From: Gemmatimonadales bacterium
GTDB taxonomy: Bacteria > Gemmatimonadota > Gemmatimonadetes > Gemmatimonadales > GWC2-71-9
DNA: 64,000 nucleotides
Reading direction: 5' to 3'
Assembly (NCBI GenBank): GCA_050733215.1
Contig: JBOHSN010000007.1
Coordinates: 3,034-67,033, forward strand
Shown here: one piece after another, positions 1 through 64,000 of the stretch
How the letters are laid out: the number at the start of each line of letters is the position of its first letter
Numbering within the stretch: the first letter of the stretch is position 1
Notes under the pieces: model-generated
What the model saw: the letters and a program-made list of their open reading frames with translations, nothing else
What the model was told of the DNA's origin: nothing
The model's database searches: none
Translations under genes and position numbers: made by a program

Positions 1-1
1 T

Positions 2-1465
2 GCATCGATTCGGGGACTCTACGTCAAGCCGAGGAGTGACTACTGGAGTCGCTGGGTCCCCGAACCGGCGCTGGATCCGAACCAGCCCAACCTGGTCTCG
101 CTCACCCCTCTGGATGAGACTTACCCCAATTTTCCCAACCAGGAAGTGGTCGGCTGGGGACTCAGGGCCATGCGGCTGGATCAGTTGCCGACGCAATACC
201 GAGGGCACGGGGTTCGCGTGGCCGTCGTGGACTCCGGCGTCGCCAAGGGTCACCCGGATCTTCAACCCGTGGTGAAGGGGGGGTATGACACGACCACGCA
301 GAGTCCCGACACTTGGGAGCAAGACGAGATCGGCCATGGATCGCACTGCGCCGGCATCATCGCCGGGTATGAGGACGGCAAGGGGATTCGGGGCATTGCA
401 CCCGGCGCAGAGGTGTTCGCGATCAAGGTCTTTCCGGGCGGCCGGCTCAGCAATCTGATCGACGCCCTGAACCGCTGCGTGGAGCTTCAGGTCGATCTGG
501 TGAACCTCAGCCTCGGCAGCGACCAGCCGTCCGAGCTCTTAGAGGAGAAGGTCCGGCAAATGAAGGAGCTGGGAATCGCCTGCATAGTCGCAGCCGGCAG
601 CTCGGGTGGCCCAGTGCAGTACCCAGCCTCGTCGCCGCATGTCCTGGCCGTGGCGGCAGTCGGGAAGCTGGGAGAGTTTCCGGCGGACAGCTATCACGCG
701 GTAGAAGTCTGGGAGGGCTCACCTGACGGCTCCGAGGAGTACTTCTCGGCCAGGTTCACCTGCTCGGGTCCGGAGATCGACGTGTGTGCTCCTGGAGTCG
801 CCATTCTCTCATGCGTCCCGCCCAACACGTACGGTGTCTGGGATGGCACGTCGCTGGCAGCTCCGCATGTAACCGGTTTGGCTGCCCTGGTGCTGGCCGA
901 TCATCCCGATTTTCAAGGGCCCTTCAGGGTGCGGAACGCCACCCGGGTCGAGCGGCTCTTCCAGATCCTTCGCCAGTCGGCTCGCCCCCTCAACCTTGGC
1001 GACCCGAACCGGACGGGTGCTGGAATGCCGGACGCGGTCAACGCGCTCCTGCTCCCCCAGCCCGAACGAGAGGTCGGGCGGCCCGACGAGCTGCTCCAGA
1101 GATTGCTGGCCATCTTGGAGGGGAGTCAGGCTCCGCCGGCAGACCGCGCGGCGGTGCTCCAACAGGTTCTCATGGCGCTCCAGCAAGCGGGGACCACCCC
1201 GATGCCGGCAGGAGCTCCCGTGCGAGGAGTGGACCTCCGTCTCGCGCTCAAACAGCTCCGAGCGGCGATGCAGCAGGCTGGTCTGCTCCCGAGTAAGGGC
1301 AGACGTGCCGCACTGTACGCAATGCAACACGCGCGTGCTGGGGGGCAGGCGGGCGCGCCGCAGCGGCCGGGGGGAGCACCGGCCGCCGCTGGGAGCTCTG
1401 CGCCTGGGAACGGTTGGCCGATGCGCCAGCTGACGGAGACGATGCACCAGGCCGGGCTGCTCTAG
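2..1465 (+). CDS. Subtilisin-like serine peptidase (S8 family), 5'-partial
   Basis: Reading frame is open back to the window start. Catalytic triad motifs VAVVDSGV, HGSHCAGIIAG and GTSLAAPHVTGLAAL. Ala/Gln-rich C-terminal tail. Confidence 0.9.
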   Translation, partial: ASIRGLYVKPRSDYWSRWVPEPALDPNQPNLVSLTPLDETYPNFPNQEVVGWGLRAMRLDQLPTQYRGHGVRVAVVDSGVAKGHPDLQPVVKGGYDTTTQSPDTWEQDEIGHGSHCAGIIAGYEDGKGIRGIAPGAEVFAIKVFPGGRLSNLIDALNRCVELQVDLVNLSLGSDQPSELLEEKVRQMKELGIACIVAAGSSGGPVQYPASSPHVLAVAAVGKLGEFPADSYHAVEVWEGSPDGSEEYFSARFTCSGPEIDVCAPGVAILSCVPPNTYGVWDGTSLAAPHVTGLAALVLADHPDFQGPFRVRNATRVERLFQILRQSARPLNLGDPNRTGAGMPDAVNALLLPQPEREVGRPDELLQRLLAILEGSQAPPADRAAVLQQVLMALQQAGTTPMPAGAPVRGVDLRLALKQLRAAMQQAGLLPSKGRRAALYAMQHARAGGQAGAPQRPGGAPAAAGSSAPGNGWPMRQLTETMHQAGLL

Positions 1466-1474
1466 ATCGCCGGA

Positions 1475-1512
1475 GGCGGCTCGCGACCCGGAGCGCGGGC
1501 CGCCTTTCCTTC
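1475..1512 (+). terminator. Possible intrinsic terminator after the peptidase gene
   Basis: Imperfect GC-rich hairpin GGCGGCTCGCG...CGCGGGCCGCC followed by TTTCCTTCCC, 10 nt past the stop codon. Confidence 0.4.
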
Positions 1513-1639
1513 CCTATTCCATCGCGTGCCATCCCGATGCCCCGGCGTGCCATCCCGGACCTACTTCCTCTCCCGCACCGGCGGAGTTGGGGGCGTCGAC
1601 CGATGCTGCCGAAGCCGGCCGACCATCACGTTCTCGTCG

Positions 1640-1865
1640 CGCTGAAACCGGAGGCCACGCAGCGGCCAACGACGAGACCAACAAAAGGCCCACGGTTGTT
1701 CACGTGGGCATGCCCCTCCTGCGTGGCTTGTACCAGCACTCTCCTGATCCAGAGAGGCCATTCTAGCCCGCCGAATTCCGGCAATTTGTCACACTTACGC
1801 GAGTTCGTGTCCCCCGCTGCCGGAGTTTGTTGCTTACATGTTGGACTTTGCTGTGCGTCCGCCGC
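1640..1865 (-). repeat. tRNA-Gln-like repeat unit A: diverged core 1711-1754, hairpin+T-run 1688-1709, conserved arm 1755-~1865
   Basis: Core keeps CTCTGGATCAGGAGAGT and AGGAGGGGCA, but the T arm is degenerate. The low-coordinate flank (hairpin GCCCACG..CGTGGGC + TTTTGTTGG, then GGCCGCTGCGTGGCC) is shared with the copy at 47286-47347. The arm aligns with copies B and E. Confidence 0.7.
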
Positions 1866-1933
1866 TCAAATGCCGAGGTCTGATTGCATGTCAGTGCCCC
1901 GCGGCGATCGTTACCTCTGCGTGCGCCGAGCGC

Positions 1934-2932
1934 CTATTTACGAGTCCAGAGCGTGGCGTGCTGCCCACTCTCCCCCACGATCTCGCCGCGTGGGTTGATG
2001 CCCCAGGCTATGCAGCAGCTGCTGCCGCTCAGCGTACCCAGATCCGTCATGACGCCACTGACCCAGACGAACGGGTGCTGCTGCCCCTCGGTCGTTTCGC
2101 TATACCCCACGACCACCCCCGCGTGGTTGATGCCTGTGGCGATGCTGAAGCTGCCGCCCAGCGTGCCCAGATCGGTCATCACGCCCTTCGACCAAAGAAA
2201 GGCGTGGGACTGCCCTTTGGCTGTCAGGCTCTCGCCCACAACGTCTCCACGGGGGTTGATACCCCAGGCCCTACTGAAGCCGCCGCCTAGCGTGCCCAGA
2301 TCCGTAATGACCCCCTTCTCCCAAACAATGGCATGGGTCTCACCCACTGCCGTCTCGCTGGAGCCTGCGATCTGTCCTGCGGGATTGATGCTCGGTGCTC
2401 CCAGCGCCCCCAGATCGGTCATGACACCTTTCTGCCAGAGAAAGGTGTGTCCCGGGCCAGTCGGCGTCCCGCTAAAGCCCACCACCTGGCCCGCGGGGTT
2501 GATGTCATTTGCTTCACTGGAAGTCCCGCCGAGGGTGCCGAGGTCTATCATGACCCCTTCCGACCAGAGAAAGGCGTGGAGCAGCCCTCCGGCGGTGAGG
2601 CTCTGGCCGACGACGTCTCCCCGGGGGTTAATGCTCCAGGCTTCGCTGTCGCCGCCGCCGAGGGTGCCCAGGTCGATCATGGTCTCCTTCGACCAGAGAA
2701 AGGCGTGCCGCTGCCCGCCCGTGGTCTCGCTCCAGCCCACGATCACCCCAGCAGGGTTGATGCGTCGAGCGAGGCTGGAGCTACCGCCGAGCGTACCCAG
2801 GTCCACCGCGGTATACGCCCCGGCGGCCTTGGCGAGGGTCGGACTGCCGGGCTCGGTCGGGGTTGGCTCGGAGGAGGTGCACGCCAGTAGCGCCAGCGCC
2901 AGGCTGGCGGAGAGTCCAGTCCGTGATCGCAT
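1934..2932 (-). CDS. HAF-family extracellular repeat lipoprotein
   Basis: About seven ~42-aa tandem repeats (HAFLWskGVMtDLGTLGG...A.gINp.G.VVG.S). Lipoprotein-type signal MRSRTGLSASLALALLAC. A TTG at 2992 would add 20 aa. Confidence 0.85.
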   Translation of the reverse strand: MRSRTGLSASLALALLACTSSEPTPTEPGSPTLAKAAGAYTAVDLGTLGGSSSLARRINPAGVIVGWSETTGGQRHAFLWSKETMIDLGTLGGGDSEAWSINPRGDVVGQSLTAGGLLHAFLWSEGVMIDLGTLGGTSSEANDINPAGQVVGFSGTPTGPGHTFLWQKGVMTDLGALGAPSINPAGQIAGSSETAVGETHAIVWEKGVITDLGTLGGGFSRAWGINPRGDVVGESLTAKGQSHAFLWSKGVMTDLGTLGGSFSIATGINHAGVVVGYSETTEGQQHPFVWVSGVMTDLGTLSGSSCCIAWGINPRGEIVGESGQHATLWTRK

Positions 2933-3126
2933 GGGATCCCATTCCTGCCGATCCGCGAGCGGGCTCGGATCAGGCGATGGGAGGAACCCCAAACACGCCG
3001 CCCACGTGCGAGCCCTGAAAGGGGCTGCTGGGCTGCCGGCGTGACGAACCGCGACGATGCAAGGGGCCGCGTTGCATCTGCCGGCCCATCTTCAGTAATA
3101 TGACGACCGGCGTCGCAAATGTGGAT

Positions 3127-3312
3127 GGCGCCGCATCGGATTTGCCGATGCGGCGCTTTCAATTGCCCTCCTGGGCTCGAACCAGGACTCTCCTGATCCA
3201 GAGGGGCCACAGTAAGCAGCTGAATGCCAGCAACTTGCAATCATACACTCGAGCTCTTGTCACCCGCTGCTGGAGTTTTGCTGGTTTCATGCGGACTCTT
3301 GCTGTACCCCAA
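3127..3312 (-). repeat. tRNA-Gln-like repeat unit B: core 3164-3203, arm 3204-~3312, 12-bp perfect hairpin 3127-3156
   Basis: Core matches the consensus with a 1-nt deletion in the acceptor strand. The arm aligns with unit A over ~110 nt (e.g. GTCACCCGCTGCTGGAGTTTTGCTGG vs GTCCCCCGCTGCCGGAGTTTGTTGC). Confidence 0.75.
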
Positions 3313-3685
3313 AACGGCCGCTCGTGGACCAGGGGACAGTCGAGCGGCTCCTGGCCGTCGCCCCCGGGGTGCACGCGTTCCTCGCTGCGACGATCCACAT
3401 CACGGTGACCAGGCGCCGTCGGCGTGGCGCCATTTGCCAGCTCCAACCATAGCGATCTCGATTTCGAGCGGAAGCTAGATCCGCTGGCGGGCGGCGAGCG
3501 ACAAGGCGCGGAAGACCCGCGTGGTTTCGGCGAGCACATCCCGGCATCGGCGAGCAATATCTGTTTCCGCATCCGAGGCAGCAGCGCCGCCGGGGCGAGG
3601 CGGTGACGCCGCACCTCGCGTCGTACTGGCTCACGCGGGCCTACCTTCGCTCCCTCCGAGGTTGCTGTCCAACGTGCAACGCCGG

Positions 3686-4882
3686 TCAGGCGGTATTCTC
3701 CCGCACCACCTCTCCCACAAGCCCCATCGCATCCCGCAGCTGGCGGTCCGACAGGTAAGGTGCAGGACCGAGCCGGAGGACCTCACCGCGGGCATCGGTC
3801 CAGACCCCACGTGCATGGAGGCTCCGCACCAGAGCGGCCGCGACCGGGGATCGGAGCGCGAGGAAACCGCCAACCTCGTCGAGCGGGCAGGCACGGTCGC
3901 GGCTCAGGATCGCGGGGTCGAGATCCAGCGCGTCGAACGTCGAGGCGAGCAGCCCGATTTGATGCTGGCTCACCTCCCGCAGGAGCTGAGGCGTGAGCCC
4001 ACGCTCACGGAAGAAGTCGAACACCCGGGCGGCGCGGTAATGGCTGGTCGGATCGTAGGTAGCGCCGGCGAACCGGTCGCCTCCCTGTCCATAGGCTACT
4101 CGCTCCGCGCGCTGCCGATCGGTCAGGACGGTGAACTCGCTGAACCACCCCGTCACCACCGGCCGAAGGCCAGTGTCCGGCGGGAACCTCAGAAAGCAGT
4201 TTCCCTCTCCCAGCTGGCAGTACTTGTACCCGCCGCCCACGACGAAGGCGTCGCCCAGTCCCTCGTCGGCGAGCGAGAACGGCACGACGTTGAGCGCGTG
4301 ATAGGCATCCACCAGCAGCCGGCTCCCGTGGCGCCGGCAACTCGCCGCCACGTCGGCAAGCCCCCGGGCAATGCGCCCGGTGTCGAAGAAAACGGCTGAG
4401 ACGAGTACCAGGGCCGTGCGATCGTCCACCGCGTGGCTGAGTCGGGTCGCCAGCGATTCGAGCGGAGCCTCGGGAACACGGACTATGGTGAAACCCTCCT
4501 CCTCGAGGCGGTCGAGCTGCCGGCGGATGCTGTGGAATTCGCCGTCGGTAGTGAGCAACCGGGGGCGCGTCTTTAGCGGCAGGGCGGAGAGGAGGCGGAC
4601 CACCAGCTCGTGGGTGTTCGCCCCCAGCGCGACCGAGCCTCCCGCGTCTCCGAGCAGCCTGGCGAATCCCTCGCGGACCTGCTCCGCCTGAGCGAACGCA
4701 TGCTCCCACTTGTCGTCCACGTAGCGCGCCGCGTCCAGCCAAGCTCCCATATGGCCGTCGAAGCCACAGTCCGGCCAGGCCTGGTGGGAGTGCCCGGTGA
4801 GCAGGAGGCGCTCGGATACCCCGAATCGGGAATAGTCGGGCGCGAGGGCGTTGGGGAAGCCGTAGAGGGACCCGGGATGCAT
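3686..4882 (-). CDS. kynU: Kynureninase-like PLP-dependent hydrolase (aminotransferase class V fold)
   Basis: 398-aa ORF with kynureninase-like layout (LTGHSHQAWPD..., GGGYKYCQLGEGNCFL). Lies directly downstream of a tryptophan 2,3-dioxygenase gene. Confidence 0.8.
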   Translation of the reverse strand: MHPGSLYGFPNALAPDYSRFGVSERLLLTGHSHQAWPDCGFDGHMGAWLDAARYVDDKWEHAFAQAEQVREGFARLLGDAGGSVALGANTHELVVRLLSALPLKTRPRLLTTDGEFHSIRRQLDRLEEEGFTIVRVPEAPLESLATRLSHAVDDRTALVLVSAVFFDTGRIARGLADVAASCRRHGSRLLVDAYHALNVVPFSLADEGLGDAFVVGGGYKYCQLGEGNCFLRFPPDTGLRPVVTGWFSEFTVLTDRQRAERVAYGQGGDRFAGATYDPTSHYRAARVFDFFRERGLTPQLLREVSQHQIGLLASTFDALDLDPAILSRDRACPLDEVGGFLALRSPVAAALVRSLHARGVWTDARGEVLRLGPAPYLSDRQLRDAMGLVGEVVRENTA

Positions 4883-4884
4883 AA

Positions 4885-5040
4885 CTATCGGCTATCCGCT
4901 ATCCGCTATCCGCTATTCGGCTATCCGCTATCGGCTATCCGCTATCCGCTCTGGCCGCGGTCATCCCGGGACGGCCGCGGGCACCGAGCGACGGCGGTGA
5001 GAGCGGATAGCGGATAGCCGATAGCGGATAGCGGATAGCC
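4885..5040. repeat. Inverted arrays of a 7-bp tandem repeat (GCTATCC / GGATAGC) forming a ~40-bp-stem hairpin
   Basis: Left array has ~9 units (4885-4951). Right array has ~6 units in inverse orientation (5000-5040). The ~50-nt GC-rich loop contains GGCCGCGG twice. The structure fills the whole kynA-kynU intergenic space. Confidence 0.9.
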
Positions 5041-5042
5041 CA

Positions 5043-5822
5043 TTAAAGCTCCGTCCGGATCGCCCAGAGGTCCGGAAACAGCGGCTGGTTCAGCGTGGCG
5101 AGCAAATAGTCCGCCCCCGCGCTTCCCCCGGTGCCGCGGCGGGTCCCGATCGTACGCTGCACCATCTTCACGTGCCGGTAGCGCCACTCCATGAGCCCTT
5201 CATCGAGATCCACCAGCCGCTCGCACAGTTCAGCCAACGCCGGTTGGGTGCGGTACACTGCGATCAGCACCTCTCGGAGGGCGGAAGAGGACTCCACCCG
5301 CCGGGTGACATCCCGCTCGAGGTCGGTCCGGGGCACCGGGACGCCGCTGGCGGCCAGGTGGTGCAGGAAGGTATCCCACAGCGAGGCGGACTTCAGGCGG
5401 TGCTCCAACCGCCGGCGGGCCTCGCTGCCGACCGGGTAGCGCTCCAGCGCCTTCGGGTGCTTCCAGCCCAGCGCGAACTCGAGCTCTCGGAACTGAAACG
5501 ACTGGAATCCGCTCCCGGCCTCCAGCCGATCCCGGAACGACAGGAACTCGAGCGGAGTCATCGTCTCCAGGATGTCGAGCTGGGCGACCATCACCTTGAG
5601 GATGGTCAGGATGCGCTTCAGCGTCTGCCGCGCGCGGGCGCCGTCGTTGCGTGAGAGCAGCTCCTGGAGGTGGTCCAGCTCGTGAAGGACCTCCTTGAAC
5701 CAAAGCTCGTACACCTGATGGATCACGATGAAGAGCATCTCGTCGTGCTCCGGTCCCTCCGACAGGGGACACTGGAGCGCGAGCAGCTCATCGATTTTCA
5801 GGTACTCGGCGTACGAAGGCAT
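5043..5822 (-). CDS. kynA: Tryptophan 2,3-dioxygenase
   Basis: 259-aa ORF with typical bacterial TDO sequence: YAEYLKIDELL, FIVIHQVYELWFK, SGFQSFQFRELEF, WRYRHVKMVQRTIG. Confidence 0.9.
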   Translation of the reverse strand: MPSYAEYLKIDELLALQCPLSEGPEHDEMLFIVIHQVYELWFKEVLHELDHLQELLSRNDGARARQTLKRILTILKVMVAQLDILETMTPLEFLSFRDRLEAGSGFQSFQFRELEFALGWKHPKALERYPVGSEARRRLEHRLKSASLWDTFLHHLAASGVPVPRTDLERDVTRRVESSSALREVLIAVYRTQPALAELCERLVDLDEGLMEWRYRHVKMVQRTIGTRRGTGGSAGADYLLATLNQPLFPDLWAIRTEL

Positions 5823-5993
5823 CGTGAAGTCTCGGAATGGCTAGGGAGCTTCGGCGCTTCTGAGAGCGTAGCCTGTGCGGGGCGAGCACGGAAGGGGTTC
5901 CGGCGTGGGGCCGAATCATGCTTGCGAGACCGCACTTCCCTGTCGTATTCGTTCCCATCCCGCCGCACGCCTCCACCACAACCCGGCCGGTCG

Positions 5994-6986
5994 ATGCTGA
6001 ACTACATCTGGGCAGGTCTGATCATCTCCAGCTTCGTCTTCGCCCTGGGCTACGACGTCCGCGACATCACCGGGGACAGGTACCGGAACGGCCAGCCGCT
6101 CCCGGTGCAGCTGGCCTTCCCCGAGGGCTACGACCCCGCCGCCCGCCGCGTGCCGGTGGAGATCCGGATCGAGCCCCGTCAGTACGCGAGCTTCTACCGG
6201 ACGGAGCAGGTGCCCGCCGCGAGCTATCCCGGCTACCTGCTGCAGACGCAGGAAGCGACGCAGCTCCGCTTCGGCGCCGGCGCCAAGCTCCCCGAACCTC
6301 TCGCTACCATCGGCAAGGTCTCGCGCTCGCGCGACGAGGAGCTTCAGGGCCGGCTCGTCGGATTCAAGCCGGCGCCCGCCACGGCGACTGCCGGAGTGGT
6401 CTTCGAGCCGGTCCGGTTCGTGAAGCTGAACGCCATCGCCGACGCGGCGCTGAACTTCGCGAAGACCGGGGCGGAGATCGCACTCGGTCTCATCGGCGTG
6501 CTGGCCCTTTTCCTCGGCGTGCTCAAGATCGCCGAGGACTCGGGGATCGTCTTCGCGCTGGTGAAGCTGGTCCGGCCCATTCTGCGACCCCTGTTTCCCG
6601 GAGTGCCGCCCGACCATCCCGCGCTGGGGATGATCGCTCTCAACCTCACCGCCACCGTCTTCGGGCTGGGCAACGCGGCGACCCCCTTCGGCATCAAGGC
6701 CATGGAGGAGCTCCAGAAGCTGAATCCCTCGGAGGACACCGCCACCAATTCCATGGTCATGCTCCTGGCAATCAACACCGCCGGCATCCAGCTGGTCCCC
6801 CCGGTGCTCCTCCTGGCGCTCATGGGCACGCAGATCAACCCGCTCATCTTCCCGATTCTCACCACGACGTTGCTGGGGTTCATCGTCGCCATCGTGGCCG
6901 CCAGGCTGCTCGGCCGGCTCCCGGGCTATCGCGCGTCCGATCCCAACCGGAACCCGCCGCGGCAGCCCGCGGCCGTGGAGGCGTGA
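5994..6986 (+). CDS. spmA: Nucleoside-recognition-domain membrane protein (SpmA-like)
   Basis: ATG at 5994 (MLNYIWAGLIISSF...). Multi-pass membrane protein paired with a SpmB-like gene. The upstream part of track ORF 5670.. is antisense to kynA. Confidence 0.75.
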   Translation: MLNYIWAGLIISSFVFALGYDVRDITGDRYRNGQPLPVQLAFPEGYDPAARRVPVEIRIEPRQYASFYRTEQVPAASYPGYLLQTQEATQLRFGAGAKLPEPLATIGKVSRSRDEELQGRLVGFKPAPATATAGVVFEPVRFVKLNAIADAALNFAKTGAEIALGLIGVLALFLGVLKIAEDSGIVFALVKLVRPILRPLFPGVPPDHPALGMIALNLTATVFGLGNAATPFGIKAMEELQKLNPSEDTATNSMVMLLAINTAGIQLVPPVLLLALMGTQINPLIFPILTTTLLGFIVAIVAARLLGRLPGYRASDPNRNPPRQPAAVEA

Positions 6987-6993
6987 GGCCGCC

Positions 6994-7539
6994 ATGGACA
7001 CCGCGCGCAACGCCATCAGTCTCCTCTCCTACTTCGTCATCCCGGTCATCCTGGTGGGCTTCCCCCTCTACGGTCTCTACAAGCGGGTTCCGGTCTACGA
7101 GAGCTTCGTCGAGGGTGCCAAGGAGGGATTTCAGGTCGCCGTCCGCATCATCCCCTACCTCGTGGCGATCCTCTTCGCCATTGCGATGTTCCGCGCCAGC
7201 GGCGCCATGGAGGCCCTGACCCAGGCACTCGATCCGGTGCTGGGCCTGATCGGCTTCCCGGCCGAGCTGCTGCCGATGGCCATCATCCGCTCCCTCTCGG
7301 GCTCGGGCTCGGCGGCGCTGGTGGTGGACATGATCAACCAGTACGGCGAGGACTCGATCCTCGTGAAGATGGCCGCCGTGATGTACGGGTCCAGCGAGAC
7401 CACCTTCTACGTGATCGCGGTGTACTTCGGGGCGGTGAACATCAGGAAGACGCGCCACGCGGTGCCGGCGGGGCTCCTCGCGGACTTCGCCGCCATGGTC
7501 ATCGCAGTCTGGACGGTGCGGCTGCTGTTCCCCGGATGA
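6994..7539 (+). CDS. spmB: Nucleoside-recognition-domain membrane protein (SpmB-like)
   Basis: 181-aa hydrophobic ORF 8 nt after spmA. Motifs IIRSLSGSGSAA and YGSSETTFYVIAVYFG. Confidence 0.75.
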   Translation: MDTARNAISLLSYFVIPVILVGFPLYGLYKRVPVYESFVEGAKEGFQVAVRIIPYLVAILFAIAMFRASGAMEALTQALDPVLGLIGFPAELLPMAIIRSLSGSGSAALVVDMINQYGEDSILVKMAAVMYGSSETTFYVIAVYFGAVNIRKTRHAVPAGLLADFAAMVIAVWTVRLLFPG

Positions 7540-7731
7540 CGCTCGCCGCTCGACATGGCGACGGCCGTCGCCCCCGGAGAGCAGTTCGCAGGCGGGATAA
7601 GCCAGTGACGCGGCGATCGTCCAGGCGATCGGTCGGTACATGAGATCCTCGCGGTATGGTGCGTTACCGCGAGTATCGCTTCCCGGGAGCGGCTGTCAAA
7701 AAGGTGTGTCGGAAGTGACCCGATTGTTCGG

Positions 7732-8049
7732 CTACACCTCCAGCTTACGGATTCGGCGCGGCAGCCGAGCCTCTTCCAGCGCCAACCCTGCCCGGTCGCA
7801 CCGCGCGTCAACCAGGCACTCGAGCCGCTCGATCATCCCGTAGCCCAGCAGGACCGTGGCGTAGATGCCCAAACTGACGCCCGGATCACCCTGTTCGATC
7901 TTGTATAGAGTCGAACGCGAGATCGACGCGCGATCGGCCGCATACGCCATCGGCATCCGGCGCCGCCGCCGGAGATTCTTGAGGTCCGCGCCCAGCTTCG
8001 CGAGAGCTTGGGTGACGCGCGGCGGGAGTGGTGATCGCGCCTTTCTCAC
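7732..8049 (-). CDS. XRE-family HTH regulator (HipB/y4mF-like antitoxin type)
   Basis: HTH segment MAYAADRASISRSTLYKIEQG. GTG start overlaps the upstream ORF's stop (GTGA). No partner toxin gene downstream. Confidence 0.7.
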   Translation of the reverse strand: MRKARSPLPPRVTQALAKLGADLKNLRRRRRMPMAYAADRASISRSTLYKIEQGDPGVSLGIYATVLLGYGMIERLECLVDARCDRAGLALEEARLPRRIRKLEV

Positions 8050-8231
8050 GACCGTCTCGCAACTCGGCCGTTATCTCGCGTAAGGTGTGCAATAATGAAC
8101 TCGATGTGCTTGCCGCCTGGGAACGGGACAGGCACGCTCCCTGATCGTCGCCACGGTGCCAGTTTAGACCCCGCGCCCGCACCAGTCCAATCCAATTCCC
8201 GCAGCAGGTGCCGAATTTCCGAGGAGATCAT
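8046..8231 (-). CDS. Small hypothetical protein (61 aa), translationally coupled on both sides
   Basis: ATGA overlap with the upstream pseudogene's end and GTGA overlap with the XRE gene. No recognisable domain. Confidence 0.35.
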
Positions 8232-9430
8232 GACTTACGCGCCCGCAATCCGGAGCGACTCCGGTCTTGCGCTGCCGCCAGCTCGGCGCTCGCCGCCCTG
8301 ACCTTCTCGAGCAGCGCCTCGAAGCGTGGCTCGCCCCGCAGGCCGTCCAGGAGCCAGTCGTGCTCGGCGAGGAACGGGTAGTTCAGCATGCCGAGCCCGA
8401 ACTCGCGCTCGAGGCAGTCCAAGGCAAGCTCCTTCTCGCCTGCCAGCGCATAGTAGTGCGCGAGCTCGCGCGCGAACATCTCCGTGCCTCGTGCGGCGGC
8501 CTCGAACGCGGGCGTGATCGCGCGCAGGGCATCGTGGGACTCGCCGCGCAGCCCATGGGCGAGGGAGCGAGCCCAGGACGCGAAGGCGGTTCCCAGGAAG
8601 CGGTCGGCCGCGGCGTCGAGCACGGCGGTGGCTTCCTCGAGCCGGCGGTCATACGCCAGCGCCCAGCCGAGGCACACTGCGGCGAGCGGACCCTCCGGGT
8701 CCATTCGTGAAGCGGCGATAGGGCTCGACGGCGTCCGCGGAGCGTCCCTCCAGAACGGCAACGAAGCCCTGCATGCCCTGAGTGAGCGGCGTGAGCGGGT
8801 CGAGCTCGAGAGCGCGCTCCAGGAGTGCGCGCGCGTCCGCGTTGCGGCCGCCGTGTCCGTAGACGTAGCCGAGCAGGAGGAGGGTGTCCGGGTCGTCGGG
8901 CTCGAGTAGGCCATCGCGATGTAAAGCCGACTCCCCTCGAGGTCCCCGGCCCCAGCTGTGTCGACCCGATCTCGTAAACGACCCCGATGTTGGGGTGGTC
9001 CAGTGCCGAGGCGGCCCGGGCTTCGCTCTTCAGACGCGCTTGGGCCTCCGGGTCTGCAGTGAGATGAAAAGGAAGAAACTTGAGGGCCACCAGCCGATCG
9101 AGCGCGAGGTCACGGGCCTTGTAGACCACGCCCATTCCCCCGCCGCCGAGGCGCTCGAGGATCTCGTAATGACAACGACCTGCCCGGCAGGCAGGATCGC
9201 CTCTGAAAGGGCCAGGATCGCCGTCGGAAGGACCTGCTCTCGCAACCAGTCGAGGAAGTCCGGCGCAGCGGCGTGGGAGGCGAGCAGGGAGGTCAGCTCA
9301 GCACGGAGCTCGGCGTCGCTGCCGCAGGCTTTCTCGACGAAGGCGGCGCGACTCTCCGGCGACAGCCGAGCGCTCGTTCGAGTAACTCCAGCAGACGCGG
9401 TCGGTCCGCCCCGCTGCGGGCATCGGTCAT
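8228..9430 (-). pseudogene. Frameshifted, internally deleted Hanks-type Ser/Thr kinase with TPR-like C-terminus
   Basis: At least four frame changes are needed: MTDA..ELLERALG, then [29 protein letters not shown], then [32 protein letters not shown]. The catalytic core is then missing. The TPR-like tail is split over two frames and ends [28 protein letters not shown]. Confidence 0.8.
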
Positions 9431-9595
9431 ACGTGAGAGACTAGGAGGGCATCGCCCGATCGCAAAAGACTACAGACCCTCCACCCCCCTGCAATGCGTT
9501 CGTCTCGGCACCCCCGGCCCATACGGAAGAAGCTCCCGCGGCTCCAGCGGGGGCTCGCGAAGTAGGTCCCCCAGTCGCTTCGCTGAGGGGGAAGC

Positions 9596-10009
9596 TCAGG
9601 CCTTCAAGGTCACCGACTCGAGTGCGAGTTCCGATACCCGAGCGAACTCCCGCCTGTTCGTGCTCATGATCGTCAGGGAATGCGCCAGGGCGGTGGCCGC
9701 GATCCAGAGGTCGTGAGCCCCGATTAAGCGCCCCACCGCCTCCAGATCCGCCCAGAGCTTGGCGTGAACCCGAGCAGTCGTCAGATCGAGCTCGAGAATC
9801 GGAAAGGCCGCGAGCACCGCCTCCACAAAGGCGGAGCGGGTGAGGCGCCGCCTGGGAGTATCGGCGCGGTGAACACCGTGGAGCAACTCGCTCGCCGTGA
9901 TGGTGGAGAGATAGGTCAGGTCGAGCCGTCCCGCCGTGACCGCGCCCAGGTCGAGCTGGCCCCGCTCGGCCGCGATGATGATGGAGCTGTCGAGGAGAAT
10001 GCCGCTCAC
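9596..10009 (-). CDS. vapC: PIN-domain toxin VapC
   Basis: 137 aa. LLDSSIIIAAERG N-terminus and DLWIAATALAHSLTIMSTNRREF C-terminus. 4-nt overlap with the antitoxin gene. Confidence 0.9.
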   Translation of the reverse strand: MSGILLDSSIIIAAERGQLDLGAVTAGRLDLTYLSTITASELLHGVHRADTPRRRLTRSAFVEAVLAAFPILELDLTTARVHAKLWADLEAVGRLIGAHDLWIAATALAHSLTIMSTNRREFARVSELALESVTLKA

Positions 10010-10284
10010 CGCGCCCAGGGGTCGCGGATCGGCTGAGCGTCGAGCGCCGCGCGGCCCGACTCGACATCTGCCTCGAAGGCCGCGGCGTCATCAGGATCGA
10101 GATGAGGGAAGGAGGCAAAAAGGGCGGGCAAGTCCGCTAGTGGCACGCCAGTATTTACCGGGCGCAATTCGGCCACGGGGCGGTTTCCCCGAAGGAGCAC
10201 GTATCGCTCCCGCCGGAACAGAACCCGATTGATGTAGTCCGAGAAGTGCCGAGCCACTTCGGTCACAGTGCGGGAGATCGGCAT
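10006..10284 (-). CDS. vapB: Phd/YefM-type antitoxin (VapB)
   Basis: 92 aa. N-terminus ISRTVTEVARHFSDYINRV...VLLRGNRPVAELRP is typical of Phd/YefM antitoxins. Confidence 0.85.
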   Translation of the reverse strand: MPISRTVTEVARHFSDYINRVLFRRERYVLLRGNRPVAELRPVNTGVPLADLPALFASFPHLDPDDAAAFEADVESGRAALDAQPIRDPWAR

Positions 10285-10294
10285 GACTCATATT

Positions 10295-10309
10295 ATCAGA
10301 TTATCTGAT
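10295..10309. promoter_or_regulatory. Candidate VapB operator palindrome
   Basis: Perfect 15-bp palindrome ATCAGAT-T-ATCTGAT, 11 nt upstream of the vapB start, in a locally AT-rich patch. Confidence 0.5.
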
Positions 10310-10329
10310 GTCGCACAACTCCTCGTCAC

Positions 10330-10469
10330 GCCGAGGCGGGTCGCTGCCCTTTTCGGCCCACCATCGAGACCCATTCGACCGGCTCGCTCAGGCAGACATC
10401 GAGGGGCTCACCCTGGTGACTCGAAACCGGGTCGTCGGACGATACGCCGTGGGGGTCATCGAGGCCTGA
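10330..10469 (+). pseudogene. C-terminal remnant of a second PIN-domain toxin
   Basis: In-frame HRDPFDRLAQADIEGLTLVTRNRVVGRYAVGVIEA* resembles the H.DPFDR..AQA...L.LVT C-terminus of PIN toxins. No N-terminal part and no start codon. Confidence 0.4.
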
Positions 10470-10581
10470 AACCCACTCAATCCGTGCGGTGCTTCCAGAG
10501 ATCGGCGAGTGCGGCGCAACCGACTCCTTTCGCGTGAGAGCGAGCTGCGATGGAGGCCGTGCATTCGGCGGCCTCGTCAGG

Positions 10582-12858
10582 CTACCGCAGGCGGGGGGTG
10601 TAGCGGTTCAGCGTCGCGTAGGACGGCGGCCAGGGGAGGGTGTGACCCAGGTCAGCGGCCGCATGCCGGGTCCAGTAGGGGTCCCACAGGTGAGCCCGCG
10701 CCAGCACCACCAGATCGGCGCGGCCAGCCGCCAGGATGGTGTTGACGTCGGCCGGCGACGAGATGTTTCCCACGGTCATCGTGGGCACCCGCGCTTCGTG
10801 CCGGATCCGATCACTGAAGGGAGTCTGGAACTGGCGGCCGTAGACCGGCTTCCCCTCAGCGACGGTCTGCCCCGCAGAGACGTCCACGATATCGGCCCCG
10901 GCGGCGACGACCATCCGGGCTACCTCCACCGCGTCGTGCGGCTCCATCCCGCCCGGCGCCCAGTCCACGGCCGAGATCCTGACAGACAGCGGTCTGGCCT
11001 GGGGCCACTCGGCGCGGACCCGGGTCACGATTTCCAGCGGGTAACGCATGCGGTTGGCCAGGGATCCACCGTACTCGTCGGTTCGCCGGTTGGTGAGGGG
11101 CGAAATGAACGAGGCCAGGAGGTACCCGTGCGCCAGGTGCAGCTCCAGCAAGTCGAACCCGGCGGCGTCGGCCATCCTGGTGGCGCGGACAAAGTCGGCG
11201 CCCACCTGGTCCATGTCGCCCCGGGTCATCTCTCTGGGCGTCTGGTTGTGGGGCCGGTAGGGGATGGGAGACGCCGCGATCAGCGGCCAGTTCCCTTTGG
11301 CCAGCGGCTCATCCTCGCCTTCCCAGGGCACCCGGGTCGAGCCTTTCCTGCCCGCGTGCGCCAGCTGGATGCCGATCTTGGCCTCGCTCTCCTGGTGCAC
11401 GAACTCCACGATCCGCTGCCACCCGCGGACGTGGTCCGGGAGATACATCCCGGTGCAGCCGGGGGAGATCCGGGCCTCGCGGCTCACGTCGGTCATCTCG
11501 GTCATCACCAACCCGGCGCCGCCGATCGCCCGGCTGGCGAGGTGCACCAGGTGCCAATCATTCGGAAGCCCGTCGTCCGCCCGGTACTGGCACATCGACG
11601 ACACCACGATCCTGTTAGGCAGCACCAGCTCTCGAAGCCGGTAGGGCGTAAACAACGGTGGAGGGGCGGGATCGACCGTCACAGGGCGCCCGCTCTGCCT
11701 GCCAGCCTGCTCGGCGAACCAGCGGTCCACCTGCATCACCAGCGCGGGATCGCGCAGCTTCAGGTTTTCGTGGGTGATGCGGAGGCTCCGGGTGAGCAGG
11801 GTGAAGGCGAACTGGAGCGGCTCGGTGTCATGGTAGCGTTCCGCCGATTCGAACCACTCGAGGCTTGCCTGGGCCGCGCGCTGGAGACTCTCCACCTGGG
11901 GCCGCCGGCCGGCCTCGTAGCTGGCGAGCGCAGCGGGAATCGATGCTTCGGTCTTGAGCGCCGCCGCCAGTGCAATGGCGTCCTCCATCGCCAGCTTGGT
12001 GCCCGAGCCCACCGAGAAGTGCGCCGTATGGGCGGCGTCGCCCAGCAGCACGACGTTCCCCGAATGCCAGCGGGCGTTCCGGACGGTGGGGAACCGCCGC
12101 CAGATGGAGCGGTTGGCCAGGAGCCGGTGGCCGTGCAACTCGTCGTTGAAAAGGTGCTCCAGGTAAGCGACCGTGGCCTGCTCGTCAGTCTCGTCGAGGC
12201 CGCTCGCCTTCCAGGTCTCCTCCCGGGCCTCGACGATGAAGGTCGAGCGACCCGGGGCATACTGGTAGGCATGGGTGCGCCAGAGCCCGACCGGCGAAGG
12301 CTTGAAGTAGAAGGTGAAAGCGGGAAAGGGACGGGTGCTGCCGAGCCAGACGAAGCGGTTCTGGCGCCAATCGAGGTGAGGTTGGAACTGATCCGACAGC
12401 CGGTCGCGGATCAGGCTGGCGGCGCCGTCGGCGGCGACGATCAGATCGGCGGCGGGAAGACCGCAGTCGGTAAGGTCTCGGATCTCCCGCTGCCAATGAA
12501 CCTCGACCCCGAGCGATTGCGCCCGTCTTGCGAGCAGCTCCAGCAGGGTCTTCCGTTCCAGTCCGGAGAAGCGATGCCCCGTCGACCGCATGACGGTGTC
12601 GCGGTAGTGGATCTCGATATCCTCCCACCGCGCCGCGGCAGCGGCCATCGCCTGGTTGGTCTCGGGATCGGCCTCGCCGACGTTCTCGAGGGTCTCGTCG
12701 GAGAACACCACTCCGAAGCCGAACGTGTCCTCGACCCGGTTCCGCTCGTAGACCGTCACCTGGTGGCGGGGGTCGTGGCACTTGAGCAGGATGGCGAGAT
12801 AGAGGCCGGCGGGCCCCGCCCCCACAATGGTGACGTTCACCTGGTGGCCGGCTCCCAC
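10582..12858 (-). CDS. Two-domain flavoprotein: FAD monooxygenase fused to OYE-type reductase (2-aminobenzoyl-CoA monooxygenase/reductase or salicylyl-CoA 5-hydroxylase type)
   Basis: 758 aa. N-terminal [14 protein letters not shown] and [23 protein letters not shown]-terminal OYE TIM-barrel motifs [26 protein letters not shown]. Confidence 0.85.
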
Positions 12859-14294
12859 GCCGGGGCCACCAGCCGCCGGCGGCCGTCGGCGGTGCGGGGC
12901 GTATCGTCCCCGTCGAGAACCAGGTGGTCCCAGAGCTTGCAGGTCACCTGCTTGTGCACCTGATCGAGGCCCTCGCAGTAGTTGGTGAAGACACAGCGCC
13001 GCACCTCTTGCCCCAAGCCCAGTCTGAGCTTCCGGAACCAGTCGGGGTCAGCCAGGCTCTGCCGGGCGGACGCGATGATGTCCGCCACGCCGGTCCGGAG
13101 CAACTCCTCGGCCTGCTCGAAGGTCGAGATGCCGCCCGATAGGACCACCGGCGTCCGGCACCCCACGGCGTGCACCGCCTCCCGCACGGCGCGGACGGCC
13201 TCCCGGTTCCGGCCGAACGGTCCTCGTTCATCCGACCGCACGGTCGGCATGCACTCGTAGCCACTGGGCCCCGTGTAGGGATAGCTGGCCCAGCCCACCC
13301 GCGGCTGCTTGGCGTCCTCGAACTTGCCCCCGCGAGAGAGCGAGAGGTAGTCCATCCGGGCCCGCGCAAACTCGGCTCCGAACCAGGCCGCATCCTCCGC
13401 GGTGTTTCCTCCCGGAATGCATTCCTCGGCCAGGAACCGGCATCCCACCACGAATCGCTGGCTCACCGCGCCTCGCACCGCGCGATAGACCTCGAGCGGC
13501 AATTTCACCCGATTCGCCCGGGACCCCCCGTAGCCATCGTCCCGCTGGTTCAGCGCGGAGAGAAACGACGCCATGGTGTAGGCGTGGGCGTAGTGCAGCT
13601 CCACTCCGTCGAACCCCGCCTCTTCGGCCCGCGCCGCCGCTCGAGCGAACAATCCCGGCAGTACCCGTGGCAGCTCCCGAATGTGCGGCAGCCCGGTATC
13701 GGTAACCCGCTCCCGCTCGCCGAATCGCACGCTCTCGAGCTCCCGCTCATCCAGAAACTCGGGCCACGCCTCCTCGGGCAATCGCGCCAGCGCCTCCCGG
13801 ATGGCGTCGTCGCTGCCTGGCAACAGCGCGCGGTGCCGGTCGGTGATACTCAAGAACTCGCGGAAGTATCGCTCCGGCTCCGGCCGGCGGCGGATCCGGA
13901 GGAAATCGATGATCTGGATGAACAGCCGAGTGCGTCCGCCGCTCGACTGACGGACGGTGCGCACCAGCTCCGCGAGGCCGGGGATGAACCGATCGTGCCC
14001 GATCCGGAGCAGCGGACCGCTGGGAATGTCCCGGATTCCGGTCGCCTCGACGACCAGCGCCCCGGGTTGTCCCCGCGCGAAACGCTCGTACCACGCCAGG
14101 ACCTCAGGGGTCACCAGCCCGTCGTCGGTAGCCCGCCAGGGCACCATGGCCGGAACCCAGGTGCGCTCGGTCAGCTCGAGCCGGCCGGAGCGGAGGGGGC
14201 TGAACCAGAGCGATCGGCCCGCCTCTTCCGCCGTGGGAGGGTGCGTCCCCGGGATGGGATGTTTGACGAAGGGGTCAGGGTGCCACATAGCCAC
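12837..14294 (-). CDS. NADH:flavin oxidoreductase (Old Yellow Enzyme family)
   Basis: 485 aa. [25 protein letters not shown] motif. Overlaps the downstream monooxygenase/reductase gene by 22 nt. Codons ~24-48 are duplicated at 19188-19263. Confidence 0.85.
14149..14224. repeat. Direct repeat copy 1 (inside the OYE 5' coding region)
   Basis: 76 nt with 3 mismatches to 19188-19263, followed by ~20 nt of weaker similarity. Confidence 0.9.
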
Positions 14295-14546
14295 ATGCGC
14301 ATCAGATGCGGGCCATCATCCTAGCGCCCGCACAAACATTAGTTCTGCAACGTTCCTCAACGCACGGTCCCGCCTAAGCGGAGCTTGGGGCACTCCCGCC
14401 AGTCGGCTGAATGCGCGGTTAGGCTGCAGCCCCACTTGCCAAGTCAGGTCGGGCTCTGGGGCGGCAGTCCGGCAGGACGCGAAAGATACTCGTCTACAGC
14501 GGCCTGCCCAGCCGGAGTAAGCGGGCGCCCCCGTGAGGTCGGTAGT

Positions 14547-16178
14547 TCAACTCCTCGCCCCCTCGGTCGCCCGGATGAGCCCAGGCAGGAGGCAAAGACG
14601 GAGGGTCAGCCACCACAGATACATCACCGGCCACGCGTAGAACTCCCCGTCGTTCATGAGTCCGTGCGCCATCCGATTTCGAATGTTCCCGCCAGCTGGC
14701 TCCACCGTCAGTCCCTGAAGCGCGAACACTACGTCCTCTCCCAGCACCTCCTTCAGACGCGGCAGGTAGAGGAGCTTGTTGAGACCGAACTCCGGCTGCA
14801 GACCGTACCGGTCCAAGCCGGAAACCCTCTCCCCCACTCGTTGTAGAAGCACACGGATGGCATGCTCGACCTGCGGCGCCAAGAGATGCGTTGCCTGAAC
14901 CGGATCTCCATAGAACCCCGCCACCAGCCCGTCGGCAAAGAGCCGTTCTCGTCCCCGCGGGACCAACTGGTTGAACTCCAGCAGTGGGAGAAGATCACCC
15001 GCTGCGAGCGGGTGATCGCTCAGAATCTGACGCCGCATGGGATCGATGATCATTTGTGGCAATGTGTCATGGTATTGTGCCGCGAGAGCGAGCATTTCCA
15101 TTCGCAGCGCGGCCTCGCGTTCGGATGGATCATCCGACGCCAGCGAAGCCTGACGGGCCACGACTTTCCCTTCGGTGCTGAAGAAGACCTTCGGAAAGAG
15201 CGACATCAGGAGGTACTGCTTGGCGTGTTCCTCGGACGTCTCCCTGAGCCGAGCGACAGTCGGAACCGGCGGGTAATTCGCGAAGACGAGCAGAGCTTCG
15301 AGCGCCTCCGCTACGTATGCCTCGGCGACCGCCAGCAGATGTGAGCGCTGCTCCTCCGGGTCCTTGGCTCGACCGGCCCACTCGGCCGCTAACGCCCAGT
15401 ATTCACGGGCGCGATGGAATTCCTTGATCCCGAGGGCACGCTGAGCAATGTCGGCGGCCATCGTGGCGTACCGTGCGCCGTCTTCCGTCCTCATTTCCAG
15501 CAGCAGGCGCATCAGCTTGGCGCAGAGGAAGCCTGTGTCCACCGGGGCCAACCGGGCGAGCAGCTCCTGGATGAACCCCACGACTCGCCGCAGCTCCTCG
15601 TTCCCACGACCGAGCTGCAGGGCGATGATTAGGGCGCGCTGCAGGGCCGGAAACTCCTCAGGCCACCCCCCGGGGTCGATCTGGTCAGCGAGGCTCAGGT
15701 ACGCGGTCACCGCGACCTTTGCCGCGCGATGGGCCCGGATCCGCACCCAAGCCACGTCGCCCAATCGGGCTCGAACGCGCGGGTCAGCCGTGTTCTCCGC
15801 CAGCTCGGAGAAAGTCTCGACCGCTTCCTGGCTCAAGTCCTCGATGCCGCCTGTTCGAAAGCCCTGGGTCACCATCCACGGGGTGAACGGATCGTTGGGA
15901 CGATCGACGCGAAACCCAAGGGAACAGACGTCGGCGAGGCTTTGGAAGACTGCAGCCGTGACGTTGTCGCCAGCACCCGCGGCGTGGCGCGCTTCCTCGC
16001 CGAAACGGCCTGCGAGCTCGTACAGCCGGCGGAACGGCGCCCTTGCTACGATCGCTTGCCAGTCGACGGTCGCGAAGTCGGCGAAGGTCGGTCGTGGCAT
16101 CGGGTCGGTGCGGTCGTCCGCGGTGCCTGGATTGGGAGCGGACATGTCAACTTCGACCTTTCCGGGTAGGGCAACCAT
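14547..16178 (-). CDS. Large hypothetical protein with C-terminal HEPN-like Rx4H motif (DUF4209-like)
   Basis: 543 aa, mostly alpha-helical by composition. GGNIRNRMAHG is encoded at 14664-14693. An alternative ATG lies at 16145. Confidence 0.6.
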   Translation of the reverse strand: MVALPGKVEVDMSAPNPGTADDRTDPMPRPTFADFATVDWQAIVARAPFRRLYELAGRFGEEARHAAGAGDNVTAAVFQSLADVCSLGFRVDRPNDPFTPWMVTQGFRTGGIEDLSQEAVETFSELAENTADPRVRARLGDVAWVRIRAHRAAKVAVTAYLSLADQIDPGGWPEEFPALQRALIIALQLGRGNEELRRVVGFIQELLARLAPVDTGFLCAKLMRLLLEMRTEDGARYATMAADIAQRALGIKEFHRAREYWALAAEWAGRAKDPEEQRSHLLAVAEAYVAEALEALLVFANYPPVPTVARLRETSEEHAKQYLLMSLFPKVFFSTEGKVVARQASLASDDPSEREAALRMEMLALAAQYHDTLPQMIIDPMRRQILSDHPLAAGDLLPLLEFNQLVPRGRERLFADGLVAGFYGDPVQATHLLAPQVEHAIRVLLQRVGERVSGLDRYGLQPEFGLNKLLYLPRLKEVLGEDVVFALQGLTVEPAGGNIRNRMAHGLMNDGEFYAWPVMYLWWLTLRLCLLPGLIRATEGARS

Positions 16179-16248
16179 GATCCCGAGTAGGGTGATTAAG
16201 TTGTAACATGACTTGGGCTTGCGGCCCCAGGGCCAAGCCTTGCGATGG

Positions 16249-16262
16249 CCATAGATCTATGG
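16249..16262. promoter_or_regulatory. Candidate operator in the divergent promoter region
   Basis: Perfect 14-bp palindrome CCATAGATCTATGG in the AT-rich 130-bp spacer between the HEPN-like gene and the Xre-RES operon. Confidence 0.45.
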
Positions 16263-16309
16263 TATATTAACGGTAACTAACAGCAGGATATACCGCTAAG
16301 CTGGAGTAT

Positions 16310-17116
16310 ATGATGCCCCCAGCCAAGAAACCACTCCCCGACGCGGTCGCTAGCGGCGTGGATGCGCTTGCCACCCTGGTCGCCGAACGCAGCAAGTCGG
16401 CCGAGAGTCCCAGTGGCGTGTGGTTCAAGCTGCCCAAGCATCCCGCTCGTCTGGCAAAAGGCGAGTTGCTCATCGCGGTCATCGAGGACAATGCGGTCGT
16501 AGTGCGCACCGTGCGCAGACCCCCCGGGCTCAGAGTCGGAGGCTGGTCCAACGCCGTTCGCGCGAGCTACGTCGCCCAGCGCCTCGGGGATATCGAGACC
16601 ACGGTGGGCCAGGTCCTGAATGCGGCCCTCGGCGGGGCGTCTGAATCGAGTGTCCTGACGGAGGACGAGGAACGCGTTCTAGCCTCGGGCGATTTGGACA
16701 CTTCATCGCTCCCGGTGGAGGATGCAGAGCCGATCACCCGGGCCGCACTCGAGTATGCGCACCTGCTTCAATCCAGCCTAAGCGTCGACGAAGCCGCGAA
16801 ACGGCTGGACGTGGACCCCAGCCGAATCCGGCAGCGTCTCGCCGGTGAATCGCGTACTCTGTATGGGGTGAAAGAGGGGAAGAGCTGGCGACTGCCGCGA
16901 TTTCAGTTCGCCGGACGAAAACCGGTGCCGGGAGTCGACCGGGTCATTGCGGCGCTTCCGGCGGATCTGCATCCCGTCGCGGTGTGGCGGTGGTTCACGA
17001 CTCCGCATCCCGACTTGTGCGCGGACGCCGAGGAGGAGCAGCCGATCTCGCCCCTCGACTGGCTGCGAACCGGACGGCCGCCGGAAGTAGTCGCGGAAAT
17101 CGCCCGCGGGGCCTGA
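16310..17116 (+). CDS. Xre-like antitoxin of a RES toxin (HTH + toxin-binding domain) with ~120-aa N-terminal extension
   Basis: C-terminal half SLSVDEAAKRLDVDPSRIRQRL...WRLPRFQF...HPVAVWRWFTTPHPDL matches the Xre/MbcA/ParS antitoxin architecture. A RES gene follows 13 nt downstream. Confidence 0.75.
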   Translation: MMPPAKKPLPDAVASGVDALATLVAERSKSAESPSGVWFKLPKHPARLAKGELLIAVIEDNAVVVRTVRRPPGLRVGGWSNAVRASYVAQRLGDIETTVGQVLNAALGGASESSVLTEDEERVLASGDLDTSSLPVEDAEPITRAALEYAHLLQSSLSVDEAAKRLDVDPSRIRQRLAGESRTLYGVKEGKSWRLPRFQFAGRKPVPGVDRVIAALPADLHPVAVWRWFTTPHPDLCADAEEEQPISPLDWLRTGRPPEVVAEIARGA

Positions 17117-17129
17117 GTCGCCGCTGGCG

Positions 17130-17756
17130 GTGGCCAAGTTTCCCGAGCCGCCTTCGGTGGCCACGCTCGCCGCGGTTCATCCGGACCGTGCTGTCGTCCC
17201 CCAGAGCACTAGGCTCTGGCGAATCTACTTTGCCGGGGGTGCTTACCCCGTCGCCTGGAATGCCTTTCGGGATTTCGGTCCTACGAACAGCCGGTTCGAC
17301 CATCATCTCCCACCAAGCGCGGTACAGGACCGGGGCATTCTCTACGCGGCTACAAACGGAATGACGCCGTTCGCGGAGGTCTTTCAGGAGACCCGCGTGA
17401 TCGACCGGCGCCGAAACGCACCCTGGTTGGTGGCGTTCGATTTGGGCCGGCCGCTCGAGCTCCTCGATCTCACCGATAGCTGGCCGACTCGCGCGGGGGC
17501 ATCCATGGCCATCAATTCCGGGCCACGGCCCAAAGCCCGCCGGTGGTCGCAACGGATCTACGAGGCGTACCCGACGATCGAGGGCCTGTCGTATCCCTCC
17601 TCCATGGACGGCAACCGTCCCGCCGTGGCGCTGTACGAGCGGGCGCTGGACGCCTTGCCCGCGCGGCCCGTTTTCCACCGGGCGCTTGCGGACCCGGCAC
17701 TTTCGGTCGCCGTGATTCGGGCTGCGCGGAGGTTTGGCTATGCCGTCGTGGGATGA
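17130..17756 (+). CDS. RES-domain toxin (MbcT/ParT-like)
   Basis: 208 aa, GTG start. R/E/S signature positions in NSRFDHH, TPFAEVF and LSYPSSMDG. Confidence 0.8.
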   Translation: MAKFPEPPSVATLAAVHPDRAVVPQSTRLWRIYFAGGAYPVAWNAFRDFGPTNSRFDHHLPPSAVQDRGILYAATNGMTPFAEVFQETRVIDRRRNAPWLVAFDLGRPLELLDLTDSWPTRAGASMAINSGPRPKARRWSQRIYEAYPTIEGLSYPSSMDGNRPAVALYERALDALPARPVFHRALADPALSVAVIRAARRFGYAVVG

Positions 17757-18302
17757 CCTGATTCTACTCCCCGCTCACGACCGGGTCCACCGATTGCTGA
17801 CGCTTCAGCACTCATAGGCGCGCCCGCTTCCAGCGCTGGCTCATCTCGATCACTCCGTCCCGACACGTCTGCGCGATAACTGCTGCCGCTGTGAAGGGGG
17901 CCGAGGGCGAGGCGACCTGAGAGGCCGTAGAGTATTGGGCCACAATGCGAGTTCGCACACGCAGTCGTGGCCTGAAATCGGGAAGGGAGCGTCGTTGCGC
18001 TCACCGTTCGAGTTCATGGTGCAGATGGGGCGAATAGGTGTCGGCTGCTAGCGGTAGGAGCCTAGCCTGTTCGCATACTGCCGACGAGAACCGGAACAGC
18101 ATCTTGAGTCGGCGTATTTTGCCACGAGAATACTCCTACCTCTAAGCGCGCTTCCCTGATGGCATTCGCCGGCTCGGAAAAGATCCGGAAGCGAAATGGA
18201 TGGTTTCTTATTTGCGCAACCGAGGGCCAAGGCTGAACGGATAGGACAGGGCACCAGCCTGACTAACACTCCTAGGACATCGTAAGCGCGAGCGGTACCG
18301 TC

Positions 18303-19016
18303 ATGGCTGTCAAGGTGAATCCGATGAAACTGGGCGGCAATTGGGCAGTGCGCTTTGGTGTTGGGTCGCGCGACGGCCCGAAGTCTGGCGTGTGGCGGAG
18401 GTGGACACCTGCACGCAAGAGCGATGTGTATATCGCGATCCGCTCATACACAGGTATCATGAAGGTCAGCCTACACGAGTCAGGGGAGTGCTTTGTCGCC
18501 CTAACCGAGCAGTTCGCCGAGCGCAATCCCACAGCCCTCGTCGGGAGGTCGCGGCGATTCGATCAGTGGAAGAGGGTCACTCATGCCGGCTCCCAACTGT
18601 GAGTAGGCTTTAGGCTCGCGTTCCCCGGAAACGAGCTGCGCCTGTTCCGTTCTCCAGATGATCAGGACGACAAAGTCAAGTGGATCGATGCTCCCCCGAG
18701 CGACTACTCTGTCGAAGTGGGCTGCATTTTCACTGGTCAGTGCTATTCGAGCGACGAGTGGCCGCTCAGACGGCAAGGTATCCATCTGCTCGACTGGACG
18801 TTGCTACCAAACGGTGAGGTGTTCTGGGTCCTCTTCACAGTGCATCCGACCTTCCGGTTCGTCGAGGCTACAGTGCGTCGGACACAAGAAGAGATGCGGG
18901 GGCCATGCGCCGTTACGATTGGCGATCTGGACTTGGATTCTCCCAGCGCCAGGATCGTAGTCCCTGGCATTGACTCTTCAGGGGTACGCGTGTTCACGGA
19001 TGTCGCTTTTACATAG
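18303..19016 (+). pseudogene. Low-GC orphan ORF (238 codons) interrupted by a single in-frame TGA at 18600-18602
   Basis: Track ORFs 18303..18602 and 18717..19016 are in the same frame, with no other stop between them. No recognisable domain. GC is visibly lower than the surroundings. Confidence 0.5.
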
Positions 19017-19054
19017 CACGATTGCGGGACCCTGACCTGGCTCTGCAGCAGCAA

Positions 19055-19690
19055 TCAGACGGGCCGCTCCGACTTCCGAATCCAAACGGGTTGGTCAGGT
19101 TTCCGCCTCCAGGTGCGCAACTGAGCGGCCGTAAGCTCCCGCACTTCTACCAGCGGTTCGGGGTCGCTCGATGCTCTGCGCAGCAAGGCCGGAACCCAGG
19201 TGCGCTCGGTCAGCTCGAGCCGGCCCGAGCGGAGGGGGCTGAACCAGAGCGACCGGGCCGCCTGATCCGGCGGAGGGTTCACCAGGCAGATCCACGCATA
19301 GCTGCCTGCCTCCAGGTACTGTGTCGCGTTTGACTCGCCGTGCGGGTCGGCCACGCCTGGGCCGCCGAGCCGCTTTGCCCACTCCGGCCGTGGACCGACC
19401 GTGCGGAACGCTTCGCTGTACGCCTGGAGGAAGTCGTCCAATGTCCTGCCGCCCTCGAGCTTGATCAGCTGCGCCATGTGGAACTGTTCGCTGTTGTTCA
19501 CCATGCGGAAGGTGGTGAACCCTGCCGGGATCGTGTCAGGTGCCTCGAACGCGTAATCGATGGCGGTCAAGATGACCACGGTCGGGGCGGCGGCCGCGTT
19601 GGGGTGAGGCGCCTCATTACCCGCCGTGCAGGCGGCGACCAATGCGACGATCGCGATCAGCGGGGCAGGGGTGGTGGAGTGTGCAGACAT
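19055..19690 (-). CDS. Secreted lipoprotein (cupredoxin-like hypothetical) with a chimeric C-terminus
   Basis: Signal/lipobox LIAIVALVAAC. After ...AWICLVNPPPD the ORF runs into the duplicated OYE segment and unrelated sequence, so the native 3' end appears to be lost. Confidence 0.5.
   Translation of the reverse strand: MSAHSTTPAPLIAIVALVAACTAGNEAPHPNAAAAPTVVILTAIDYAFEAPDTIPAGFTTFRMVNNSEQFHMAQLIKLEGGRTLDDFLQAYSEAFRTVGPRPEWAKRLGGPGVADPHGESNATQYLEAGSYAWICLVNPPPDQAARSLWFSPLRSGRLELTERTWVPALLRRASSDPEPLVEVRELTAAQLRTWRRKPDQPVWIRKSERPV
19188..19263. repeat. Direct repeat copy 2 (displaced fragment of the OYE 5' region)
   Basis: 76 nt with 3 mismatches to 14149-14224. Encodes [24 protein letters not shown], as in the OYE N-terminus. 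Confidence 0.9.
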
Positions 19691-19783
19691 GGCGGTCCTC
19701 CTTCAGTGAAGGAGCCCTTATTCTGGGGCGTACAACCTGACACAAAGTGCAACAGCGTGTCATGCCGTGTCGCTTTCATCAGC

Positions 19784-20782
19784 TCACTTTCCGTGGTGCC
19801 TCGCGATCTCGTCCTTGCTGAGCCGGAGAAAGCGAGCAGCGTTGTCGTAGAAGATGTCGCGCTTCTGCTCCTCACTCAGGAACGGCGCCTTCTCGACGAT
19901 CGCGATGGCGGGCTCGATAACCCCCGGCCAGTTCATCTGGTCCGAACCGAACATCACCCGCTTCTCGAACCCGGCATCGATGAGCCTCTCGAGCTGCCCG
20001 TAGAAGTACGCTCGGGGGTAGAACCACTGGATCCCACCGATGTCGACGTACAGCTGGGGGTAGGCTCCGAGCATCGCGATCATCTCGTCGATCAGGGGGG
20101 ACCCGTAGTGCATCACGGAGACGCGCAGCCGGGGATGACGAATCAACACTTCCTCCAGCAGATATGGGCTCGTCAACCGGGCGCGGTACGTCGGAATAAG
20201 GTAGGCCGCTCCGGGCGGCCCCTCGCCCATGTGGATGGCGACCGGCACGTCGAGCGCCTCCGCCAGGGCCCAGTACGGCTCCATCCGTTCGTCGTCGGGT
20301 GCGATCCCAACGTATTGGTTTGACACCTCGCCAAAGATGGCGAAGGGCCCGTCCTTGAACAGGCGACGCAGCGAGTCCGGGGACATCTCGTCACGGCCAA
20401 GCTGAAACTGAATGCTGGGAATGAACCGACCCGGCGCTGGCTTGTACCACCGGCGCACACGTTCTGGCGTGCCGCTCAAGACTCCGATGATATTGCGCCG
20501 CTCTAGAACGGCGATCGTTTGCTCCATGACCGCCTCGTCAGTCATGGGTGACCAGATGGGATCGGAGCACGGAGGATCCTTCGCCACTGCGCTGAAGACG
20601 CCCCTGTTCGGATCCAGAGGGGGAGCATGAGGCAGAAGGGGCACGCACAGACCCAGGGGTGGTGGCCCGTTCCCGTCCGCGGGCGAGGCGTGCAGGTGCA
20701 TCTCGATGATTGGAAGACGCTGCTGCGCGCGTGCGTGAGGCGGCACGAGTAGGAGGGCCAGCCCGAGTACGAGCAGTCTCAT
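19784..20782 (-). CDS. Secreted amidohydrolase-family (amidohydrolase_2-like) metal hydrolase
   Basis: 332 aa. Signal peptide MRLLVLGLALLLVPPHARA. IIEMHLHA metal motif and a C-terminal FGSDQ...FYDNAARFL pattern. Confidence 0.7.
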   Translation of the reverse strand: MRLLVLGLALLLVPPHARAQQRLPIIEMHLHASPADGNGPPPLGLCVPLLPHAPPLDPNRGVFSAVAKDPPCSDPIWSPMTDEAVMEQTIAVLERRNIIGVLSGTPERVRRWYKPAPGRFIPSIQFQLGRDEMSPDSLRRLFKDGPFAIFGEVSNQYVGIAPDDERMEPYWALAEALDVPVAIHMGEGPPGAAYLIPTYRARLTSPYLLEEVLIRHPRLRVSVMHYGSPLIDEMIAMLGAYPQLYVDIGGIQWFYPRAYFYGQLERLIDAGFEKRVMFGSDQMNWPGVIEPAIAIVEKAPFLSEEQKRDIFYDNAARFLRLSKDEIARHHGK

Positions 20783-20991
20783 GATCGTCCCAGCTGTCGA
20801 GTCAGGCCGCGGGGAGAATGGTCAGCGGCATAACGAAATGCAGATCAGCTGCAAGCTCTCAAGCTCGCGCCCGCACAAGTGTACGTTTCATTGACCGCCA
20901 CCGATGAGCCGTGCCCACGCGGAACTCGTCACGGTCCGGCTTGTCAGCTGCAATTGCGGGTTAGACGCCAAGCCGGCGCGATCTGGGCTAA

Positions 20992-21348
20992 TTAGGCAGC
21001 GGTTGGCGACTTGCCCGCCCGGCGCAGCGCCGGGAGCCGCTTGATCTGCCGGATCCGCCGGGCCTCGGGCGAGCGGCTCGCCTGGTAGAGATCCCAGGCC
21101 ATCTGGAGGTTCAGCCAGAACTGGGCCTCCATCCCGAACAGTTGCTCCAGACGGAGCGCCGTGTCCGGCGTGACGCCGCGCTTGCCATGAATCAGTTCGT
21201 TCACCCGGGGATAAGAGACCCCGAGACGCTCGGCCAATTCCCGCTGGGTAAGGGCGAGGGGCTTGAGGAATTCCTCGAGCAGCATCTGCCCGGGGTGTGT
21301 GGGAGGTCGATTGGTGGGAATTCGCACCATGCTAGACCCCTTTGTCAC
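20992..21348 (-). CDS. higA: HigA-family antitoxin (XRE HTH)
   Basis: HPGQMLLEEFLKPLALTQRELAERLGVSYPRVNELIHGKRGVTPDTALRL is a canonical HigA sequence. Confidence 0.9.
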   Translation of the reverse strand: MTKGSSMVRIPTNRPPTHPGQMLLEEFLKPLALTQRELAERLGVSYPRVNELIHGKRGVTPDTALRLEQLFGMEAQFWLNLQMAWDLYQASRSPEARRIRQIKRLPALRRAGKSPTAA

Positions 21349-21350
21349 GC

Positions 21351-21644
21351 TCAGTGGTAATCGGCGATCTCGACATCTGCCGGCCCGGCATCTGTCCAGT
21401 CGAAGCAGATGCGGAGTTGGTCGTTGATCCGGATACTAAACTGTCCGGCTCGGTCTCCCTTCAGGGACTCCAGGCGATTGCCCGGTGGGACTCGAAGCGA
21501 GACCAAGCTCACCGCGGCATTCAGCAGGTCGAGCTTGCGCCGGGCGATTGCCCAGAGACTCGACGGGCACGCACGCCTGGCGGCCTTGGTGTCGCGACCA
21601 TGAAAGACGTCCTCCGTGCCAGCATCGGCAAAGGTGACGATCAC
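21351..21644 (-). CDS. higB: HigB-family toxin (RelE/ParE superfamily)
   Basis: 97 aa. LESLKGDRAGQFSIRINDQLRICFDW motif. Lies immediately upstream of higA. Confidence 0.9.
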   Translation of the reverse strand: MIVTFADAGTEDVFHGRDTKAARRACPSSLWAIARRKLDLLNAAVSLVSLRVPPGNRLESLKGDRAGQFSIRINDQLRICFDWTDAGPADVEIADYH

Positions 21645-21729
21645 CGGCGCCGCGGCGTCCAGGTCATGCCGGGAATATAACGGATAGCGTTACACGTGCT
21701 AGGCCCCGACCCCACGGGTCGGCCTGACG

Positions 21730-22872
21730 TTACTTGAGCAACTCCCCCGCGATGATCAACTGCTGGATCTCCGTCGTCCCCTCGTAAATCCGGAGCGCCC
21801 GTACCGCGCGGTACAGCCGGTCCACCGGGTGAGCGGCCAGCACTCCCCGTCCGCCGATAAGCTGCACCGCGTCGTCCACCGCCCGCTGGGCCATCTCCGT
21901 GGCGAAGGACTTGGCCATGGCCGCTTCACTCGTGATCCGTTCCTGGCCCTGGTCCTTCTCATACGCCGCCCGATAGGTCAAGAGCCGGGCGGCCGTAAGA
22001 TCTGTGGCCATTCGCGCGAGCTTCTGCTGCACCAGTTGGAACTTCGCCAGCGGCGTCCCGAACTGCTCCCGCTGCTTCACGTGGGCCAGCGACTCGGCGA
22101 GCGCGCGCGCGGCCATCCCGCAGGCCGCGGCGGCCACCGTGGGCCTCAACCGGTCGAGGGTCGCGAGGCCGAGCCCGTAGCCGCGTCCCTCGGTGCCCAA
22201 CAGCGCATCGGCCGGAACCCGGCAATCTTCGAACGCGATCTCCCCCAACGGATGCGGGGCACTCAGCACCTGCGGACCTGCGAACCGAAGCCCCGGGCTA
22301 TCAGCCGGTACCAGGAAGCAACTGATTCCCTTGGCACCCTTGGCTCGGTCGGTGGAGGCGAACACGATGTAGAGATCGGCGATGCCCGCGTTGGAGATCA
22401 GGGTCTTGGTCCCATCGAGTACGTATCCCGCTCCGTCGCGCCGCGCGGTGGTGCTGATGCCGGCCACGTCCGACCCTGCCTCGGACTCGGTCATCGCGAA
22501 GGCGGTCATCACCTTTCCCTGGGCGATCGGCCCGAGCCAACGGTCCTTCTGGGCAGGCGAGCCGCCCAACAGAATCGGCGTGGTGCCCAGCCCCTGCAGG
22601 GCGAACACCGCGTCGGCGAGCGGTGACGCTGCTGCGAGCGCCTCGCGCATCAGGCAGCACCCGCGGACATCTAGATCGAGAATCGGCTGGAGCCAGCCCC
22701 CCGCCCCCCCACCGAGCAGCCCAAGCAGGGCCCGCGCCTCCCTCCGGGCGTCGGCGTCTTCGACAGGTTCAGGGCGCTTGGCGATCTCGCCCATCGCGAG
22801 GCCGCTGGCCCGCTCGGCGAGCGCTGTGTGATGCGGTTCGAGAAAGGTGCGGATCAGTCTCGTGTCCGGCAT
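21730..22872 (-). CDS. Acyl-CoA dehydrogenase
   Basis: 380 aa. [24 protein letters not shown] and a [18 protein letters not shown]-terminus. Confidence 0.9.
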
Positions 22873-22875
22873 GGC

Positions 22876-23676
22876 CTACTCGAACTTCGGGTCGCGCTTG
22901 GCGCGGAAGGCTTCGTAGGCCTCGCGGAAGTTGGGATTCTGCATGCAGGCGGCCTGGGCCTGGGCCTCCCACTCGATGGCGGAAACCAGATCCATCGCGG
23001 CCTCCTGGTTGAGCGCCTGCTTGGTGACTCCAAGGGCCGCCGACGGTCCTCGCGCCAGTCGGGCGGCGAAGTCGGTCGCCTCTGCCATCAACCGCTCGCC
23101 TGCTACCACCCGATTGTAGAGCCCGATCTCGGCGGCGCGCTCGGCGGTGATGAAATCCCCCAGCATGAGGAGCTCGCTCGCATGCGCCAGGCCGACGATC
23201 CGGGGCAGGAGCCAGGCCGCCCCCATGTCGGCGCCGCTGAGTCCCACCCGCGTAAAGAGAAAGGCTATCTTGGCGCTCTCGGCCGCGATCCGGATGTCGC
23301 TGGCCGCCGCGATGACTGCCCCCGCGCCAGCCACAGTCCCATTGAGCGCCGCCACGACCGGGCGGCGACACTGGCGAATGGAAAGAATGAGATCGCCGGT
23401 GAGACGGGTGAACTCGAGCAACCCCGCGGCATCCCTCGAGAACAGCGCGCCGATGATGTCCTCCACGTCTCCGCCGGTGCAGAAGGCTCGGCCGGTGCCG
23501 GTGATGATGACGGCACGAACGCCGGGCTCGGTGTCGAGCGCGCGGAAGGTGTCCCTGAGCTCGGTGTAGACCTCGAAGGTGAGCGCGTTGAGCCGCTCGG
23601 GCCGGTTGAGCGTAATGGTCGCGACGGCGCTCGCCGGATCAACACTGTAGAGGAACGATCTGGGTTTGAGGAACAT
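22876..23676 (-). CDS. Enoyl-CoA hydratase/isomerase (crotonase family)
   Basis: 266 aa. ITLNRPERLNAL, FCTGGDV, AALNGTVAGAGA. Confidence 0.9.
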   Translation of the reverse strand: MFLKPRSFLYSVDPASAVATITLNRPERLNALTFEVYTELRDTFRALDTEPGVRAVIITGTGRAFCTGGDVEDIIGALFSRDAAGLLEFTRLTGDLILSIRQCRRPVVAALNGTVAGAGAVIAAASDIRIAAESAKIAFLFTRVGLSGADMGAAWLLPRIVGLAHASELLMLGDFITAERAAEIGLYNRVVAGERLMAEATDFAARLARGPSAALGVTKQALNQEAAMDLVSAIEWEAQAQAACMQNPNFREAYEAFRAKRDPKFE

Positions 23677-23740
23677 CAGTGCGCTCGCTCAACGAGATTC
23701 AGCGTTACAGCCTCTCCACAGCCCCCACGACCGTTCCCTT

Positions 23741-23849
23741 TCACCACGGAAGGGCACGGAGAAGGCACGGAGGACCACATTGTCACTGTTTCATTGCGCG
23801 TTCCGTGCTCCCTCCGTGTCCTCCGTGTCCTCCGTGTCTCCGTGGTGAA
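23741..23849. repeat. Inverted arrays of CACGGAG / CTCCGTG short tandem repeats (long imperfect hairpin)
   Basis: Left arm TCACCACGGAAGGGCACGGAGAAGGCACGGAGGACCAC. Right arm TTCCGTGCTCCCTCCGTGTCCTCCGTGTCCTCCGTGTCTCCGTGGTGAA. The outer 11 nt are perfectly complementary. Confidence 0.85.
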
Positions 23850-23897
23850 TTGTCGTGTCTTCAGTGTTCCGTGGCAAACGGGAAGGGTAGTGAGGCG

Positions 23898-24266
23898 TCA
23901 GTGCCCCTTCAGCTCGACCAGCAGCACATGGGTGGATCCGGTTCCTTTGTATTCGCTCGCGTGGGTTTCCGGTTCGTGCCAGGTCGCCTGGCCGCTCTTG
24001 GCCGTCTGCTCGGTCACCTTCCCGTCTGCGGACGTGAACTTGGTCTTGCCCGCGCCCGAGATACTGTAGCTGATGTAGGCGGGATGCGAATGCAGCGGGA
24101 CCTTTACGCCGGCGCTGCTATGAAAGTCGAGCACGCGCACGCGCTCGTTTTCCAGCAGCACAGTGAAGCGGTCCGGGGCCACCTTGACCGGATCTTGCGC
24201 CTGGACCGTGCCCGCCGCGAACAGCAGAACAAGAGCGAGGCTTGACGCTGCTACCCGTGGTGACAT
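23898..24266 (-). CDS. Secreted cupin-domain protein
   Basis: Start at MSPRVAASSLALVLLFAAGTVQA, preceded by GAAGGAGG. Cupin His motif PLHSHPAY. The gene is bracketed by 26-bp perfect direct repeats. Confidence 0.75.
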   Translation of the reverse strand: MSPRVAASSLALVLLFAAGTVQAQDPVKVAPDRFTVLLENERVRVLDFHSSAGVKVPLHSHPAYISYSISGAGKTKFTSADGKVTEQTAKSGQATWHEPETHASEYKGTGSTHVLLVELKGH

Positions 24267-24307
24267 GTTGACCTCCTTCGTTGCGTGTCTAGGTGAACTC
24301 ATGAACA

Positions 24308-24333
24308 CGTGTCCTCCGTGTCTCCGTGGTGAA
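24308..24333. repeat. Second copy of the 26-bp repeat CGTGTCCTCCGTGTCTCCGTGGTGAA
   Basis: Identical to 23824-23849, same orientation, 484 bp apart. Confidence 0.9.
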
Positions 24334-24356
24334 ACTCATGCGCCGAAACTCAAACG

Positions 24357-25538
24357 TCATCTGCCGAGCACCGCGGTCGCTTCGATCTCCACCACCGCCT
24401 CTGGGTCCACCAACGACTTCACCTCCACCAGCGCCATCGCCGGGTAGTGCGTCCCCATCCGGCGCCGGTACACCTCGCCCAACGGCTTGAGGCTGGCGCG
24501 GTACTGCGCCATGTCGGTGACATAGATCGTGAATCGCCCGATGTCCCCCGGCTCGCCGCCGGCCTGGCGGAGCACGACAAGCACGTTGCCCAACGCCCGG
24601 TCGAACTGGCTGACGAAATCAGCGGCCGGCACTCGACCCGAGCCGTCGCGCGCGGTCTGCCCCGCGATGAAGAGCGTCCTGACCCCCGCCGGCGCCAGCA
24701 TCCCGTGGTTCCACCCTCGGGGCGCGCCGAGCTCCTCGGGGTTGACGATCGCGAAGCGGCTGCTCATCGGGTCTCTCCCGTCCAGGACCAGGGTCTCCCC
24801 ATTGGGGGGATCGGTGACAGCAGCGGCCGAGAGCGACACCACCGCCGCCGCCACCTCCGCCGCCGAGATCAGCCGAGTCTGGCCCTCCGAAGCGAGGGCC
24901 GCCGCCAGCGCCTCTTCCCGGGTGCGGCCGGTCTTGGCCACGATCCGGGCCACGGTCTCGGCGGTCATCTCGGTATCCACGAAGCCGGGGCACACCGCGT
25001 TCACCGTGACGCCGGTGCCCGCCACCTCCGCAGCCGCCGACCGGGTGAGACCCACCAGCGCATGCTTGGCCGCGGAGTAGGCCGCGAGATACTTGCCGCC
25101 TCGGAGCCCCGCCGTCGAAGCCACATTGACCACCCTGCCCCACCGCCGCTCGAGCATTCCTGGAAGAAAGGCGCGGGTGCAGAGGAAAGCGCCGGTGGCG
25201 TTGACGGCCATGAGGCGGTTCCACTCGTCGAGCGAGGTCCGGACGACGGGCATCGACGCGGCGGCGCCGGCGTTGTTGACCAGCACCGCAACCGGTCCCA
25301 GCTCGGCGGCTTCGCGGGAGAGGTTCTCCACGCTCGCTTCGCTGGTCACGTCGCAGACCACCGCCTTTGACTCATGCCCCAGCGCCACCAGCTCGGCGGT
25401 CTGCCGCTCGATCTGGTCTCGATTGCGGGCGGCGACCACCACACCGAGACCGGCGTCCGCAAGCGCTCGGGCGGTCGCAGCTCCAATCCCCCGGCCGGCT
25501 CCAGTCACCACCGCCACCCGACCGGCCAGGGGATTCAT
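24357..25538 (-). CDS. Fusion protein: short-chain dehydrogenase/reductase + RidA (YjgF/L-PSP) domain
   Basis: N-terminal VVTGAGRGIGAA...YSAAKHAL. C-terminal ~125 aa (IAGQTARDG...RFTIYVTDM...PAMALVEVKSLV...VEIEATAV) is typical of RidA. Confidence 0.85.
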   Translation of the reverse strand: MNPLAGRVAVVTGAGRGIGAATARALADAGLGVVVAARNRDQIERQTAELVALGHESKAVVCDVTSEASVENLSREAAELGPVAVLVNNAGAAASMPVVRTSLDEWNRLMAVNATGAFLCTRAFLPGMLERRWGRVVNVASTAGLRGGKYLAAYSAAKHALVGLTRSAAAEVAGTGVTVNAVCPGFVDTEMTAETVARIVAKTGRTREEALAAALASEGQTRLISAAEVAAAVVSLSAAAVTDPPNGETLVLDGRDPMSSRFAIVNPEELGAPRGWNHGMLAPAGVRTLFIAGQTARDGSGRVPAADFVSQFDRALGNVLVVLRQAGGEPGDIGRFTIYVTDMAQYRASLKPLGEVYRRRMGTHYPAMALVEVKSLVDPEAVVEIEATAVLGR

Positions 25539-26302
25539 TTCACCTGCCCGGTCCTAGCGCCGAGCTCGGCCTGGACCGCTTCGTCGAGAATCGCGCCGAG
25601 GACTTCGATGGTGGCGCGGCCTTCCTCGGCGGTCGCCTGGGCCGGATGCCCGAAGTAGGCCCGGTCGCCGCCCGCCTCCTCGAAGCTCTGCTTGCCATCC
25701 CGGATGGCACGGAAAAGCGACGCCGGGTTCGGTGGCAGCGCTGCCCTGGTGGCCTCGCGCACCAGCTCCGGGCGTTCGGCCAGCACCATCGAAGTCTCGA
25801 ATTGGCCGGCGTGGCAGGCGCCGCTCTTGAACTCGTCGCTCAGCCGGAGGGCCCACGGCTTGGCGGCGAGGTTGGGAAACGCCACTGCCAGCCCGAGGTT
25901 GCGTCGAATCATGTCTGCGGCCGCTTCCACCGAGGCGAGGTGTCCCGGATCGAGATGCGCGTTGGCGATGGCCAGCACGCCGAATCCATGCCGAGCGAGG
26001 CTGCCGGCGATATCCAGCACCGTCGCAGTGACCGTCTCCGGGCGGAGCGAAACCGTTCCGGCGAAACCCTGCGCAAAAGCCGCCGCGGTGTAGGTCAGAG
26101 GCGGAAGCACTACTACCCTCAAGCCGCGAGCGGCCAGCCGGGCGGCGCCCGCACGCGCCATCGCCTGGGCGATGATCACGTCGGTCTCCAGCGGCAGGTG
26201 CGGACCGTGCGCCTCGATGGCGCCCACCGGCAGGATGGCAACGGATCTCGGGCCGGCGGCGTCCCGTGCCTCCTCCCAGGTCATTGCGGCAAGCGGTTGC
26301 AC
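25535..26302 (-). CDS. Creatininase-family amidohydrolase
   Basis: 255 aa. LPVGAIEAHGPHLPLETD, ANAHLDPGH and GACHAGQFETS motifs. Confidence 0.8.
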   Translation of the reverse strand: MQPLAAMTWEEARDAAGPRSVAILPVGAIEAHGPHLPLETDVIIAQAMARAGAARLAARGLRVVVLPPLTYTAAAFAQGFAGTVSLRPETVTATVLDIAGSLARHGFGVLAIANAHLDPGHLASVEAAADMIRRNLGLAVAFPNLAAKPWALRLSDEFKSGACHAGQFETSMVLAERPELVREATRAALPPNPASLFRAIRDGKQSFEEAGGDRAYFGHPAQATAEEGRATIEVLGAILDEAVQAELGARTGQVK

Positions 26303-26347
26303 GGTTATCGTGTCCTCACCGCTCTGTCCCAGCCGGGGATTTCAGCC

Positions 26348-27877
26348 ATGACTGTCGAGGGTCAGGCGCAACTCAACATCGCCGACTTCTTTCTCGATGC
26401 CCGGGTGCGCGAAGGCCGGGGCGACCGGACCGCGCTCATTACCGATGCCGGACGGTTGAGCTACCGAGAGGTTCAGGCGCTGGCCAACCGCTATGCCAAC
26501 CTGCTCAGTTCGGCGGGAGTGTCTCCGGAACAGCGCGTCATCATCGCCCTGCCAGACGGGCCCGACTACGTGGCGGCGCTGTTCGGCATCCTGAAGATCG
26601 GCGCCGTCGTAGTGATGGTCAACCCGGAGCTCAAGCCCGACGCGATCGAGTACTTCTTCGAGTACAGCCGCGCCGTAGTGGCGCTGGTAGCCGCGGAGCG
26701 GGCCGACGCATTTCGCGCCGCGGCCGGCCGGGGTGCACATGCGCCCGCGTTGCTGGTCGTGGGCCTCGGCGATTGGAAATCGCGCCTCGATGTGGCACCG
26801 GAGACCTGGCGGAACTTTCCCACGCACCCTGACGACGCCGCCATCTGGCTCTTCTCCGGCGGCACCACCGGCCGCCCCAAGGCCGCGGTGCAGCCGCATC
26901 GCTCGTTCGTCAACACGGCGCAGTGCTACGCCGGCCAAGTCCTCTGCTACACCGAGGACGACGTGACGCTCTCGGTTCCTAAACTCTATTTCGGCTACGC
27001 GACCGGCTCCAATCTCCTCTTTCCCTTCGCCGCCGGCGCCGCCAGCGTGCTGTTCGACGACCGCTGCACCGCAGAAGTCATCTTCAGCCGAATCGCGCGA
27101 TGCCGGCCGACCATCCTGATCACCGTCCCCACGATGATCAACCAGATGGTGAGTCATCCGGAGGCCGGCCGCCAGGACCTCTCCTCCTTACGACTGGCGA
27201 CTTCCGCGGGAGAGGGGTTGCCCGAAGAGCTGCACGCCAGGTGGGACCGGACTTTCGGGGTTCCGCTCCTCGACGGCCTCGGCACCGCGGAGATGTGGCA
27301 CATCTTCCTCTCCAATCGACTGGGCCGGGTTCGCCGTGGGACGCTGGGCGAGGTGGTGCCCGGCTTCGAGATCAGGGTGGCGGACGAGGAGGGTCGGGAG
27401 GTGCCTGACGGGACGATCGGGCACCTCTGGGTGCGGGGCGGGTCGCGGGCCCTGGGCTATTGGCAACAGCTGGACAAGAGCCAGACCTGCTTCCGGGGTG
27501 AGTGGGTGGTTACGGGCGACCTGGTCCGGCGTGACGCCGACGGCTACTACGGCTATGGCGGCCGAGCCGACGAGCTGCTCAAGGTGTCGGGCAGATGGCT
27601 CTCCCCCACCGAGGTGGAAGGCTGCCTGCTGCTCCACCCGGCGGTGTCGCAGGTGGCGGTGGTGGGCGTGGCCGACGCGAATGGCCTGGTCAAGCCGTAT
27701 GCCTACGTCGTCCCTCGCGAGCGCCGCGACGGCCTGGCGGAGGAGCTCAAGGCCTTCGTGCGCGATCGGCTGGAGCCGTACAAGCATCCCCGCGAGGTGA
27801 TCTTCCTCGACGCCCTCCCGACCACGCACCTGGGGAAGGTGGACCGGGGCCAGCTCAGGGCGGGACCGGGGCACTGA
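26348..27877 (+). CDS. Aryl-CoA ligase of the benzoate/2-aminobenzoate-CoA ligase family
   Basis: ATG at 26348. AMP-binding motifs LFSGGTTGRPKA and GDLVRRDADGYYGYGGRADELLKVSG. The upstream part of track ORF 25367.. is antisense to the creatininase gene. Confidence 0.85.
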   Translation: MTVEGQAQLNIADFFLDARVREGRGDRTALITDAGRLSYREVQALANRYANLLSSAGVSPEQRVIIALPDGPDYVAALFGILKIGAVVVMVNPELKPDAIEYFFEYSRAVVALVAAERADAFRAAAGRGAHAPALLVVGLGDWKSRLDVAPETWRNFPTHPDDAAIWLFSGGTTGRPKAAVQPHRSFVNTAQCYAGQVLCYTEDDVTLSVPKLYFGYATGSNLLFPFAAGAASVLFDDRCTAEVIFSRIARCRPTILITVPTMINQMVSHPEAGRQDLSSLRLATSAGEGLPEELHARWDRTFGVPLLDGLGTAEMWHIFLSNRLGRVRRGTLGEVVPGFEIRVADEEGREVPDGTIGHLWVRGGSRALGYWQQLDKSQTCFRGEWVVTGDLVRRDADGYYGYGGRADELLKVSGRWLSPTEVEGCLLLHPAVSQVAVVGVADANGLVKPYAYVVPRERRDGLAEELKAFVRDRLEPYKHPREVIFLDALPTTHLGKVDRGQLRAGPGH

Positions 27878-27982
27878 AGAAACGCGAACCATCCACCGCG
27901 CGCCAGATCGTGGGTTTCCCGTGCCGAAACTCCGGCTCGTGTCCGGGCGTAGCATGAACTGTCACCACACGTCGAGCCGCCC

Positions 27983-30106
27983 ATGGTTTCACCCCTGCTT
28001 GTCGCCATGGCACTGCTTTACCCGCAGTCGCCGGAGCCGAATACCGCGCTGGTCAACGGGAATTGGCTCCACGCCAGCGGGTTCCGGCCCGACACGTTCT
28101 ACGCGGTGGGACCGACGCTCACCCGACGCCGACCGGAGCGGGTCGATACCGTCATCGATCTGGCGGGTGGATACGTGGTCCCCGCCGCCGGTGATGCGCA
28201 CCAGCACCGCTTCAACGATCCAGAGAAGATCGCCGACGAGACCCGTCGGTTCCTTCGTGACGGCGTGTTCTACGTCATGGTGCAGGACGCGATCGTCGAG
28301 CCTGGTCCCGAGGTCCTCCGCCGGGTGAACACCCCGGAAGGCGTGGACGTGGTGTACACCCGTGCCCCGCTCCTCGCCTCGACCCACGGCCTGCCCGGAT
28401 TCTTCCAGCGTCTGGCCGCGCAGGGGATCTTCGGCTCGCGCCGCACGGCGCGCGAGCTCGACGGTCATGCATTCGTGGTGATCGACACCCCGGCCGACCT
28501 CGAGGCCAAATGGCCGGCGGTGCTCCGGGCCAACGCCGACTTCATCAAGGTCATTCTCGCCTTCTCCGAGGACTTGCCCCGCCGTCGCACCCCGGCCTTT
28601 CTCGCGGACTCCGCCCATGCCATGGCCCGCCCAGGACTGGATCCCGCGCTCCTGGAGCCGATCGTGGCTCGCGCCCACGGGGCGGGGCGCAGGGTCTCGG
28701 TGCACGTCGAGACTGCGCAAGACTTCGCGGTGGCCGTCCGCGCGGGCGCGGACCTGATCGCGCACCTGCCCGGGTGGCACGTCGGCCCGACCGCGGGCTT
28801 CCCAGACACTTCGCTGGGTCACTGGCTGATCCGGGAAGAGGACGCGGCGCGGGCCGCACGGCAGGGAACGACGGTCATCACCACGATCCTGCCGAAACCG
28901 TTCTTCGACAACGAGCGTCTGGGCGACCGGTTCGCCCGGGTGCAGCGGGAGAACCTCAGCCTGCTCCACCGTCATGGGGTGCCGATCGCGCTTGGCGCCG
29001 ATGGGGACGAGACCGCCTTGGGTGAGCTGCGGTCGATCCGCCGGCTCGAAGTGTTCGACAACGCGACCCTGCTCCGGATGCTGGTCGAGAACACGCCGCG
29101 GACGATCTTTCCCTCCCGCCGGATAGGCCGACTCGAAGAAGGATACGAGGCCAACCTCCTCGTGCTCGGCGGAGATCCGCTAGCCGATCTGGAGCGCCTG
29201 AGCGATGTGCGGCTTCGCATGAAGCAAGGGAGGCTGCTCGTCCTCCTCCCATCCTCCAGGTCCGCGCAGGAGGCCGACTCGGCCAGCTTCTCGGCCACGC
29301 GTGTGGCCGGACCAGTCCACTTTCTCCGTGCGGACCGCGGCCCGACGTTCGACAACGCCGTCGCCTCGATCGGCGCCGACGGTACGCTCCTGGTGGATGC
29401 GGCGTACGCCGCGACGGCCGACTCGCTGCTGGCGGCCTTGACGCGAGCCGGCGGAACCGGCCCGCAGATCCTGATCAACACCCACTACCACCACGCCGGC
29501 GGTAACGCCGGACTCGGCCGCGGCTCGGTCATCATCGGCCACAGCAACACGCGGCGCCGGATGCGGCAGCCGACCCGGATGTACGGCATGATGCCGATCG
29601 GCCCCTGGTCCGATTCCGCGCTCCCCGCAGTAGAGGTCGACACCGGGCTCACGCTCCACTTCAACGGGGAGGAGATCCGCCTGCTCCACTTCCCGCGCGC
29701 CCATACCGACGGCGACTTGGTGGTGTTCTTCATCGGTTCGGGGGTAGTGGCCACGGGCGACCTGTACGTGCCCATGCTCGGCCCCTGCGACTGGGCCAAC
29801 GGCTGCCACTGGGACGACTACGTGTCGGGAATCCGCCGGCTGACGGCGCTAGTCCCCTCGGATGCCGTGATTCTGCCCGGGCACGGACCGCCGAGCACCC
29901 CGGCCGAGCTGCGCGAGTTCGCGGGGCTGCTGGGAGACGTCACCGCCCGGTTGCGCCGGGCGATGGCCGCTGGGCGGAGCCGGGAGCAAGTCGTGGCGGA
30001 GGGACTCCCCGCCCGCTACGCTGCCTGGGCGCGACGCGGCATTCCGGCCGATTTCTTCCTGGGCAACGCGTACGACGCGATGCGAGCCGGGGCAGAGTCG
30101 GAGTAG
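27983..30106 (+). CDS. Fusion protein: amidohydrolase-superfamily domain + metallo-beta-lactamase-fold domain
   Basis: 707 aa. N-terminal half has an amidohydrolase pattern (GDAHQH..., VHVETAQD, LGADGD). C-terminal half is MBL-like (INTHYHHAGGN, HFPRAHTDGDLVVFF, LPGHGP) with an atypical metal motif. Confidence 0.65.
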   Translation: MVSPLLVAMALLYPQSPEPNTALVNGNWLHASGFRPDTFYAVGPTLTRRRPERVDTVIDLAGGYVVPAAGDAHQHRFNDPEKIADETRRFLRDGVFYVMVQDAIVEPGPEVLRRVNTPEGVDVVYTRAPLLASTHGLPGFFQRLAAQGIFGSRRTARELDGHAFVVIDTPADLEAKWPAVLRANADFIKVILAFSEDLPRRRTPAFLADSAHAMARPGLDPALLEPIVARAHGAGRRVSVHVETAQDFAVAVRAGADLIAHLPGWHVGPTAGFPDTSLGHWLIREEDAARAARQGTTVITTILPKPFFDNERLGDRFARVQRENLSLLHRHGVPIALGADGDETALGELRSIRRLEVFDNATLLRMLVENTPRTIFPSRRIGRLEEGYEANLLVLGGDPLADLERLSDVRLRMKQGRLLVLLPSSRSAQEADSASFSATRVAGPVHFLRADRGPTFDNAVASIGADGTLLVDAAYAATADSLLAALTRAGGTGPQILINTHYHHAGGNAGLGRGSVIIGHSNTRRRMRQPTRMYGMMPIGPWSDSALPAVEVDTGLTLHFNGEEIRLLHFPRAHTDGDLVVFFIGSGVVATGDLYVPMLGPCDWANGCHWDDYVSGIRRLTALVPSDAVILPGHGPPSTPAELREFAGLLGDVTARLRRAMAAGRSREQVVAEGLPARYAAWARRGIPADFFLGNAYDAMRAGAESE

Positions 30107-30160
30107 CCGCGAGCCGGGGCGCGGGCTTGCGCTCCCGGCTTCGATCAGGCCGAGGATTCG

Positions 30161-30290
30161 CCACGGCCTGGCGGAGGAGCTCAAGGCCTTTGTGCGCGGC
30201 CGGTTGGAGCCGTACAAGCATCCGCGCGAGGTGTATTCGTCGATTCCCTCCCGACCACGCATCTGGGAAAGGTGGACCGGGGCCAGCTCG
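30161..30290 (+). pseudogene. Remnant of an aryl-CoA ligase 3' end
   Basis: About 130 nt, ~80% identical by eye to 27728-27857 (GLAEELKAFVR.RLEPYKHPREV...GKVDRGQL), with a 1-nt deletion that breaks the frame. Confidence 0.8.
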
Positions 30291-30566
30291 GGGCGCCTTC
30301 GAGTGGCTGAAATCGACTGCCTCGCGCGCCCTCCGTGCTGACATATCCGCAGCCCTCGAGCGTGCCAAACCGACCACGCAGTCACACCTAGCTGGCGCTG
30401 CCCGGCCGAACCCGATCCCACCGCCTTGACGACCCCCGTACCGAGCGGTACGGTATCGCCGACTCCACAGCACCTCTCAGAGAACAAGGGCAAACCCAGT
30501 GAGCCGGTTATTGCGATGCCGGCCGTATGTATTCGCAAGCTTCCCTGACGAAGAAGGAGGTAGTCT

Positions 30567-30959
30567 ATGCGTTTACATCAATGGATATCGGCTCGGGTGA
30601 GCAAGGGGGTCGTCGTAGCCGCTGGGTTGGTCTTGTCAGGCGGATTGATTGTGTTTGTCGAAGAAGCAAGCAGTTCTCCGGTGTCGGCGGAGAAACAGGG
30701 CAAAATCGAAGCCAGTATCTTTGCTTATGATGGTAAGGACTTTGTTCGAACCAAGACCACGTTGGTTACCAAGGAGGGAAAACCCGCCACCAATACAAAA
30801 CTCGAGCATGACACTCCAGCATATAAGGCATTGGTCCAAAAACACTCGTACACCGGGGACGCCACTGTATTTGGCCGGAAATACGACGCCAACTATGCAC
30901 CGCTCACTAGTGAAGACGGCCGCTTGACAGGCGCTCTGTTTGTTGCCGTCGCAAAGTAA
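30567..30959 (+). CDS. Small secreted stand-alone Cache-like sensor-domain protein
   Basis: 130 aa with an N-terminal TM/signal segment. FAYDGKDFVRTKTTLVTKEGKPATNTKL...YTGDATVFGRKYDANYAPLTSEDGRLTGALFVAV resembles the periplasmic Cache domain of chemoreceptors. Low-GC context, GGAGG RBS. Confidence 0.55.
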   Translation: MRLHQWISARVSKGVVVAAGLVLSGGLIVFVEEASSSPVSAEKQGKIEASIFAYDGKDFVRTKTTLVTKEGKPATNTKLEHDTPAYKALVQKHSYTGDATVFGRKYDANYAPLTSEDGRLTGALFVAVAK

Positions 30960-31203
30960 GAGATGGACGTCGCTCGTCGGCGCGAACCGGGTTGACAGCC
31001 GAGTCTCGGCGCCGGATGCATCATATCCATCTGAGCGTTGCCATAGACTAGCGATTGCCGCCGCGTAATGGATGTTCAACCTGCGGGCTTGACCAGCCCG
31101 CAGAGCGTCAGCATCTGCGACCCAGGGCTACTACTCGTTAGAGCGGCGTCCGTGCGCTCCGCTCCTAATCGGTGACGGACGATCCATCGGATCGAATGGT
31201 GAC

Positions 31204-31617
31204 CTGAGCCCCGCTGCGAGCAGGCGAGTTCGCCCCGGCGCTCGACCGTGCCAAGCTGCTGCTGGCTCTGGTCGAGATCAGATTCGCTTGCGGGGAGATC
31301 GCCGCCGCCGCCGAGGGAGCATCAGAGCTGGAGACGATCACCACGACCTACACGTCACCCGCGCTCGTGGCCTCGGCAGCTCTCGCGCGCGGCAGGGTCG
31401 AGCTCGCGCGTGGCCAGGCGGAGGAGGCCATGTTGCATCTCCGGCGCGCCTGCCGGATCTGGGCCGAAATCGACTGCCGATCGAGCTCGCACAAACCAGG
31501 CTCCTGCTGTCTCATGCGTACTCGACTCGGGGCAATACCGACGAGGCGGAGTTGGAGGAGCGTGCGGCGCAGGCAGCCATGGATCGCATCGGGGCCGGAG
31601 CGCTCCGACGCGAATGA
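31204..31617 (+). pseudogene. C-terminal remnant of a large TPR/LuxR-type regulator, frameshifted
   Basis: ...AALARGRVELARGQAEEAMLHLRRACRIWAEID then a frame shift to PIELAQTRLLLSHAYSTRGNTDEAELEERAAQAAMDRIGA. No N-terminal part. Confidence 0.65.
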
Positions 31618-31648
31618 ATGATCCCGAATTAGCCCCTCACCCCAGCAT

Positions 31649-31689
31649 TGCCCCTCCTGGGCTCGAACCAGGACTCTCCTGATCCAGAG
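31649..31689 (-). repeat. tRNA-Gln-like repeat C (core only)
   Basis: Exact 41-nt consensus core, 20 nt downstream of the stop of the cupin gene at 31710. Confidence 0.85.
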
Positions 31690-31709
31690 CGACTCGGGGA
31701 TGTCGTCAG

Positions 31710-32192
31710 CTACGCTATTGGGCGATGGATCTCGAGGCCGTGGCGCTTTCCCGCGGCTGCCAGTGTGTCGAAGTCGGGCAGTGGTCCCGGGCTGGGGAGC
31801 GTGCGTGCCGTGGCCTTCTCTCCTACCTCGTTGAAGAAGTCCTCGATGCCGGGACGGTCGTAGATCACCAGAGCCCGGGCCGGGAGCGTGGTCGGGTTAT
31901 CCATCCATTCGAGCGTGCCTTCGGGGAAATAGAGGAAGTCCCCCGGCGCCGCCTCGAGCACCTGGTCATCCACGTGGTACCGAATCGTGCCCTCGAGAAC
32001 ATAGACCGCTTCGCCGCAGTCGTGGCGATGGGGTGGCGCTCCCGGCTTACCAGGTGGATATGTCATCTCGACGACGGTCAAATGGCCTCCGGTATCCTGC
32101 CCGGTGGCCTTGATCTCGAAGAGCGAGCCGAGTACCCAAAGCGGCTTCCCCTCGTTCTTCCGGGCGACGGTCGCGTGTAGGACGGTGGTCAT
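31710..32192 (-). CDS. Cupin-domain protein
   Basis: 160 aa. PPHRHDCGEAVYVLEGT cupin motif. Confidence 0.75.
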   Translation of the reverse strand: MTTVLHATVARKNEGKPLWVLGSLFEIKATGQDTGGHLTVVEMTYPPGKPGAPPHRHDCGEAVYVLEGTIRYHVDDQVLEAAPGDFLYFPEGTLEWMDNPTTLPARALVIYDRPGIEDFFNEVGEKATARTLPSPGPLPDFDTLAAAGKRHGLEIHRPIA

Positions 32193-32590
32193 GCTGGTAT
32201 CCCCCTTCCTCGGAACTGCAGATCAAACCGTGGCTCTTGGGGCCGACGGTCCCGCAACAGGCCGGCGCGGGTCAAGGGACCGCCGCGTCTAAGCTCGCCC
32301 GCGGTCCCCACCTGTCAAGGCGGTGATCAGCGGGCCTGGTCGTTGCCCGGTGCGGGGTGCCGCTTGCGCAGCCACCGGCGAACTTGAACGCCTAGGCCTT
32401 CGCAAGCGTGTGCATCTCGTCCGCCTCCTGCGCCCACGTCGTCCTGAGGAAATGGCGGAGCTCCTTGGCCACGCCGGGATCCTCTTTGAACGTCTATCGC
32501 CCGGAGTGACCCGACGGCCGAGCAGCGCGCTTCGTAAACCAATCGGGGGGTTCAAGACCAACGCCGCGGCCGAAGCCGCGGCGGTGCTCC

Positions 32591-32606
32591 AGTTGCCCCT
32601 CCTGGG
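32591..32606 (-). repeat. 16-nt remnant of the tRNA-like core (acceptor strand + T-stem)
   Basis: AGTTGCCCCTCCTGGG is identical to the end of copy E (57336-57351). The similarity stops there. Confidence 0.5.
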
Positions 32607-32674
32607 TGGGGGTGGCTGGTTCGCGGGGCTGATCGGACCGTCCACGCAAGGACTACACGGATGCCCCGACCCCC

Positions 32675-33997
32675 TCACGAACGGTGGGCATCGAGTTGCT
32701 CGAGCGCACCTCGCAGCCGAACCAGCAGGTCTCCAATAGCGCTTTCAGAAACGCTGCCCACGGAGAGCCGGAACCACCCTGGCTCACCGTGGAAGCCGAA
32801 GGCCTCAAACGGCACCGCCGCGAGGCCGGCTCGCTCAAGCAGAAAGCACCTGATGGCCTCCGTCGGATCCACGGCCGGCCCCGCGAGGCCGCGTCCCTCT
32901 CGCGAGCCGAACCGCACGCTCAGGTACATGGCGCCCGCTGGCGCTACCGCCTCGACGGGCAACCCGTCCCGCCGCAAGGCCAGCATACCGGCGTGGAGCC
33001 GGTCGAGGCGACGCTGGAGACCGAGTTGCATGGTGCGACGGGCCGCGGCGACAGCTTCGGTGTCGGCGAGCATCTCCGCCGTGGCGACCTGCACCGGCCG
33101 CGGAGCCCAGGCACCGACGTGGCCCAGCAATGCGCTGAACTGGGCCGCGAGATGCGCCGGAGCGCAGACCCAGCCGACCCGCAACCCGGTCGCCGCAAAA
33201 GCCTTGGAGATGCCGTCCACCAGAATGGTGTAAGGCGCCATCTCAGGCCTGAGCGCCTGCGGGATGACGTGCGAGCGGCCGCCGAAGGTCAGCATCCAGT
33301 ACACCTGATCATAGAGGAGACAGAGCGGCGGCTCCTCCGGCGAGCGCCGCGCGTTCTCCTCCAGGATGGCGTCGCAGATGGCTTCGAGGGTCGCCCGGTC
33401 GAAGGCGGTGCCGCTGGGGTTGACCGGCGAGTTGAGCACCAGGAGTCGCGCGCCGCGTAGGCGGCTGGCCAGCATGGCCGCGGTCGGAAGGAACGCCGTG
33501 TCACTGCCGCACTGGATCGGAACCGGGGTGGCTCCGGCCAGCTCGCAGTAGTGGTCGTTGTTCCAGGACGGCACCGGGAAGACGACCCGGTCGCCCCGAT
33601 CCACCGTAAGCTGATAGGCGGCGAACAGCCCGGGCCGGGCACCGCCGGTGACCACGATAGACGCAGGGGCGATCGAAAGCCCGAACTCCCGGGCATAGAG
33701 CGCCGAGATCTGCTCCCGCAGCGCGAGGATCCCCGCGGCAGGTGGATAGTTCGTCTCGCCGCGGCGAAGCGCGCCCTCGATCCGCTCGAGCAGCAGCCGG
33801 GGGATGGGGAACTCGCGCGGATCGAAATCGCCGATGCTGAGATTGCAGATCTGCCGTCCGCTCGCCTGCAGCGCGCGGACCTCGTCGGCGATCGCCAGAA
33901 TGCGCGACCCGACGAGGCCGGCGAAGCGGCCGCGAGCCGCCTCCCGGGGTGGAGGCTGCTCCGTCTCCGGGCCTGCCCCGCCCGCCGTCGATGTCAT
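32675..33997 (-). CDS. PLP-dependent aminotransferase (class I/II)
   Basis: 440 aa. NLSIGDFD, NSPVNPSG and the Lys motif VDGISKAFAATGLRVGW. Confidence 0.85.
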   Translation of the reverse strand: MTSTAGGAGPETEQPPPREAARGRFAGLVGSRILAIADEVRALQASGRQICNLSIGDFDPREFPIPRLLLERIEGALRRGETNYPPAAGILALREQISALYAREFGLSIAPASIVVTGGARPGLFAAYQLTVDRGDRVVFPVPSWNNDHYCELAGATPVPIQCGSDTAFLPTAAMLASRLRGARLLVLNSPVNPSGTAFDRATLEAICDAILEENARRSPEEPPLCLLYDQVYWMLTFGGRSHVIPQALRPEMAPYTILVDGISKAFAATGLRVGWVCAPAHLAAQFSALLGHVGAWAPRPVQVATAEMLADTEAVAAARRTMQLGLQRRLDRLHAGMLALRRDGLPVEAVAPAGAMYLSVRFGSREGRGLAGPAVDPTEAIRCFLLERAGLAAVPFEAFGFHGEPGWFRLSVGSVSESAIGDLLVRLRGALEQLDAHRS

Positions 33998-36042
33998 GGG
34001 GCCGAAGACTTCCGCTGCACCAGCGTCAGGATGGTGTAGACGGCGACCGGCTCAGCGTTCTGATTGGTGACCTCCACATCCCAGGCGACCACGCCCTGCG
34101 GTGCCTGGCCGTCGGGCGTTTCCTTGGCCGTCTTCTGCTTGCAGGTGAGTCGCGCACGGATGGTGTCGCCGGGGTAGACCGGCTTCACGAAGCGGAGGTT
34201 GTCCAACCCGTAGTTGGCCAGCACCGGTCCGGGTGCGGGGTCGACGAAGAGACCCGCCGCAGCGGAGAGGACGAAGTATCCGTGGGCCACCCGCCGCTCG
34301 AAGAGCGAGGCCTTCGCCGCGGCATCGTCCATGTGGGCGTAGAAGAAGTCGCCGCTGATGCCCGCGAAGTTGACCACGTCCGCCTCGGTCACGGTCCGGC
34401 CGTGGGTGAGCCACGTCTCGCCGATGCGCAGCTCCTCGAAGTGCTTGCGGAAGGGGTGGATCCCGTCACTCAGCTGAGGGGCTCCTTTCACCCACTCCCG
34501 TCCGACGGCGGTCAGGGTGGCGGGCGTCCCCTGGATCGCGGAGCGCTGCATGTAATGGAGGACGCCGCGCACGCCGCCCATCTCCTCGCCACCTCCGGCG
34601 CGCCCGGGCCCGCCGTGGATCAGATGGGGCAGCGGCGAGCCATGCCCCGTGGACTCCTTCGCGTTATGGCGATTGAGGACCATGAGCCGCCCATGGTACG
34701 CGGCGGTGCCGAGCACGACGTCACGCGCCACCGAGTCGTCGGCGGTGACCACCGAGCCGCAGAGGCTCCCCCGGCCGAGCCGGGCGAGCGCGATCGCCTC
34801 GTCCAGCGCGCGGTACGGCATCACGGTGTTCACCGGGCCAAACGCCTCCACGTCGTGCGGCTCGGATTTACGGAACGGTGCATCGCAGTAGTAGAGGAGC
34901 GACGGAAAGAACGCGCCTTTCGCCGGGTCGGCGCCCACGACTTCGAAGCGCTCCGGATCGCCGTGGACGCGCTCGCACGAGGCGGCGATCCGATTCGCGC
35001 TGTCGCTGACCTCGCTCACCTGTGCGCGGCCCGCCAGCGGCCCCATCCGGACGCCTTCCACCGACGGGTCACCCAGAGTGGCGCCGGCGAGCCGCTTCGA
35101 GAGCGCTCGGACCACGTCCTCGGTCATCCCTTCCGGCACGATGGTCCGCCGGATAGCAGTACACTTCTGTCCCGCCTTCACCGTCATCTCTTTCACGACC
35201 TCTTTGACGAAGAGATCGAACTCCTCCGAGCCCGGCCCGGCATCCGGGCCAAGGATGCAGTAGTTGAGCGAGTCGGCTTCGAGGTTGAACCGGACCGACT
35301 CGCCGATCACGCGCGGGTGACTCTTGAGCTTCCGACCAGTCGCGGCTGACCCGGTGAAGGTGACCACGTCCTGGCAGGTTAGATGGTCGAGCAGGTCGCC
35401 GACCCCGCCGCAGATGATCTGGAGCGCACCCTCGGGGAGAATCCCCGCGTCCAGCATCGTGCGCGCCAGCCGCTCGGCGAGGAACGAGGTCACCGTGGCC
35501 GGCTTCACGATGGCGGGCATCCCGGCGAGGAAGGTGGGAGCGAGCTTCTCCAGCATCCCCCAGCAGGGGAAATTGAAGGCGTTGATGTGAACCGCCACGC
35601 CCTCGAGCGGCACGCACAGGTGGCGGCCGAGGAACGTTCCTCCCTTCGAGATCCGTTCGACCGAGCCGTCGATATAGAACGTCTCGTCGGGGAACTCGCG
35701 GCGCCCCTGGCTTGCGTAGACGAAGAACGTGTTGATGCCGCCTTCGATGTCGATCCACGAGTCGGCCTTCGTCGCACCGGTCCCGGTCGAGACCTGATAG
35801 AGCCCCTCCTTGTGCTCCATCAGGTGCTGCGCCATGGCCTTGAGCATCCGAGCCCGCTGGTGGAATGTCATCGTCCGGAGCTTGGGTCCTCCGACGCGGC
35901 GGGCATACTCCAGCATCCCCTTGAAGTCCAGGCCCTCGCTGGTCGCCTCGGCGATCTTCTCGCCCGTCACGGCGTGGAACAGCTCGGTCGGCGGGCCGGT
36001 CCCCGTGACCCAGTGACCCTGCGCATAACTCTGCAACCGCAT
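33994..36042 (-). CDS. paaZ: Bifunctional aldehyde dehydrogenase / MaoC hydratase PaaZ
   Basis: 682 aa. N-terminal ALDH ([25 protein letters not shown]). C-terminal hot-dog domain. Confidence 0.9.
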
Positions 36043-36045
36043 AGT

Positions 36046-36666
36046 TCAGTCTCCGTCGGCCGGCAGAGCCGGCCTCGTCTCGTGCCACGTCTGATAGGCC
36101 GTCGGCTGCTCGGGACGCTCGAGCGGCGGCTCGCGGAGCGGCTCACAGGGCCGGAGCGAGCCCCGCAGCCGCTCGGGCAGCGACTGGTAGAGCCGGGTGC
36201 CCGCGGTCTTCCAGTCGAGCATGGCGTCCGACACCTCCTTCAGCACTCGGGCCGGATTCCCGGCGACGACGGTGCGCGGCGGGATGATCATGTCGGCCGG
36301 GACGAAGCTCAGCGCGCCCACCATCGATTCGGCGCCCACCACCGCCCGATCCATCACTACCGCGTTCATGCCCACCAGCGCGTTCCGGCCGATCCGGGCC
36401 CCGTGGATCACCGCCCCGTGCCCGATGTGCGCGCCGGCCTCGAGCACGACGGTCACGCCGGGGAACATATGAATGGTGCAGTTCTCCTGGACGTTGCAGC
36501 CGTCCTCGATGACCACGCCGCCCCAGTCGCCGCGAATTGCCGCACCCGGTCCGACGTACACCTCCCGCCCGATCACGACGTTGCCGGTCACCGTGGCATT
36601 GGGATGGATGAACGCGGATTCATGGACCACCGGGATGAAACCCTCGAAGGCGAAGACGTTGGTCAC
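36046..36666 (-). CDS. paaY: Hexapeptide-repeat protein PaaY
   Basis: 206 aa. Close resemblance to E. coli PaaY (IHPNATVTG.V.IG..VYVGP.A..RGD..., LVGMNAVVMD.AV.G). Confidence 0.85.
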   Translation of the reverse strand: MTNVFAFEGFIPVVHESAFIHPNATVTGNVVIGREVYVGPGAAIRGDWGGVVIEDGCNVQENCTIHMFPGVTVVLEAGAHIGHGAVIHGARIGRNALVGMNAVVMDRAVVGAESMVGALSFVPADMIIPPRTVVAGNPARVLKEVSDAMLDWKTAGTRLYQSLPERLRGSLRPCEPLREPPLERPEQPTAYQTWHETRPALPADGD

Positions 36667-36672
36667 CGAGCT

Positions 36673-37890
36673 TCACACCCGGGCGATGATGGTCGCCATG
36701 CCCTGCCCCACGCCGACGCACATCGTGCAGAGGGCGTACCCCTTGCCGGTCTCCTTGAGCTCGTGCGCCGCGGTGAGCAGCAGCCGCGCACCGGACATGC
36801 CGAGCGGGTGACCCAGGGCGATGGCGCCGCCGTTGGGATTAAGTCGGGGATCCCGGTCGTCGAGACCGAGCTGCCGGGTGCAGGCGAGCACCTGAGTCGC
36901 GAAGGCTTCATTGAGCTCGATGACATCCAGGTCGGGGAGGGTGAGCCTGGTCTTCGCCAGGAGCTTCCGCGTCGCGGGAACCGGTCCGAGTCCCATGGTC
37001 CGGGGCTCTACGCCCGCGACCGCGGTCGCGACGATGCGGGCCAGCGGGGTGAGGCCGTAGTCGTGCACGGCGCGCTCCGAGGCCAGCAGCAACGCGCAGG
37101 CGCCGTCGTTGATCCCCGACGAGTTGCCGGCGGTCACGCTTCCCTCGCCGTCGGTCCGGAACGCCGGCTTGAGCTTGCTGAGCCCCTCCAGGCTCGAGTC
37201 CGGACGCGGGAACTCGTCTTGCGCGAAGATACGGGCAGGCTCGCCCCGGGAGGCTCCGGGCACCGGGACGGACACGATCTCGGGCTGGAAGCGGCAGCGT
37301 TTCTGGCTGGCAGCAGTCTTCTGCTGCGACCACAGAGCGAACCCGTCCTGGTCTGCCCGGTTGATGCGGAGCTCCGTCGCCACATGCTCCGCGGTCTGTC
37401 CCATGGAATCCACGCCGTAGAGCTCGCGCATCCGGTGATTCACGAAGCGCCAGCCCATGCTGGTGTCGAACAGCTCCGCGTTGCGGGCGAAGGCCTGACT
37501 CGATTTGGACAGTACGTAGGGCGCGCGGGTCATTTGCTCGACGCCGCCGGCGATATAGAGGTCGCCGTCGCCCTGGCGCACGGCGCGGCTCGCGTTCGCC
37601 ACCGCGCTCATGCCGCTGGCGCACAGCCGATTGACCGTCTCGCCCGGCACCGAGACCGGCAGCCCGGCGAGAAGCAGCGCCATCCGGGCGACGTTGCGGT
37701 TGTCTTCGCCCGCCTGGTTGGCGCACCCCAGCACCACGTCGGCGATACGCTCCCGGTCCAGACCCGGGTGACGCTCGAGCAGCTTGGCGATGACGTGCGC
37801 CGCGAGATCGTCGGCCCGTACGTGAGCCAGACTCCCGCCAAAGCTGCCAATTGGCGTACGCACGCCGTCAACGAGAAATACAGGCTTCAT
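36673..37890 (-). CDS. paaJ: 3-oxoadipyl-CoA / 3-oxo-5,6-dehydrosuberyl-CoA thiolase
   Basis: 405 aa thiolase. VNRLCASGM, NEAFATQ, GGAIALGHPLGMSGAR, CVGVGQG. Confidence 0.9.
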   Translation of the reverse strand: MKPVFLVDGVRTPIGSFGGSLAHVRADDLAAHVIAKLLERHPGLDRERIADVVLGCANQAGEDNRNVARMALLLAGLPVSVPGETVNRLCASGMSAVANASRAVRQGDGDLYIAGGVEQMTRAPYVLSKSSQAFARNAELFDTSMGWRFVNHRMRELYGVDSMGQTAEHVATELRINRADQDGFALWSQQKTAASQKRCRFQPEIVSVPVPGASRGEPARIFAQDEFPRPDSSLEGLSKLKPAFRTDGEGSVTAGNSSGINDGACALLLASERAVHDYGLTPLARIVATAVAGVEPRTMGLGPVPATRKLLAKTRLTLPDLDVIELNEAFATQVLACTRQLGLDDRDPRLNPNGGAIALGHPLGMSGARLLLTAAHELKETGKGYALCTMCVGVGQGMATIIARV

Positions 37891-38015
37891 TGCCGCTCAC
37901 GCAGAAGGCCAACAACGACTTCAGAGCCACAGAAATGTAGATATATTGTTCACCCTTGTCAGGTTTCCGGACGAGCGCGGCGGCTACGCACCGCTCCGTC
38001 GCGAGAGGACCTCGG

Positions 38016-38801
38016 ATGACCTATCGGTTCATTCTGTTCGAGATCGATCAGGGCGTCGCGCGCATCACGTTGAACCGACCCGACGTCCTCAACAGCATCC
38101 ATACGGCGATGTCCGGCGAGCTCCAGGACGCCCTGGCCCGGACCGAGCGGGAGCGGGAGATCCGGGCCGTGCTCCTGACCGGGGCGGGACGCGGGTTCTG
38201 TGCCGGCCAGGACCTGGACGAAGTGCGACCTGGCGCGGCGGTAGATGATTTCGCGGCGCACGCGCGGAAGGTCTACACGCCGCTGGTGCGGGGGCTCCGC
38301 ACGCTCGAGAAGCCGGTGGTTTGTGCCGTGAACGGGGTCGCCGCCGGGGCCGGGGCCAATCTCGCCCTGGCGTGCGACCTGGTCCTGGCCGCAGAGGAAG
38401 CCTCGTTCGTCCAGGCGTTCGCGAAGATCGGCTTGGTGCCGGACACGGGCGGCAGCTTTTTTCTTCCGCGACTGGTGGGGCTCGCCCACGCGACCGCGCT
38501 TACGATGTTGGGCGAGAAAGTTACTGCGCGGCAGGCGGTGGAAATCGGGTTGATCTACCGGGCGTGTCCCGCCGCGACCCTTCAGGACGAAGCGTCGAAG
38601 CTCGCCATCCACCTGGCGACGCAACCGACGCTCGGCCTCGGATTCACCAAGCGGCTGCTGAACGCGGCCCTGATCAACGACCTCGATACCCAGCTCGAGC
38701 TCGAGGCCGATCTCCAGGGCGCAGCCGGGCGCACGGCGGACTACGCCGAGGGAGTGGCGGCCTTCCTCGCGAAGCGGAGGCCGGTGTTCACCGGACAATG
38801 A
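38016..38801 (+). CDS. paaG: 1,2-epoxyphenylacetyl-CoA isomerase (crotonase) PaaG
   Basis: ATG at 38016. Near-collinear motif match to E. coli PaaG (TGAGRGFCAGQDL, VCAVNGVAAGAGA, HLATQPT.GLG, DY.EGV.AFLAKR.P.FTG). Confidence 0.85.
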   Translation: MTYRFILFEIDQGVARITLNRPDVLNSIHTAMSGELQDALARTEREREIRAVLLTGAGRGFCAGQDLDEVRPGAAVDDFAAHARKVYTPLVRGLRTLEKPVVCAVNGVAAGAGANLALACDLVLAAEEASFVQAFAKIGLVPDTGGSFFLPRLVGLAHATALTMLGEKVTARQAVEIGLIYRACPAATLQDEASKLAIHLATQPTLGLGFTKRLLNAALINDLDTQLELEADLQGAAGRTADYAEGVAAFLAKRRPVFTGQ

Positions 38802-38804
38802 CCG

Positions 38805-39992
38805 GTGCGAGCCTCCGACTCAGAAACCGCTTCCGTGGGCGTACTCGGCGCGGGTACGATGGGCAGCGGCATCGCGCAGGTCGCCGCCGTCGCGGGACAC
38901 CGGGTCATCCTGCAGGATGTCGATGAGGCGGCCGTGGCCCGAGCGCGCGCCGGGATCGACAAGGCGCTCGCGCGGGACACCGAGAAGAACCGCTTGACAC
39001 CGTCGGCCGCCGAGGCGGCGCGGGGGCGCGTCCAGTATGTCGCGAGGGTCGAGCTGAGCGCGTTCGCGCCCTGCCAGCTCGTCATCGAGGCGATTGTCGA
39101 GCAGCTGGGGCCCAAGCGCGAGAGCTTCGCGGCGCTCGAACGGGTGGTCGCGCCGGAGGCGATGCTCGCGACCAACACCTCGGCCCTGTCGATCACGAGC
39201 ATCGCCGGCGCCTGCCAGCGTCCGGAGCGGGTGCTCGGTCTTCACTTCTTCAATCCCGCGCCCGTCATGCCCCTGGTCGAGGTCGTGCGAGGGCACGCGA
39301 CCTCCGAAGCCCTGATCGATACCGTCTGCACCATGGTCCAGCGCTGGGGCAAGACCACCGTGGTCGCCGCGGATACGCCAGGCTTCATCGTCAACCGGAT
39401 CGCCCGACCGTTTTACGGCGAGGCGCTCCGGATCCTGGACGAGGGCATCGCCGACTGCGCCACCATCGACTGGGCGATGCGGACCCTCGGCGGGTTCCGA
39501 ATGGGACCGTTCGAGCTGATGGACCTGATCGGCAACGACGTGAACTTCGCGGTGACGTCGGCAGTGTACGAGGGGTTCTTCTTCGATCCCCGCTACAAGC
39601 CCTCGCTCACCCAGCGGCGCCTGGTCGATGCCAACCTGCTCGGACGCAAGACCGGCCGGGGCTATTACGACTACCGTGACGGCGCGGTCCGGCCGGCGCC
39701 GAAGGAGGATGAGGTCCTCGGGCGTTCGATCCTGGACCGGATCCTGACGATGCTGATCAACGAGGCGGTAGACGCGGTCTTCTGGGGCGTGGCCACGCCG
39801 GCGGACATCGACATCGCGATGGTCAAGGGGGTCAACTACCCGAGAGGGCTCATCGCCTGGGCGGAGAACCTCGGGTATCGCGTCACGCTCGAGCGCCTGG
39901 AAGCCCTGCAGGCGGAATACGGGGAGGATCGCTACCGGCCGAGCCCGCTCCTCCGGCGGCTGGCCGCGTCCGGTGGAACGCTTCGCGGGTGA
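38805..39992 (+). CDS. paaH: 3-hydroxyacyl-CoA dehydrogenase PaaH
   Basis: GTG start. VGVLGAGTMGSGIA Rossmann motif. LHFFNPAPVMPLVEV, GFIVNR. Confidence 0.85.
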   Translation: MRASDSETASVGVLGAGTMGSGIAQVAAVAGHRVILQDVDEAAVARARAGIDKALARDTEKNRLTPSAAEAARGRVQYVARVELSAFAPCQLVIEAIVEQLGPKRESFAALERVVAPEAMLATNTSALSITSIAGACQRPERVLGLHFFNPAPVMPLVEVVRGHATSEALIDTVCTMVQRWGKTTVVAADTPGFIVNRIARPFYGEALRILDEGIADCATIDWAMRTLGGFRMGPFELMDLIGNDVNFAVTSAVYEGFFFDPRYKPSLTQRRLVDANLLGRKTGRGYYDYRDGAVRPAPKEDEVLGRSILDRILTMLINEAVDAVFWGVATPADIDIAMVKGVNYPRGLIAWAENLGYRVTLERLEALQAEYGEDRYRPSPLLRRLAASGGTLRG

Positions 39993-40444
39993 GCCCCTTG
40001 CCGGGTGACTTGGGGCAGCGTGCGGCCGCCGTCGTCCGCCACATGCTGGCGCACGACGCTTTCAGCCGATGGTTGGGCGTGGAGATCGCCGATCTGGGTC
40101 CGGCCCGGGTGACGCTGCGTATGGCAGTGCGCGAGGACATGATCAACGGATTTGGAGTGTGCCACGGCGGGGTGACGTTCGCCCTCGCCGACAGCGCGCT
40201 GGCCTTCGCCAGCAACACGGGAGGAAAGGTGACCGTCAGCATCGAGAACAGCATGACCTACCCCGCCACGGTTCGGGTCGGCGACGTGCTGCTGGCGGAT
40301 GCGGAGGAGGAGGCGAGCAGCCAGCGTTTGGCGTACTACCGGGTACGGGTCACCAAGGATGACGGCGCCGTGGTCGCACTCTTCCGGGGCACGGTGTTCC
40401 GCACCGACCGGGAGCACGACGTGGGGCGATATGGGAGTGAGTGA
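39989..40444 (+). CDS. paaI: Hot-dog thioesterase PaaI
   Basis: 151 aa. NGFGVCHGGVTFALADSA motif typical of PaaI. Confidence 0.85.
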   Translation: MSPLPGDLGQRAAAVVRHMLAHDAFSRWLGVEIADLGPARVTLRMAVREDMINGFGVCHGGVTFALADSALAFASNTGGKVTVSIENSMTYPATVRVGDVLLADAEEEASSQRLAYYRVRVTKDDGAVVALFRGTVFRTDREHDVGRYGSE

Positions 40445-42536
40445 AGCGAGCGCGCCGGGCACCGCCGGGGTCGGTCACCTGATCGACTGGAAGCGGGTGC
40501 TCTACTTCAGCCTCGCCTCGCGGGCGCTGGACCAGATCGAGGAGTCCCGCCTCGTCCCCGAGCAAAAGGTGCTGTACCAATTCTCGGCCCGGGGGCACGA
40601 GATGGCTCAGGTCATCCTGGGAAGCCTGTTGGACCATCCGCACGATGCCGTGAGCGCCTACTATCGGTCCAGACCGATCCTCCTCACGCTGGGCCTCTCG
40701 CTCGAGGACGCATTCGCCGGGCCGATGGGGAAGTCGGGCGGCTTCAGCAACGGGCGCGACATCGGTGTGGTCTGCAACCTGCCGAGGTCGGACGGCGCCA
40801 TCGTGCTCCCCATGTCTGGGGACGTCGGCTCCCAGTACACGCCGGCTGCCGGGTGGGCGCAGGGGGTTCTCTACCATCGTCACGTCCTGGGCGACCGCCG
40901 CTACGAGGGCTCGATCGCCGTCGTGCTGGGCGGCGAGGCTTCCGTCGCCACCAACGGGTTCTGGTCGGCGCTGACGATCGCCACGACGCTGACCCTGCCG
41001 CTGCTCTTCTATATCGAGGACAACGGCTACGGCATCTCCGTTCCGTCCAGCTTCCAGACTCCGGGCGGCGATATCGCGGCCAACCTCGCGTCGTTCCGAA
41101 ATCTCCTGGTGCGGAACGGCGACGGCTCCGAGCCCACCGAGGCCGCCCGGCTGCTCCAGGAGACGGTGGCCCACGTTCGGGCGGACAAGGGCCCCGCCCT
41201 GCTCCGGCTCGTCGTGCCGCGGTTGAGCGGGCACTCGGCGCAGGACACCCAGGCGTACAAAAGCAAGGAGCGCCTCGCGCAGGAGCAGGCCAGCGATCCG
41301 CTGCCCAAGCTGTATCGGTTCCTTCGGGCGGGTGTGCTCTCGGAGTCGGACATCGCGGCGATCGAGGCCCAGGTCACGGCGGACGTTGACGCGGGGCTCG
41401 CCGCCGCGCTGGCCCGGCCGGAGCCCGAGCCGTTCGGGGTGACCCGGTACGTCTACGCCCACACCCTGCCCGATGGAACCCCTGAGCTGCAACTCATCGG
41501 CGGGCTCGCGCCGGCGGGACATCGCTTTCCGCCGGGAAGCGAGGTGGCGCGACCCGAGCCGACCCGCATCAACCTGCTCACCGCCATCCGGCGGACGCTG
41601 GAGCACGAGCTTGCCACCAACCCCAAGATGCTGGTCTTCGGAGAGGATGTGGGCCCCAAGGGTGGCGTGCACGCTGCCACGATGGGGCTACAGACCGCGT
41701 TCGGCGAGCGGCGGGTGTTCGACACCAGCCTCTCGGAGGAGGGGATCGTCGGTCGCGCGGTCGGCCTGGCGCTCTGCGGCCTGCTGCCGGTGGCGGAGAT
41801 TCAGTTCCGGAAGTACGCCGACCCCGCCACCGAACAGCTCAACAACTGCGGCACGATCCGGTGGCGGACGCACAACCGCTTCGCTGCTCCCATCGTGGTG
41901 CGGCTGCCCGGTGGGTACGCGCCGAGATGCGGGGATCCATGGCACAGCGTCTGTGGCGAGGTGCAATGGGCGCACGCCACCGGATGGCAGGTCTGTGTCC
42001 CGTCGAATGCGGAGGACGCCGTGGGTCTGCTGCGCGCGGTTCTCCGGAGCAACAACCCGACGATCTTCTTCGAGCACCGGGCGCTGCTCGACGGGGCATC
42101 GGCTCGGCGGCCATATCCCGGGGACGACTTCGTGCTCCCGCTCGGCAAGGCCAAGGTCGTACTGGCTGGTGACCGGCTCACGGTGGTGACCTGGGGTGCC
42201 ATGCTGGAACGCTGCGAGCGGGCGGCGCGCGAGCTCGAGGGATCGATCGAGGTGCTCGACCTCCGCACCGTGGCGCCCTGGGACCGAGCCGCCGTGCTCG
42301 CCTCGGTCCGCAAGACCCGGCGCTGCCTGATCGTCCACGAAGACACGCTCACCGCCGGGTTCGGCGCGGAGATCGCCGCCGTGTTGGCGGAGGAGGCGTT
42401 CGTAAGCCTCGACGCGCCGGTCTCCCGGCTCGCGATTCCGGACGTCCCGACGCCACACAACGCCGGGCTGATGAATGCCGTGCTGCCCAGCGTCGAGGCG
42501 ATCGCGGCCAAGATGCGGGACCTGCTCGAGTTCTGA
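40431..42536 (+). CDS. Fused E1 alpha/beta subunit of a 2-oxoacid dehydrogenase complex
   Basis: ATG at 40431 (701 aa). TPP-binding alpha part (LGGEASVATNGFWSALTIA...IEDNGYGISV). Beta part (FGEDVGPKGGV..., FDTSLSEEGIVGRAVGLA). Confidence 0.85.
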   Translation: MGVSEASAPGTAGVGHLIDWKRVLYFSLASRALDQIEESRLVPEQKVLYQFSARGHEMAQVILGSLLDHPHDAVSAYYRSRPILLTLGLSLEDAFAGPMGKSGGFSNGRDIGVVCNLPRSDGAIVLPMSGDVGSQYTPAAGWAQGVLYHRHVLGDRRYEGSIAVVLGGEASVATNGFWSALTIATTLTLPLLFYIEDNGYGISVPSSFQTPGGDIAANLASFRNLLVRNGDGSEPTEAARLLQETVAHVRADKGPALLRLVVPRLSGHSAQDTQAYKSKERLAQEQASDPLPKLYRFLRAGVLSESDIAAIEAQVTADVDAGLAAALARPEPEPFGVTRYVYAHTLPDGTPELQLIGGLAPAGHRFPPGSEVARPEPTRINLLTAIRRTLEHELATNPKMLVFGEDVGPKGGVHAATMGLQTAFGERRVFDTSLSEEGIVGRAVGLALCGLLPVAEIQFRKYADPATEQLNNCGTIRWRTHNRFAAPIVVRLPGGYAPRCGDPWHSVCGEVQWAHATGWQVCVPSNAEDAVGLLRAVLRSNNPTIFFEHRALLDGASARRPYPGDDFVLPLGKAKVVLAGDRLTVVTWGAMLERCERAARELEGSIEVLDLRTVAPWDRAAVLASVRKTRRCLIVHEDTLTAGFGAEIAAVLAEEAFVSLDAPVSRLAIPDVPTPHNAGLMNAVLPSVEAIAAKMRDLLEF

Positions 42537-42550
42537 CCGAGGACCCCGGA

Positions 42551-43714
42551 ATGGCAGAGCTGATCGCGATCTCGGCCCCGGCCGACCAGGCAGAAGGGAC
42601 CGAGATGATCGTCGGAACCTGGTTCAAGAAGGTGGGCGACTCCGTTACCGAGAACGAGCCGCTGCTCGAGATCACCACCGATAAGGTGACCATGGAGGTC
42701 GCTGCGCCCGCTACGGGCATCCTACGCGAGATCCTCAAGTCGACGGAGCAGGCGCTCGAGCCGGGTGAGGTGCTGGGCCGGATCGAGGCGGGTGCGGCGG
42801 TGTTGGCCGCGCCCGCTCCGGCACGCGAGCCGGCCTCGACCGGCACGCCCGTGTCTCAAGCCGAGCTGACCCCGCCCGTCCGCCGCCTGCTGGCTGAGCA
42901 CGGATTGAACGCGGTTCAGATCACCGGCACGGGCCGAGGGGGGCGGATCACAGTGCAGGATGTCGAGGCCTATATCGCCTCGCGCGCGGGTGCCCCCGCC
43001 AAGGCCGAGCCGGGTGCCTTGCCGAGCCGACGGGTGCCCCACACAGCGATGCGCCGCAGCATTGCGCAGCACCTGACCCAGAGCGTCGCGGTGGCGCCGC
43101 ACGTCACCGCCGTCTTCGAAGCCGATCTCTCCGCAATCGTCGCCCACCGCGAGGCCCATCACGCCGCTTTCGAGGCGGACGGGGTCAAGCTCACCTACAC
43201 GGCCTACTTCGTCCGCGCCAGCGTCGCCGCGCTCCAGGCGGTGCCGGAAGTGAACAGCCGGTGGCACGACGACGCGCTGGAGCTGTTCGAGGACTGCAAC
43301 ATCGGGGTCGCCACTGCGCTCCCGCAGGGTGGCCTCATCGTGCCGGTCATCCATCGCGCCCAGGCGCTCGACCTGCGGGCCACCGCCAAGCGGCTGCAGG
43401 ATCTGACCCAGCGAGCCCGCAGCGGCACGCTCGCCCCGAGGGACGTGCAGCAGGGTACCTTCTCGATCTCGAATCACGGCGTGAGCGGCAGTCTCATCGC
43501 CGCGCCGATCATCATTCCGCAGCCGCAGTCAGCGATCCTGGGCGTCGGCAAGCTGGAGCGGCGACCGGTGGTGCGGGAGCGGGGCGGCGAGGCGACGGTG
43601 GAGCTGCGGCCGATGTGCTACGTGACGCTCACCATCGACCACCGAGCGCTCGATGGCTTTCAGGCGAACGCGTTCTTGACCCGATGGGTGGAGGAAATCG
43701 AGCGCTGGGCCTAG
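42551..43714 (+). CDS. Dihydrolipoamide acyltransferase (E2)
   Basis: Lipoyl domain EITTDKVTMEV. Subunit-binding domain PPVRRLLAEHGL..GTGRGGRITVQDV. Catalytic TIDHRALDG. Confidence 0.9.
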   Translation: MAELIAISAPADQAEGTEMIVGTWFKKVGDSVTENEPLLEITTDKVTMEVAAPATGILREILKSTEQALEPGEVLGRIEAGAAVLAAPAPAREPASTGTPVSQAELTPPVRRLLAEHGLNAVQITGTGRGGRITVQDVEAYIASRAGAPAKAEPGALPSRRVPHTAMRRSIAQHLTQSVAVAPHVTAVFEADLSAIVAHREAHHAAFEADGVKLTYTAYFVRASVAALQAVPEVNSRWHDDALELFEDCNIGVATALPQGGLIVPVIHRAQALDLRATAKRLQDLTQRARSGTLAPRDVQQGTFSISNHGVSGSLIAAPIIIPQPQSAILGVGKLERRPVVRERGGEATVELRPMCYVTLTIDHRALDGFQANAFLTRWVEEIERWA

Positions 43715-44220
43715 ATCGCCTTGAACTCCTCGAAGGGCTGGTGGCAGTGGTGGCAGTAGTGGATCGCTTTACAGGCGGTGGACCCGAACTCGCTCTTCCG
43801 TTCGGTGTTCGAGGAGCCGCAGTAGGGGCAGGCGGCGTGCCGGACCGCCGGACCGAGAGGAACGAGCGGCTGTTCGGCCGGGGCCCGGCCGGGTGGCGCG
43901 ATGCCGTAGGCCCTGAGCTTCGCTTTGGCGTCGTCGCTCAGCCAGTCGGTGGTCCACGCCGGCGAGTACACCGTGCGGAGCTCGACCCGGTCGTAGCCGC
44001 TCGCCTGGAGCGCGGTCACGATCTCGTGCTCGATCACACGCATCGCGGGACAGCCTGAGTAGGTCGGCGTCACGTCCACCGTCACCACCCCGTCGGGCCT
44101 CAGCTCCACCCTCCGAACGATCCCGAGGGCGACGATATCCAAGGCCGGAACCTCGGGATCCGGAATGCCGCGCAACACCTCGAGCAGGGCGGCCGTTTCA
44201 CCGCTGGCGCGACTCACCAC
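43711..44220 (-). CDS. paaD: Phenylacetyl-CoA epoxidase subunit PaaD
   Basis: 169 aa. TPTYSGCPAM and a C-terminal Cys cluster CPYCGS...HYCHHC. Confidence 0.85.
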   Translation of the reverse strand: MVSRASGETAALLEVLRGIPDPEVPALDIVALGIVRRVELRPDGVVTVDVTPTYSGCPAMRVIEHEIVTALQASGYDRVELRTVYSPAWTTDWLSDDAKAKLRAYGIAPPGRAPAEQPLVPLGPAVRHAACPYCGSSNTERKSEFGSTACKAIHYCHHCHQPFEEFKAI

Positions 44221-44960
44221 TTTGCCCCCGGGTGCGACCGCGCGAGGATTTGCATCTCGTCCAGCAGGTGGCCCAGGTGCTCGGTGTGCCGCCCCTGGCG
44301 TCCGCCGGAGTGCATGTACCCGTCGGCTGGGAGCGTGAGGGTCGCGCGGCGAACGACGTCACTCACGACTTCACGCCAGGCGGGCGCGAGCGCTGCCGGA
44401 TCGGGTGCAATTGCCTCGGCGAGCAGCCGATCCACCTCGTCGGCGGCGAAGAGCTCTCCCGTGTAAGGCCAGAGCTCGTCCACGGCCGTCTGCGTTCGCC
44501 GATGACTCTCCTCCGTGCCGTCCCCCAGCCGGAGCACCCACTCCCCGCTGTGGCGGACGTGATAGCGGGCCTCCTTGTGTGCCTTGGCCGCGATGCCGGC
44601 AAGCTCAGGGTGGGCCGCCTGCTGGAGCCCATCCAACAGCAGCACGCTCCAGGCATCGAAGAGAAACTGCCGCATGATGGTGCGGCCATAGTCGCCGTTG
44701 GGGAGCTCGGCCAGCTTGACGTTGCGATAGTCGATGGCGTCCCGGAAGTAGGCCAGGGCGTCCTCATCGCGCCCCTTCCCCTCGACCTGTCCGGCCAGCC
44801 GGAGAAAGTGCGTCGCTTGACCGATGAGGTCGAGCGCGATGTTGGCCAGCGCGATGTCCTCCTCAAGGACGGGGCCGTGGGCGCACCATTCGGACAGCCG
44901 GTGGCCCAGGACCAGGCGATCGTCGCCCAGCCGGAGGAGATACTCGAAGAGGCCGTCCAC
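44214..44960 (-). CDS. paaC: Phenylacetyl-CoA epoxidase subunit PaaC
   Basis: 248 aa. LGDDRLVLGHRLSEW and EEDIALANIALDLIGQA. Confidence 0.85.
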   Translation of the reverse strand: MDGLFEYLLRLGDDRLVLGHRLSEWCAHGPVLEEDIALANIALDLIGQATHFLRLAGQVEGKGRDEDALAYFRDAIDYRNVKLAELPNGDYGRTIMRQFLFDAWSVLLLDGLQQAAHPELAGIAAKAHKEARYHVRHSGEWVLRLGDGTEESHRRTQTAVDELWPYTGELFAADEVDRLLAEAIAPDPAALAPAWREVVSDVVRRATLTLPADGYMHSGGRQGRHTEHLGHLLDEMQILARSHPGAKW

Positions 44961-44975
44961 AGAAGACCCTGGCGC

Positions 44976-45287
44976 TTATACCCGGACGCCACGGGGCGTC
45001 CGATAGAACTGCGGGTGACGGTAGGGTTTGTCGTCGGCGGGATCGAAGAATGGGCCGCGCTCGCCCGGGCTCGACGCGACGATCGCCGCGCTCGGCACGA
45101 CCCAGATGCTCACCACCTCGCCCCGCCGTGCGTAGACGTCGCGGGCGTTTTGCAGTGCGAGCTCCGCGTCCGCCGCATGCACGCTCCCAGCGTGCTCGTG
45201 CGGCGCGCCGTCTTTCGCCTGGGTGAATACCTCCCAGAGCGGCCACTGGTCGCTGGAGATGTCGGACTCCTTGACTCCGGTGGCCAT
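44976..45287 (-). CDS. paaB: Phenylacetyl-CoA epoxidase subunit PaaB
   Basis: 103 aa. WPLWEVF...H.GSVHA.D...AL..ARDVY.RR pattern. Confidence 0.85.
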   Translation of the reverse strand: MATGVKESDISSDQWPLWEVFTQAKDGAPHEHAGSVHAADAELALQNARDVYARRGEVVSIWVVPSAAIVASSPGERGPFFDPADDKPYRHPQFYRTPRGVRV

Positions 45288-45314
45288 GCGTCCCAGTCCC
45301 TGGTCGCTCCGGCT

Positions 45315-46343
45315 TCAGGCCGCGGGCGCCGTACTCCGGCGGCGCTGCTTCTCGGCGTAAGCCGCCGCTGCCTCGCGCACCCAGGCGCCCTGGTCGTGCG
45401 CAGCGCGCCGGGCGGCGAGGCGCTCCCGGTTGCACGGGCCGTTGCCGCTGATGACCTGCTGGAACTCCGCCCAGTCGATCTCGCCGAACTCCCAGTGCTT
45501 GGTCTCGGCGTTGTAGCGGAGCTTCGGATCGGGCAACGTGAGCTTCACCGCCTGCGCCTGCGCCACTGTCAGATCGACGAAGCGCTGCCGGAGCTCGTCG
45601 TTGCTGAACCGCTTCACCCGCCAGCGGAGCAGGTCGGGGCTGTTGGCGGAGTTGGTGTCGCTGGGGCCGAACATCATCAGGGTCGGCCACCACCACCGGT
45701 TGACCGCGTCCTGCACCATCGCGCGCTGCGCGGGCGTGCCGTCGGCCAGCGTGGCGACGATCTCGTAGCCCTGGCGCTTGTGGAAGTTCTCTTCCTTGCA
45801 GATGCGGACCATCGCGCGCGCGTACGGTCCGTACGAAGCCTTGGCCAGCACGGTCTGGTTCACGATCGCCGCGCCATCGACGAACCAGCCGATCACCCCG
45901 ATGTCTGCCCAGGTCAGGGTCGGGTAGTTGAAGATGCTGGAATACTTCGCCTTGCCGCTCAAGAGCTGGTCAATAAGCTCGCTGCGGTCCACGCCCAGCG
46001 TCTCGGTGGCGCAATAGATGTAGAGCCCGTGGCCCGCCTCGTCCTGGACCTTGGCGAGCAGGCACAACTTGCGCCGCAGGGACGGGGCGCGAGTGATCCA
46101 GTTGCCTTCCGGAAGCATGCCCACGATCTCCGAGTGGGCGTGCTGCGACATCATGCGGACCAGCTGGCGGCGGTACCGCTCTGGCATCCAGTCCTTGGGC
46201 TCGATCGTCTCGCCTGCGTCGATGCGGGCCTCGAAGGCGGCGTTCTCGGCGGAGTCCTCGATGGGCGACGTGGAAGCGGACACCTCAGCCTGCCTGTTGG
46301 ATTTAGAGCGACGCCCCTGGCCGCTGGAGTGGTCCTGGGGCAC
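45315..46343 (-). CDS. paaA: Phenylacetyl-CoA epoxidase catalytic subunit PaaA
   Basis: Collinear with E. coli PaaA ([40 protein letters not shown]). ~30-aa N-terminal extension, so the start is uncertain. Confidence 0.9.
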
Positions 46344-46394
46344 CCGCTAGGTTGCAGTTGCAATTGTATCAGACCCCTTCAGGGAAGGGAAGCC

Positions 46395-47168
46395 GTGACC
46401 CAGCGGACGACGCACGACTCGGGCACCGTGGCCACGCGCGTGGCAGACGGCGTCGGCAACGTGACCTTCACCCATCCGAAAGGGAACTCACTGCCGGGCG
46501 CCCTGCTCGCCGAGCTGGCGTCGCACATCACGGCGCTGGGACAGGACCCGCGAGCGAGTGTGATCGTGCTCCGGAGCGAGGGCACCGGCGCCTTCTGCGC
46601 GGGCGCGTCCTTCGCCGAGCTGTCCGCGATCGCCGACGTCGAGACCGGGACCCGGTTCTTCATGGGATTCGCGAACCTGATCAACGCGATGCGGGAGTGC
46701 CCGAAGCTCATCGTCGCCCGGGTGCACGGCAAGGTGGTTGGCGGGGGTGTCGGGATGGTAGCAGCGTCCGATTATGCGCTCGCCACCACCGCGGCACAGG
46801 TGAAGCTCAGCGAGCTCGCCCTCGGGATCGGTCCGTTCGTAGTCGGCCCCGTTATCGAGCGCAGGATGGGGATGGGGAACTACGCCGCCCTGGGCATCGA
46901 TGCAGCCGCGTGGCGGAGCGCGGAGTGGGCCCTCCAGCGCGGGCTCTATGCCGAGCTGCACGAGGACATCGCGGCGCTGGACGCGCGCCTCACGGCGTTG
47001 CTACGGCAGCTCGCGGCGTCCAGTCCCGGGGCGATGGCGGCGATGAAGAGAGTTTTCTGGGAGGGGACGGAGCACTGGCGGGAGCTGCTGGTCGCGCGAG
47101 CGCGGCTGAGCGGGACGCTGGTGATTTCCCGCTTCGCTCAGCAGGCGATCGAGAGCCGCTCCACTTAG
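46395..47168 (+). CDS. Enoyl-CoA hydratase/isomerase-family protein (divergent)
   Basis: GTG at 46395 preceded by AGGGAAGGGAAG. AFCAGASF and VHGKVVGGGVGM crotonase motifs. The 5' 720 codons of track ORF 44232.. are antisense to paaA-D. Confidence 0.75.
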   Translation: MTQRTTHDSGTVATRVADGVGNVTFTHPKGNSLPGALLAELASHITALGQDPRASVIVLRSEGTGAFCAGASFAELSAIADVETGTRFFMGFANLINAMRECPKLIVARVHGKVVGGGVGMVAASDYALATTAAQVKLSELALGIGPFVVGPVIERRMGMGNYAALGIDAAAWRSAEWALQRGLYAELHEDIAALDARLTALLRQLAASSPGAMAAMKRVFWEGTEHWRELLVARARLSGTLVISRFAQQAIESRST

Positions 47169-47229
47169 AGCTGGCCCACGGACGACGCGCCGCTCCCGAG
47201 CACGCCAAGAAGCGTGTCGCAGATAGACG

Positions 47230-47259
47230 AAGCCCGGCACGACCTAAGTCGCCGGGCTT
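47230..47259. terminator. Hairpin terminator after the crotonase gene
   Basis: AAGCCCGGC-(12 nt)-GCCGGGCTT followed by GATTG, 60 nt past the stop. Confidence 0.5.
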
Positions 47260-47262
47260 GAT

Positions 47263-47455
47263 TGCCCCCTCCTGGGCTCGATCCGAAGGCCACGCAGCGG
47301 CCGAAGGACGAGACCAAACAAAACGCCCACGGTTGTTCACCGTGGGCATTGCCCCTCCTGGGCTCGAACCAGGACTCTCCTGATCCAGAGTCGTACCGCT
47401 GGGGTAGCGGTTCCGGCCAAGTTGCCCGGAAACGGTCACTTGCCGAGCATCGGTG
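47263..47455 (-). repeat. Composite tRNA-like locus D: T-loop-type fragment (47263-47302), hairpin+T-run (47325-47347), full core D2 (47350-47390), arm (47391-~47455)
   Basis: D2 is the exact 41-nt core. The segment 47286-47347 is homologous to 1646-1709. Confidence 0.8.
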
Positions 47456-47620
47456 CCCGCTTCCCTGCCCTAAAATGTCCGGTTATGCCCGGAGAGGGGC
47501 GCTGAGTGGCGTTGCGCCAGAATTGTCTAGGTCGCTGGCGCGTCTATGGACGCTGTTTGCCGCTGGTGGGGATCGTTACCAGGAGCGTTACTACCCCTTG
47601 CGCTCGAGTCGCCACGCGCG

Positions 47621-47636
47621 TATGATGATCATCATA
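47621..47636. promoter_or_regulatory. Candidate TetR operator
   Basis: Perfect 16-bp palindrome TATGATGATCATCATA abutting the tetR ATG. Confidence 0.6.
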
Positions 47637-48229
47637 TGAACGCCGCCACCTCGAGACGACCCGCCCCCAACCGCAAGGAAGCCACCCACGACCGCATCGT
47701 GGAGACCGCCGCCCGCGCCATCCGGCGCAGCGGCTACGGCGGCACGGCCGTGGCCGAGATCATGAAGGAGGCCGGCCTCACGCATGGCGGCTTCTACGCC
47801 CACTTCGAGTCGCGCGCGGGGATGCTGGCCGAGGCGGCCGACCGGGCGGGCGCCGACGGGATGGCCGTGCTGGCGCGGGTGGCCGCCGCGGCACCGCCCA
47901 AGAAGGCGCTCGAGGCCATGCTCCGCGCCTATCTCTCGAAGGAGCATGTGGAAGGCGTCGAGACGGGGTGCGCGATCGCCGCGCTGGGCTCGGAAATGCC
48001 GCGCCAGGCGCCCAAGGTGCGGCGGGCCGCCACCCGCCGGATCAAGGAGATGATCGATCTGGTCGCGCGCCAGTCGCCCGACTGGGGGCAGCCGGGCGCG
48101 CACGAGCGGGCGCTCGTCACTGTGGCCACGGCGCTCGGGGCGTTGGTCCTGGCCCGCGCCGTGGACGACCCCAAGCTCTCCGACGCGCTGCGCGAGGCGG
48201 CGCTGAACCACCTCACCCCAACAGGCTGA
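47636..48229 (+). CDS. TetR-family transcriptional regulator
   Basis: 197 aa. HTH region IVETAARAIRRSGYGGTAVAEIMKEAGLTHGGFYAHF. Confidence 0.85.
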   Translation: MNAATSRRPAPNRKEATHDRIVETAARAIRRSGYGGTAVAEIMKEAGLTHGGFYAHFESRAGMLAEAADRAGADGMAVLARVAAAAPPKKALEAMLRAYLSKEHVEGVETGCAIAALGSEMPRQAPKVRRAATRRIKEMIDLVARQSPDWGQPGAHERALVTVATALGALVLARAVDDPKLSDALREAALNHLTPTG

Positions 48230-48270
48230 TACCCCCATGGAACGGTGCCGAGGTTGCGTTTGTTTAGAAA

Positions 48271-48286
48271 TATGATGCTCATCATA
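48271..48286. promoter_or_regulatory. Second candidate TetR operator
   Basis: TATGATGCTCATCATA (15/16 palindromic) upstream of the SDR gene, also followed directly by an ATG. Confidence 0.55.
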
Positions 48287-48327
48287 TGCGGGCACAGGAA
48301 TTAACCTCAACGGAAAGGGAGCACGGT

Positions 48328-49155
48328 ATGTCAGGCAATCTGGAGCAGCGGACTCGGCCCGCGGCGATCGTGACGGGCGCATCGGGAGGGATCGGAGAGG
48401 CGACCGCGCGAGCGCTTTACGCGGCGGGCTACCGGGTGTTCGGCACCTATCGCCGGCCCCCGGCGACGAGGTCGCCGGGTATCGAGTACCTGGCGTGCGA
48501 TGTGACCAGTGACGAGTCGGTCGCGGCCGCGGTGGGTCAGGTGCTGGAGAAGGCCGGCCGGATCGATCTCTTGGTGAACAACGCGGGCGTTGGCCTGGTG
48601 GCGGGCGCGGAGGAATCATCGCTGGAGCAGGCGAAGTCCCTCTTCGAAGTCAATCTCTTCGGTGTGATTCGCCTGACCAAGGCCGTCCTTCCCGTCATGC
48701 GTCGGCAGCGGGCGGGACGGGTTGTCAACCTCAGCTCGGTCATGGGCCTGATCCCGGCGCCGTTCATGGCCCTGTACGCAGCCAGCAAGCACGCCGTGGA
48801 AGGTTATTCCGAGTCGCTGGACCATGAGATCAGAGGCTCGGGGATCAGAGTGGTGCTGGTCGAGCCCGCCTACACGCGGACTTCCTTCGAGGGCAATGTC
48901 TACCAGGCAGACCAGCAGCTCGACGTCTATCAGTCGGCACGAACGAACGCCCAGGGAGTCCTGCGGGACGGGATGAAGACTGCTGACACGCCGGAGCTGG
49001 TCGCGAGCGCGGTGGTGAAGGCCTCCACCGCGGTCAATCCGCTCCGCCGCTACACCGCAGGACGGGCCGCGCGCCAGATCAGCCTCCTTCGGCGCTTCGT
49101 TCCCGCGTCTGCGTTTGACAAGAGTCTGCGGAAGCAGATGCGCCTGCCCGCATAG
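48328..49155 (+). CDS. Short-chain dehydrogenase/reductase
   Basis: Start MSGNLEQ preceded by AAAGGGAG. TGASGGIG, NNAG, YAASKHA. An alternative ATG lies at 48286. Confidence 0.85.
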   Translation: MSGNLEQRTRPAAIVTGASGGIGEATARALYAAGYRVFGTYRRPPATRSPGIEYLACDVTSDESVAAAVGQVLEKAGRIDLLVNNAGVGLVAGAEESSLEQAKSLFEVNLFGVIRLTKAVLPVMRRQRAGRVVNLSSVMGLIPAPFMALYAASKHAVEGYSESLDHEIRGSGIRVVLVEPAYTRTSFEGNVYQADQQLDVYQSARTNAQGVLRDGMKTADTPELVASAVVKASTAVNPLRRYTAGRAARQISLLRRFVPASAFDKSLRKQMRLPA

Positions 49156-49317
49156 GTCAGATTGACGGAGGTGGGCCCTGGGCCGCTGGAGCCGCTTGCC
49201 AGCGGCCATGCGTGGGTTAGGCATCTTACGACGCGCTCGCGCGAAGCTATTGCGCGGCCTGCACCCGAGTGGAATACTGCGCACTAGTCACACTCCCATC
49301 GCGAGCGCCTAGCCACC

Positions 49318-49839
49318 GTGTCCCGTGAACGCCCGCGCCACCCCCCAACGCTCGCAGTCTCCCTGCAGGTTAACGGCGCTCCACGCGAGGTAGAGCTGGA
49401 TGCTCGCGTCACGCTGCTCGACGCGCTTCGCGACCATCTCGGGCTGACGGGCACCAAGAAGGGGTGCGACCAGGGGACATGTGGCGCGTGCACGGTGTTG
49501 CTCGACGGCAGGCGGGTGCTGTCGTGCCTCACGCTCGCCGCGACCTGCGACGGGCGCGACGTCGAGACGATCGAGGGACTGTCGGCGAACGGGCACCTGC
49601 ACCCACTGCAGTCGGCGTTCGCGTCGTGCGACGCGCTGCAGTGCGGCTACTGCACGCCGGGGCAGATCATGTCGGCGGTGGCGCTGCTCCGCGAGGGGCG
49701 GGCGGGCTCCAACGCGGAGATCCGCGAGTACATGAGCGGGAACCTCTGCCGGTGCGGGGCCTACGCGGGCATCGTGGCGGCGATCCGCGAGGTCGCGGCG
49801 GGCACCGCGTCGGAAGGAGGCGGCGATGCGCGCCTTTGA
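49318..49839 (+). CDS. [2Fe-2S]-binding small subunit of a xanthine dehydrogenase/aldehyde oxidase-family enzyme
   Basis: CDQGTCGACTV and CGYCTPGQIM...GNLCRCGAY cluster motifs. Confidence 0.9.
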   Translation: MSRERPRHPPTLAVSLQVNGAPREVELDARVTLLDALRDHLGLTGTKKGCDQGTCGACTVLLDGRRVLSCLTLAATCDGRDVETIEGLSANGHLHPLQSAFASCDALQCGYCTPGQIMSAVALLREGRAGSNAEIREYMSGNLCRCGAYAGIVAAIREVAAGTASEGGGDARL

Positions 49840-50821
49840 GTACGTCAGGGCCGCCGACGTCGGGCAGGCAGTCGCCCTGGTGAGCGCCGACCGCGACGCC
49901 GCGTACCTCGCCGGCGGGACGACGCAGCTCGATCTCATGAAGGACGGCGTGCTCGCGCCCGAGCGTCTGGTCGACATCTCCCGCCTGTCGCTGCGCGGCG
50001 TGGCGTCGAGAGGGGAGGCGGTGGTCATCGGCGCGATGACGACGATGGAGGAGGCGGCGACCGACCCGACGATCGCCGAGCGGCTCCCGCTCGTGCGGGA
50101 GGCGCTGCTGCTCAGCGCCTCCGTGCAGCTCCGCAACATGGCGACGATGGGCGGCAACCTCCTGCAGCGCACGCGCTGCCGCTACTTCCGCGATCCCACA
50201 GTCTCGTGTAACCGGCGGCTGCGGGGCTCGGGGTGTAGCGCGCTCGCGGGCCATCACCGGATGCACGCCATCCTCGGCACCAGCGACCACTGCATCGCGA
50301 CCCATGCCTCGGATGTCGCGGTCGCGCTCGTGGCCCTGGATGCCGTCGTGCGCACGACCGGACCCGGGGGCGAGCGTCAAATCCCGCTAACGCAACTGCA
50401 TCTGCCGCCGGGCGAGACGCCGGACGTCGAGACGGTCCTCGCGCACGGTGAGCTGATCACCGGGATCGAGGTCCCGCTGCCGCCCCGCGGCGCGCGCTCG
50501 GGCTACCTCAAGGTGCGCGACCGCGCCTCCTATGAGTTCGCGCTGGCGTCGGCCGCGGTCGTGCTGGTGATGGACCAGGGCGTGATCGTTGACGCCCGTG
50601 TGGGCCTGGGCGGGGTCGCCACGGTCCCGTGGCGGGCCGTCGCGGCGGAGCGGGTGCTGCGTGGGGCGGCGACGACGACGGACGTCTTTCGCACCGCCGC
50701 CGAGGCGGCGCTCGAGGGAGCGGTGGCGCGTCGCGACAACGCCTTCAAGATCGAGCTGGCCAAACGCACGCTCGTGCGCGAGCTGTCGATCCTCGCGGAG
50801 GCACGCGATGTCGAGTCCTGA
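49826..50821 (+). CDS. FAD-binding medium subunit of the molybdo-flavoenzyme
   Basis: 331 aa. AYLAGGTTQLDLMK and NMATMGGNLLQRTRC. Overlaps both neighbouring subunit genes. Confidence 0.85.
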   Translation: MRAFEYVRAADVGQAVALVSADRDAAYLAGGTTQLDLMKDGVLAPERLVDISRLSLRGVASRGEAVVIGAMTTMEEAATDPTIAERLPLVREALLLSASVQLRNMATMGGNLLQRTRCRYFRDPTVSCNRRLRGSGCSALAGHHRMHAILGTSDHCIATHASDVAVALVALDAVVRTTGPGGERQIPLTQLHLPPGETPDVETVLAHGELITGIEVPLPPRGARSGYLKVRDRASYEFALASAAVVLVMDQGVIVDARVGLGGVATVPWRAVAAERVLRGAATTTDVFRTAAEAALEGAVARRDNAFKIELAKRTLVRELSILAEARDVES

Positions 50822-53177
50822 CCGCGCCGGCGCACTCCCGCTCGTCGGGCCTTCGGAGGACCGGATCGACGGCCCCGCGAAGGTGGCCGGCGCCGCGCTG
50901 TACCCGTCCGACGTCCACCTGCCGCGTCTCGCGCACGCGGCCCTCGTCCGGAGCACCATCGCGAGTGGCCGCATCCGGCGCATCGGCACCGAAGCCGCCG
51001 GCGAGGCGTCAGGCGTGGTCGCGGTCATCACCCACACCAACGCCCCGAGGCTCGCGCGCGGACCCACCGGCCAGCGCTTCATGCGCGGGCCCGTGGGCCA
51101 GCTCGTCCTGATGACCGCGCTCCACCGCCATTCGGTCGGCCAACTGATGATGACCACGCCGTCGCCGGCGTCGCCCCTCCAGGACGATCGGATCCTGCAT
51201 TACGGCCAGCCGGTCGCGGTCGTGGTGGCGGAGTCGGGCGAGCAGGCCGTCGCCGCCGCCCGGCTCGTCGAGGTCGAGTACGACCGCGACCCGGAGCCGC
51301 CGCTGCTCGATCTCGACGATCCGCGCGCGGAGGTGCTGACCAATCCCTGGAACCTGGACATGGCGCGCGGGAACGTCGGCGCCGCGCTGGCAGCCGCCCA
51401 GGTGCGGATCGACGCCTCCTACGCCACGCCGGACGAGACCAATAATCCGCTCGGCCTCTTCGCGACTGTCGCCGCGTGGGACGGCGGCCGGCTTACGGTC
51501 CACGACACGACGCAGTGGCCGTACGGCGTCCGCGAGACGCTCGCGAGGGTCTTCGAGCTGCCCGAGGACCACGTCCGCGTGCTGGCGCCCTTCGTCGGCG
51601 GCGCATTCGGCGCGGGGCTCCGGGCGTGGCCGCACGTCATCCTCGCCGCGCTCGCGGCCCGCGTGGTGGCTCGACCGGTGAAGCTCGGGCTGACGCGGGC
51701 GGAGATGTTCACCTCCGTCGGGCACCGCCCGCGCACGCGGCAGCGCGTCAGGCTCGGCGCGACGCGCCGCGGCGAGCTGGTGGCGATCGATCACGAGGCG
51801 ACCTCCTCCACCGCCCGCGAGGACGACAACATCGAGCTCGTCGCCTTCGGCGCCGCTAAGGCGTACGCCTGTCCCAACGTCGCGACGCATGATCGACAGG
51901 TCCGGCTCCACATCCCCTGCCCGGGTTTCATGCGCGCGCCGGGGGAGGCGCAGGGCAACTTCGCCCTGGAGTCGGCGATGGACGAGCTGGCGTACGCGCT
52001 GGGCATGGATCCGCTCGAGCTGCGCATGCGCAATGACGCCGCGGTGGAGCCGCAGAGCGGTCTGCCCTGGTCGAGCCGGGCGCTGCACGAGTGCTACCGG
52101 CAGGGCGCCGAGCGGTTCGGCTGGTCGGAGAGGAGCGCTGAGCCGCGCTCGATGCGCTACGGGCGCATGCTTGTCGGTTTCGGCATGGCGGAAGTGGCCT
52201 TCCAGTTCTTCCAGGCCCCGTGCGCGGCACGCGCGTCGATCGACCGGGACGGGCACGCGTACGTGCGCAGCGCCGCCACTGACATCGGCACGGGGACGCG
52301 CACCGTGATGACGCGGTTGAGCGCGGACCTCCTTGGCCTGTCGGTGGGGCGGGTCCGCTTCGAGCTGGGCGACACGGACCTGCCGATGGCGCCGTGGGCG
52401 GGGGGCTCCGGCCTCACCGCCGCGCTCGGCTCCGCGGTGCATGGGGCCTGCGGGCGCCTTGTGCAGCGCTTCCTCGACGTGGTGAAGGACGACGACGGCT
52501 CGCCGCTGAAGGGCTGCACCCTCGAGCAGGTCACCACCACCGGCGGCCGCATCGTGCGCGCCGAGGATCCCGCGCGGGGCGAGACATACACGGACATCCT
52601 CGCGCGGCACGGGCTCGAGGGGTTGAGCGCGGACGGCGAGAGCGGCACGCCCGCCGCAATGCTCGTGCAGGGGATCGTGTCCTCCGCGGCACGATTTGGC
52701 CGCCTCGTGCCGGCGGTCGCGCGGAAGATCGGCGCGCACGCGCCTGCCCCCGCTTTCGCCGTCAAGTTCGTGGAAGTGCACGTCGATCCCGATCTCGGCA
52801 CGGTGCGCGTGGCACGCGTCCTCTCGGCGATCGACGCGGGGCGCATCCTCAACGAGAAGCTGGCGCGGAGTCAGATCGTCGGCGGCACGGTGGGCGGCAT
52901 CGGGATGGCGCTGCTCGAGGAGACGCTCACGGACCCGGGCACCGGCCGCATCGCCAACGCGACCCTCGGAGACTACCTCATCCCGGTCAACGCCGACGTG
53001 CCCGAGATGGACGTCCTCTTCGTCGGCGAGCCGGATCCCATGACACCCATCGGGACGAAGGGGGTGGGCGAGATCGGGCTCGTGGGCATCGCCGCCGCCA
53101 TCGCCAACGCAGTCTTCCATGCGACGGGGCGGCGCGTACGCTCGCTACCCATTGGGCTGGAGCAGATCCTTCCGTGA
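50808..53177 (+). CDS. Molybdopterin-binding large subunit of the molybdo-flavoenzyme
   Basis: ATG at 50808 (789 aa). RIDGPAKVAGAALY N-terminus, GGAFG, GTKGVGEIGLVG near the C-terminus. Confidence 0.85.
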   Translation: MSSPDRAGALPLVGPSEDRIDGPAKVAGAALYPSDVHLPRLAHAALVRSTIASGRIRRIGTEAAGEASGVVAVITHTNAPRLARGPTGQRFMRGPVGQLVLMTALHRHSVGQLMMTTPSPASPLQDDRILHYGQPVAVVVAESGEQAVAAARLVEVEYDRDPEPPLLDLDDPRAEVLTNPWNLDMARGNVGAALAAAQVRIDASYATPDETNNPLGLFATVAAWDGGRLTVHDTTQWPYGVRETLARVFELPEDHVRVLAPFVGGAFGAGLRAWPHVILAALAARVVARPVKLGLTRAEMFTSVGHRPRTRQRVRLGATRRGELVAIDHEATSSTAREDDNIELVAFGAAKAYACPNVATHDRQVRLHIPCPGFMRAPGEAQGNFALESAMDELAYALGMDPLELRMRNDAAVEPQSGLPWSSRALHECYRQGAERFGWSERSAEPRSMRYGRMLVGFGMAEVAFQFFQAPCAARASIDRDGHAYVRSAATDIGTGTRTVMTRLSADLLGLSVGRVRFELGDTDLPMAPWAGGSGLTAALGSAVHGACGRLVQRFLDVVKDDDGSPLKGCTLEQVTTTGGRIVRAEDPARGETYTDILARHGLEGLSADGESGTPAAMLVQGIVSSAARFGRLVPAVARKIGAHAPAPAFAVKFVEVHVDPDLGTVRVARVLSAIDAGRILNEKLARSQIVGGTVGGIGMALLEETLTDPGTGRIANATLGDYLIPVNADVPEMDVLFVGEPDPMTPIGTKGVGEIGLVGIAAAIANAVFHATGRRVRSLPIGLEQILP

Positions 53178-53436
53178 CGAACCGCGCACCCAAACCGCCT
53201 TGGCCGACGGTTCGCACCCGGTCTTCGAGCAGAGCGTCGACGTCAACGCGTGACTGCGGTTGCGACCCGGCCGCTCAGCGACACCATGGATGACGCCGGG
53301 CGGATGCGCGGCTCATGCTTTTCCCGGATCCCGAGCATGGCTCGCATTTCCAGTTTCCGGAAGAGTGTGCCGAAGCGGCCGCCCGCTTCCTCGCCGCTGA
53401 CTGACTGATCTTCGATCAGCCGTCGCAAGCGATAGC

Positions 53437-54831
53437 ATGGACCCTCGCACACGCGCACTCCTCGAAGCGCCGATCGCCACGACGCTGCTCCGGCTTGCCG
53501 CGCCGAACGTGCTGGTGATGGTCGTGCAGGCGGCCGTTGGCCTCGTTGAAACCTATTTCATCGGCAAACTCGGCACCGATGCGCTCGCCGGCGTTGCGCT
53601 GGTGTTCCCCGTCGTGATGTTGATGCAAATGATGTCCGCTGGCGCCATGGGCGGCGGCATCACCTCGGCCATTGCGCGCGCCTTGGGCGGCGGGCGGCGC
53701 GGCGAAGCCGATGACCTCGCGCTGCACGCGCTCGTGATCGCGCTCGTCTTCGGGATTGGGTTCATGCTCGGCGTGCTGGGCGGGGGTCGCGCGCTCTACC
53801 AGGCGATGGGCGGTGCCGGGCGTGCTCTTGATGCCGCGTTGGCGTACTCGAACCTGGTATTCGCCGGCGCGGTGGTCGTCTGGCTGTTCAACTCCCTCGC
53901 CGCCGTCATCCGTGGCACCGGCAACATAGCGCTTCCGGCGGCAGTGATCTGCGTGGGTGCTCTGATCGCGATTCCCATGTCGCCGGCGCTCATCTTCGGT
54001 TGGGGACCTTTTCCGAAGCTCGGGATCGCGGGCGGTGCGGCCGCGCTCGTCTCCTATTACGCATTGGGAAGCGCCGCGCTCGCGGCTTATCTCTGGTCGG
54101 GAAGGAGCATGCTGCGACCGTCGCTGCGCGCAGTGCGCTTTCGCTGGCCACTCTTTCGCGACATCCTGCGCGTCGGCGCCATGGCGGCGCTGGTCACGGT
54201 GTCCACCAATCTCACGATCATGATCGGCACCTCGCTCGCCGGCCATTTCGGGCCGGCTGCGATCGCCGGCTATGGCACGGGCGCGCGCCTCGAATATTTG
54301 CTCGTCCCGCTCGTCTTCGGGCTTGGCGCTCCTCTCGTCGCCATGGTCGGCACGAGCATCGGAGCGGGTATGCGCGACCGCGCGCTGCGTACAGCATGGA
54401 TAGGCGCCGCCATCGCCACGGCGCTGACGGAAGCGATCGGTCTCGCAGCAGCAGCGTTTCCGGCGGCCTGGCTCTCTCTTTTCGATACGAACCCGGCCAT
54501 GCTTGACGTGGGATCGCGCTACCTGCGCGTCGTGGGCCCGTTCTACGGGCTGCTGGGACTCGCGCTTGCGCTGTATTTCGCTTCGCAAGGCGCCGGCCGA
54601 TTACTGTGGCCTTTGATCGCCAACCTGACGCGGCTCGCGATCGCAGCCCTCATCGGCTGGCTCGCGCTGCGTTGGAGCGGGAACCTGTCGCACGTATTCG
54701 CCGCGCAGAGTCTGGCGCTCGTCGCGTTCGGACTCATCAATGCCGCGGCAGTCGCCGGCGGAGCCTGGTTCGGTCGGCTACCCTGGCCGTGGAGCGCGGC
54801 CGCCATGCTGCAAAGGAGATCGCCAACGTGA
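53437..54831 (+). CDS. MATE-family efflux transporter
   Basis: 464 aa, ~12 hydrophobic segments. N-terminal LLRLAAPNVLVMVVQAAVGLVETYFIG. Confidence 0.85.
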   Translation: MDPRTRALLEAPIATTLLRLAAPNVLVMVVQAAVGLVETYFIGKLGTDALAGVALVFPVVMLMQMMSAGAMGGGITSAIARALGGGRRGEADDLALHALVIALVFGIGFMLGVLGGGRALYQAMGGAGRALDAALAYSNLVFAGAVVVWLFNSLAAVIRGTGNIALPAAVICVGALIAIPMSPALIFGWGPFPKLGIAGGAAALVSYYALGSAALAAYLWSGRSMLRPSLRAVRFRWPLFRDILRVGAMAALVTVSTNLTIMIGTSLAGHFGPAAIAGYGTGARLEYLLVPLVFGLGAPLVAMVGTSIGAGMRDRALRTAWIGAAIATALTEAIGLAAAAFPAAWLSLFDTNPAMLDVGSRYLRVVGPFYGLLGLALALYFASQGAGRLLWPLIANLTRLAIAALIGWLALRWSGNLSHVFAAQSLALVAFGLINAAAVAGGAWFGRLPWPWSAAAMLQRRSPT

Positions 54832-55277
54832 GTGGAAGATATCTCGAGGACTTCGCCGTGGGCCGGGTCTACGGCTCCGGGCGCATCAAAGTCGAAAAGG
54901 AGGGCATCAAGGCGTTTGCCGCCGAATTCGATCCGCAGCCTTTCCACCTCGACGAAGACGCCGCTCGCCGCACCATCTTCGGCGGCTTGGCCGCGAGCGG
55001 CTGGCATACCGCGGCGCTCACGATGCGCCTACTCGTCGAGAGCGAGCTCAAACCCGCCGGCGGCATCGTCGGCACCGGCTTCGACGAATTTCGGTGGCCG
55101 CTGCCGGTGCGGCCTGGCGACGAGCTGCGCGTCGAGAGCGAGGTGCTCGACGTCCGGCCCTCGACATCGCGCCCGCATCAGGGAGTGATCAAGGTGCGCA
55201 CCACGACCCGCAACCAGAAGGGCGAGGCCGTACAGGTGGCCGTCGGAAACCTCATCGTGCCCCGCCGGCAGGCCTAG
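54828..55277 (+). CDS. MaoC-like (R)-hydratase / hot-dog protein
   Basis: GTG start overlapping the MATE stop (GTGA), AAAGGAG RBS. FAAEFDPQPFHLDEDAA motif. Confidence 0.8.
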   Translation: MSGRYLEDFAVGRVYGSGRIKVEKEGIKAFAAEFDPQPFHLDEDAARRTIFGGLAASGWHTAALTMRLLVESELKPAGGIVGTGFDEFRWPLPVRPGDELRVESEVLDVRPSTSRPHQGVIKVRTTTRNQKGEAVQVAVGNLIVPRRQA

Positions 55278-55375
55278 CTTTTATGGATTCCCGGCGCCGT
55301 CAAGACAGCAGTTCGCCTCCGAAGCGCCGAATGGATGAACATGGCTGCAGAGGCTGAGATGATCGTAGCAAGGTG

Positions 55376-56030
55376 TAATGAACGCAGAGGCAATTCAATT
55401 CAAAGGACGCCATGGCTATCGGCACGGCTGGATACACGGCGATGCTGTCCGTGCTGGCGCTCGAACATGGCGGCCTCACACCGCAACGTGGTGACATCCT
55501 CGTGCCCGGCGCCAATGGCGGCGTCGGCTCCATCGCGATCGAGATCCTGTCGGATCTCGGCTATCGCGTGGTCGCGTCGACCGAACGTCTCGAGGAAAGC
55601 GACTATCTGCGCAGCCTCGGCGCGGCGGAGATCATGGAGCGCCGGACGCTTTCGGATCCGGGAGCGCCGATCGCGAGTGAAAGATGGGCCGGCGCGGTGG
55701 ACTCCGTCGGCAGTCGCACGCTGGCGAATGTATTGGCGCAGACGAAATATCGCGGCGTGGTCACAGCCTGCGGCCTGGCTCAGGGCGCGGATCTTCCTGC
55801 ATCGGTCCTGCCGTTCATTCTGCGCAACGTGACTCTTGCCGGCATCGATTCCGTCAATGCCCCGCAGGAGGCCCGCATCCAGGCATGGTCGCGACTGGCG
55901 CGTGATCTGGACTTGAGCAAGCTCGCCCGCACGACGCAAGTGGTCGGCCTCGCAGAGGTGGCCCGCCGTAGTAGGCCGGATGTTCGAAGGGAAAGTCCAG
56001 GGCCGCACAGTCGTCGACGTCAATGCGTGA
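55376..56030 (+). pseudogene. 5'-truncated, frameshifted YhdH/AcuI-type quinone (acrylyl-CoA) reductase
   Basis: Begins mid-domain at KDAMAIGTAGYTAML. The last ~17 codons (MFEGKVQGRTVVDVNA*) lie in a different frame. About 120 N-terminal codons are absent. Confidence 0.75.
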
Positions 56031-56150
56031 CTGTGTTGGGAAGGAGGGTGCGCCGGCTCTGGTGCGCCTATTGCTCCTGTGCCCACGAGCTTTCGCGGCG
56101 GAAGGCAACACTTGATTTGAGACAGGAGAGTTACATGAACACTACGACCG

Positions 56151-56723
56151 TTGCCCACCTGGGTCGATCTGGTGTTGCGGCTGAGCAAATCACCTGTCAT
56201 CAGCATTGCGTGCATCCAAGGTCGTACGCGAGGTGGAGGGAACGAGTTCACGCTCGCATGCGACCTGCGCTATGCGAGTAGCGAGAAGGCGCAGTTCGGA
56301 CAACCGGAGGTGGGCACAGGCATCCTGCCGGGTGGGGGCGGTAGCGAGAGGCTGCCACGGCTGATCGGCCGGGATCGGGCGCTGGAAGCCATTCTGAGCA
56401 GTCAGGATTACAGCGCCGATGTTGCCGAACGCTTTGGGTGGGTGACCCGTGTGCTGCCGCACCGTGAACTCGACTCCTTTGTGGAGACCCTGGCAGCCCG
56501 GCTGTGCGGTTTCGACAAGCAGGCGCTGGCCGGTGCGAAGGCCCAGGTCAACCGCGCGACGCTGCCAACTGACGCGGACTTTGTTGCCTCCTACGCCGAG
56601 TACAGCAGGTCGCTGGCGTGGCCAGGCTTCCAGGCGCGGCGTCCCAGGATCGGAAAGCTGGCCGCCGAACACGGACCGGACTTTGAGCTTCGACTCGGTC
56701 ACTATCTGAGCCTCGCAAACTAA
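56151..56723 (+). pseudogene. 5'-truncated crotonase-family gene remnant
   Basis: Starts inside the fold at ...PVISIACIQGRTRGGGNEFTLACDLRYAS. The N-terminal ~70 aa, including the first oxyanion-hole segment, are missing. Confidence 0.6.
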
Positions 56724-56779
56724 AGCGCGCTGCCCATCCCCTTGATGGCGGCCACTAGCTCTGTGGTAGTGAGGAGCTC

Positions 56780-57013
56780 GTGCGCTTAGAGGTGGGCCCA
56801 TCAATGTCCAGAGCGGCGCGCAGCGCCTCGTGCGAACGCGCAGCAGTGGCATCGCGATTGCGCGAAATCGCTTCTCTCATCGATTCTGGGATCATACGCC
56901 CAGTTGTGGATCGGGTCTTTCCATTCGAAGCGACCAAAGAGGCTTTGGTGTACGTCGAAACAGGACGTGCAAAAGGCAAGGTCATCGTCAAGGTGGGACG
57001 ACTGCAGCATTAG
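56780..57013 (+). pseudogene. C-terminal remnant of a zinc-type/quinone oxidoreductase (MDR family)
   Basis: Only the last ~45 aa are recognisable (LIDSGIIRPVVDRVFPFEATKEALVYVETGRAKGKVIVKV). Confidence 0.6.
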
Positions 57014-57338
57014 GTATTCGAGACGGCGCAAGAGCGAGCGCCGGCCAAGCTGCGCGCCGAGGGACTGAAGTGGGTTCTGGGCAGTATGCCGATCGCAGTG
57101 AAGCGGGAAGACGATGCCTCGACAGCTTCCTTGGACAGTAGCCACGGCCCTTGAACGCATGAACCTGAACCGCCGTCAGCTCATTACCAGCACGCCGATG
57201 AGGCCGCGATGCTGAAAGTGATGGAGTCGCCGGTCCGGCTGGTGAGCCATCGCGCGAACGGCGCACTGGAGAAACGGTAGCAGTGGGCGCAGAAATGAGC
57301 AGGCCCGACACCACCGAAGTAGCGTTGGGCCTTCGAGT

Positions 57339-57445
57339 TGCCCCTCCTGGGCTCGACCAGGACTCTCCTGATCCAGAGGGGCGGCTGCAATCACGTGAAC
57401 TCCACCAACTTGCAGCCATTCACGCGAGTTGGCGGAGACGCCGGC
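57339..57445 (-). repeat. tRNA-Gln-like repeat E: core 57339-57378 + arm
   Basis: Core with a 1-nt deletion in the T loop. The arm shares CAACTTGCA..CA.TCACGCGAG with units A and B. Lies ~110 nt downstream of the stop of the SDR gene at 57489. Confidence 0.8.
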
Positions 57446-57488
57446 GTCTTTCTACTCCACAGTCGCAGCCGTAGCGCCGGCTCGCACG

Positions 57489-58382
57489 CTAGTGTTCTTG
57501 GTCTGTCGCGGTCGTGAGGGAGGTCACTGGTCGGACGGTCTGCCCGGGGGGCTGTACGCGGAGCCGTTGCAGCGGTGCCCGCGTGAGCTCATCGCTCAGC
57601 GTCCGCAACCGCCGTCTCGCGGCTGGATCGTCCGCCTGCTGGAGAGGTCGAGCGGGGCGGTCACCGTCGTAGTAGCGGCCGGTAATCCCGCTGACCAGAC
57701 TCTCCCTCAACAGCCCTACCACCGCGGCGGCGCCGGCGCTCGCCGACCCCCGAGGGCTCACCTCCGACTCACGCACCATCTTGGTGTCGAGAAAGGTTCC
57801 CGGGTGGAGAGCGTTGCACGCGATCTCGGGAAATTCTTCCGCGAGATCGAAGGTGAGCATGATGAGCGCCAGCTTGCTCTGGCGGTACGCCCGCCACCCA
57901 TCGTACGCCCCCGTCAGCATCGGATCCCTGAAGTCGATCGCCGCCTGTCCCGCGGAGGCGACATTGATGATCGCGCGGCTGGGGCGTCCATACCCGAGGA
58001 GCTGGCGTGTCAGCAGAAACGGCGCGAGATAATTGACCGCGAACCGCAGCTCGTATCCGTCCCAGCTCAGTTCGCGTCTGCCGGTGGGCGGGCCCGCTCC
58101 AATGCCGGCATTGTTGATCAGCACGTCCAGCCTGGGAGCTCGTTCCGCCACCTCGCGCGCCAGGCCTGCCGTCTGCTCCAGCGACGCCAGATCGGCCACG
58201 AATCCCTCCACCTCCCCGCCGCCGTCGCGCAGCTCGCGGACCACCTGGCCGACCTTCGCCGGGTTGCGCCCGTGGACCAGCACGCCGGCCCCTTCCCCGG
58301 TCAAGAGGCGGGCGGTGGCCAGCCCGATGCCGTCGGTCGCTCCGGTCACCAGGACCACGAGGTTTCGCAGCACGGACGTCAT
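57489..58382 (-). CDS. Short-chain dehydrogenase/reductase
   Basis: 297 aa. VTGATDGIG, NNAG, YRQSKLA. Confidence 0.85.
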   Translation of the reverse strand: MTSVLRNLVVLVTGATDGIGLATARLLTGEGAGVLVHGRNPAKVGQVVRELRDGGGEVEGFVADLASLEQTAGLAREVAERAPRLDVLINNAGIGAGPPTGRRELSWDGYELRFAVNYLAPFLLTRQLLGYGRPSRAIINVASAGQAAIDFRDPMLTGAYDGWRAYRQSKLALIMLTFDLAEEFPEIACNALHPGTFLDTKMVRESEVSPRGSASAGAAAVVGLLRESLVSGITGRYYDGDRPARPLQQADDPAARRRLRTLSDELTRAPLQRLRVQPPGQTVRPVTSLTTATDQEH

Positions 58383-58389
58383 CGGAATC

Positions 58390-59514
58390 TCAGGCCTCGG
58401 CTTCCTGCTCGAGCGACGCCATATCGATGACGAACCGGTACTTCACGTCGCTTCTCAGCATTCGCTCGTAGGCCTGGTTGATCTGCTGCATCGGGATCAC
58501 CTCCACCTCCGAAACGATGCCGTGCTCGGCGCAGAAATCGAGCATCTCCTGGGTCTCTTGGATCCCGCCGATGATCGAGCCGGCCAACCGGCGGCGCTTG
58601 AACAGGAGACTGGTGAAGTTGGTGGCCGGATGGGGGCGGTCTGGCGCGCCGACCAGGCAAAGGGTGCCGTCGCGCTTGAGCAGTCCCAGATACGCGTCGA
58701 GATCGTGCGGGACGGCCAGCGTATCCAGGATGAAGTCGAGTCCGTTGGCGTGCTTCCGTATTTCATCGGGGTTCTTGGACACGACCACTTCGTCGGCTCC
58801 GAGGCGCTTGGCGTCCGCCGTCTTGCCCGGCGAGGTCGTGAACAGCACCACGTGGGCGCCGAAGGCGTGAGCGAACTGCAAGCCCATGTGGCCCAGGCCG
58901 CCCAGTCCGACGATGCCGACCCTGGAGCCTGCGCCGACGTTCCAGTGGCGGAGCGGCGAGTAGGTCGTAATCCCGGCGCAGAGGAGCGGCGCGGCTCCGG
59001 CCGGGTGGAGCTCTTCCGGCAGCCGGAGCACGAAGCGCTCGTCCACCACGATTCGGTTGGAATACCCGCCGTAGGTCACCGTTCCGGTATGCTTGTCCGG
59101 GCTGTTGTAGGTGAAAGTGATCTCGTTCTGGCAGTACTGTTCCAGCCCGGCGCGACACTCGGCGCACACGCCGCACGCGTCCACCATGCAACCGACGGCG
59201 GCCAGCTCTCCCTCGCGGAATCCCTTCACCTGTTCGCCGACCTGCACCACCCGCCCGACAATCTCGTGGCCGGACACCACTGGATAGATGGTGCGGTTCC
59301 AGTCGCTCCACTCGCTACGGACCGTGTGCAAGTCCGAGTGACAAACCCCGCAGTAGAGGATCTCGATCGCCACGTCTCGCGGGCCTGGCGACCGCCGGTC
59401 GCCGGGCCTCCGGCGTGAAGAGGTCGCGGCGCTGGCCGGCGTCAGCACCGAGTGGTACACCTGGCTGGAGCAGGCCCGCGATGTCCACCCGTCTCCCGAG
59501 ACGCTGCGGCGCAT
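58390..59514 (-). CDS. Zn-dependent NAD(P) alcohol dehydrogenase (YahK/cinnamyl-ADH type) with a non-homologous N-terminus
   Basis: From PGPRDVAIEILYCGVCHSDLH onward it is collinear with YahK-type ADHs. The first ~46 codons of the ORF are antisense to regulator coding sequence and replace the usual ~20-aa N-terminus. May be a pseudogene. Confidence 0.6.
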   Translation of the reverse strand: MRRSVSGDGWTSRACSSQVYHSVLTPASAATSSRRRPGDRRSPGPRDVAIEILYCGVCHSDLHTVRSEWSDWNRTIYPVVSGHEIVGRVVQVGEQVKGFREGELAAVGCMVDACGVCAECRAGLEQYCQNEITFTYNSPDKHTGTVTYGGYSNRIVVDERFVLRLPEELHPAGAAPLLCAGITTYSPLRHWNVGAGSRVGIVGLGGLGHMGLQFAHAFGAHVVLFTTSPGKTADAKRLGADEVVVSKNPDEIRKHANGLDFILDTLAVPHDLDAYLGLLKRDGTLCLVGAPDRPHPATNFTSLLFKRRRLAGSIIGGIQETQEMLDFCAEHGIVSEVEVIPMQQINQAYERMLRSDVKYRFVIDMASLEQEAEA

Positions 59515-60172
59515 CGCGGGCGCGCTGCGGCTCGAGCCGGGAGAGTCCCAGCATCTGCTGACCCTGGCGGGCTACGGGGTCACGGAGTACGGGAACGGCG
59601 CGTCCCGTCCGGGCGCGGTCAGTGACCGACTCCAACGCCTGCTGGATCACCTGGGGATTTGCCCGGCCTGGGTCTACGGCGAGCGCTGGGACATCGTGGC
59701 CTGGAACGAGGCCGCAACCGTGATCCACGGCGACCTCGCCGCGATGCAGGGGATCGAGCGGAATGCACTGTACCAGCTCTATCTGGACCCGCGGAAGCAG
59801 CGGATGCTGGTAGACTGGGAGCTCCATGCGCGGGACTGCGTGGCGAAGCTCCGGGCGGCATACGCCCGCAATGTGGACGACCCCTGGTTCAACGAGCTCG
59901 TCGACCTGCTGCGTGCCCGGAGCGGCGAATTCGCCGAATGGTGGAGCCAGCACGACGTGCAGCTCGTCCAGGACGGTGTGAAGTGCTATGACCATCCGGA
60001 GGTGGGCCGCCTGTCCTTCGACTACACGGTCCTGGACCTGGCCGACGAGCGGTCGGCCTCGCTCCATCTTGTCACCTACCTGCCGGCGCCGGGGACGGAC
60101 ACGCGGGAGAAGATGGAAAGGTTGCTGGCCGCCGCAGGTATCGAGGCCTCGGGTCTGACGGCGACCGTCTGA
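59357..60172 (+). pseudogene. 5'-truncated MmyB-like XRE-family regulator
   Basis: In-frame ...PGLRREEVAALAGVSTEWYTWLEQARDVHPSPETL... (second half of the HTH) plus the ligand-binding domain. No ATG, GTG or TTG lies between the upstream stop (59354) and 59696. Confidence 0.7.
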
Positions 60173-60188
60173 CGTCCCGGACACCAGC

Positions 60189-60330
60189 ATGCCCGTCGGC
60201 ATTCTGGGGTTCGGGGGCGATGGGTGGCAAACTCGGGACACTCTTCGCCCGCGGTCATGAGGTGGTATTCAGCTATTCGCGCAACGGGGAGAGCTGAAGA
60301 AGCTCGCGCAAAACGCTCATGGGAACGCGC
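60189..60330 (+). pseudogene. Frameshifted N-terminal fragment of an NADP-oxidoreductase gene
   Basis: Reads M.VGILG..G.MGGKLGTLFAR.GHEVVFSYSRNGE.LKKLA across two frames. This is an inverted paralogous copy of the N-terminus of the gene at 60473-61126. Confidence 0.65.
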
Positions 60331-60472
60331 GGGCGGGCACACCGAATGAGGCACGCGCAGGAAGCGGATGCTGGAGTTTGCTTGCGCGGATGCTGGAACC
60401 TGTCGTGTTTTGCTCAACCAGATGTCGAAGTGCGCCAATCCCCCTGAATCCGGGTAGAGACGCCGGAGCGAG

Positions 60473-61126
60473 CTATGCCCCGAACCGCTCGAAGCGGTAC
60501 GCCAGCTCGGGGCCGCCTGCCCCCTCGTACGCGAGCTGCGCGACGAGCAGGGCGAACGGCTCGGCGTACCGCGCGATCCGCAGGGGACCGGCGTCCACCG
60601 GATCGAAGCCAACGTCGCGGATCAGCGCCGCGGCCACCTCCTTTGCCTCCGCGTCGTCGCCGCAGTACACCAGGGTCGGCCGGGGGGCGCGGCCCCGGGC
60701 CTCGAACACGCCGAACAGCACCTCGCTGGGCACGGTGCCGAAAGCGGAGACGACCCTGGCGCGCGGCACCTTCCGCGCGAGCTTCTCCGCCCCCGAGGAG
60801 GTCCGGCCAACGACGAACTCAGTGTCGTCCTCGTTCATCGGCAGCGAGCAGCTCACGAGCACTTTGCCCGACACGTCGCCGGCCTGCCGCAGCACGTCGT
60901 CCATCTTGGACCAGTGCACGGCGAGCAGGAGCGCGTCCGCGTCCCGCACGGCCTCGCCCGGGGTGCCGGCCCGAGCCTTGCCTCCGGCGTCCCGCGCCAG
61001 CTCCTCCAGCTTCTTCCGGCGGCGTGAGTAGCTGAAGACCACCTCGTGCCCGGCGCGCGCGAAAAGCGTCCCGAGCTTGCCGCCCATCAGCCCCGAGCCC
61101 AGATTGCCAATTCGCATGCTCCTCAT
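60473..61126 (-). CDS. NADP oxidoreductase, F420-dependent-reductase (NpdG)-like Rossmann protein
   Basis: 217 aa. IGNLGSGLMGGKLGTLFARAGHEVVFSYSR dinucleotide-binding N-terminus. Confidence 0.75.
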   Translation of the reverse strand: MRSMRIGNLGSGLMGGKLGTLFARAGHEVVFSYSRRRKKLEELARDAGGKARAGTPGEAVRDADALLLAVHWSKMDDVLRQAGDVSGKVLVSCSLPMNEDDTEFVVGRTSSGAEKLARKVPRARVVSAFGTVPSEVLFGVFEARGRAPRPTLVYCGDDAEAKEVAAALIRDVGFDPVDAGPLRIARYAEPFALLVAQLAYEGAGGPELAYRFERFGA

Positions 61127-61259
61127 CCCTCCTCGACATGACCACCGCAGCTTAAGCGCGATTGGCTAACCAGGTAGGCCAGAATCTCACCCCGGCCCAG
61201 CGGATGCGCGGGCTGGCTGTTAGCGCGCCTCGAGCTGGGCTCGGCCATCCGGGCCTGTT

Positions 61260-62735
61260 CTATGGATTAGTCCGATTTGGTTTGCGGCGAGGGCGCATGC
61301 TGGCGGCATACAGGTCGCGAAGGGTCCAGAGGACGACGGGGTGACCTGAGCTGAGCGCGTTGGCCTCGAACCCCGACACAAACCCACCAGCTGCCACATA
61401 GAGCAGTGGAGCCTCGGGCCGCAGGGCTGCGTGTGCCCATTTCACGCCGGCAGCCGCTAATCGTTCGAGCGTCGTGAGGTGGTCACGGTGGACATCCAGC
61501 GGAATGGGACGCCGATTCCACTTAATGGCTCCGGTGAGCACGCCGCCGTCACTCAGCACGCTCGCGATGTCGATCTCCAGCGAACGACCCTCACGATCGG
61601 CGCCCTCCCAGCGACTCCACTCGCTGACCATTGGAAGACGATACCGGTCGCGCAGACGAGAGTACGCCTGCTCTACCATGCGCTCGAAGACGTGGCCCAT
61701 GTAGGTATCCAGACGCGGTAGCACCTGCTCGGTCCACACGGCCTTCGGGCTGTAACGAGCCAGTTCGGCCTCGAATGGGGCGACGAAGGTTGTGTGGAAC
61801 ATCTGGGCAGGGTCAGCCAGCCGATAGCGGTAGGGCTCTTTGGGCTTGGCGCCCAAATTCCGATGCGCCTCCACGTACCCAAGAGCGATGAGTCGATCAA
61901 CCTTTTGCCGTAAGGCGGTGTCGGTCGCCATCCCAGCCCGCTGGCCGATCTCGTTGAGCTCGGTCCGGCCATCCGCAATCGCCCTGAGCACGGCGTGGTA
62001 GCTCGCCACATCGCGCAATCCTTGCTCCTGTAGGAGCGCGGTCTCGACTTGGGCGCGGACCTCGCCACGCGGGTGCAGGAAGGTGTCGGCCACATTCTGG
62101 GCGAGCGACCGGCCGGGGCGCACGGCCGCGAGGTACCGCGGAATGCCGCCGAATACCCCGTAGGCAGCGGCGCGATCGCGGAGCGAGCGGAAGCTGGCCA
62201 TCTCGCCGGCGTGGAAGTAATCGAAGGGGCGGAGTTCGGTCCGCCAGTGGAACCGGCCATAGAGGGGAGCGGCACCCGCGTCCAATGCCTCCATTGTGCG
62301 GGTGGCCGAACCGGAGAGGGCCAGCACCAGAGGCCGGGCCGGGCGACGCTGCTCCCAGACGGCGTTGAGCTCCGAGGCGACACCAGCCAAGTCCTGCTCC
62401 GACTCGCCGAGGTACTGGAACTCGTCCAGGACGACGGCGAGCGGGGCCGGCGCTTGCAGTTCGAGCAACAGCCGGAACGCCGTCCGCCAGGTAGGATAGT
62501 CCTCCGGGTTCAGCGCCTGGTCGCTCCACCGGGCCACCTCCGCCACGAGGGCCAGTCGGTTCTGGGCCGGCGTGGTATTCGCCGCTGTGAAGTAGAACGT
62601 ATTGGCAGTCGGCCAGACGTTGGTCAGGAGGTAGGTCTTCCCTACGCGCCGCCGGCCGTAGAGCAGCACAAGGCGTGGCTCTCCGGCTTCAAGAAATGCC
62701 CCGAGTTCTGCCCGTTCCCGATCCCGATCGATCAT
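61260..62735 (-). CDS. AAA-type ATPase with C-terminal DUF234-like domain (archaeal-ATPase family)
   Basis: Start taken at MIDRDRERAEL (track ORF starts at 62768). Walker A GRRRVGKT and Walker B VVLDEFQ. The central region looks winged-helix-like. Confidence 0.75.
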   Translation of the reverse strand: MIDRDRERAELGAFLEAGEPRLVLLYGRRRVGKTYLLTNVWPTANTFYFTAANTTPAQNRLALVAEVARWSDQALNPEDYPTWRTAFRLLLELQAPAPLAVVLDEFQYLGESEQDLAGVASELNAVWEQRRPARPLVLALSGSATRTMEALDAGAAPLYGRFHWRTELRPFDYFHAGEMASFRSLRDRAAAYGVFGGIPRYLAAVRPGRSLAQNVADTFLHPRGEVRAQVETALLQEQGLRDVASYHAVLRAIADGRTELNEIGQRAGMATDTALRQKVDRLIALGYVEAHRNLGAKPKEPYRYRLADPAQMFHTTFVAPFEAELARYSPKAVWTEQVLPRLDTYMGHVFERMVEQAYSRLRDRYRLPMVSEWSRWEGADREGRSLEIDIASVLSDGGVLTGAIKWNRRPIPLDVHRDHLTTLERLAAAGVKWAHAALRPEAPLLYVAAGGFVSGFEANALSSGHPVVLWTLRDLYAASMRPRRKPNRTNP

Positions 62736-62765
62736 GAGGCCTGCCATTACAAGTATGGTTGAATA

Positions 62766-62793
62766 CAAGTATAATTGTATACAATCGTACTTG
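62766..62793. promoter_or_regulatory. AT-rich near-palindrome upstream of the ATPase gene
   Basis: CAAGTATAATTGTA|TACAATCGTACTTG (12/14 arm match) plus direct repeat TACAAGTAT at 62748 and 62764. Strikingly AT-rich for this window. Confidence 0.5.
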
Positions 62794-63129
62794 CAATGCC
62801 AGGCCGTCTACCTGGCGCGGGCCCGCCGAATCGGAGTAGGCTGCCGCGAGCGCTAGCGGACAGCCGTCTCGCCCACGCGTTTAGACGCGCGTGGGCGACG
62901 GAGCGGAAGGATCTCCCCTTGAAGGAGTCGCCGCGGCCGGTGGGTGGCGCGACACCACCACGCTGCTCCGTTATCCGCAACCCGATCCCCACACGATGCG
63001 GGCGGTCGTTGATTTCGAGACTCCCGTGCCGAAGTCCCATCGGGTTGTGAGTAACTCACTCAGTTACTGACTCACCCCTCGCAAATAGGCGAAGGCCGTC
63101 AGCCGGATAATCGGCTGCCGCCCTTGAAA

Positions 63130-63156
63130 TGCCCCTCCTGGGCTCGATCCGGAGGC
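63130..63156 (-). repeat. tRNA-like repeat F (T-loop-to-3'-end type)
   Basis: TGCCCCTCCTGGGCTCGA matches the core. It continues as TCCGGAGG like the fragment at 47263-47290, then diverges. Confidence 0.65.
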
Positions 63157-63269
63157 GCCCGCGGACCATGCAACGTCCCGTCCCCACGCAGGACGGCTCG
63201 GGCAGTTAGTGTTCCTGAGCGTCAACAACCCGTAGGCAGACGAGGCCTGCCCCGGCAGCTGACACGCGC

Positions 63270-64000
63270 AGCCAGCGTCATGCGGATCGCCACCTGGAAC
63301 GTGAACTCGCTCAAGGCGCGCCTGGAGAAGGTCTCCTGGTGGCTCGAACGGGTGCGGCCGGACGTGCTGCTGATGCAGGAGACCAAGCTGGCGGATGCGG
63401 AGGCACCAGTGGCGGCATTCCGCGACGCCGGGTATGAGCTGGTCCACCATGGCGAGGGCCAATGGAACGGAGTAGCGATCGCCGCCCGCGACGGTATCGA
63501 CGACGTGGTGACCAACTTCGGCGAACCCCTGCACCAGGCGCGGACCCCGAGCGTCGGTGATGATGAGCCGCTGGCCGAGGCGCGGATGATCGCCGCCACC
63601 TGCGGTGGTATGCGCGTCGTATCCGTGTACGCACCGAACGGAAGGTCGGTCGGCTCACCCTTCTACCAGGCCAAGCTGGCTTGGTACGCTCGTCTCGCCC
63701 ACTGGCTCGTCAGCAAGGCCGATCCCGCGGAGCCCCTGGTGCTCGGGGGGGACTTCAATGTCGCCCCGGATGACAAGGACGTCTGGGATCCGGAGGCCTG
63801 CCGCGGCGGGACCCACGTTTCCCAGCCGGAGCGGGATGCCTTCTTCCGGCTTTGCCGCTGGGGTCTGGTGGACGCCTATCGCCTGCATCGTGCCGACCCG
63901 GGTCGCTACACCTGGTGGGATTACCGCGCTGGAGCCTTCCACAAGAACTTCGGCATGCGGATCGATCACTTCCTGGTCACCCGCCCGCTGGCGGAGCGCA
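63270..64000 (+). CDS. xthA: Exodeoxyribonuclease III, 3'-partial
   Basis: MRIATWNVNSLKARL..., LLMQETK, GGDFNVAP, WWDYR...RIDH. The ORF runs off the window end. Confidence 0.9.

Follow-up and report, generated by a model that had tools for sequence, protein, structure and literature searches.

The window analysed here, a stretch of 64,000 nt, carries a Gemmatimonadales aromatic-acid degradation operon with the conserved order enoyl-CoA hydratase, acyl-CoA dehydrogenase (ACAD), OYE-family flavin oxidoreductase and salicylyl-CoA hydroxylase. The intact OYE gene (12837–14288, minus strand; Pfam Oxidored_FMN) is 80–89% identical in amino acid sequence, over its full length, to those of Gemmatimonadales relatives; its true start is the ATG at 14288, and the homologues begin with MWHPDPF. 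Downstream lies a gene of the bifunctional salicylyl-CoA 5-hydroxylase/oxidoreductase type (10582–12858, minus strand), which scored 1109.7 bits on NCBIfam NF006101 against a cutoff of 1078, while the ACAD gene, which precedes OYE in relatives, occupies 21730–22872 on the same strand. In L004, L005, L009, L011, L025 and other relatives ACAD adjoins OYE with a gap of 0–25 nt; in the window a block of 7,437 nt (14291–21727, minus strand) stretches from the ACAD stop codon to the OYE start codon.

The ends of this block read TAAC-G|TCAGGCC on the left and ...GCGCATGTG-G|CT-ATG on the right. An attC R′ half-site (G|TCAGGC) opens the insert one base past the stop codon of ACAD, and the R′ G of an attC site closes it 2 nt short of the OYE ATG. 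Its excision in silico left TAA-CGCT-ATG, to be compared with TAG-CGC-ATG in L005. The first-pass annotation had described accessory DNA inside a conserved operon, which our comparison supports, and had bounded it as an islet of about 5 kb by a repeated segment of OYE. The true islet is the 7.4 kb of 14291–21727, inserted between ACAD and OYE and having attC-type outer ends. G+C content falls to 0.58–0.60 at 17.8–19.2 kb compared with 0.68–0.71 in the operon.

The two attC sites and their family

Covariance model R1 detected exactly two full-length 148-nt attC sites in the window, belonging to one family and both located on the minus strand. The first, attC1 (20824–20970; R″ GTCTAAC, R′ GTTATGC), scored 113.6 bits (E 2.5e-24) and the second, attC2 (14281–14428; R″ GCCTAAC, R′ GCTATGT), 92.8 bits (E 1.3e-19), each matching the model over its full length; they lie 6.4 kb apart and have imperfect boxes. 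The R′ box of attC2 fits a putative hybrid with the target sequence.

Elsewhere the family formed arrays: 262 matches to the model were found in 240 kb of soil contigs, on a single strand in each contig and with a median spacing of 612 nt. The cores of the family are GCCTAAC/GTTAGGC (R″/R′), and in the L″/L′ stem two pairs covary, with compensatory changes of both partners in 19/56 and 18/56 sequences. In L120 and L173 an integron integrase gene immediately precedes the array; the L173 fragment reached 313.9 bits on TIGR02249 (cutoff 265). In its highly homogeneous attC family, here of ~148 nt, its cassettes of ~0.6 kb, the integrase at the head of the array and its HigBA-type toxin–antitoxin cassettes with their own operator-like palindrome, this system resembles sedentary chromosomal integrons such as the Vibrio superintegron (VCR repeats). 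It differs in that the arrays sit in contigs from soil metagenomes, the window being the sole tie of the family to Gemmatimonadales, that intI points the same way as the cassettes and has a frameshift in each of the two contigs in which it was seen, and that the window itself has two sites and no integrase.

The part of the block next to ACAD is a cassette of 894 nt (20834–21727, minus strand) consisting of higB (21351–21644; Pfam HigB-like_toxin), higA (20992–21348; Pfam HTH_3) and attC1. The same unit recurs between consecutive attC sites in the arrays L148, L139 and L144 with 89–92% amino acid and 81–85% nucleotide identity. Both boundaries could be aligned: the homology starts at cassette nt 2, and it begins and ends at the predicted boundaries and exactly at the R′ cores. 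The HigBA pair with attC1 is an intact, genuine cassette.

It is very improbable that the 148-nt repeats are dispersed non-integron repeats of the MITE or REP type and that the block grew without an integrase. The 64-kb window has no intI or other recombinase gene, the lack of a recombinase having been noted already in the first-pass annotation, and single-sequence DNA folds of the two window sites were no better than those of shuffled sequences (z −1.0 to 0), both of which would suit such an origin. Against it stand the canonical R″/R′ cores and L-box covariation, the one-strand arrays with cassette-size spacing, the IntI genes at array heads and the exact coincidence of HigBA homology with the R′ cores.

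The mosaic interior of the block

The second "cassette" (14291–20833, minus strand; 6,543 nt) starts with TTATGCC after attC1 and ends with attC2. Its interior is a mosaic with genes on both strands, none of which turned up as a cassette in the arrays sampled. An Amidohydrolase_2 gene (19784–20782, minus strand; Pfam PF04909, E 1e-40), coding for 332 aa with a signal-peptide-like N-terminus, begins 51 nt past the start of this segment; it, too, was not found in the sampled attC arrays. Beside it is the 5′ part of a cupredoxin-like lipoprotein gene (19264–19753, minus strand), comprising 63 nt of upstream sequence and codons 1 to ~143, with 91% nucleotide identity to L082 7940–8427. As had been proposed, the 3′-end of this gene is missing and its reading frame continues into the distal copy of the OYE repeat: the full-length homologues, of ~287 aa, align with no more of the window ORF than residues 1 to ~143, and with the cut after ...CLVNPPPD the second domain is lost entirely, as are the His/Met of the predicted metal site. 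The tail of the fusion ORF (19055–19179, minus strand; 42 codons) is out of context, being the 3′ flank of a pseudogene on the opposite strand, and has no similarity to OYE or to the lipoprotein homologues.

This pseudogene (18303–19016, plus strand; ~237 codons) belongs to an uncharacterised family of ~232-aa proteins, and its frame is unbroken except for one in-frame stop at 18600–18602; the supposed low-GC orphan ORF 18303–18602 is its first part. Intact homologues have 232–247 aa, with 94–97% query coverage and ~60% identity, and no Pfam, NCBIfam or PADLOC family matched it.

The remaining genes form a three-gene RES/HTH/DUF7380-DUF4209 block (14554–17760) with ~90% nucleotide identity to L084, where it occurs alone beside a MacB-type permease gene; the DNA common to L084 and the window stops at the outer stop codons of the block. 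Of the Xre-RES pair described previously, the RES toxin gene (17130–17756, plus strand) was confirmed by its domain, while the "Xre" partner (16310–17116, plus strand) gave only weak HTH matches (E ~0.01). The 543-aa protein reported to have a HEPN motif (14547–16178, minus strand; PADLOC PDC-S39, E 4e-138) indeed combines DUF7380 and DUF4209 with a C-terminal ...NIRNRMAHG... (Rx4H) motif. The window copy of its gene has an in-frame gap of ~228 nt, or 76 aa, near 15300. Damage is seen in three genes of the interior: the lipoprotein gene is truncated, the pseudogene has an internal stop and the PDC-S39 gene carries the deletion of 76 aa. HigBA and RES/Xre may have a stabilising effect on the block.

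The duplicated OYE segment

The 76-nt duplication of OYE sequence was reproduced exactly, 14149–14224 and 19188–19263 differing at 3/76 positions. Without gaps the repeat reaches 93 nt at 91% identity (14141–14233 vs 19180–19272) and a local alignment score of 149; shuffles averaged 18.9 and peaked at 36 (z = 42). The proximal copy (14141–14224, minus strand) comprises OYE codons ~22–50 within the intact gene; the distal copy (19180–19263, minus strand) is an 84-nt relic of these codons, with 5/84 mismatches, lying in frame within ORF 19055–19690. Its two junctions, one with the truncated lipoprotein gene and one with unrelated DNA, are defined to the base, and both show short imperfect microhomology (CCGCCGGA/CCGCGGAG and TGGTGC/TGCTGC). 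In comparison with ~30 relatives the OYE similarity of the relic stops sharply at 19180. At the opposite edge, the ~20 nt of weaker similarity taken for an extension of the repeat proved not to be OYE, since 19264–19278 is lipoprotein gene sequence with imperfect microhomology. Upstream, the relic is preceded not by an OYE start but by codon 143 of the lipoprotein gene. We concluded that the relic, which has no function, lies inside the islet with two illegitimate junctions, and that the 76-nt repeat, rather than serving a self-integrating element as its attachment site, is a recombination scar inside the larger 7.4-kb block.

There is hardly any chance that 19180–19263 is an assembly chimera, a misjoin of strains or loci during metagenome assembly. 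The window is MAG-like, and the contig end of L081, a second public assembly with the same architecture, is heterogeneous among strains (23 SNPs in 230 nt), which could favour such an artefact. However, the longest exact run shared by the two copies is 39 nt, the junctions lie in unique sequence, where imperfect microhomology of ≤15 nt is not long enough to lead an assembler astray, and the identical fusion ORF occurs on two public contigs of 69,447 and 55,064 nt. Outside its contig end L081 differs from the window by one SNP and is not a truly independent strain.

Related arrangements were found in L082 and L083, both from an assembly of long metagenomic reads that has apparent frameshifts. 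In L082, ~92% identical to the window, an intact lipoprotein gene stands next to OYE, as the suggested search for an empty site had anticipated. L082 and L083 also carry extra OYE 5′ fragments (codons 1–15 and 1–17), joined via 3–4 nt of microhomology to ACAD 3′ fragments, which are followed by R′-type half-sites (G|TTAGAAC, G|TTGGGC). Because these OYE fragments end at codons ~15 and 17 and not at 50, the OYE joins are not site-specific.

These data also bear on the earlier interpretation, by which a ~5 kb element would have integrated site-specifically into the 5′-end of OYE and supplied a new N-terminus and promoter; the 76–93 nt repeat would then be its attL/attR. We consider this model most unlikely, although a direct repeat does flank accessory genes, the lipoprotein–OYE adjacency exists in L082 and the region upstream of OYE in the window is not the ancestral ACAD 3′-end. 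The repeat is only 91% identical with one fuzzy edge made of lipoprotein sequence, no recombinase is encoded in the window, and the distal copy follows a lipoprotein codon. The 4.9 kb separating the copies form a mosaic, of which the core block exists in L084 without the rest, and the insert really ends in attC-type junctions, 2.5 kb past the distal copy. Integrative elements that target, and restore, tRNA genes or the 3′- or 5′-ends of other genes likewise leave a direct repeat of part of an intact gene flanking accessory genes; the window differs from them in lacking an integrase, in having its repeat away from the insert ends and bounded by illegitimate junctions, and in that the OYE junction position varies among genomes.

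Origin of the block and of the OYE relic

The locus is a cassette cluster outside an integron, an element of a known kind with unusual later growth. With a probability of about 0.72, integron cassettes and captured defence genes were inserted between ACAD and OYE and remodelled later, and the repeat is a by-product. Judged from the anatomy of the ends, an integron integrase encoded elsewhere would have placed a circle of several cassettes in the 4 nt that separate the stop codon of ACAD from the start of OYE, by attC × genomic-site recombination, with the R′ remainder G|TCAGGC as the left junction and the hybrid R′ box of attC2 (G|CT...) as the right one. The DNA between attC1 and attC2 appears to have been remodelled afterward by illegitimate, microhomology-guided recombination, which would have added the amidohydrolase gene, the lipoprotein gene, the pseudogene and the RES/Xre/PDC-S39 defence block; the breakpoints are evident, and the order of events is our reconstruction. 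Against the integron origin count the absence of intI from the window, the 6.4 kb between the attC sites, the interior genes not found as cassettes in the sampled arrays, the imperfect boxes and shuffle-like folds of both sites, and a putative target that departs from the IntI1 consensus.

The OYE repeat may have arisen in one of these remodelling events. By the route rated most likely, DNA of a related strain carrying "...defence block-attC2-OYE" would have recombined homologously within OYE/ACMR, while its other end was fused by an illegitimate join to codon ~50 of the OYE that the recipient already had. If the recipient had the lipoprotein gene beside OYE, like L082, this join would strand an OYE 5′-end, and a later deletion of ~546 nt at the microhomology CCTCCGCCGGA/CCACCGCGGAG would have taken the 3′ half of the lipoprotein gene together with OYE codons 1–21. 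The passage from an L082-like site to the window takes at least two steps, the insertion and the ~546-nt deletion. Since OYE is 0.89–0.93 identical to that of L082 in every 150-nt bin and has no clear mosaic, the homologous-anchor step stays hypothetical. The relic is ~91% identical to the OYE genes of L003 and L082 and, by a by-eye count, about equally distant from the resident OYE and from those of relatives (~91% each), so its source is not assignable.

A single template-switching (filler-DNA) event is a less probable yet serious alternative. During repair or replication between the lipoprotein gene and the defence block, synthesis would have jumped by microhomology to the resident OYE, copied 84 nt and jumped again, deleting the 3′ half of the lipoprotein gene and leaving a templated patch, with neither a second OYE allele nor a separate deletion being needed. 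The microhomology at both relic junctions, the shortness of the patch, a template just 5 kb away and the unmosaic OYE agree with this. On the other hand, at two of its five differing positions the relic has the allele common in relatives (AARS, not AGRS), which fits a different source allele or considerable age; the lipoprotein–OYE adjacency of L082 is used directly by the two-step route, and stranded OYE 5′-ends recur in the population (L082, L083).

In homology-facilitated illegitimate recombination, studied in Acinetobacter and Streptococcus, a homologous anchor on one side is combined with a microhomology join on the other. The two-step route resembles it in that foreign DNA lies beside a conserved gene, the join uses short G+C-rich microhomology and the anchor-side gene is partially duplicated; it differs in that the anchor crossover is not visible in the window and an extra deletion is needed.

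The initial insertion is closest to the CALIN/SALIN elements formed by attC × "attG" insertion, which also have attC sites without a nearby intI (Cury et al. 2016, PMC4889954; Loot et al., bioRxiv 10.1101/2022.09.11.507474). IntI-mediated cassette insertion at non-att genomic sites, isolated genomic cassettes and later imprecise events altering the surrounding genome have all been described (PMC4889954; bioRxiv 10.1101/2022.09.11.507474). In the same manner the window insert seems to start with an R′ remainder and to end with an attC having a target-hybrid R′; it is intergenic, beside a transcribed gene, and includes a toxin–antitoxin cassette. Unlike in these elements, the second "cassette" has 6.5 kb, with genes on both strands and with genes that occur elsewhere without attC, and the 6.4 kb between the sites exceed the default clustering distance of IntegronFinder (4 kb), by which they would be reported as two single sites. 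The putative target G|CT also deviates from the GWT consensus reported for IntI1.

The insert between the ACAD and OYE genes

Comparison of the flavin oxidoreductase (OYE) gene with its relatives in 80 reference genomes placed the organism in Gemmatimonadales. The gene order enoyl-CoA hydratase, acyl-CoA dehydrogenase (ACAD), OYE, and bifunctional salicylyl-CoA 5-hydroxylase-type gene (the last exceeding its NCBIfam cutoff) is conserved in relatives, and in many of them only 0–25 nt lie between the end of ACAD and the start of OYE, whereas the distance is 7.4 kb in the window (ACAD, 21730–22872; OYE, 12837–14288; both on the reverse strand). The first-pass annotation had described an accessory islet of about 5 kb between two copies of a segment of the OYE gene. 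Its accessory nature stood, the DNA having a lower G+C content than its surroundings, but the repeat does not form its boundary: the insert ends at 14291 and 21727, and it also holds a HigB/HigA pair and an amidohydrolase gene beyond the contents first listed. In gene orientation, the junctions read ...AAGTAAC-G|TCAGGCC ... GCGCATGTG-G|CT-ATGTGGCAC, and taking out 14291–21727 leaves TAA-CGCT-ATG, close to the TAG-CGC-ATG of one relative (L005), that is, the insertion lies in a gap of 4 nt between two operon genes. The OYE–hydroxylase pair is now separated from the upstream operon genes by 7.4 kb including opposite-strand genes. Neither a sigma-70-like promoter nor an intrinsic terminator was found upstream of OYE, and the variable ACAD–OYE gaps of three relatives (L001, L003, and L012) contained no DNA resembling the islet.

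Some further variation was seen in the operon. The OYE–hydroxylase gap is a second variable spot: the two genes overlap or abut in the window, and an extra 0.9–1.1 kb lies between them in L003 (11443–12317), L004 (11449–12320), and L009 (11470–12555). Tandem heptamers (GCTGACG/GCTGACC or CGCCTAA-like) directly precede the OYE start in L006 (~9940–10000), L008 (~5520–5580), and L014 (~2810–2870). Upstream of the hydratase gene, the product of 24357–25538 (according to the gene calls of L081, a second public assembly with the same architecture) has a Ribonuc_L-PSP (RidA-like) domain in addition to short-chain dehydrogenase domains, and a partial extra paralogue stands beside this gene in some relatives.

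An attC family in soil metagenomes and in the window

A second, weak repeat of the window, D2 (20829–20964), led to a 33-nt motif present in 87 soil-metagenome contigs. D2 was considered as an older scar of the OYE 5′-end, which was rejected since in the 87 contigs the motif is followed by GTTAGGC and not by OYE; D2 is the attC site designated attC1. Alignment of 56 copies gave a 148-nt element, and the covariance model R1 was built from those copies. The consensus carries the complementary cores of attC sites, R″ (RYYYAAC) at the 5′ side and R′ (GTTRRRY) at the 3′ side, as GCCTAAC and GTTAGGC, with five R-box pairs kept in 53–56 of the 56 sequences and with an unpaired spacer and one bulged base in the left arm. 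In the second stem, L″/L′, GCGCAT/ATGCGC alternates with GCAAAT/ATTTGC through two adjacent compensatory pairs (GC↔AU in 19/56 and CG↔AU in 18/56); the element is an imperfect palindrome with structure-conserved L″/L′ pairing, as attC sites are. R1 matched 262 sites in 80 soil contigs (240 kb), on a single strand within every contig and at a median spacing of 612 nt (IQR 526–857), which corresponds to one-directional arrays with sites spaced at cassette size. Outside the window, integron integrase genes lie directly upstream of the first attC in two contigs, L120 and L173; L173 4051–4707 scored 313.9 bits on TIGR02249 (cutoff 265) and adjoins an array of five sites. Both integrase genes (L120 2828–3534 and L173 4051–5029) run in the direction of the cassettes; they are frameshifted, and that of L120 is also truncated.

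In the window, R1 had exactly two full-length matches, both on the gene strand, and all others scored ≤14 bits. The attC1 site (20824–20970, 113.6 bits) reads GTCTAAC ... GTTATGC, one off canonical, and attC2 (14281–14428, 92.8 bits) reads GCCTAAC ... GCTATGT. The R′ of attC2 is non-canonical, yet this is what a hybrid of attC and target would look like. The G|TCAGGC after the ACAD stop and the R′ G of attC2 before OYE would be the residue expected if a circular cassette had been inserted via attC2. The target at ACAD|OYE would then have been TAACGCTATG, and the R′ of attC2 in the proposed circle would read GTCAGGC, a variant also found in several attC copies of the soil arrays. Unlike the GWT consensus reported for IntI1, the putative target in the window has GCT. 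Single-sequence DNA folds of attC1 and attC2, whose boxes are imperfect, were no better than those of shuffled sequences, and no IntI-like sequence was detected in the window. Near OYE, the family was present in only two of the 80 reference genomes (L082 and L083), and no attC of this family was found beside native lipoprotein genes, the homologues of the islet pseudogene, or the three-gene defence block of L084. The window has two sites without intI, as the definition of CALIN requires (≥2 attC, no intI), but they are 6.4 kb apart and the default attC clustering distance of IntegronFinder is 4 kb (PMC4889954); with the threshold set to 10 kb they would count as a CALIN, whereas the default setting would make them two single sites (SALIN).

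Two cassettes and the origin of the OYE relic

Cassette 1 runs from 21727 down to 20834 (894 nt) and consists of a HigB–HigA unit and attC1. The toxin (PF05015, E 2e-15) is encoded first and the HTH antitoxin (PF01381, E 2e-10) follows after 2 nt, the arrangement of HigBA type II toxin–antitoxin systems. Arrays in L148, L139, and L144 hold the same cassette, each time between two neighbouring attC sites (89%–92% amino acid and 81%–85% nucleotide identity). The homology starts at the R′ core, upstream of which the window has ACAD and the arrays have attC, and it stops just past the R′ core of attC1, where the four sequences diverge. This comparison with the array copies shows that cassette 1 is a genuine cassette. 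Every copy of the cassette has a conserved palindrome, ATAACGCTAnCCGTTAT, shortly before higB (window 21660–21700; L139 ~7455–7480; L148 ~1600–1625; L144), which probably serves the cassette as an operator or promoter of its own.

Cassette 2, from 20833 down to 14291 (6,543 nt), is a mosaic ending with attC2. An amidohydrolase gene starts 51 nt past its start and is followed by a breakpoint at ~19753, after which come the 5′ part of a lipoprotein gene, found in ordinary chromosomal contexts in more distant relatives, and a relic of OYE. Next lies a pseudogene on the opposite strand (18303–19016), represented by its body and 3′ flank and containing one in-frame stop (intact homologues have 232–247 aa), then 546 nt of non-coding DNA, the RES/HTH-partner/DUF7380-DUF4209 block (14554–17760), and 123 nt of unassigned DNA before attC2. 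This three-gene block is ~90% identical to that of L084, where it stands beside a MacB-type permease gene, and the DNA common to both ends at the outer stop codons of the block. The RES toxin matched PF08808 (E 7e-12); the 268-aa protein encoded upstream of it, where an Xre-type antitoxin would be expected, had only sub-threshold HTH matches (E ~0.01), and the pair is conserved with L084. The DUF4209 protein matched the PADLOC candidate defence family PDC-S39 (HEPN-like) in two stretches (E 4e-138). Its predicted activity is doubtful because 76 aa present in all homologues are missing from the window copy. More distant homologues of the protein sit among defence-type genes, and a metagenome scan for its close relatives gave no match.

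The duplicated 76-nt segment of OYE was confirmed: 14149–14224 and 19188–19263 differ at 3/76 positions, the ungapped match reaches 93 nt at 91% identity, and the local alignment score was 149 (mean 18.9, maximum 36 in 500 dinucleotide shuffles). The proximal copy covers codons ~22–50 of the intact gene, whose true ATG is at 14288, and the distal copy lies, as described, in frame inside the ORF 19055–19690. An assembly artefact is very unlikely: the longest exact run between the copies is 39 nt, the junctions lie in unique sequence, and the same fusion ORF is present on two public contigs. The second of these, L081, matches the window exactly over the islet; away from its contig end only one SNP separates the two, and it counts as another assembly, not as a separate strain. 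Facing window positions 12007–12225, the last 230 nt of the L081 contig hold 23/24 of the differences, mostly at multiples-of-three spacing, which suggests a strain-variant contig end.

The loss of the lipoprotein 3′-end also proved right, as the homologues of ~287 aa, in which two cupredoxin-like halves are found, match the ORF only to ...CLVNPPPD (~residue 143). The DNA follows the native lipoprotein sequence (91% identity to L082) up to ...AACCCTCCGCCGGATC and then continues with the OYE sequence AGGCGGCCCGGTCG..., and this switch sets the OYE-derived piece at 84 nt, 19180–19263. The ~20 nt of weaker similarity taken earlier for an extension of the repeat is imperfect microhomology belonging to the lipoprotein gene. 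At the far edge, similarity to the OYE genes of ~30 relatives ends sharply at 19180–19188, with slight microhomology (ATGGTGCC vs. TTGCTGCG). Since both edges are abrupt with only slight microhomology, the relic is a fragment with two illegitimate junctions. In annotation terms, the ORF of 211 aa called a "lipoprotein" is a chimeric pseudogene. The relic is equidistant from the resident OYE and foreign alleles (3–4 differences each in the 76-nt core, counted by eye) and ~91% identical to each candidate source in alignment searches, over 84 nt only.

The comparison with an empty site, called for by the first-pass annotation, was provided by L082, which is ~92% identical to the window across OYE–ACMR and has the lipoprotein gene at full length, separated by 51 nt from the OYE gene downstream of it; therefore, the state of the window derives from such an arrangement and not the reverse. 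L082 and L083 contain additional stranded OYE 5′ pieces (codons 1–15 and 1–17), each fused to a 3′ piece of ACAD (167 and 48 nt) through microhomology of 3–4 nt, as well as R′-type half-sites and different cargo after the ACAD stops, and in L082 an attC site lies just before one stranded piece. Thus, the population repeatedly joins ACAD–cargo–OYE versions head to tail at varying OYE positions. In L082 5981–6243 and in L083 1–340 and 3030–3130, OYE 5′ and ACAD 3′ sequences occur in reversed order, forming tandem-like [ACAD 3′–cargo–OYE 5′] units. The gene calls of L082 (OYE 620 aa, hydroxylase 518 aa) suggest frameshifts in a long-read assembly.

These joins bear on the site-specific integration into the OYE 5′-end proposed earlier, which was said to lack a recombinase gene. 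Indeed, the islet proteins have no integrase or recombinase domain and the window no IntI-like sequence; an encoded or adjacent recombinase and repeats at both ends with a fixed junction, by which gene-end-targeting elements are recognized, were not found. The varying positions of the head-to-tail joins argue against a site-specific event in OYE, the fragments ending at codon ~50 in the window, ~15 in L082, and ~17 in L083. The favoured route is that a one-sided homologous event would have stranded OYE(1–50), with a subsequent deletion of ~546 nt. On the join side, homology-facilitated illegitimate recombination agrees with the microhomology at both relic junctions. A single template switch with an 84-nt filler is a serious alternative for the formation of the relic, and no mosaicism or identity step was seen in OYE–ACMR against L082 and three other relatives, the identity being flat. 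Because the expected OYE mosaic went undetected and the template-switch alternative stands, the homologous-anchor step of the favoured route is unproven.

Cassettes outside integrons

CALIN and SALIN are well documented, as is the insertion of cassettes by IntI into genomic positions other than att sites, with later imprecise events (PMC4889954; bioRxiv 10.1101/2022.09.11.507474); integrons have already been recorded in Gemmatimonadota, where toxin–antitoxin genes aside, the record is general: cassettes with toxin–antitoxin pairs rank with the most frequent kinds (PMC8618304). The islet is probably a further example of such insertion outside an integron, unusual in the precision of landing (4-nt gap), in an attC-bounded unit that has grown to 6.5 kb as genes not belonging to cassettes were captured, and in the scars recording this growth. 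It is a clear natural example with base-resolved boundaries in a little-studied soil phylum, where an array copy of the HigBA cassette serves as a reference for the landed one. The landed cassettes probably seeded the accretion of toxin–antitoxin genes and of candidates for phage defence through illegitimate recombination, each such event leaving a scar that can be dated, the OYE relic being one.

We regard it as improbable, though worth stating (roughly one chance in seven), that the locus represents cassette genesis or enlargement in progress, with the 6.5-kb attC1–attC2 unit as its product and ACAD|OYE as a recurrent landing pad. Chromosomal and defence genes would have been spliced by illegitimate recombination between the start of a landed cassette and its attC, an integron integrase might cut out the 6.5-kb unit and mobilise it whole, as a single giant cassette, and [ACAD 3′–cargo–OYE 5′] units would stack at the landing pad, as in L082 and L083. 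If the unit were mobilisable, it would bear on how new integron cassettes arise.

Apart from the islet, four same-orientation copies of a 39–42 nt sequence, TTGCCCCTCCTGGGCTCGAACCAGGACTCTCCTGATCCAGAG, were noticed in the window (3161–3199, 31647–31685, 47348–47386, and 57328–57374) and further ones in L085 (426–464) and L086 (1–30). ARAGORN predicted no tRNA genes in the window, and Rfam, at gathering thresholds, gave no match in the whole window, these repeats included. The reverse complement of the sequence resembles a tRNA 3′ half (T-arm and acceptor end), and the copies may be att-type relics left by islands that target tRNA genes, or they may belong to a repeat derived from a tRNA.

What the first reader, a model, noticed from the sequence alone, without database searches (positions are those of the whole stretch)
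14547..16178. Large orphan protein with a C-terminal RNRMAH (Rx4H, HEPN-like) motif beside a RES toxin module: candidate abortive-infection or defence gene
The 543-aa protein has no obvious enzymatic domain until GGNIRNRMAHG, 38 aa from the C-terminus (encoded at 14664-14693).
Rx4-6H preceded by a small or polar residue is the signature of HEPN RNases, as in the Abi2/AbiD-F, Cas13, Csm6 and HepT families.
The overall layout recalls DUF4209-type proteins, whose function is not established.
The gene is divergently transcribed from an Xre-RES (NAD+-targeting toxin family) pair. The shared AT-rich promoter region carries a perfect palindrome, CCATAGATCTATGG, and the whole unit lies within an islet.
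Basis: partly seen in the sequence, partly recalled or inferred. Interest (0 to 1): 0.7.

Follow-up and report, generated by a model that had tools for sequence, protein, structure and literature searches.

The report
Internally deleted HEPN defence-candidate gene (PDC-S39)
The gene is not an orphan: it belongs to a large, already catalogued but never tested family of candidate anti-phage RNases (DUF7380-DUF4209, PADLOC "PDC-S39"). This copy has lost 78 conserved codons and sits beside a separate toxin-antitoxin pair in a small inserted islet.

Summary
ORF 14547-16178(-) exists and encodes GGNIRNRMAHG at 14661-14693, with a RES gene nearby and the palindrome at 16249-16262.

The protein is not an orphan. 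It matches Pfam DUF7380 + DUF4209 and PADLOC candidate system PDC-S39 (460 bits). The family has at least 6,775 cluster representatives. DUF4209 was assigned to the HEPN RNase superfamily in 2013 (C6orf70/ERMARD family).

The HEPN reading holds up:
- R500-N-x3-H505 and E438-x3-R442 are invariant.
- The predicted helix order fits the HEPN fold.
- The best PDB fold match is a HEPN protein, though weakly (TM about 0.5).

Relatives occur as single genes with changing neighbours, in several settings:
- inside type I restriction-modification operons;
- in the P2-prophage old/tin hotspot;
- on plasmids and integrative conjugative elements (ICEs);
- next to SIR2, Argonaute (pAgo) and CBASS-type genes.

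New here: this copy lacks 78 conserved codons, in frame, that all 159 full-length relatives keep. Its closest relatives carry other lesions or lack the gene.

The HTH-RES pair is an independent module, and its antitoxin candidate is not a canonical Xre. The palindrome is not conserved. A 5-kb islet bounded by 93-nt direct repeats is real.

Verdict: a new, probably impaired, member of a known and untested family. Interest is modest.

The parts
14547..16145 (-). Coding sequence of the DUF7380-DUF4209 (PDC-S39 family) protein. It is 532 aa from the probable start M12; the maximal ORF runs to 16178 (543 aa).
   Evidence: ORF listed. Pfam DUF7380 E 1e-36 and DUF4209 E 9e-15. PADLOC PDC-S39 E 4e-138 in two stretches. 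Start inferred from P0001, P0008 and the upstream alignment.
15591..16097 (-). DUF7380 domain (aa 28-196, 543-aa numbering). It begins the TPR-like helical N-terminal half and holds the strongly conserved LRARLxDVAW motif.
   Evidence: Pfam. Weak TPR matches by sequence (KLC1, E 0.03) and by fold (LGN and consensus TPR, E >= 6e-3). Invariant R138, D141 and W144.
15302..15303 (-). Junction of an in-frame 234-nt (78-codon) internal deletion, between A292 and L293.
   Evidence: All 18 aligned homologues, and 159 of 159 full-length relatives, keep the segment. blastn against the closest relative L009 places the missing piece at L009 2652-2885.
14550..14966 (-). Predicted C-terminal HEPN domain (aa ~405-543); Pfam DUF4209 covers aa 437-527.
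   Evidence: AF2 model of aa 400-543: pLDDT 86.9, pTM 0.80. Helix order: H1, H2, insert, H3, distorted Rx4H, H4. Best PDB fold match is 2q00_A, a HEPN-T protein (prob 0.80, TM 0.48/0.56, E 0.93). DUF4209 = C6orf70 HEPN family (PMC3710099).
14853..14867 (-). E438-x3-R442, matching the Ex3[KR] motif of HEPN helix 2.
   Evidence: Invariant in 19 of 19 sequences and >=90% conserved in 159 relatives. Motif definition from PMC3710099.
14664..14681 (-). R500-N501-R-M-A-H505, the Rx4H catalytic motif with a polar residue after R.
   Evidence: Read from the sequence. Invariant in the alignment. Present in 165 of 167 family proteins.
16179..16309 (.). Divergent intergenic region (49% GC). Predicted sigma-70-like promoter for the HTH-RES operon: -35 at 16240-16245, -10 at 16263-16268. 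Palindrome at 16249-16262 in the spacer. Conserved inverted repeat GGTATAT (16261-16267) / ATATACC (16288-16294).
   Evidence: Promoter scan. Palindrome. Alignment with L009: palindrome not conserved, while about 57 nt from ATGG at 16259 through the -10 element and the inverted repeat are identical.
16310..17116 (+). 268-aa putative DNA-binding partner (antitoxin candidate) of the RES protein. It has no Pfam family above threshold.
   Evidence: Weak HTH_17/wHTH matches at aa 150-197. 326 homologues, nearly all without a Pfam domain, a few named excisionase-family DNA-binding protein. Paired with RES on its own in L091.
17130..17756 (+). 208-aa RES-domain protein (toxin candidate).
   Evidence: Pfam RES E 7e-12, profile positions 1-146 of 157. 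dN/dS 0.19 against L009. No close solved structure.
14141..14233 (.). Left copy of the 93-nt direct repeat bounding the islet. It lies in the 5' part of the OYE-like gene 12837..14294(-).
   Evidence: the repeat finder family D1: 91% identity, spacing 5039 nt.
19180..19272 (.). Right copy of the 93-nt direct repeat. It forms part of the 3' region of ORF 19055..19690(-).
   Evidence: the repeat finder family D1. The peptide [22 protein letters not shown] is encoded in both ORFs.
17757..19179 (.). Low-GC (0.57-0.62) remainder of the islet. It holds only short ORFs without family matches and no integrase.
   Evidence: Composition profile. Pfam scan of seven ORFs found nothing. The public gene call there is a single 99-aa ORF.

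Best explanation
**Identity.** The gene is a member of the widespread DUF7380-DUF4209 family, which PADLOC lists as the single-gene phage-defence candidate PDC-S39.

**Architecture.** The N-terminal half is DUF7380 followed by TPR-like helical repeats. It is inferred to act as the sensing or auto-inhibitory part. The C-terminal ~140 aa form a HEPN domain with the two HEPN active-site motifs, E-x3-R on helix 2 and R-N-x3-H after helix 3.

**Inferred mechanism of the family.** The protein stays latent until a phage cue is sensed. In the R-M-embedded members the cue may be loss of the partner restriction complex, as for PrrC. The HEPN domain, probably as a dimer, then cleaves RNA without metal. 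That stops translation and aborts the infection.

**This copy.** It has an in-frame deletion of 78 conserved codons between the helical half and the HEPN domain. It is most likely an impaired or decaying allele.

**Neighbours.** The HTH-RES pair is a separate toxin-antitoxin-type module. Both travel together in a ~3.2-kb unit, inside a ~5-kb islet inserted at the 5' end of an OYE-like gene.

**Shown versus inferred.** Shown here: family membership, motif conservation, the deletion, the genomic contexts and the independence of the modules. Inferred: RNase activity, the phage trigger, abortive infection, and loss of function of this allele.
For: **Family membership**
- Pfam DUF7380 + DUF4209 and PADLOC PDC-S39 at 460 bits.
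- 6,775 cluster representatives at E <= 1e-3; nearly all of the top 150 are 590-640 aa.

**HEPN domain**
- DUF4209 is the C6orf70 HEPN family, with Rx4-6H conserved, fused to TPR, and occurring in R-M related operons (PMC3710099).
- R500, N501, H505, E438 and R442 are invariant.
- The modelled helix order fits the published description. The top PDB fold hit is the HEPN protein 2q00, and Csm6 also appears lower in the list.

**Defence context**
- Neighbours of relatives include SIR2, pAgo, DndB/TGT, SMODS, MORC-like ATPases and ICE genes.
- 14 of 78 genomic loci hold type I R-M genes within 10 kb. In 6 of them the gene lies between hsdM and hsdR.
- No neighbour family recurs in more than 7 of 78 loci, so the gene behaves as a single-gene system.
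- A family member occupies the gpA-gpQ old/tin hotspot of P2-like prophages in 21 E. coli genomes (hotspot defined in PMC9122126).
- 31 plasmids carry a member.

**Deletion and decay**
- The deletion is documented.
- L009 carries frameshifts and a stop codon.
- L093 and L094 keep the HTH-RES pair but lack the gene except for about 22 nt of its 5' end.

**Independence of HTH-RES**
- The pair occurs alone in L091.
- 0 of 78 other family loci have RES nearby.
Against: - No family member has been tested for RNase or anti-phage activity in any paper found. PDC means an unconfirmed candidate.
- The fold match to HEPN is weak: Foldseek E 0.93, TM about 0.5. No PDB sequence match exists.
- The remaining 532 codons are intact. 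dN/dS against L009 is low (0.31 and 0.14).
- AF2 models a confident continuous helix across the junction. The shortened protein could therefore still fold and work.
- The lesions in L009 come from a single short-read assembly and could be errors.
- Defence-island enrichment was not measured against a control set.
Confidence: 0.58

Rival explanations
1. The shortened allele is a fully functional anti-phage HEPN effector. The deletion removes three dispensable helices of the helical repeat region and leaves sensing and RNase activity intact or merely retuned.
For: - The reading frame is open over all 532 remaining codons.
- Every HEPN motif residue is present.
- AF2 gives pLDDT above 90 around the junction, with one continuous helix at aa 274-301.
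- Low dN/dS against L009 shows selection acted until recently.
Against: - None of 159 full-length relatives lacks the segment. It holds positions conserved at 80-92%.
- Sister loci show independent loss or damage of the same gene.
- dN/dS averages over the whole divergence and cannot date the deletion.
Confidence: 0.3
2. The HEPN gene and the divergent HTH-RES pair form one three-gene system. For example, the HTH protein would control both promoters, and the two effectors would attack RNA and NAD+ together.
For: - The three genes are conserved as one 3.2-kb block in two different genomic contexts. Homology ends exactly at the block edges.
- They share a divergent intergenic region. A 57-nt stretch of it, containing an inverted repeat, is fully conserved.
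Against: - The two blocks are 89-92% identical in DNA, so their co-occurrence reflects recent common descent.
- 0 of 78 other family loci have RES or the HTH partner nearby.
- The HTH-RES pair occurs alone in L091 and, without the HEPN gene, in L093 and L094.
- The family otherwise behaves as a single-gene unit.
Confidence: 0.07
3. The protein is a housekeeping or stress-related RNA-processing factor, like the role proposed for eukaryotic ERMARD, and not an immune gene.
For: - The eukaryotic branch of the family is conserved and was predicted to act in RNA degradation at the ER membrane (PMC3710099).
- No defence phenotype has been published.
Against: - The distribution is patchy across phyla, with different neighbours in almost every locus.
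- Members sit on plasmids, ICEs, a P2 prophage hotspot and inside R-M operons.
- Only 21 of 5,426 complete E. coli genomes matched the one E. coli member queried, at the DNA level.
- The gene is lost or damaged in close relatives.
Confidence: 0.05

Closest known systems
PADLOC PDC-S39 (phage defence candidate, single gene) = Pfam DUF7380 + DUF4209
   Same: Full-length HMM match (E 4e-138) with the same two Pfam domains. Relatives such as P0002, the L022 gene, a Klebsiella plasmid gene and P2-EC46 ORF612 match the same models end to end.
   Different: The window protein matches in two stretches because 78 residues of the model's centre are missing. The family itself is only a candidate, with no published test.
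C6orf70/ERMARD HEPN family (Anantharaman et al. 2013, PMC3710099)
   Same: DUF4209 overlaps this family. Shared features are the conserved Rx4-6H motif, fusion to TPR-like repeats, and bacterial members in R-M operons. All three features were seen here.
   Different: Eukaryotic members have a transmembrane region and are predicted to act at the ER. The bacterial protein here has no evident membrane segment: its hydrophobic last helix is modelled as HEPN helix 4 and carries the invariant R527.
PrrC / RloC anticodon nucleases
   Same: A C-terminal HEPN RNase joined to an N-terminal regulatory domain. prrC sits inside a type I R-M locus, and the restriction complex keeps PrrC latent (PMC3710099). 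Six family loci have the same position between hsdM/hsdS and hsdR.
   Different: The regulatory domain here is DUF7380 with TPR-like repeats, not an ABC ATPase. There is no sequence match to PrrC or RloC models in PADLOC. The window copy has no R-M genes beside it.
Abi2/AbiD-AbiF, Cas13, Csm6/Csx1, HepT
   Same: The same superfamily-level Rx4-6H RNase motif. Csm6 appears among the fold matches (5yjc_A, TMq 0.46).
   Different: No Pfam or PADLOC match to any of these families at E <= 1. The domain architectures differ, and there is no CRISPR or MNT partner.
Xre-RES / MbcTA / ParST toxin-antitoxin systems
   Same: A two-gene operon with an upstream DNA-binding-type gene and a downstream RES-domain gene. 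The pair occurs on its own elsewhere.
   Different: The partner is 268 aa with only sub-threshold HTH_17-type matches. It has no HTH_3/Xre or MbcA/ParS C-terminal domain match, and there is no PDB relative for either protein.

Membership tests
DUF7380-DUF4209 / PADLOC PDC-S39 | Match to the family HMMs above threshold | tested here: met
   Pfam DUF7380 126.9 bits (cut-off 27) and DUF4209 55 bits (cut-off 22.3). PDLC05011 459.7 bits.
DUF7380-DUF4209 / PADLOC PDC-S39 | Full-length, collinear coverage of the ~600-aa family profile | tested here: not met
   The match falls in two stretches. 78 residues are missing that 159 of 159 full-length relatives retain. The protein is a member by descent but structurally incomplete.
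DUF7380-DUF4209 / PADLOC PDC-S39 | Protection against phage | not testable with these tools
   No experimental report was found for any member. PDC systems are described as not confirmed.
HEPN superfamily | Rx4-6H motif with a polar residue after R, at the end of helix 3 | tested here: met
   R500-N501-x3-H505 is invariant. In the model it follows helix 3 in a distorted short helix. Criterion from PMC3710099.
HEPN superfamily | Conserved acidic residue in helix 2, typically Ex3[KR] | tested here: met
   E438-H-A-I-R442 is invariant and lies in the long helix at aa 426-447.
HEPN superfamily | Four-helix up-down bundle with an insert between helices 2 and 3 | tested here: inconclusive
   The AF2 model (pLDDT 86.9) has the expected helix order, with an insert at aa 448-480. 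The best PDB hit is the HEPN-T protein 2q00, but at E 0.93 and TM 0.48/0.56. Published profile searches place DUF4209 in HEPN.
HEPN superfamily | Metal-independent endoribonuclease activity | not testable with these tools
   Requires biochemistry.
Xre-RES toxin-antitoxin | RES domain in the toxin | tested here: met
   Pfam RES E 7e-12, 46 bits against a cut-off of 23.2.
Xre-RES toxin-antitoxin | Antitoxin with an Xre-type HTH (HTH_3) and an MbcA/ParS-type C-terminal domain | tested here: not met
   HTH_3 E 0.21; the best match is HTH_17 at E 0.01, and all are below threshold. No DUF2384-type match. No PDB relative. Homologues carry no Pfam domain.
Integrative genomic islet | Flanking direct repeats, deviant composition, and the same cargo in a different context elsewhere | tested here: met
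   93-nt direct repeats at 91% identity. GC dip. The three-gene block sits in another context in L009.
Integrative genomic islet | Integrase or recombinase gene, or an identified empty site | tested here: not met
   No integrase-like ORF in 14.2-19.3 kb. No tRNA in the window. An empty site was not searched for.

The most novel reading that the evidence does not exclude
The three-gene block, a HEPN gene facing the HTH-RES operon, might be a functional unit. The HTH protein would regulate both divergent promoters through the fully conserved inverted repeat at 16261-16294. Two effectors, one acting on RNA and one on NAD+ or ADP-ribosylation targets, would then be released together on infection. 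In this reading the 78-residue deletion would be an adaptive retuning of the HEPN sensor rather than decay.
Probability: 0.07. Interest if true: 0.6.

Novelty: new member of a known kind. Interest (0 to 1): 0.33.

Why it matters
The family is large, with at least 6,775 clusters at 50% identity. It spans many bacterial phyla and some archaea, and it has a eukaryotic branch (ERMARD). It occupies classic anti-phage positions, yet nobody appears to have tested it.

It also points to intact members in tractable hosts:
- P. aeruginosa PAO1 (a PDC-S39 instance reported in PMC11878078);
- E. coli P2-like prophage ORF612;
- Klebsiella IncF plasmids.

The window copy itself is of limited value because it is internally deleted. 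It is useful mainly as a natural deletion variant and as an example of rapid turnover of defence genes.

Tried and rejected
1. **Whole-protein fold search against PDB.** Only weak TPR-type hits appeared, driven by the N-terminal half. I modelled and searched the C-terminal 144 aa separately instead.
2. **Fold search against viral predicted structures.** Nothing meaningful.
3. **Sequence and profile searches against PDB.** Tried with the whole family and with the C-terminal domain; no relative has a solved structure.
4. **Is the deleted central segment a degenerate second HEPN or internal duplication?** Rejected: hhalign probability 0.4%.
5. **Is the palindrome the operator?** Weakened. It lies in the promoter spacer, but it is not conserved in L009 and is one of 16 such palindromes in the window. 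A neighbouring inverted repeat is fully conserved instead.
6. **Three-gene system with RES.** Rejected as the main reading.
7. **The ~1650-aa ORF downstream of the P0011/P0018 clade as a conserved partner.** The two examples are 91% identical, so they are not independent.
8. **PADLOC scan of 146 immediate neighbours for an enrichment figure.** The output counts models, not proteins, so no clean statistic came out and I did not run the control set. I counted R-M components with local phmmer instead.
9. **First dN/dS run.** It used an out-of-frame split of the gene. I corrected this.
10. **Literature searches** for DUF4209, DUF7380, PDC-S39, ERMARD+HEPN and P2-EC46/ORF612. No functional study turned up.
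Full report
**1. The observation**

The ORF 14547..16178 on the minus strand is real and encodes 543 aa. The peptide GGNIRNRMAHG is aa 496-506, encoded at 14661-14693. R500 is at 14679-14681 and H505 at 14664-14666, and H505 lies 38 residues from the end.

The probable start is M12 at 16145, giving 532 aa. That is the public gene call (P0001) and the start of the closest relative (P0008). Upstream of it the alignment with that relative has an indel.

Across a 131-nt intergenic region of 49% GC lie a 268-aa ORF (16310..17116) and a 208-aa RES-domain ORF (17130..17756; Pfam RES E 7e-12). The palindrome CCATAGATCTATGG is at 16249-16262.

**2. What the protein is**

It is not an orphan. Pfam finds DUF7380 (aa 28-196, E 1e-36) and DUF4209 (aa 437-527, E 9e-15). 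PADLOC-DB finds its single-gene phage-defence candidate PDC-S39 at 460 bits.

A profile of 19 homologues finds 6,775 cluster representatives at E <= 1e-3 among 1.84 billion. Of these, 2,473 score below 1e-30, and nearly all of the best 150 are 590-640 aa long.

A scan of one genome per species returned 160 relatives. They span Gemmatimonadota, Chloroflexota, Cyanobacteria, Proteobacteria (including Vibrio, Lysobacter and Variovorax), Verrucomicrobiota, Planctomycetota, Deinococcus and an archaeon. The nearest homologues (67% identity) are from Gemmatimonadales metagenome-assembled genomes.

**3. Is the C-terminus a HEPN domain?**

- *Published evidence.* Anantharaman et al. 2013 list DUF4209 as overlapping the C6orf70 (ERMARD) family of the HEPN superfamily. 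They note a conserved Rx4-6H motif, fusion to TPR, and bacterial members in R-M related operons (PMC3710099).
- *Motifs.* The same paper defines the signature as Rx4-6H with a polar residue after R, at the end of helix 3. It adds an acidic residue in helix 2, typically Ex3[KR], and an insert between helices 2 and 3.
- *Conservation here.* R500, N501, H505, E438 and R442 are invariant in 19 sequences. All are at least 90% conserved in 159 full-length relatives. An R[polar]x3H motif near the C-terminus is present in 165 of 167 proteins in hand.
- *Model.* An AlphaFold model of aa 400-543 has pLDDT 86.9 and pTM 0.80. Its helix order is H1 (411-422), H2 (426-447, carrying Ex3R), an insert with short strands and helices (448-480), H3 (481-491), a break, a short helix with RNRMAH, and a long H4 (516-540).
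- *Fold search.* Foldseek against PDB puts 2q00_A first (probability 0.80, TM 0.48/0.56, E 0.93) and lists Csm6 (5yjc_A) further down. The 2013 paper classifies 2q00 as a HEPN-T (PaREP1) structure.

The structural match is weak, so I rate the fold test as consistent but inconclusive. The motif tests are met. No member has a solved structure.

The N-terminal half is helical with weak TPR-type matches.

**4. Genomic contexts of relatives**

Five metagenomic or genomic loci show the gene next to a range of defence and mobility genes:
- SIR2_2-DUF4020;
- a Piwi-domain Argonaute with a DpnII/MboI-type nuclease;
- DndB plus a TGT-like gene;
- SMODS;
- DUF87 with MORC-like ATPases;
- relaxase, NikA, integrase and SSB genes of integrative elements.

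In 78 loci from different species, no neighbouring protein family recurs in more than 7 loci. The gene therefore behaves as a self-contained unit.

The recurrent neighbours are type I R-M subunits, a YhcG nuclease and GmrSD. Fourteen of the 78 loci hold a type I R-M component within 10 kb. In six, the gene lies between hsdM/hsdS and hsdR. That is the position prrC has in its own R-M locus (PMC3710099). PIN and TIR genes recur in 4 and 3 loci.

Thirty-one plasmids carry a member, annotated as a DUF4209 domain-containing protein; 12 are Klebsiella plasmids, and the one inspected is a conjugative IncF replicon.

A distant member, ORF612 of prophage P2-EC46, matches PDC-S39 at E 2e-67. It is present in 21 of 5,426 complete E. 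coli genomes. In strain ECC-1470 it lies between the P2 replication endonuclease and portal genes. This is the old/tin locus that Rousset et al. defined as an anti-phage hotspot (PMC9122126).

I could not produce a controlled enrichment statistic.

No paper in the searchable library reports a functional test of this family. PDC systems are described as unconfirmed candidates, and PAO1 is reported to carry one PDC-S39 (PMC11878078).

**5.

The window protein lacks 78 aligned residues that every homologue has.

At the DNA level, window 17760-15295 matches L009 195-2659 at 89% identity. Window 15303-14554 matches L009 2885-3634 at 92%. The junction is A292|L293, at nt 15303|15302. The missing piece is L009 2652-2885, which is 234 nt and in frame.

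The lost segment translates to a good match of the family consensus. It holds positions conserved at 80-92%. None of 159 full-length relatives lacks it. It is not a second HEPN-like unit.

AlphaFold models a confident continuous helix across the junction, so folding may survive.

**6. The local clade is decaying**

- L009 carries the same three genes, but its HEPN gene has frameshifts and an in-frame stop. It is called as three ORFs.
- L093 (a genome assembly) and L094 (an independent read assembly) share only window 16124-17758. This covers the HTH-RES pair, the intergenic region and about 22 nt of the HEPN gene's 5' end. Their RES gene has a frameshift just before the YPSS motif.
- dN/dS between the window and L009 is 0.31 (N-terminal part) and 0.14 (C-terminal part) for the HEPN gene. 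It is 0.25 for the HTH gene and 0.19 for RES.

The gene was therefore under purifying selection for most of the divergence, and the lesions are recent. Taken together, I judge it more likely than not (about 0.55-0.6) that the window allele is impaired. This is inference. The L009 lesions rest on one short-read assembly.

**7. The neighbours**

The 268-aa protein has only sub-threshold HTH matches and no Xre or MbcA/ParS-type domain. It has no PDB relative. Its large family has essentially no Pfam annotation.

A 46%-identical homologue is paired with a 207-aa RES protein in an ordinary metabolic neighbourhood, with no HEPN gene nearby. None of the 78 other family loci has RES or this partner. 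The HTH-RES pair is thus an independent toxin-antitoxin-type module. Its adjacency to the HEPN gene is confined to one recent lineage.

The predicted promoter of the pair has -35 at 16240 and -10 at 16263-16268, and it carries the palindrome in its spacer. But L009 has GCCGGGAACCCATGG where the window has GCCATAGATCTATGG. The next ~57 nt, from ATGG at 16259, include the inverted repeat GGTATAT-N20-ATATACC and are identical in both. The window holds 16 perfect 14-nt palindromes.

**8. The islet**

A 93-nt direct repeat, 91% identical, lies at 14141-14233 and 19180-19272. The first copy is inside the 5' end of the OYE-like gene. The second is inside the 3' part of ORF 19055..19690. Together they bound about 5.0 kb of lower GC.

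The 3.2-kb three-gene block has different flanks in L009. No integrase or tRNA is present. The insertion is therefore old, or it was mobilised in trans.

**9. Mechanism and verdict**

The best-supported model for the family is a single-chain sensor-effector. A DUF7380/TPR-like N-terminal half holds a C-terminal HEPN RNase latent until infection. RNA cleavage then arrests the cell.

For the R-M-embedded members, a PrrC-like guard role is the natural analogy. Everything after 'HEPN motifs are conserved' is inferred.

The finding is a correct recognition of a known but untested family, so its novelty is 'new member of a known kind'. The window copy is a deletion variant and is of modest interest. 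The family as a whole remains a worthwhile experimental target.

Noticed in passing
window 14141-14233 and 19180-19272: A 93-nt direct repeat (91% identical, 5,039 nt apart) duplicates part of the 5' coding region of the OYE-like gene. As a result the peptide [22 protein letters not shown] is encoded both in that gene and at the 3' end of ORF 19055..19690. It looks like a target-site or att duplication around a ~5-kb insertion that has no integrase.
   Followed up: partly
window 20992-21348(-) and 21351-21644(-): A HigB-like toxin (97 aa) and an HTH_3 HigA-type antitoxin (112-118 aa) lie about 5 kb to the right, in the same lower-GC stretch (0.62-0.66). This is a second toxin-antitoxin module near the islet.
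   Followed up: partly
L093 7730-8366 and L094 1159-1790: In two independent assemblies of a related locus, the RES gene carries the same frameshift just before its conserved YPSS motif. The HEPN gene there is absent except for about 22 nt of its 5' end.
   Followed up: partly
L005 11937-16877; L006; L007 11706-16682; L008: In the ~54%-identity clade (P0011, P0018), on ICE-like elements, the family gene is followed directly and co-directionally by a ~1,650-aa ORF. That ORF has only a weak AAA_16 P-loop match. The copies compared are 91% identical, so conserved linkage is not shown.
   Followed up: partly
L097 (E. coli ECC-1470, NZ_CP010344.1) 7001-8839; L095: A PDC-S39 family member (P2-EC46 ORF612) occupies the gpA-gpQ old/tin hotspot of a P2-like prophage and is found in 21 of 5,426 complete E. 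coli genomes. It is a convenient intact family member for experiments.
   Followed up: yes
window 16261-16294: The inverted repeat GGTATAT-N20-ATATACC overlaps the predicted -10 element of the HTH-RES promoter. It lies in a 57-nt stretch that is 100% identical to L009, against an 89% background. It is a better operator or leader candidate than the reported palindrome.
   Followed up: partly
window 15740-15780 (aa ~134-146): The most conserved motif of the N-terminal DUF7380 domain is LRARLxDVAW (R136, A137, R138, D141, W144). It is nearly invariant across the family and its role is unknown.
   Followed up: no
window 10582-12858(-) and 12837-14294(-): To the left of the islet lie a 758-aa fusion of an FAD-dependent monooxygenase with an OYE-type FMN oxidoreductase, and a second OYE-like gene. 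Acyl-CoA dehydrogenase, enoyl-CoA hydratase and amidohydrolase genes lie to the right. The islet appears to interrupt a catabolic gene cluster.
   Followed up: no
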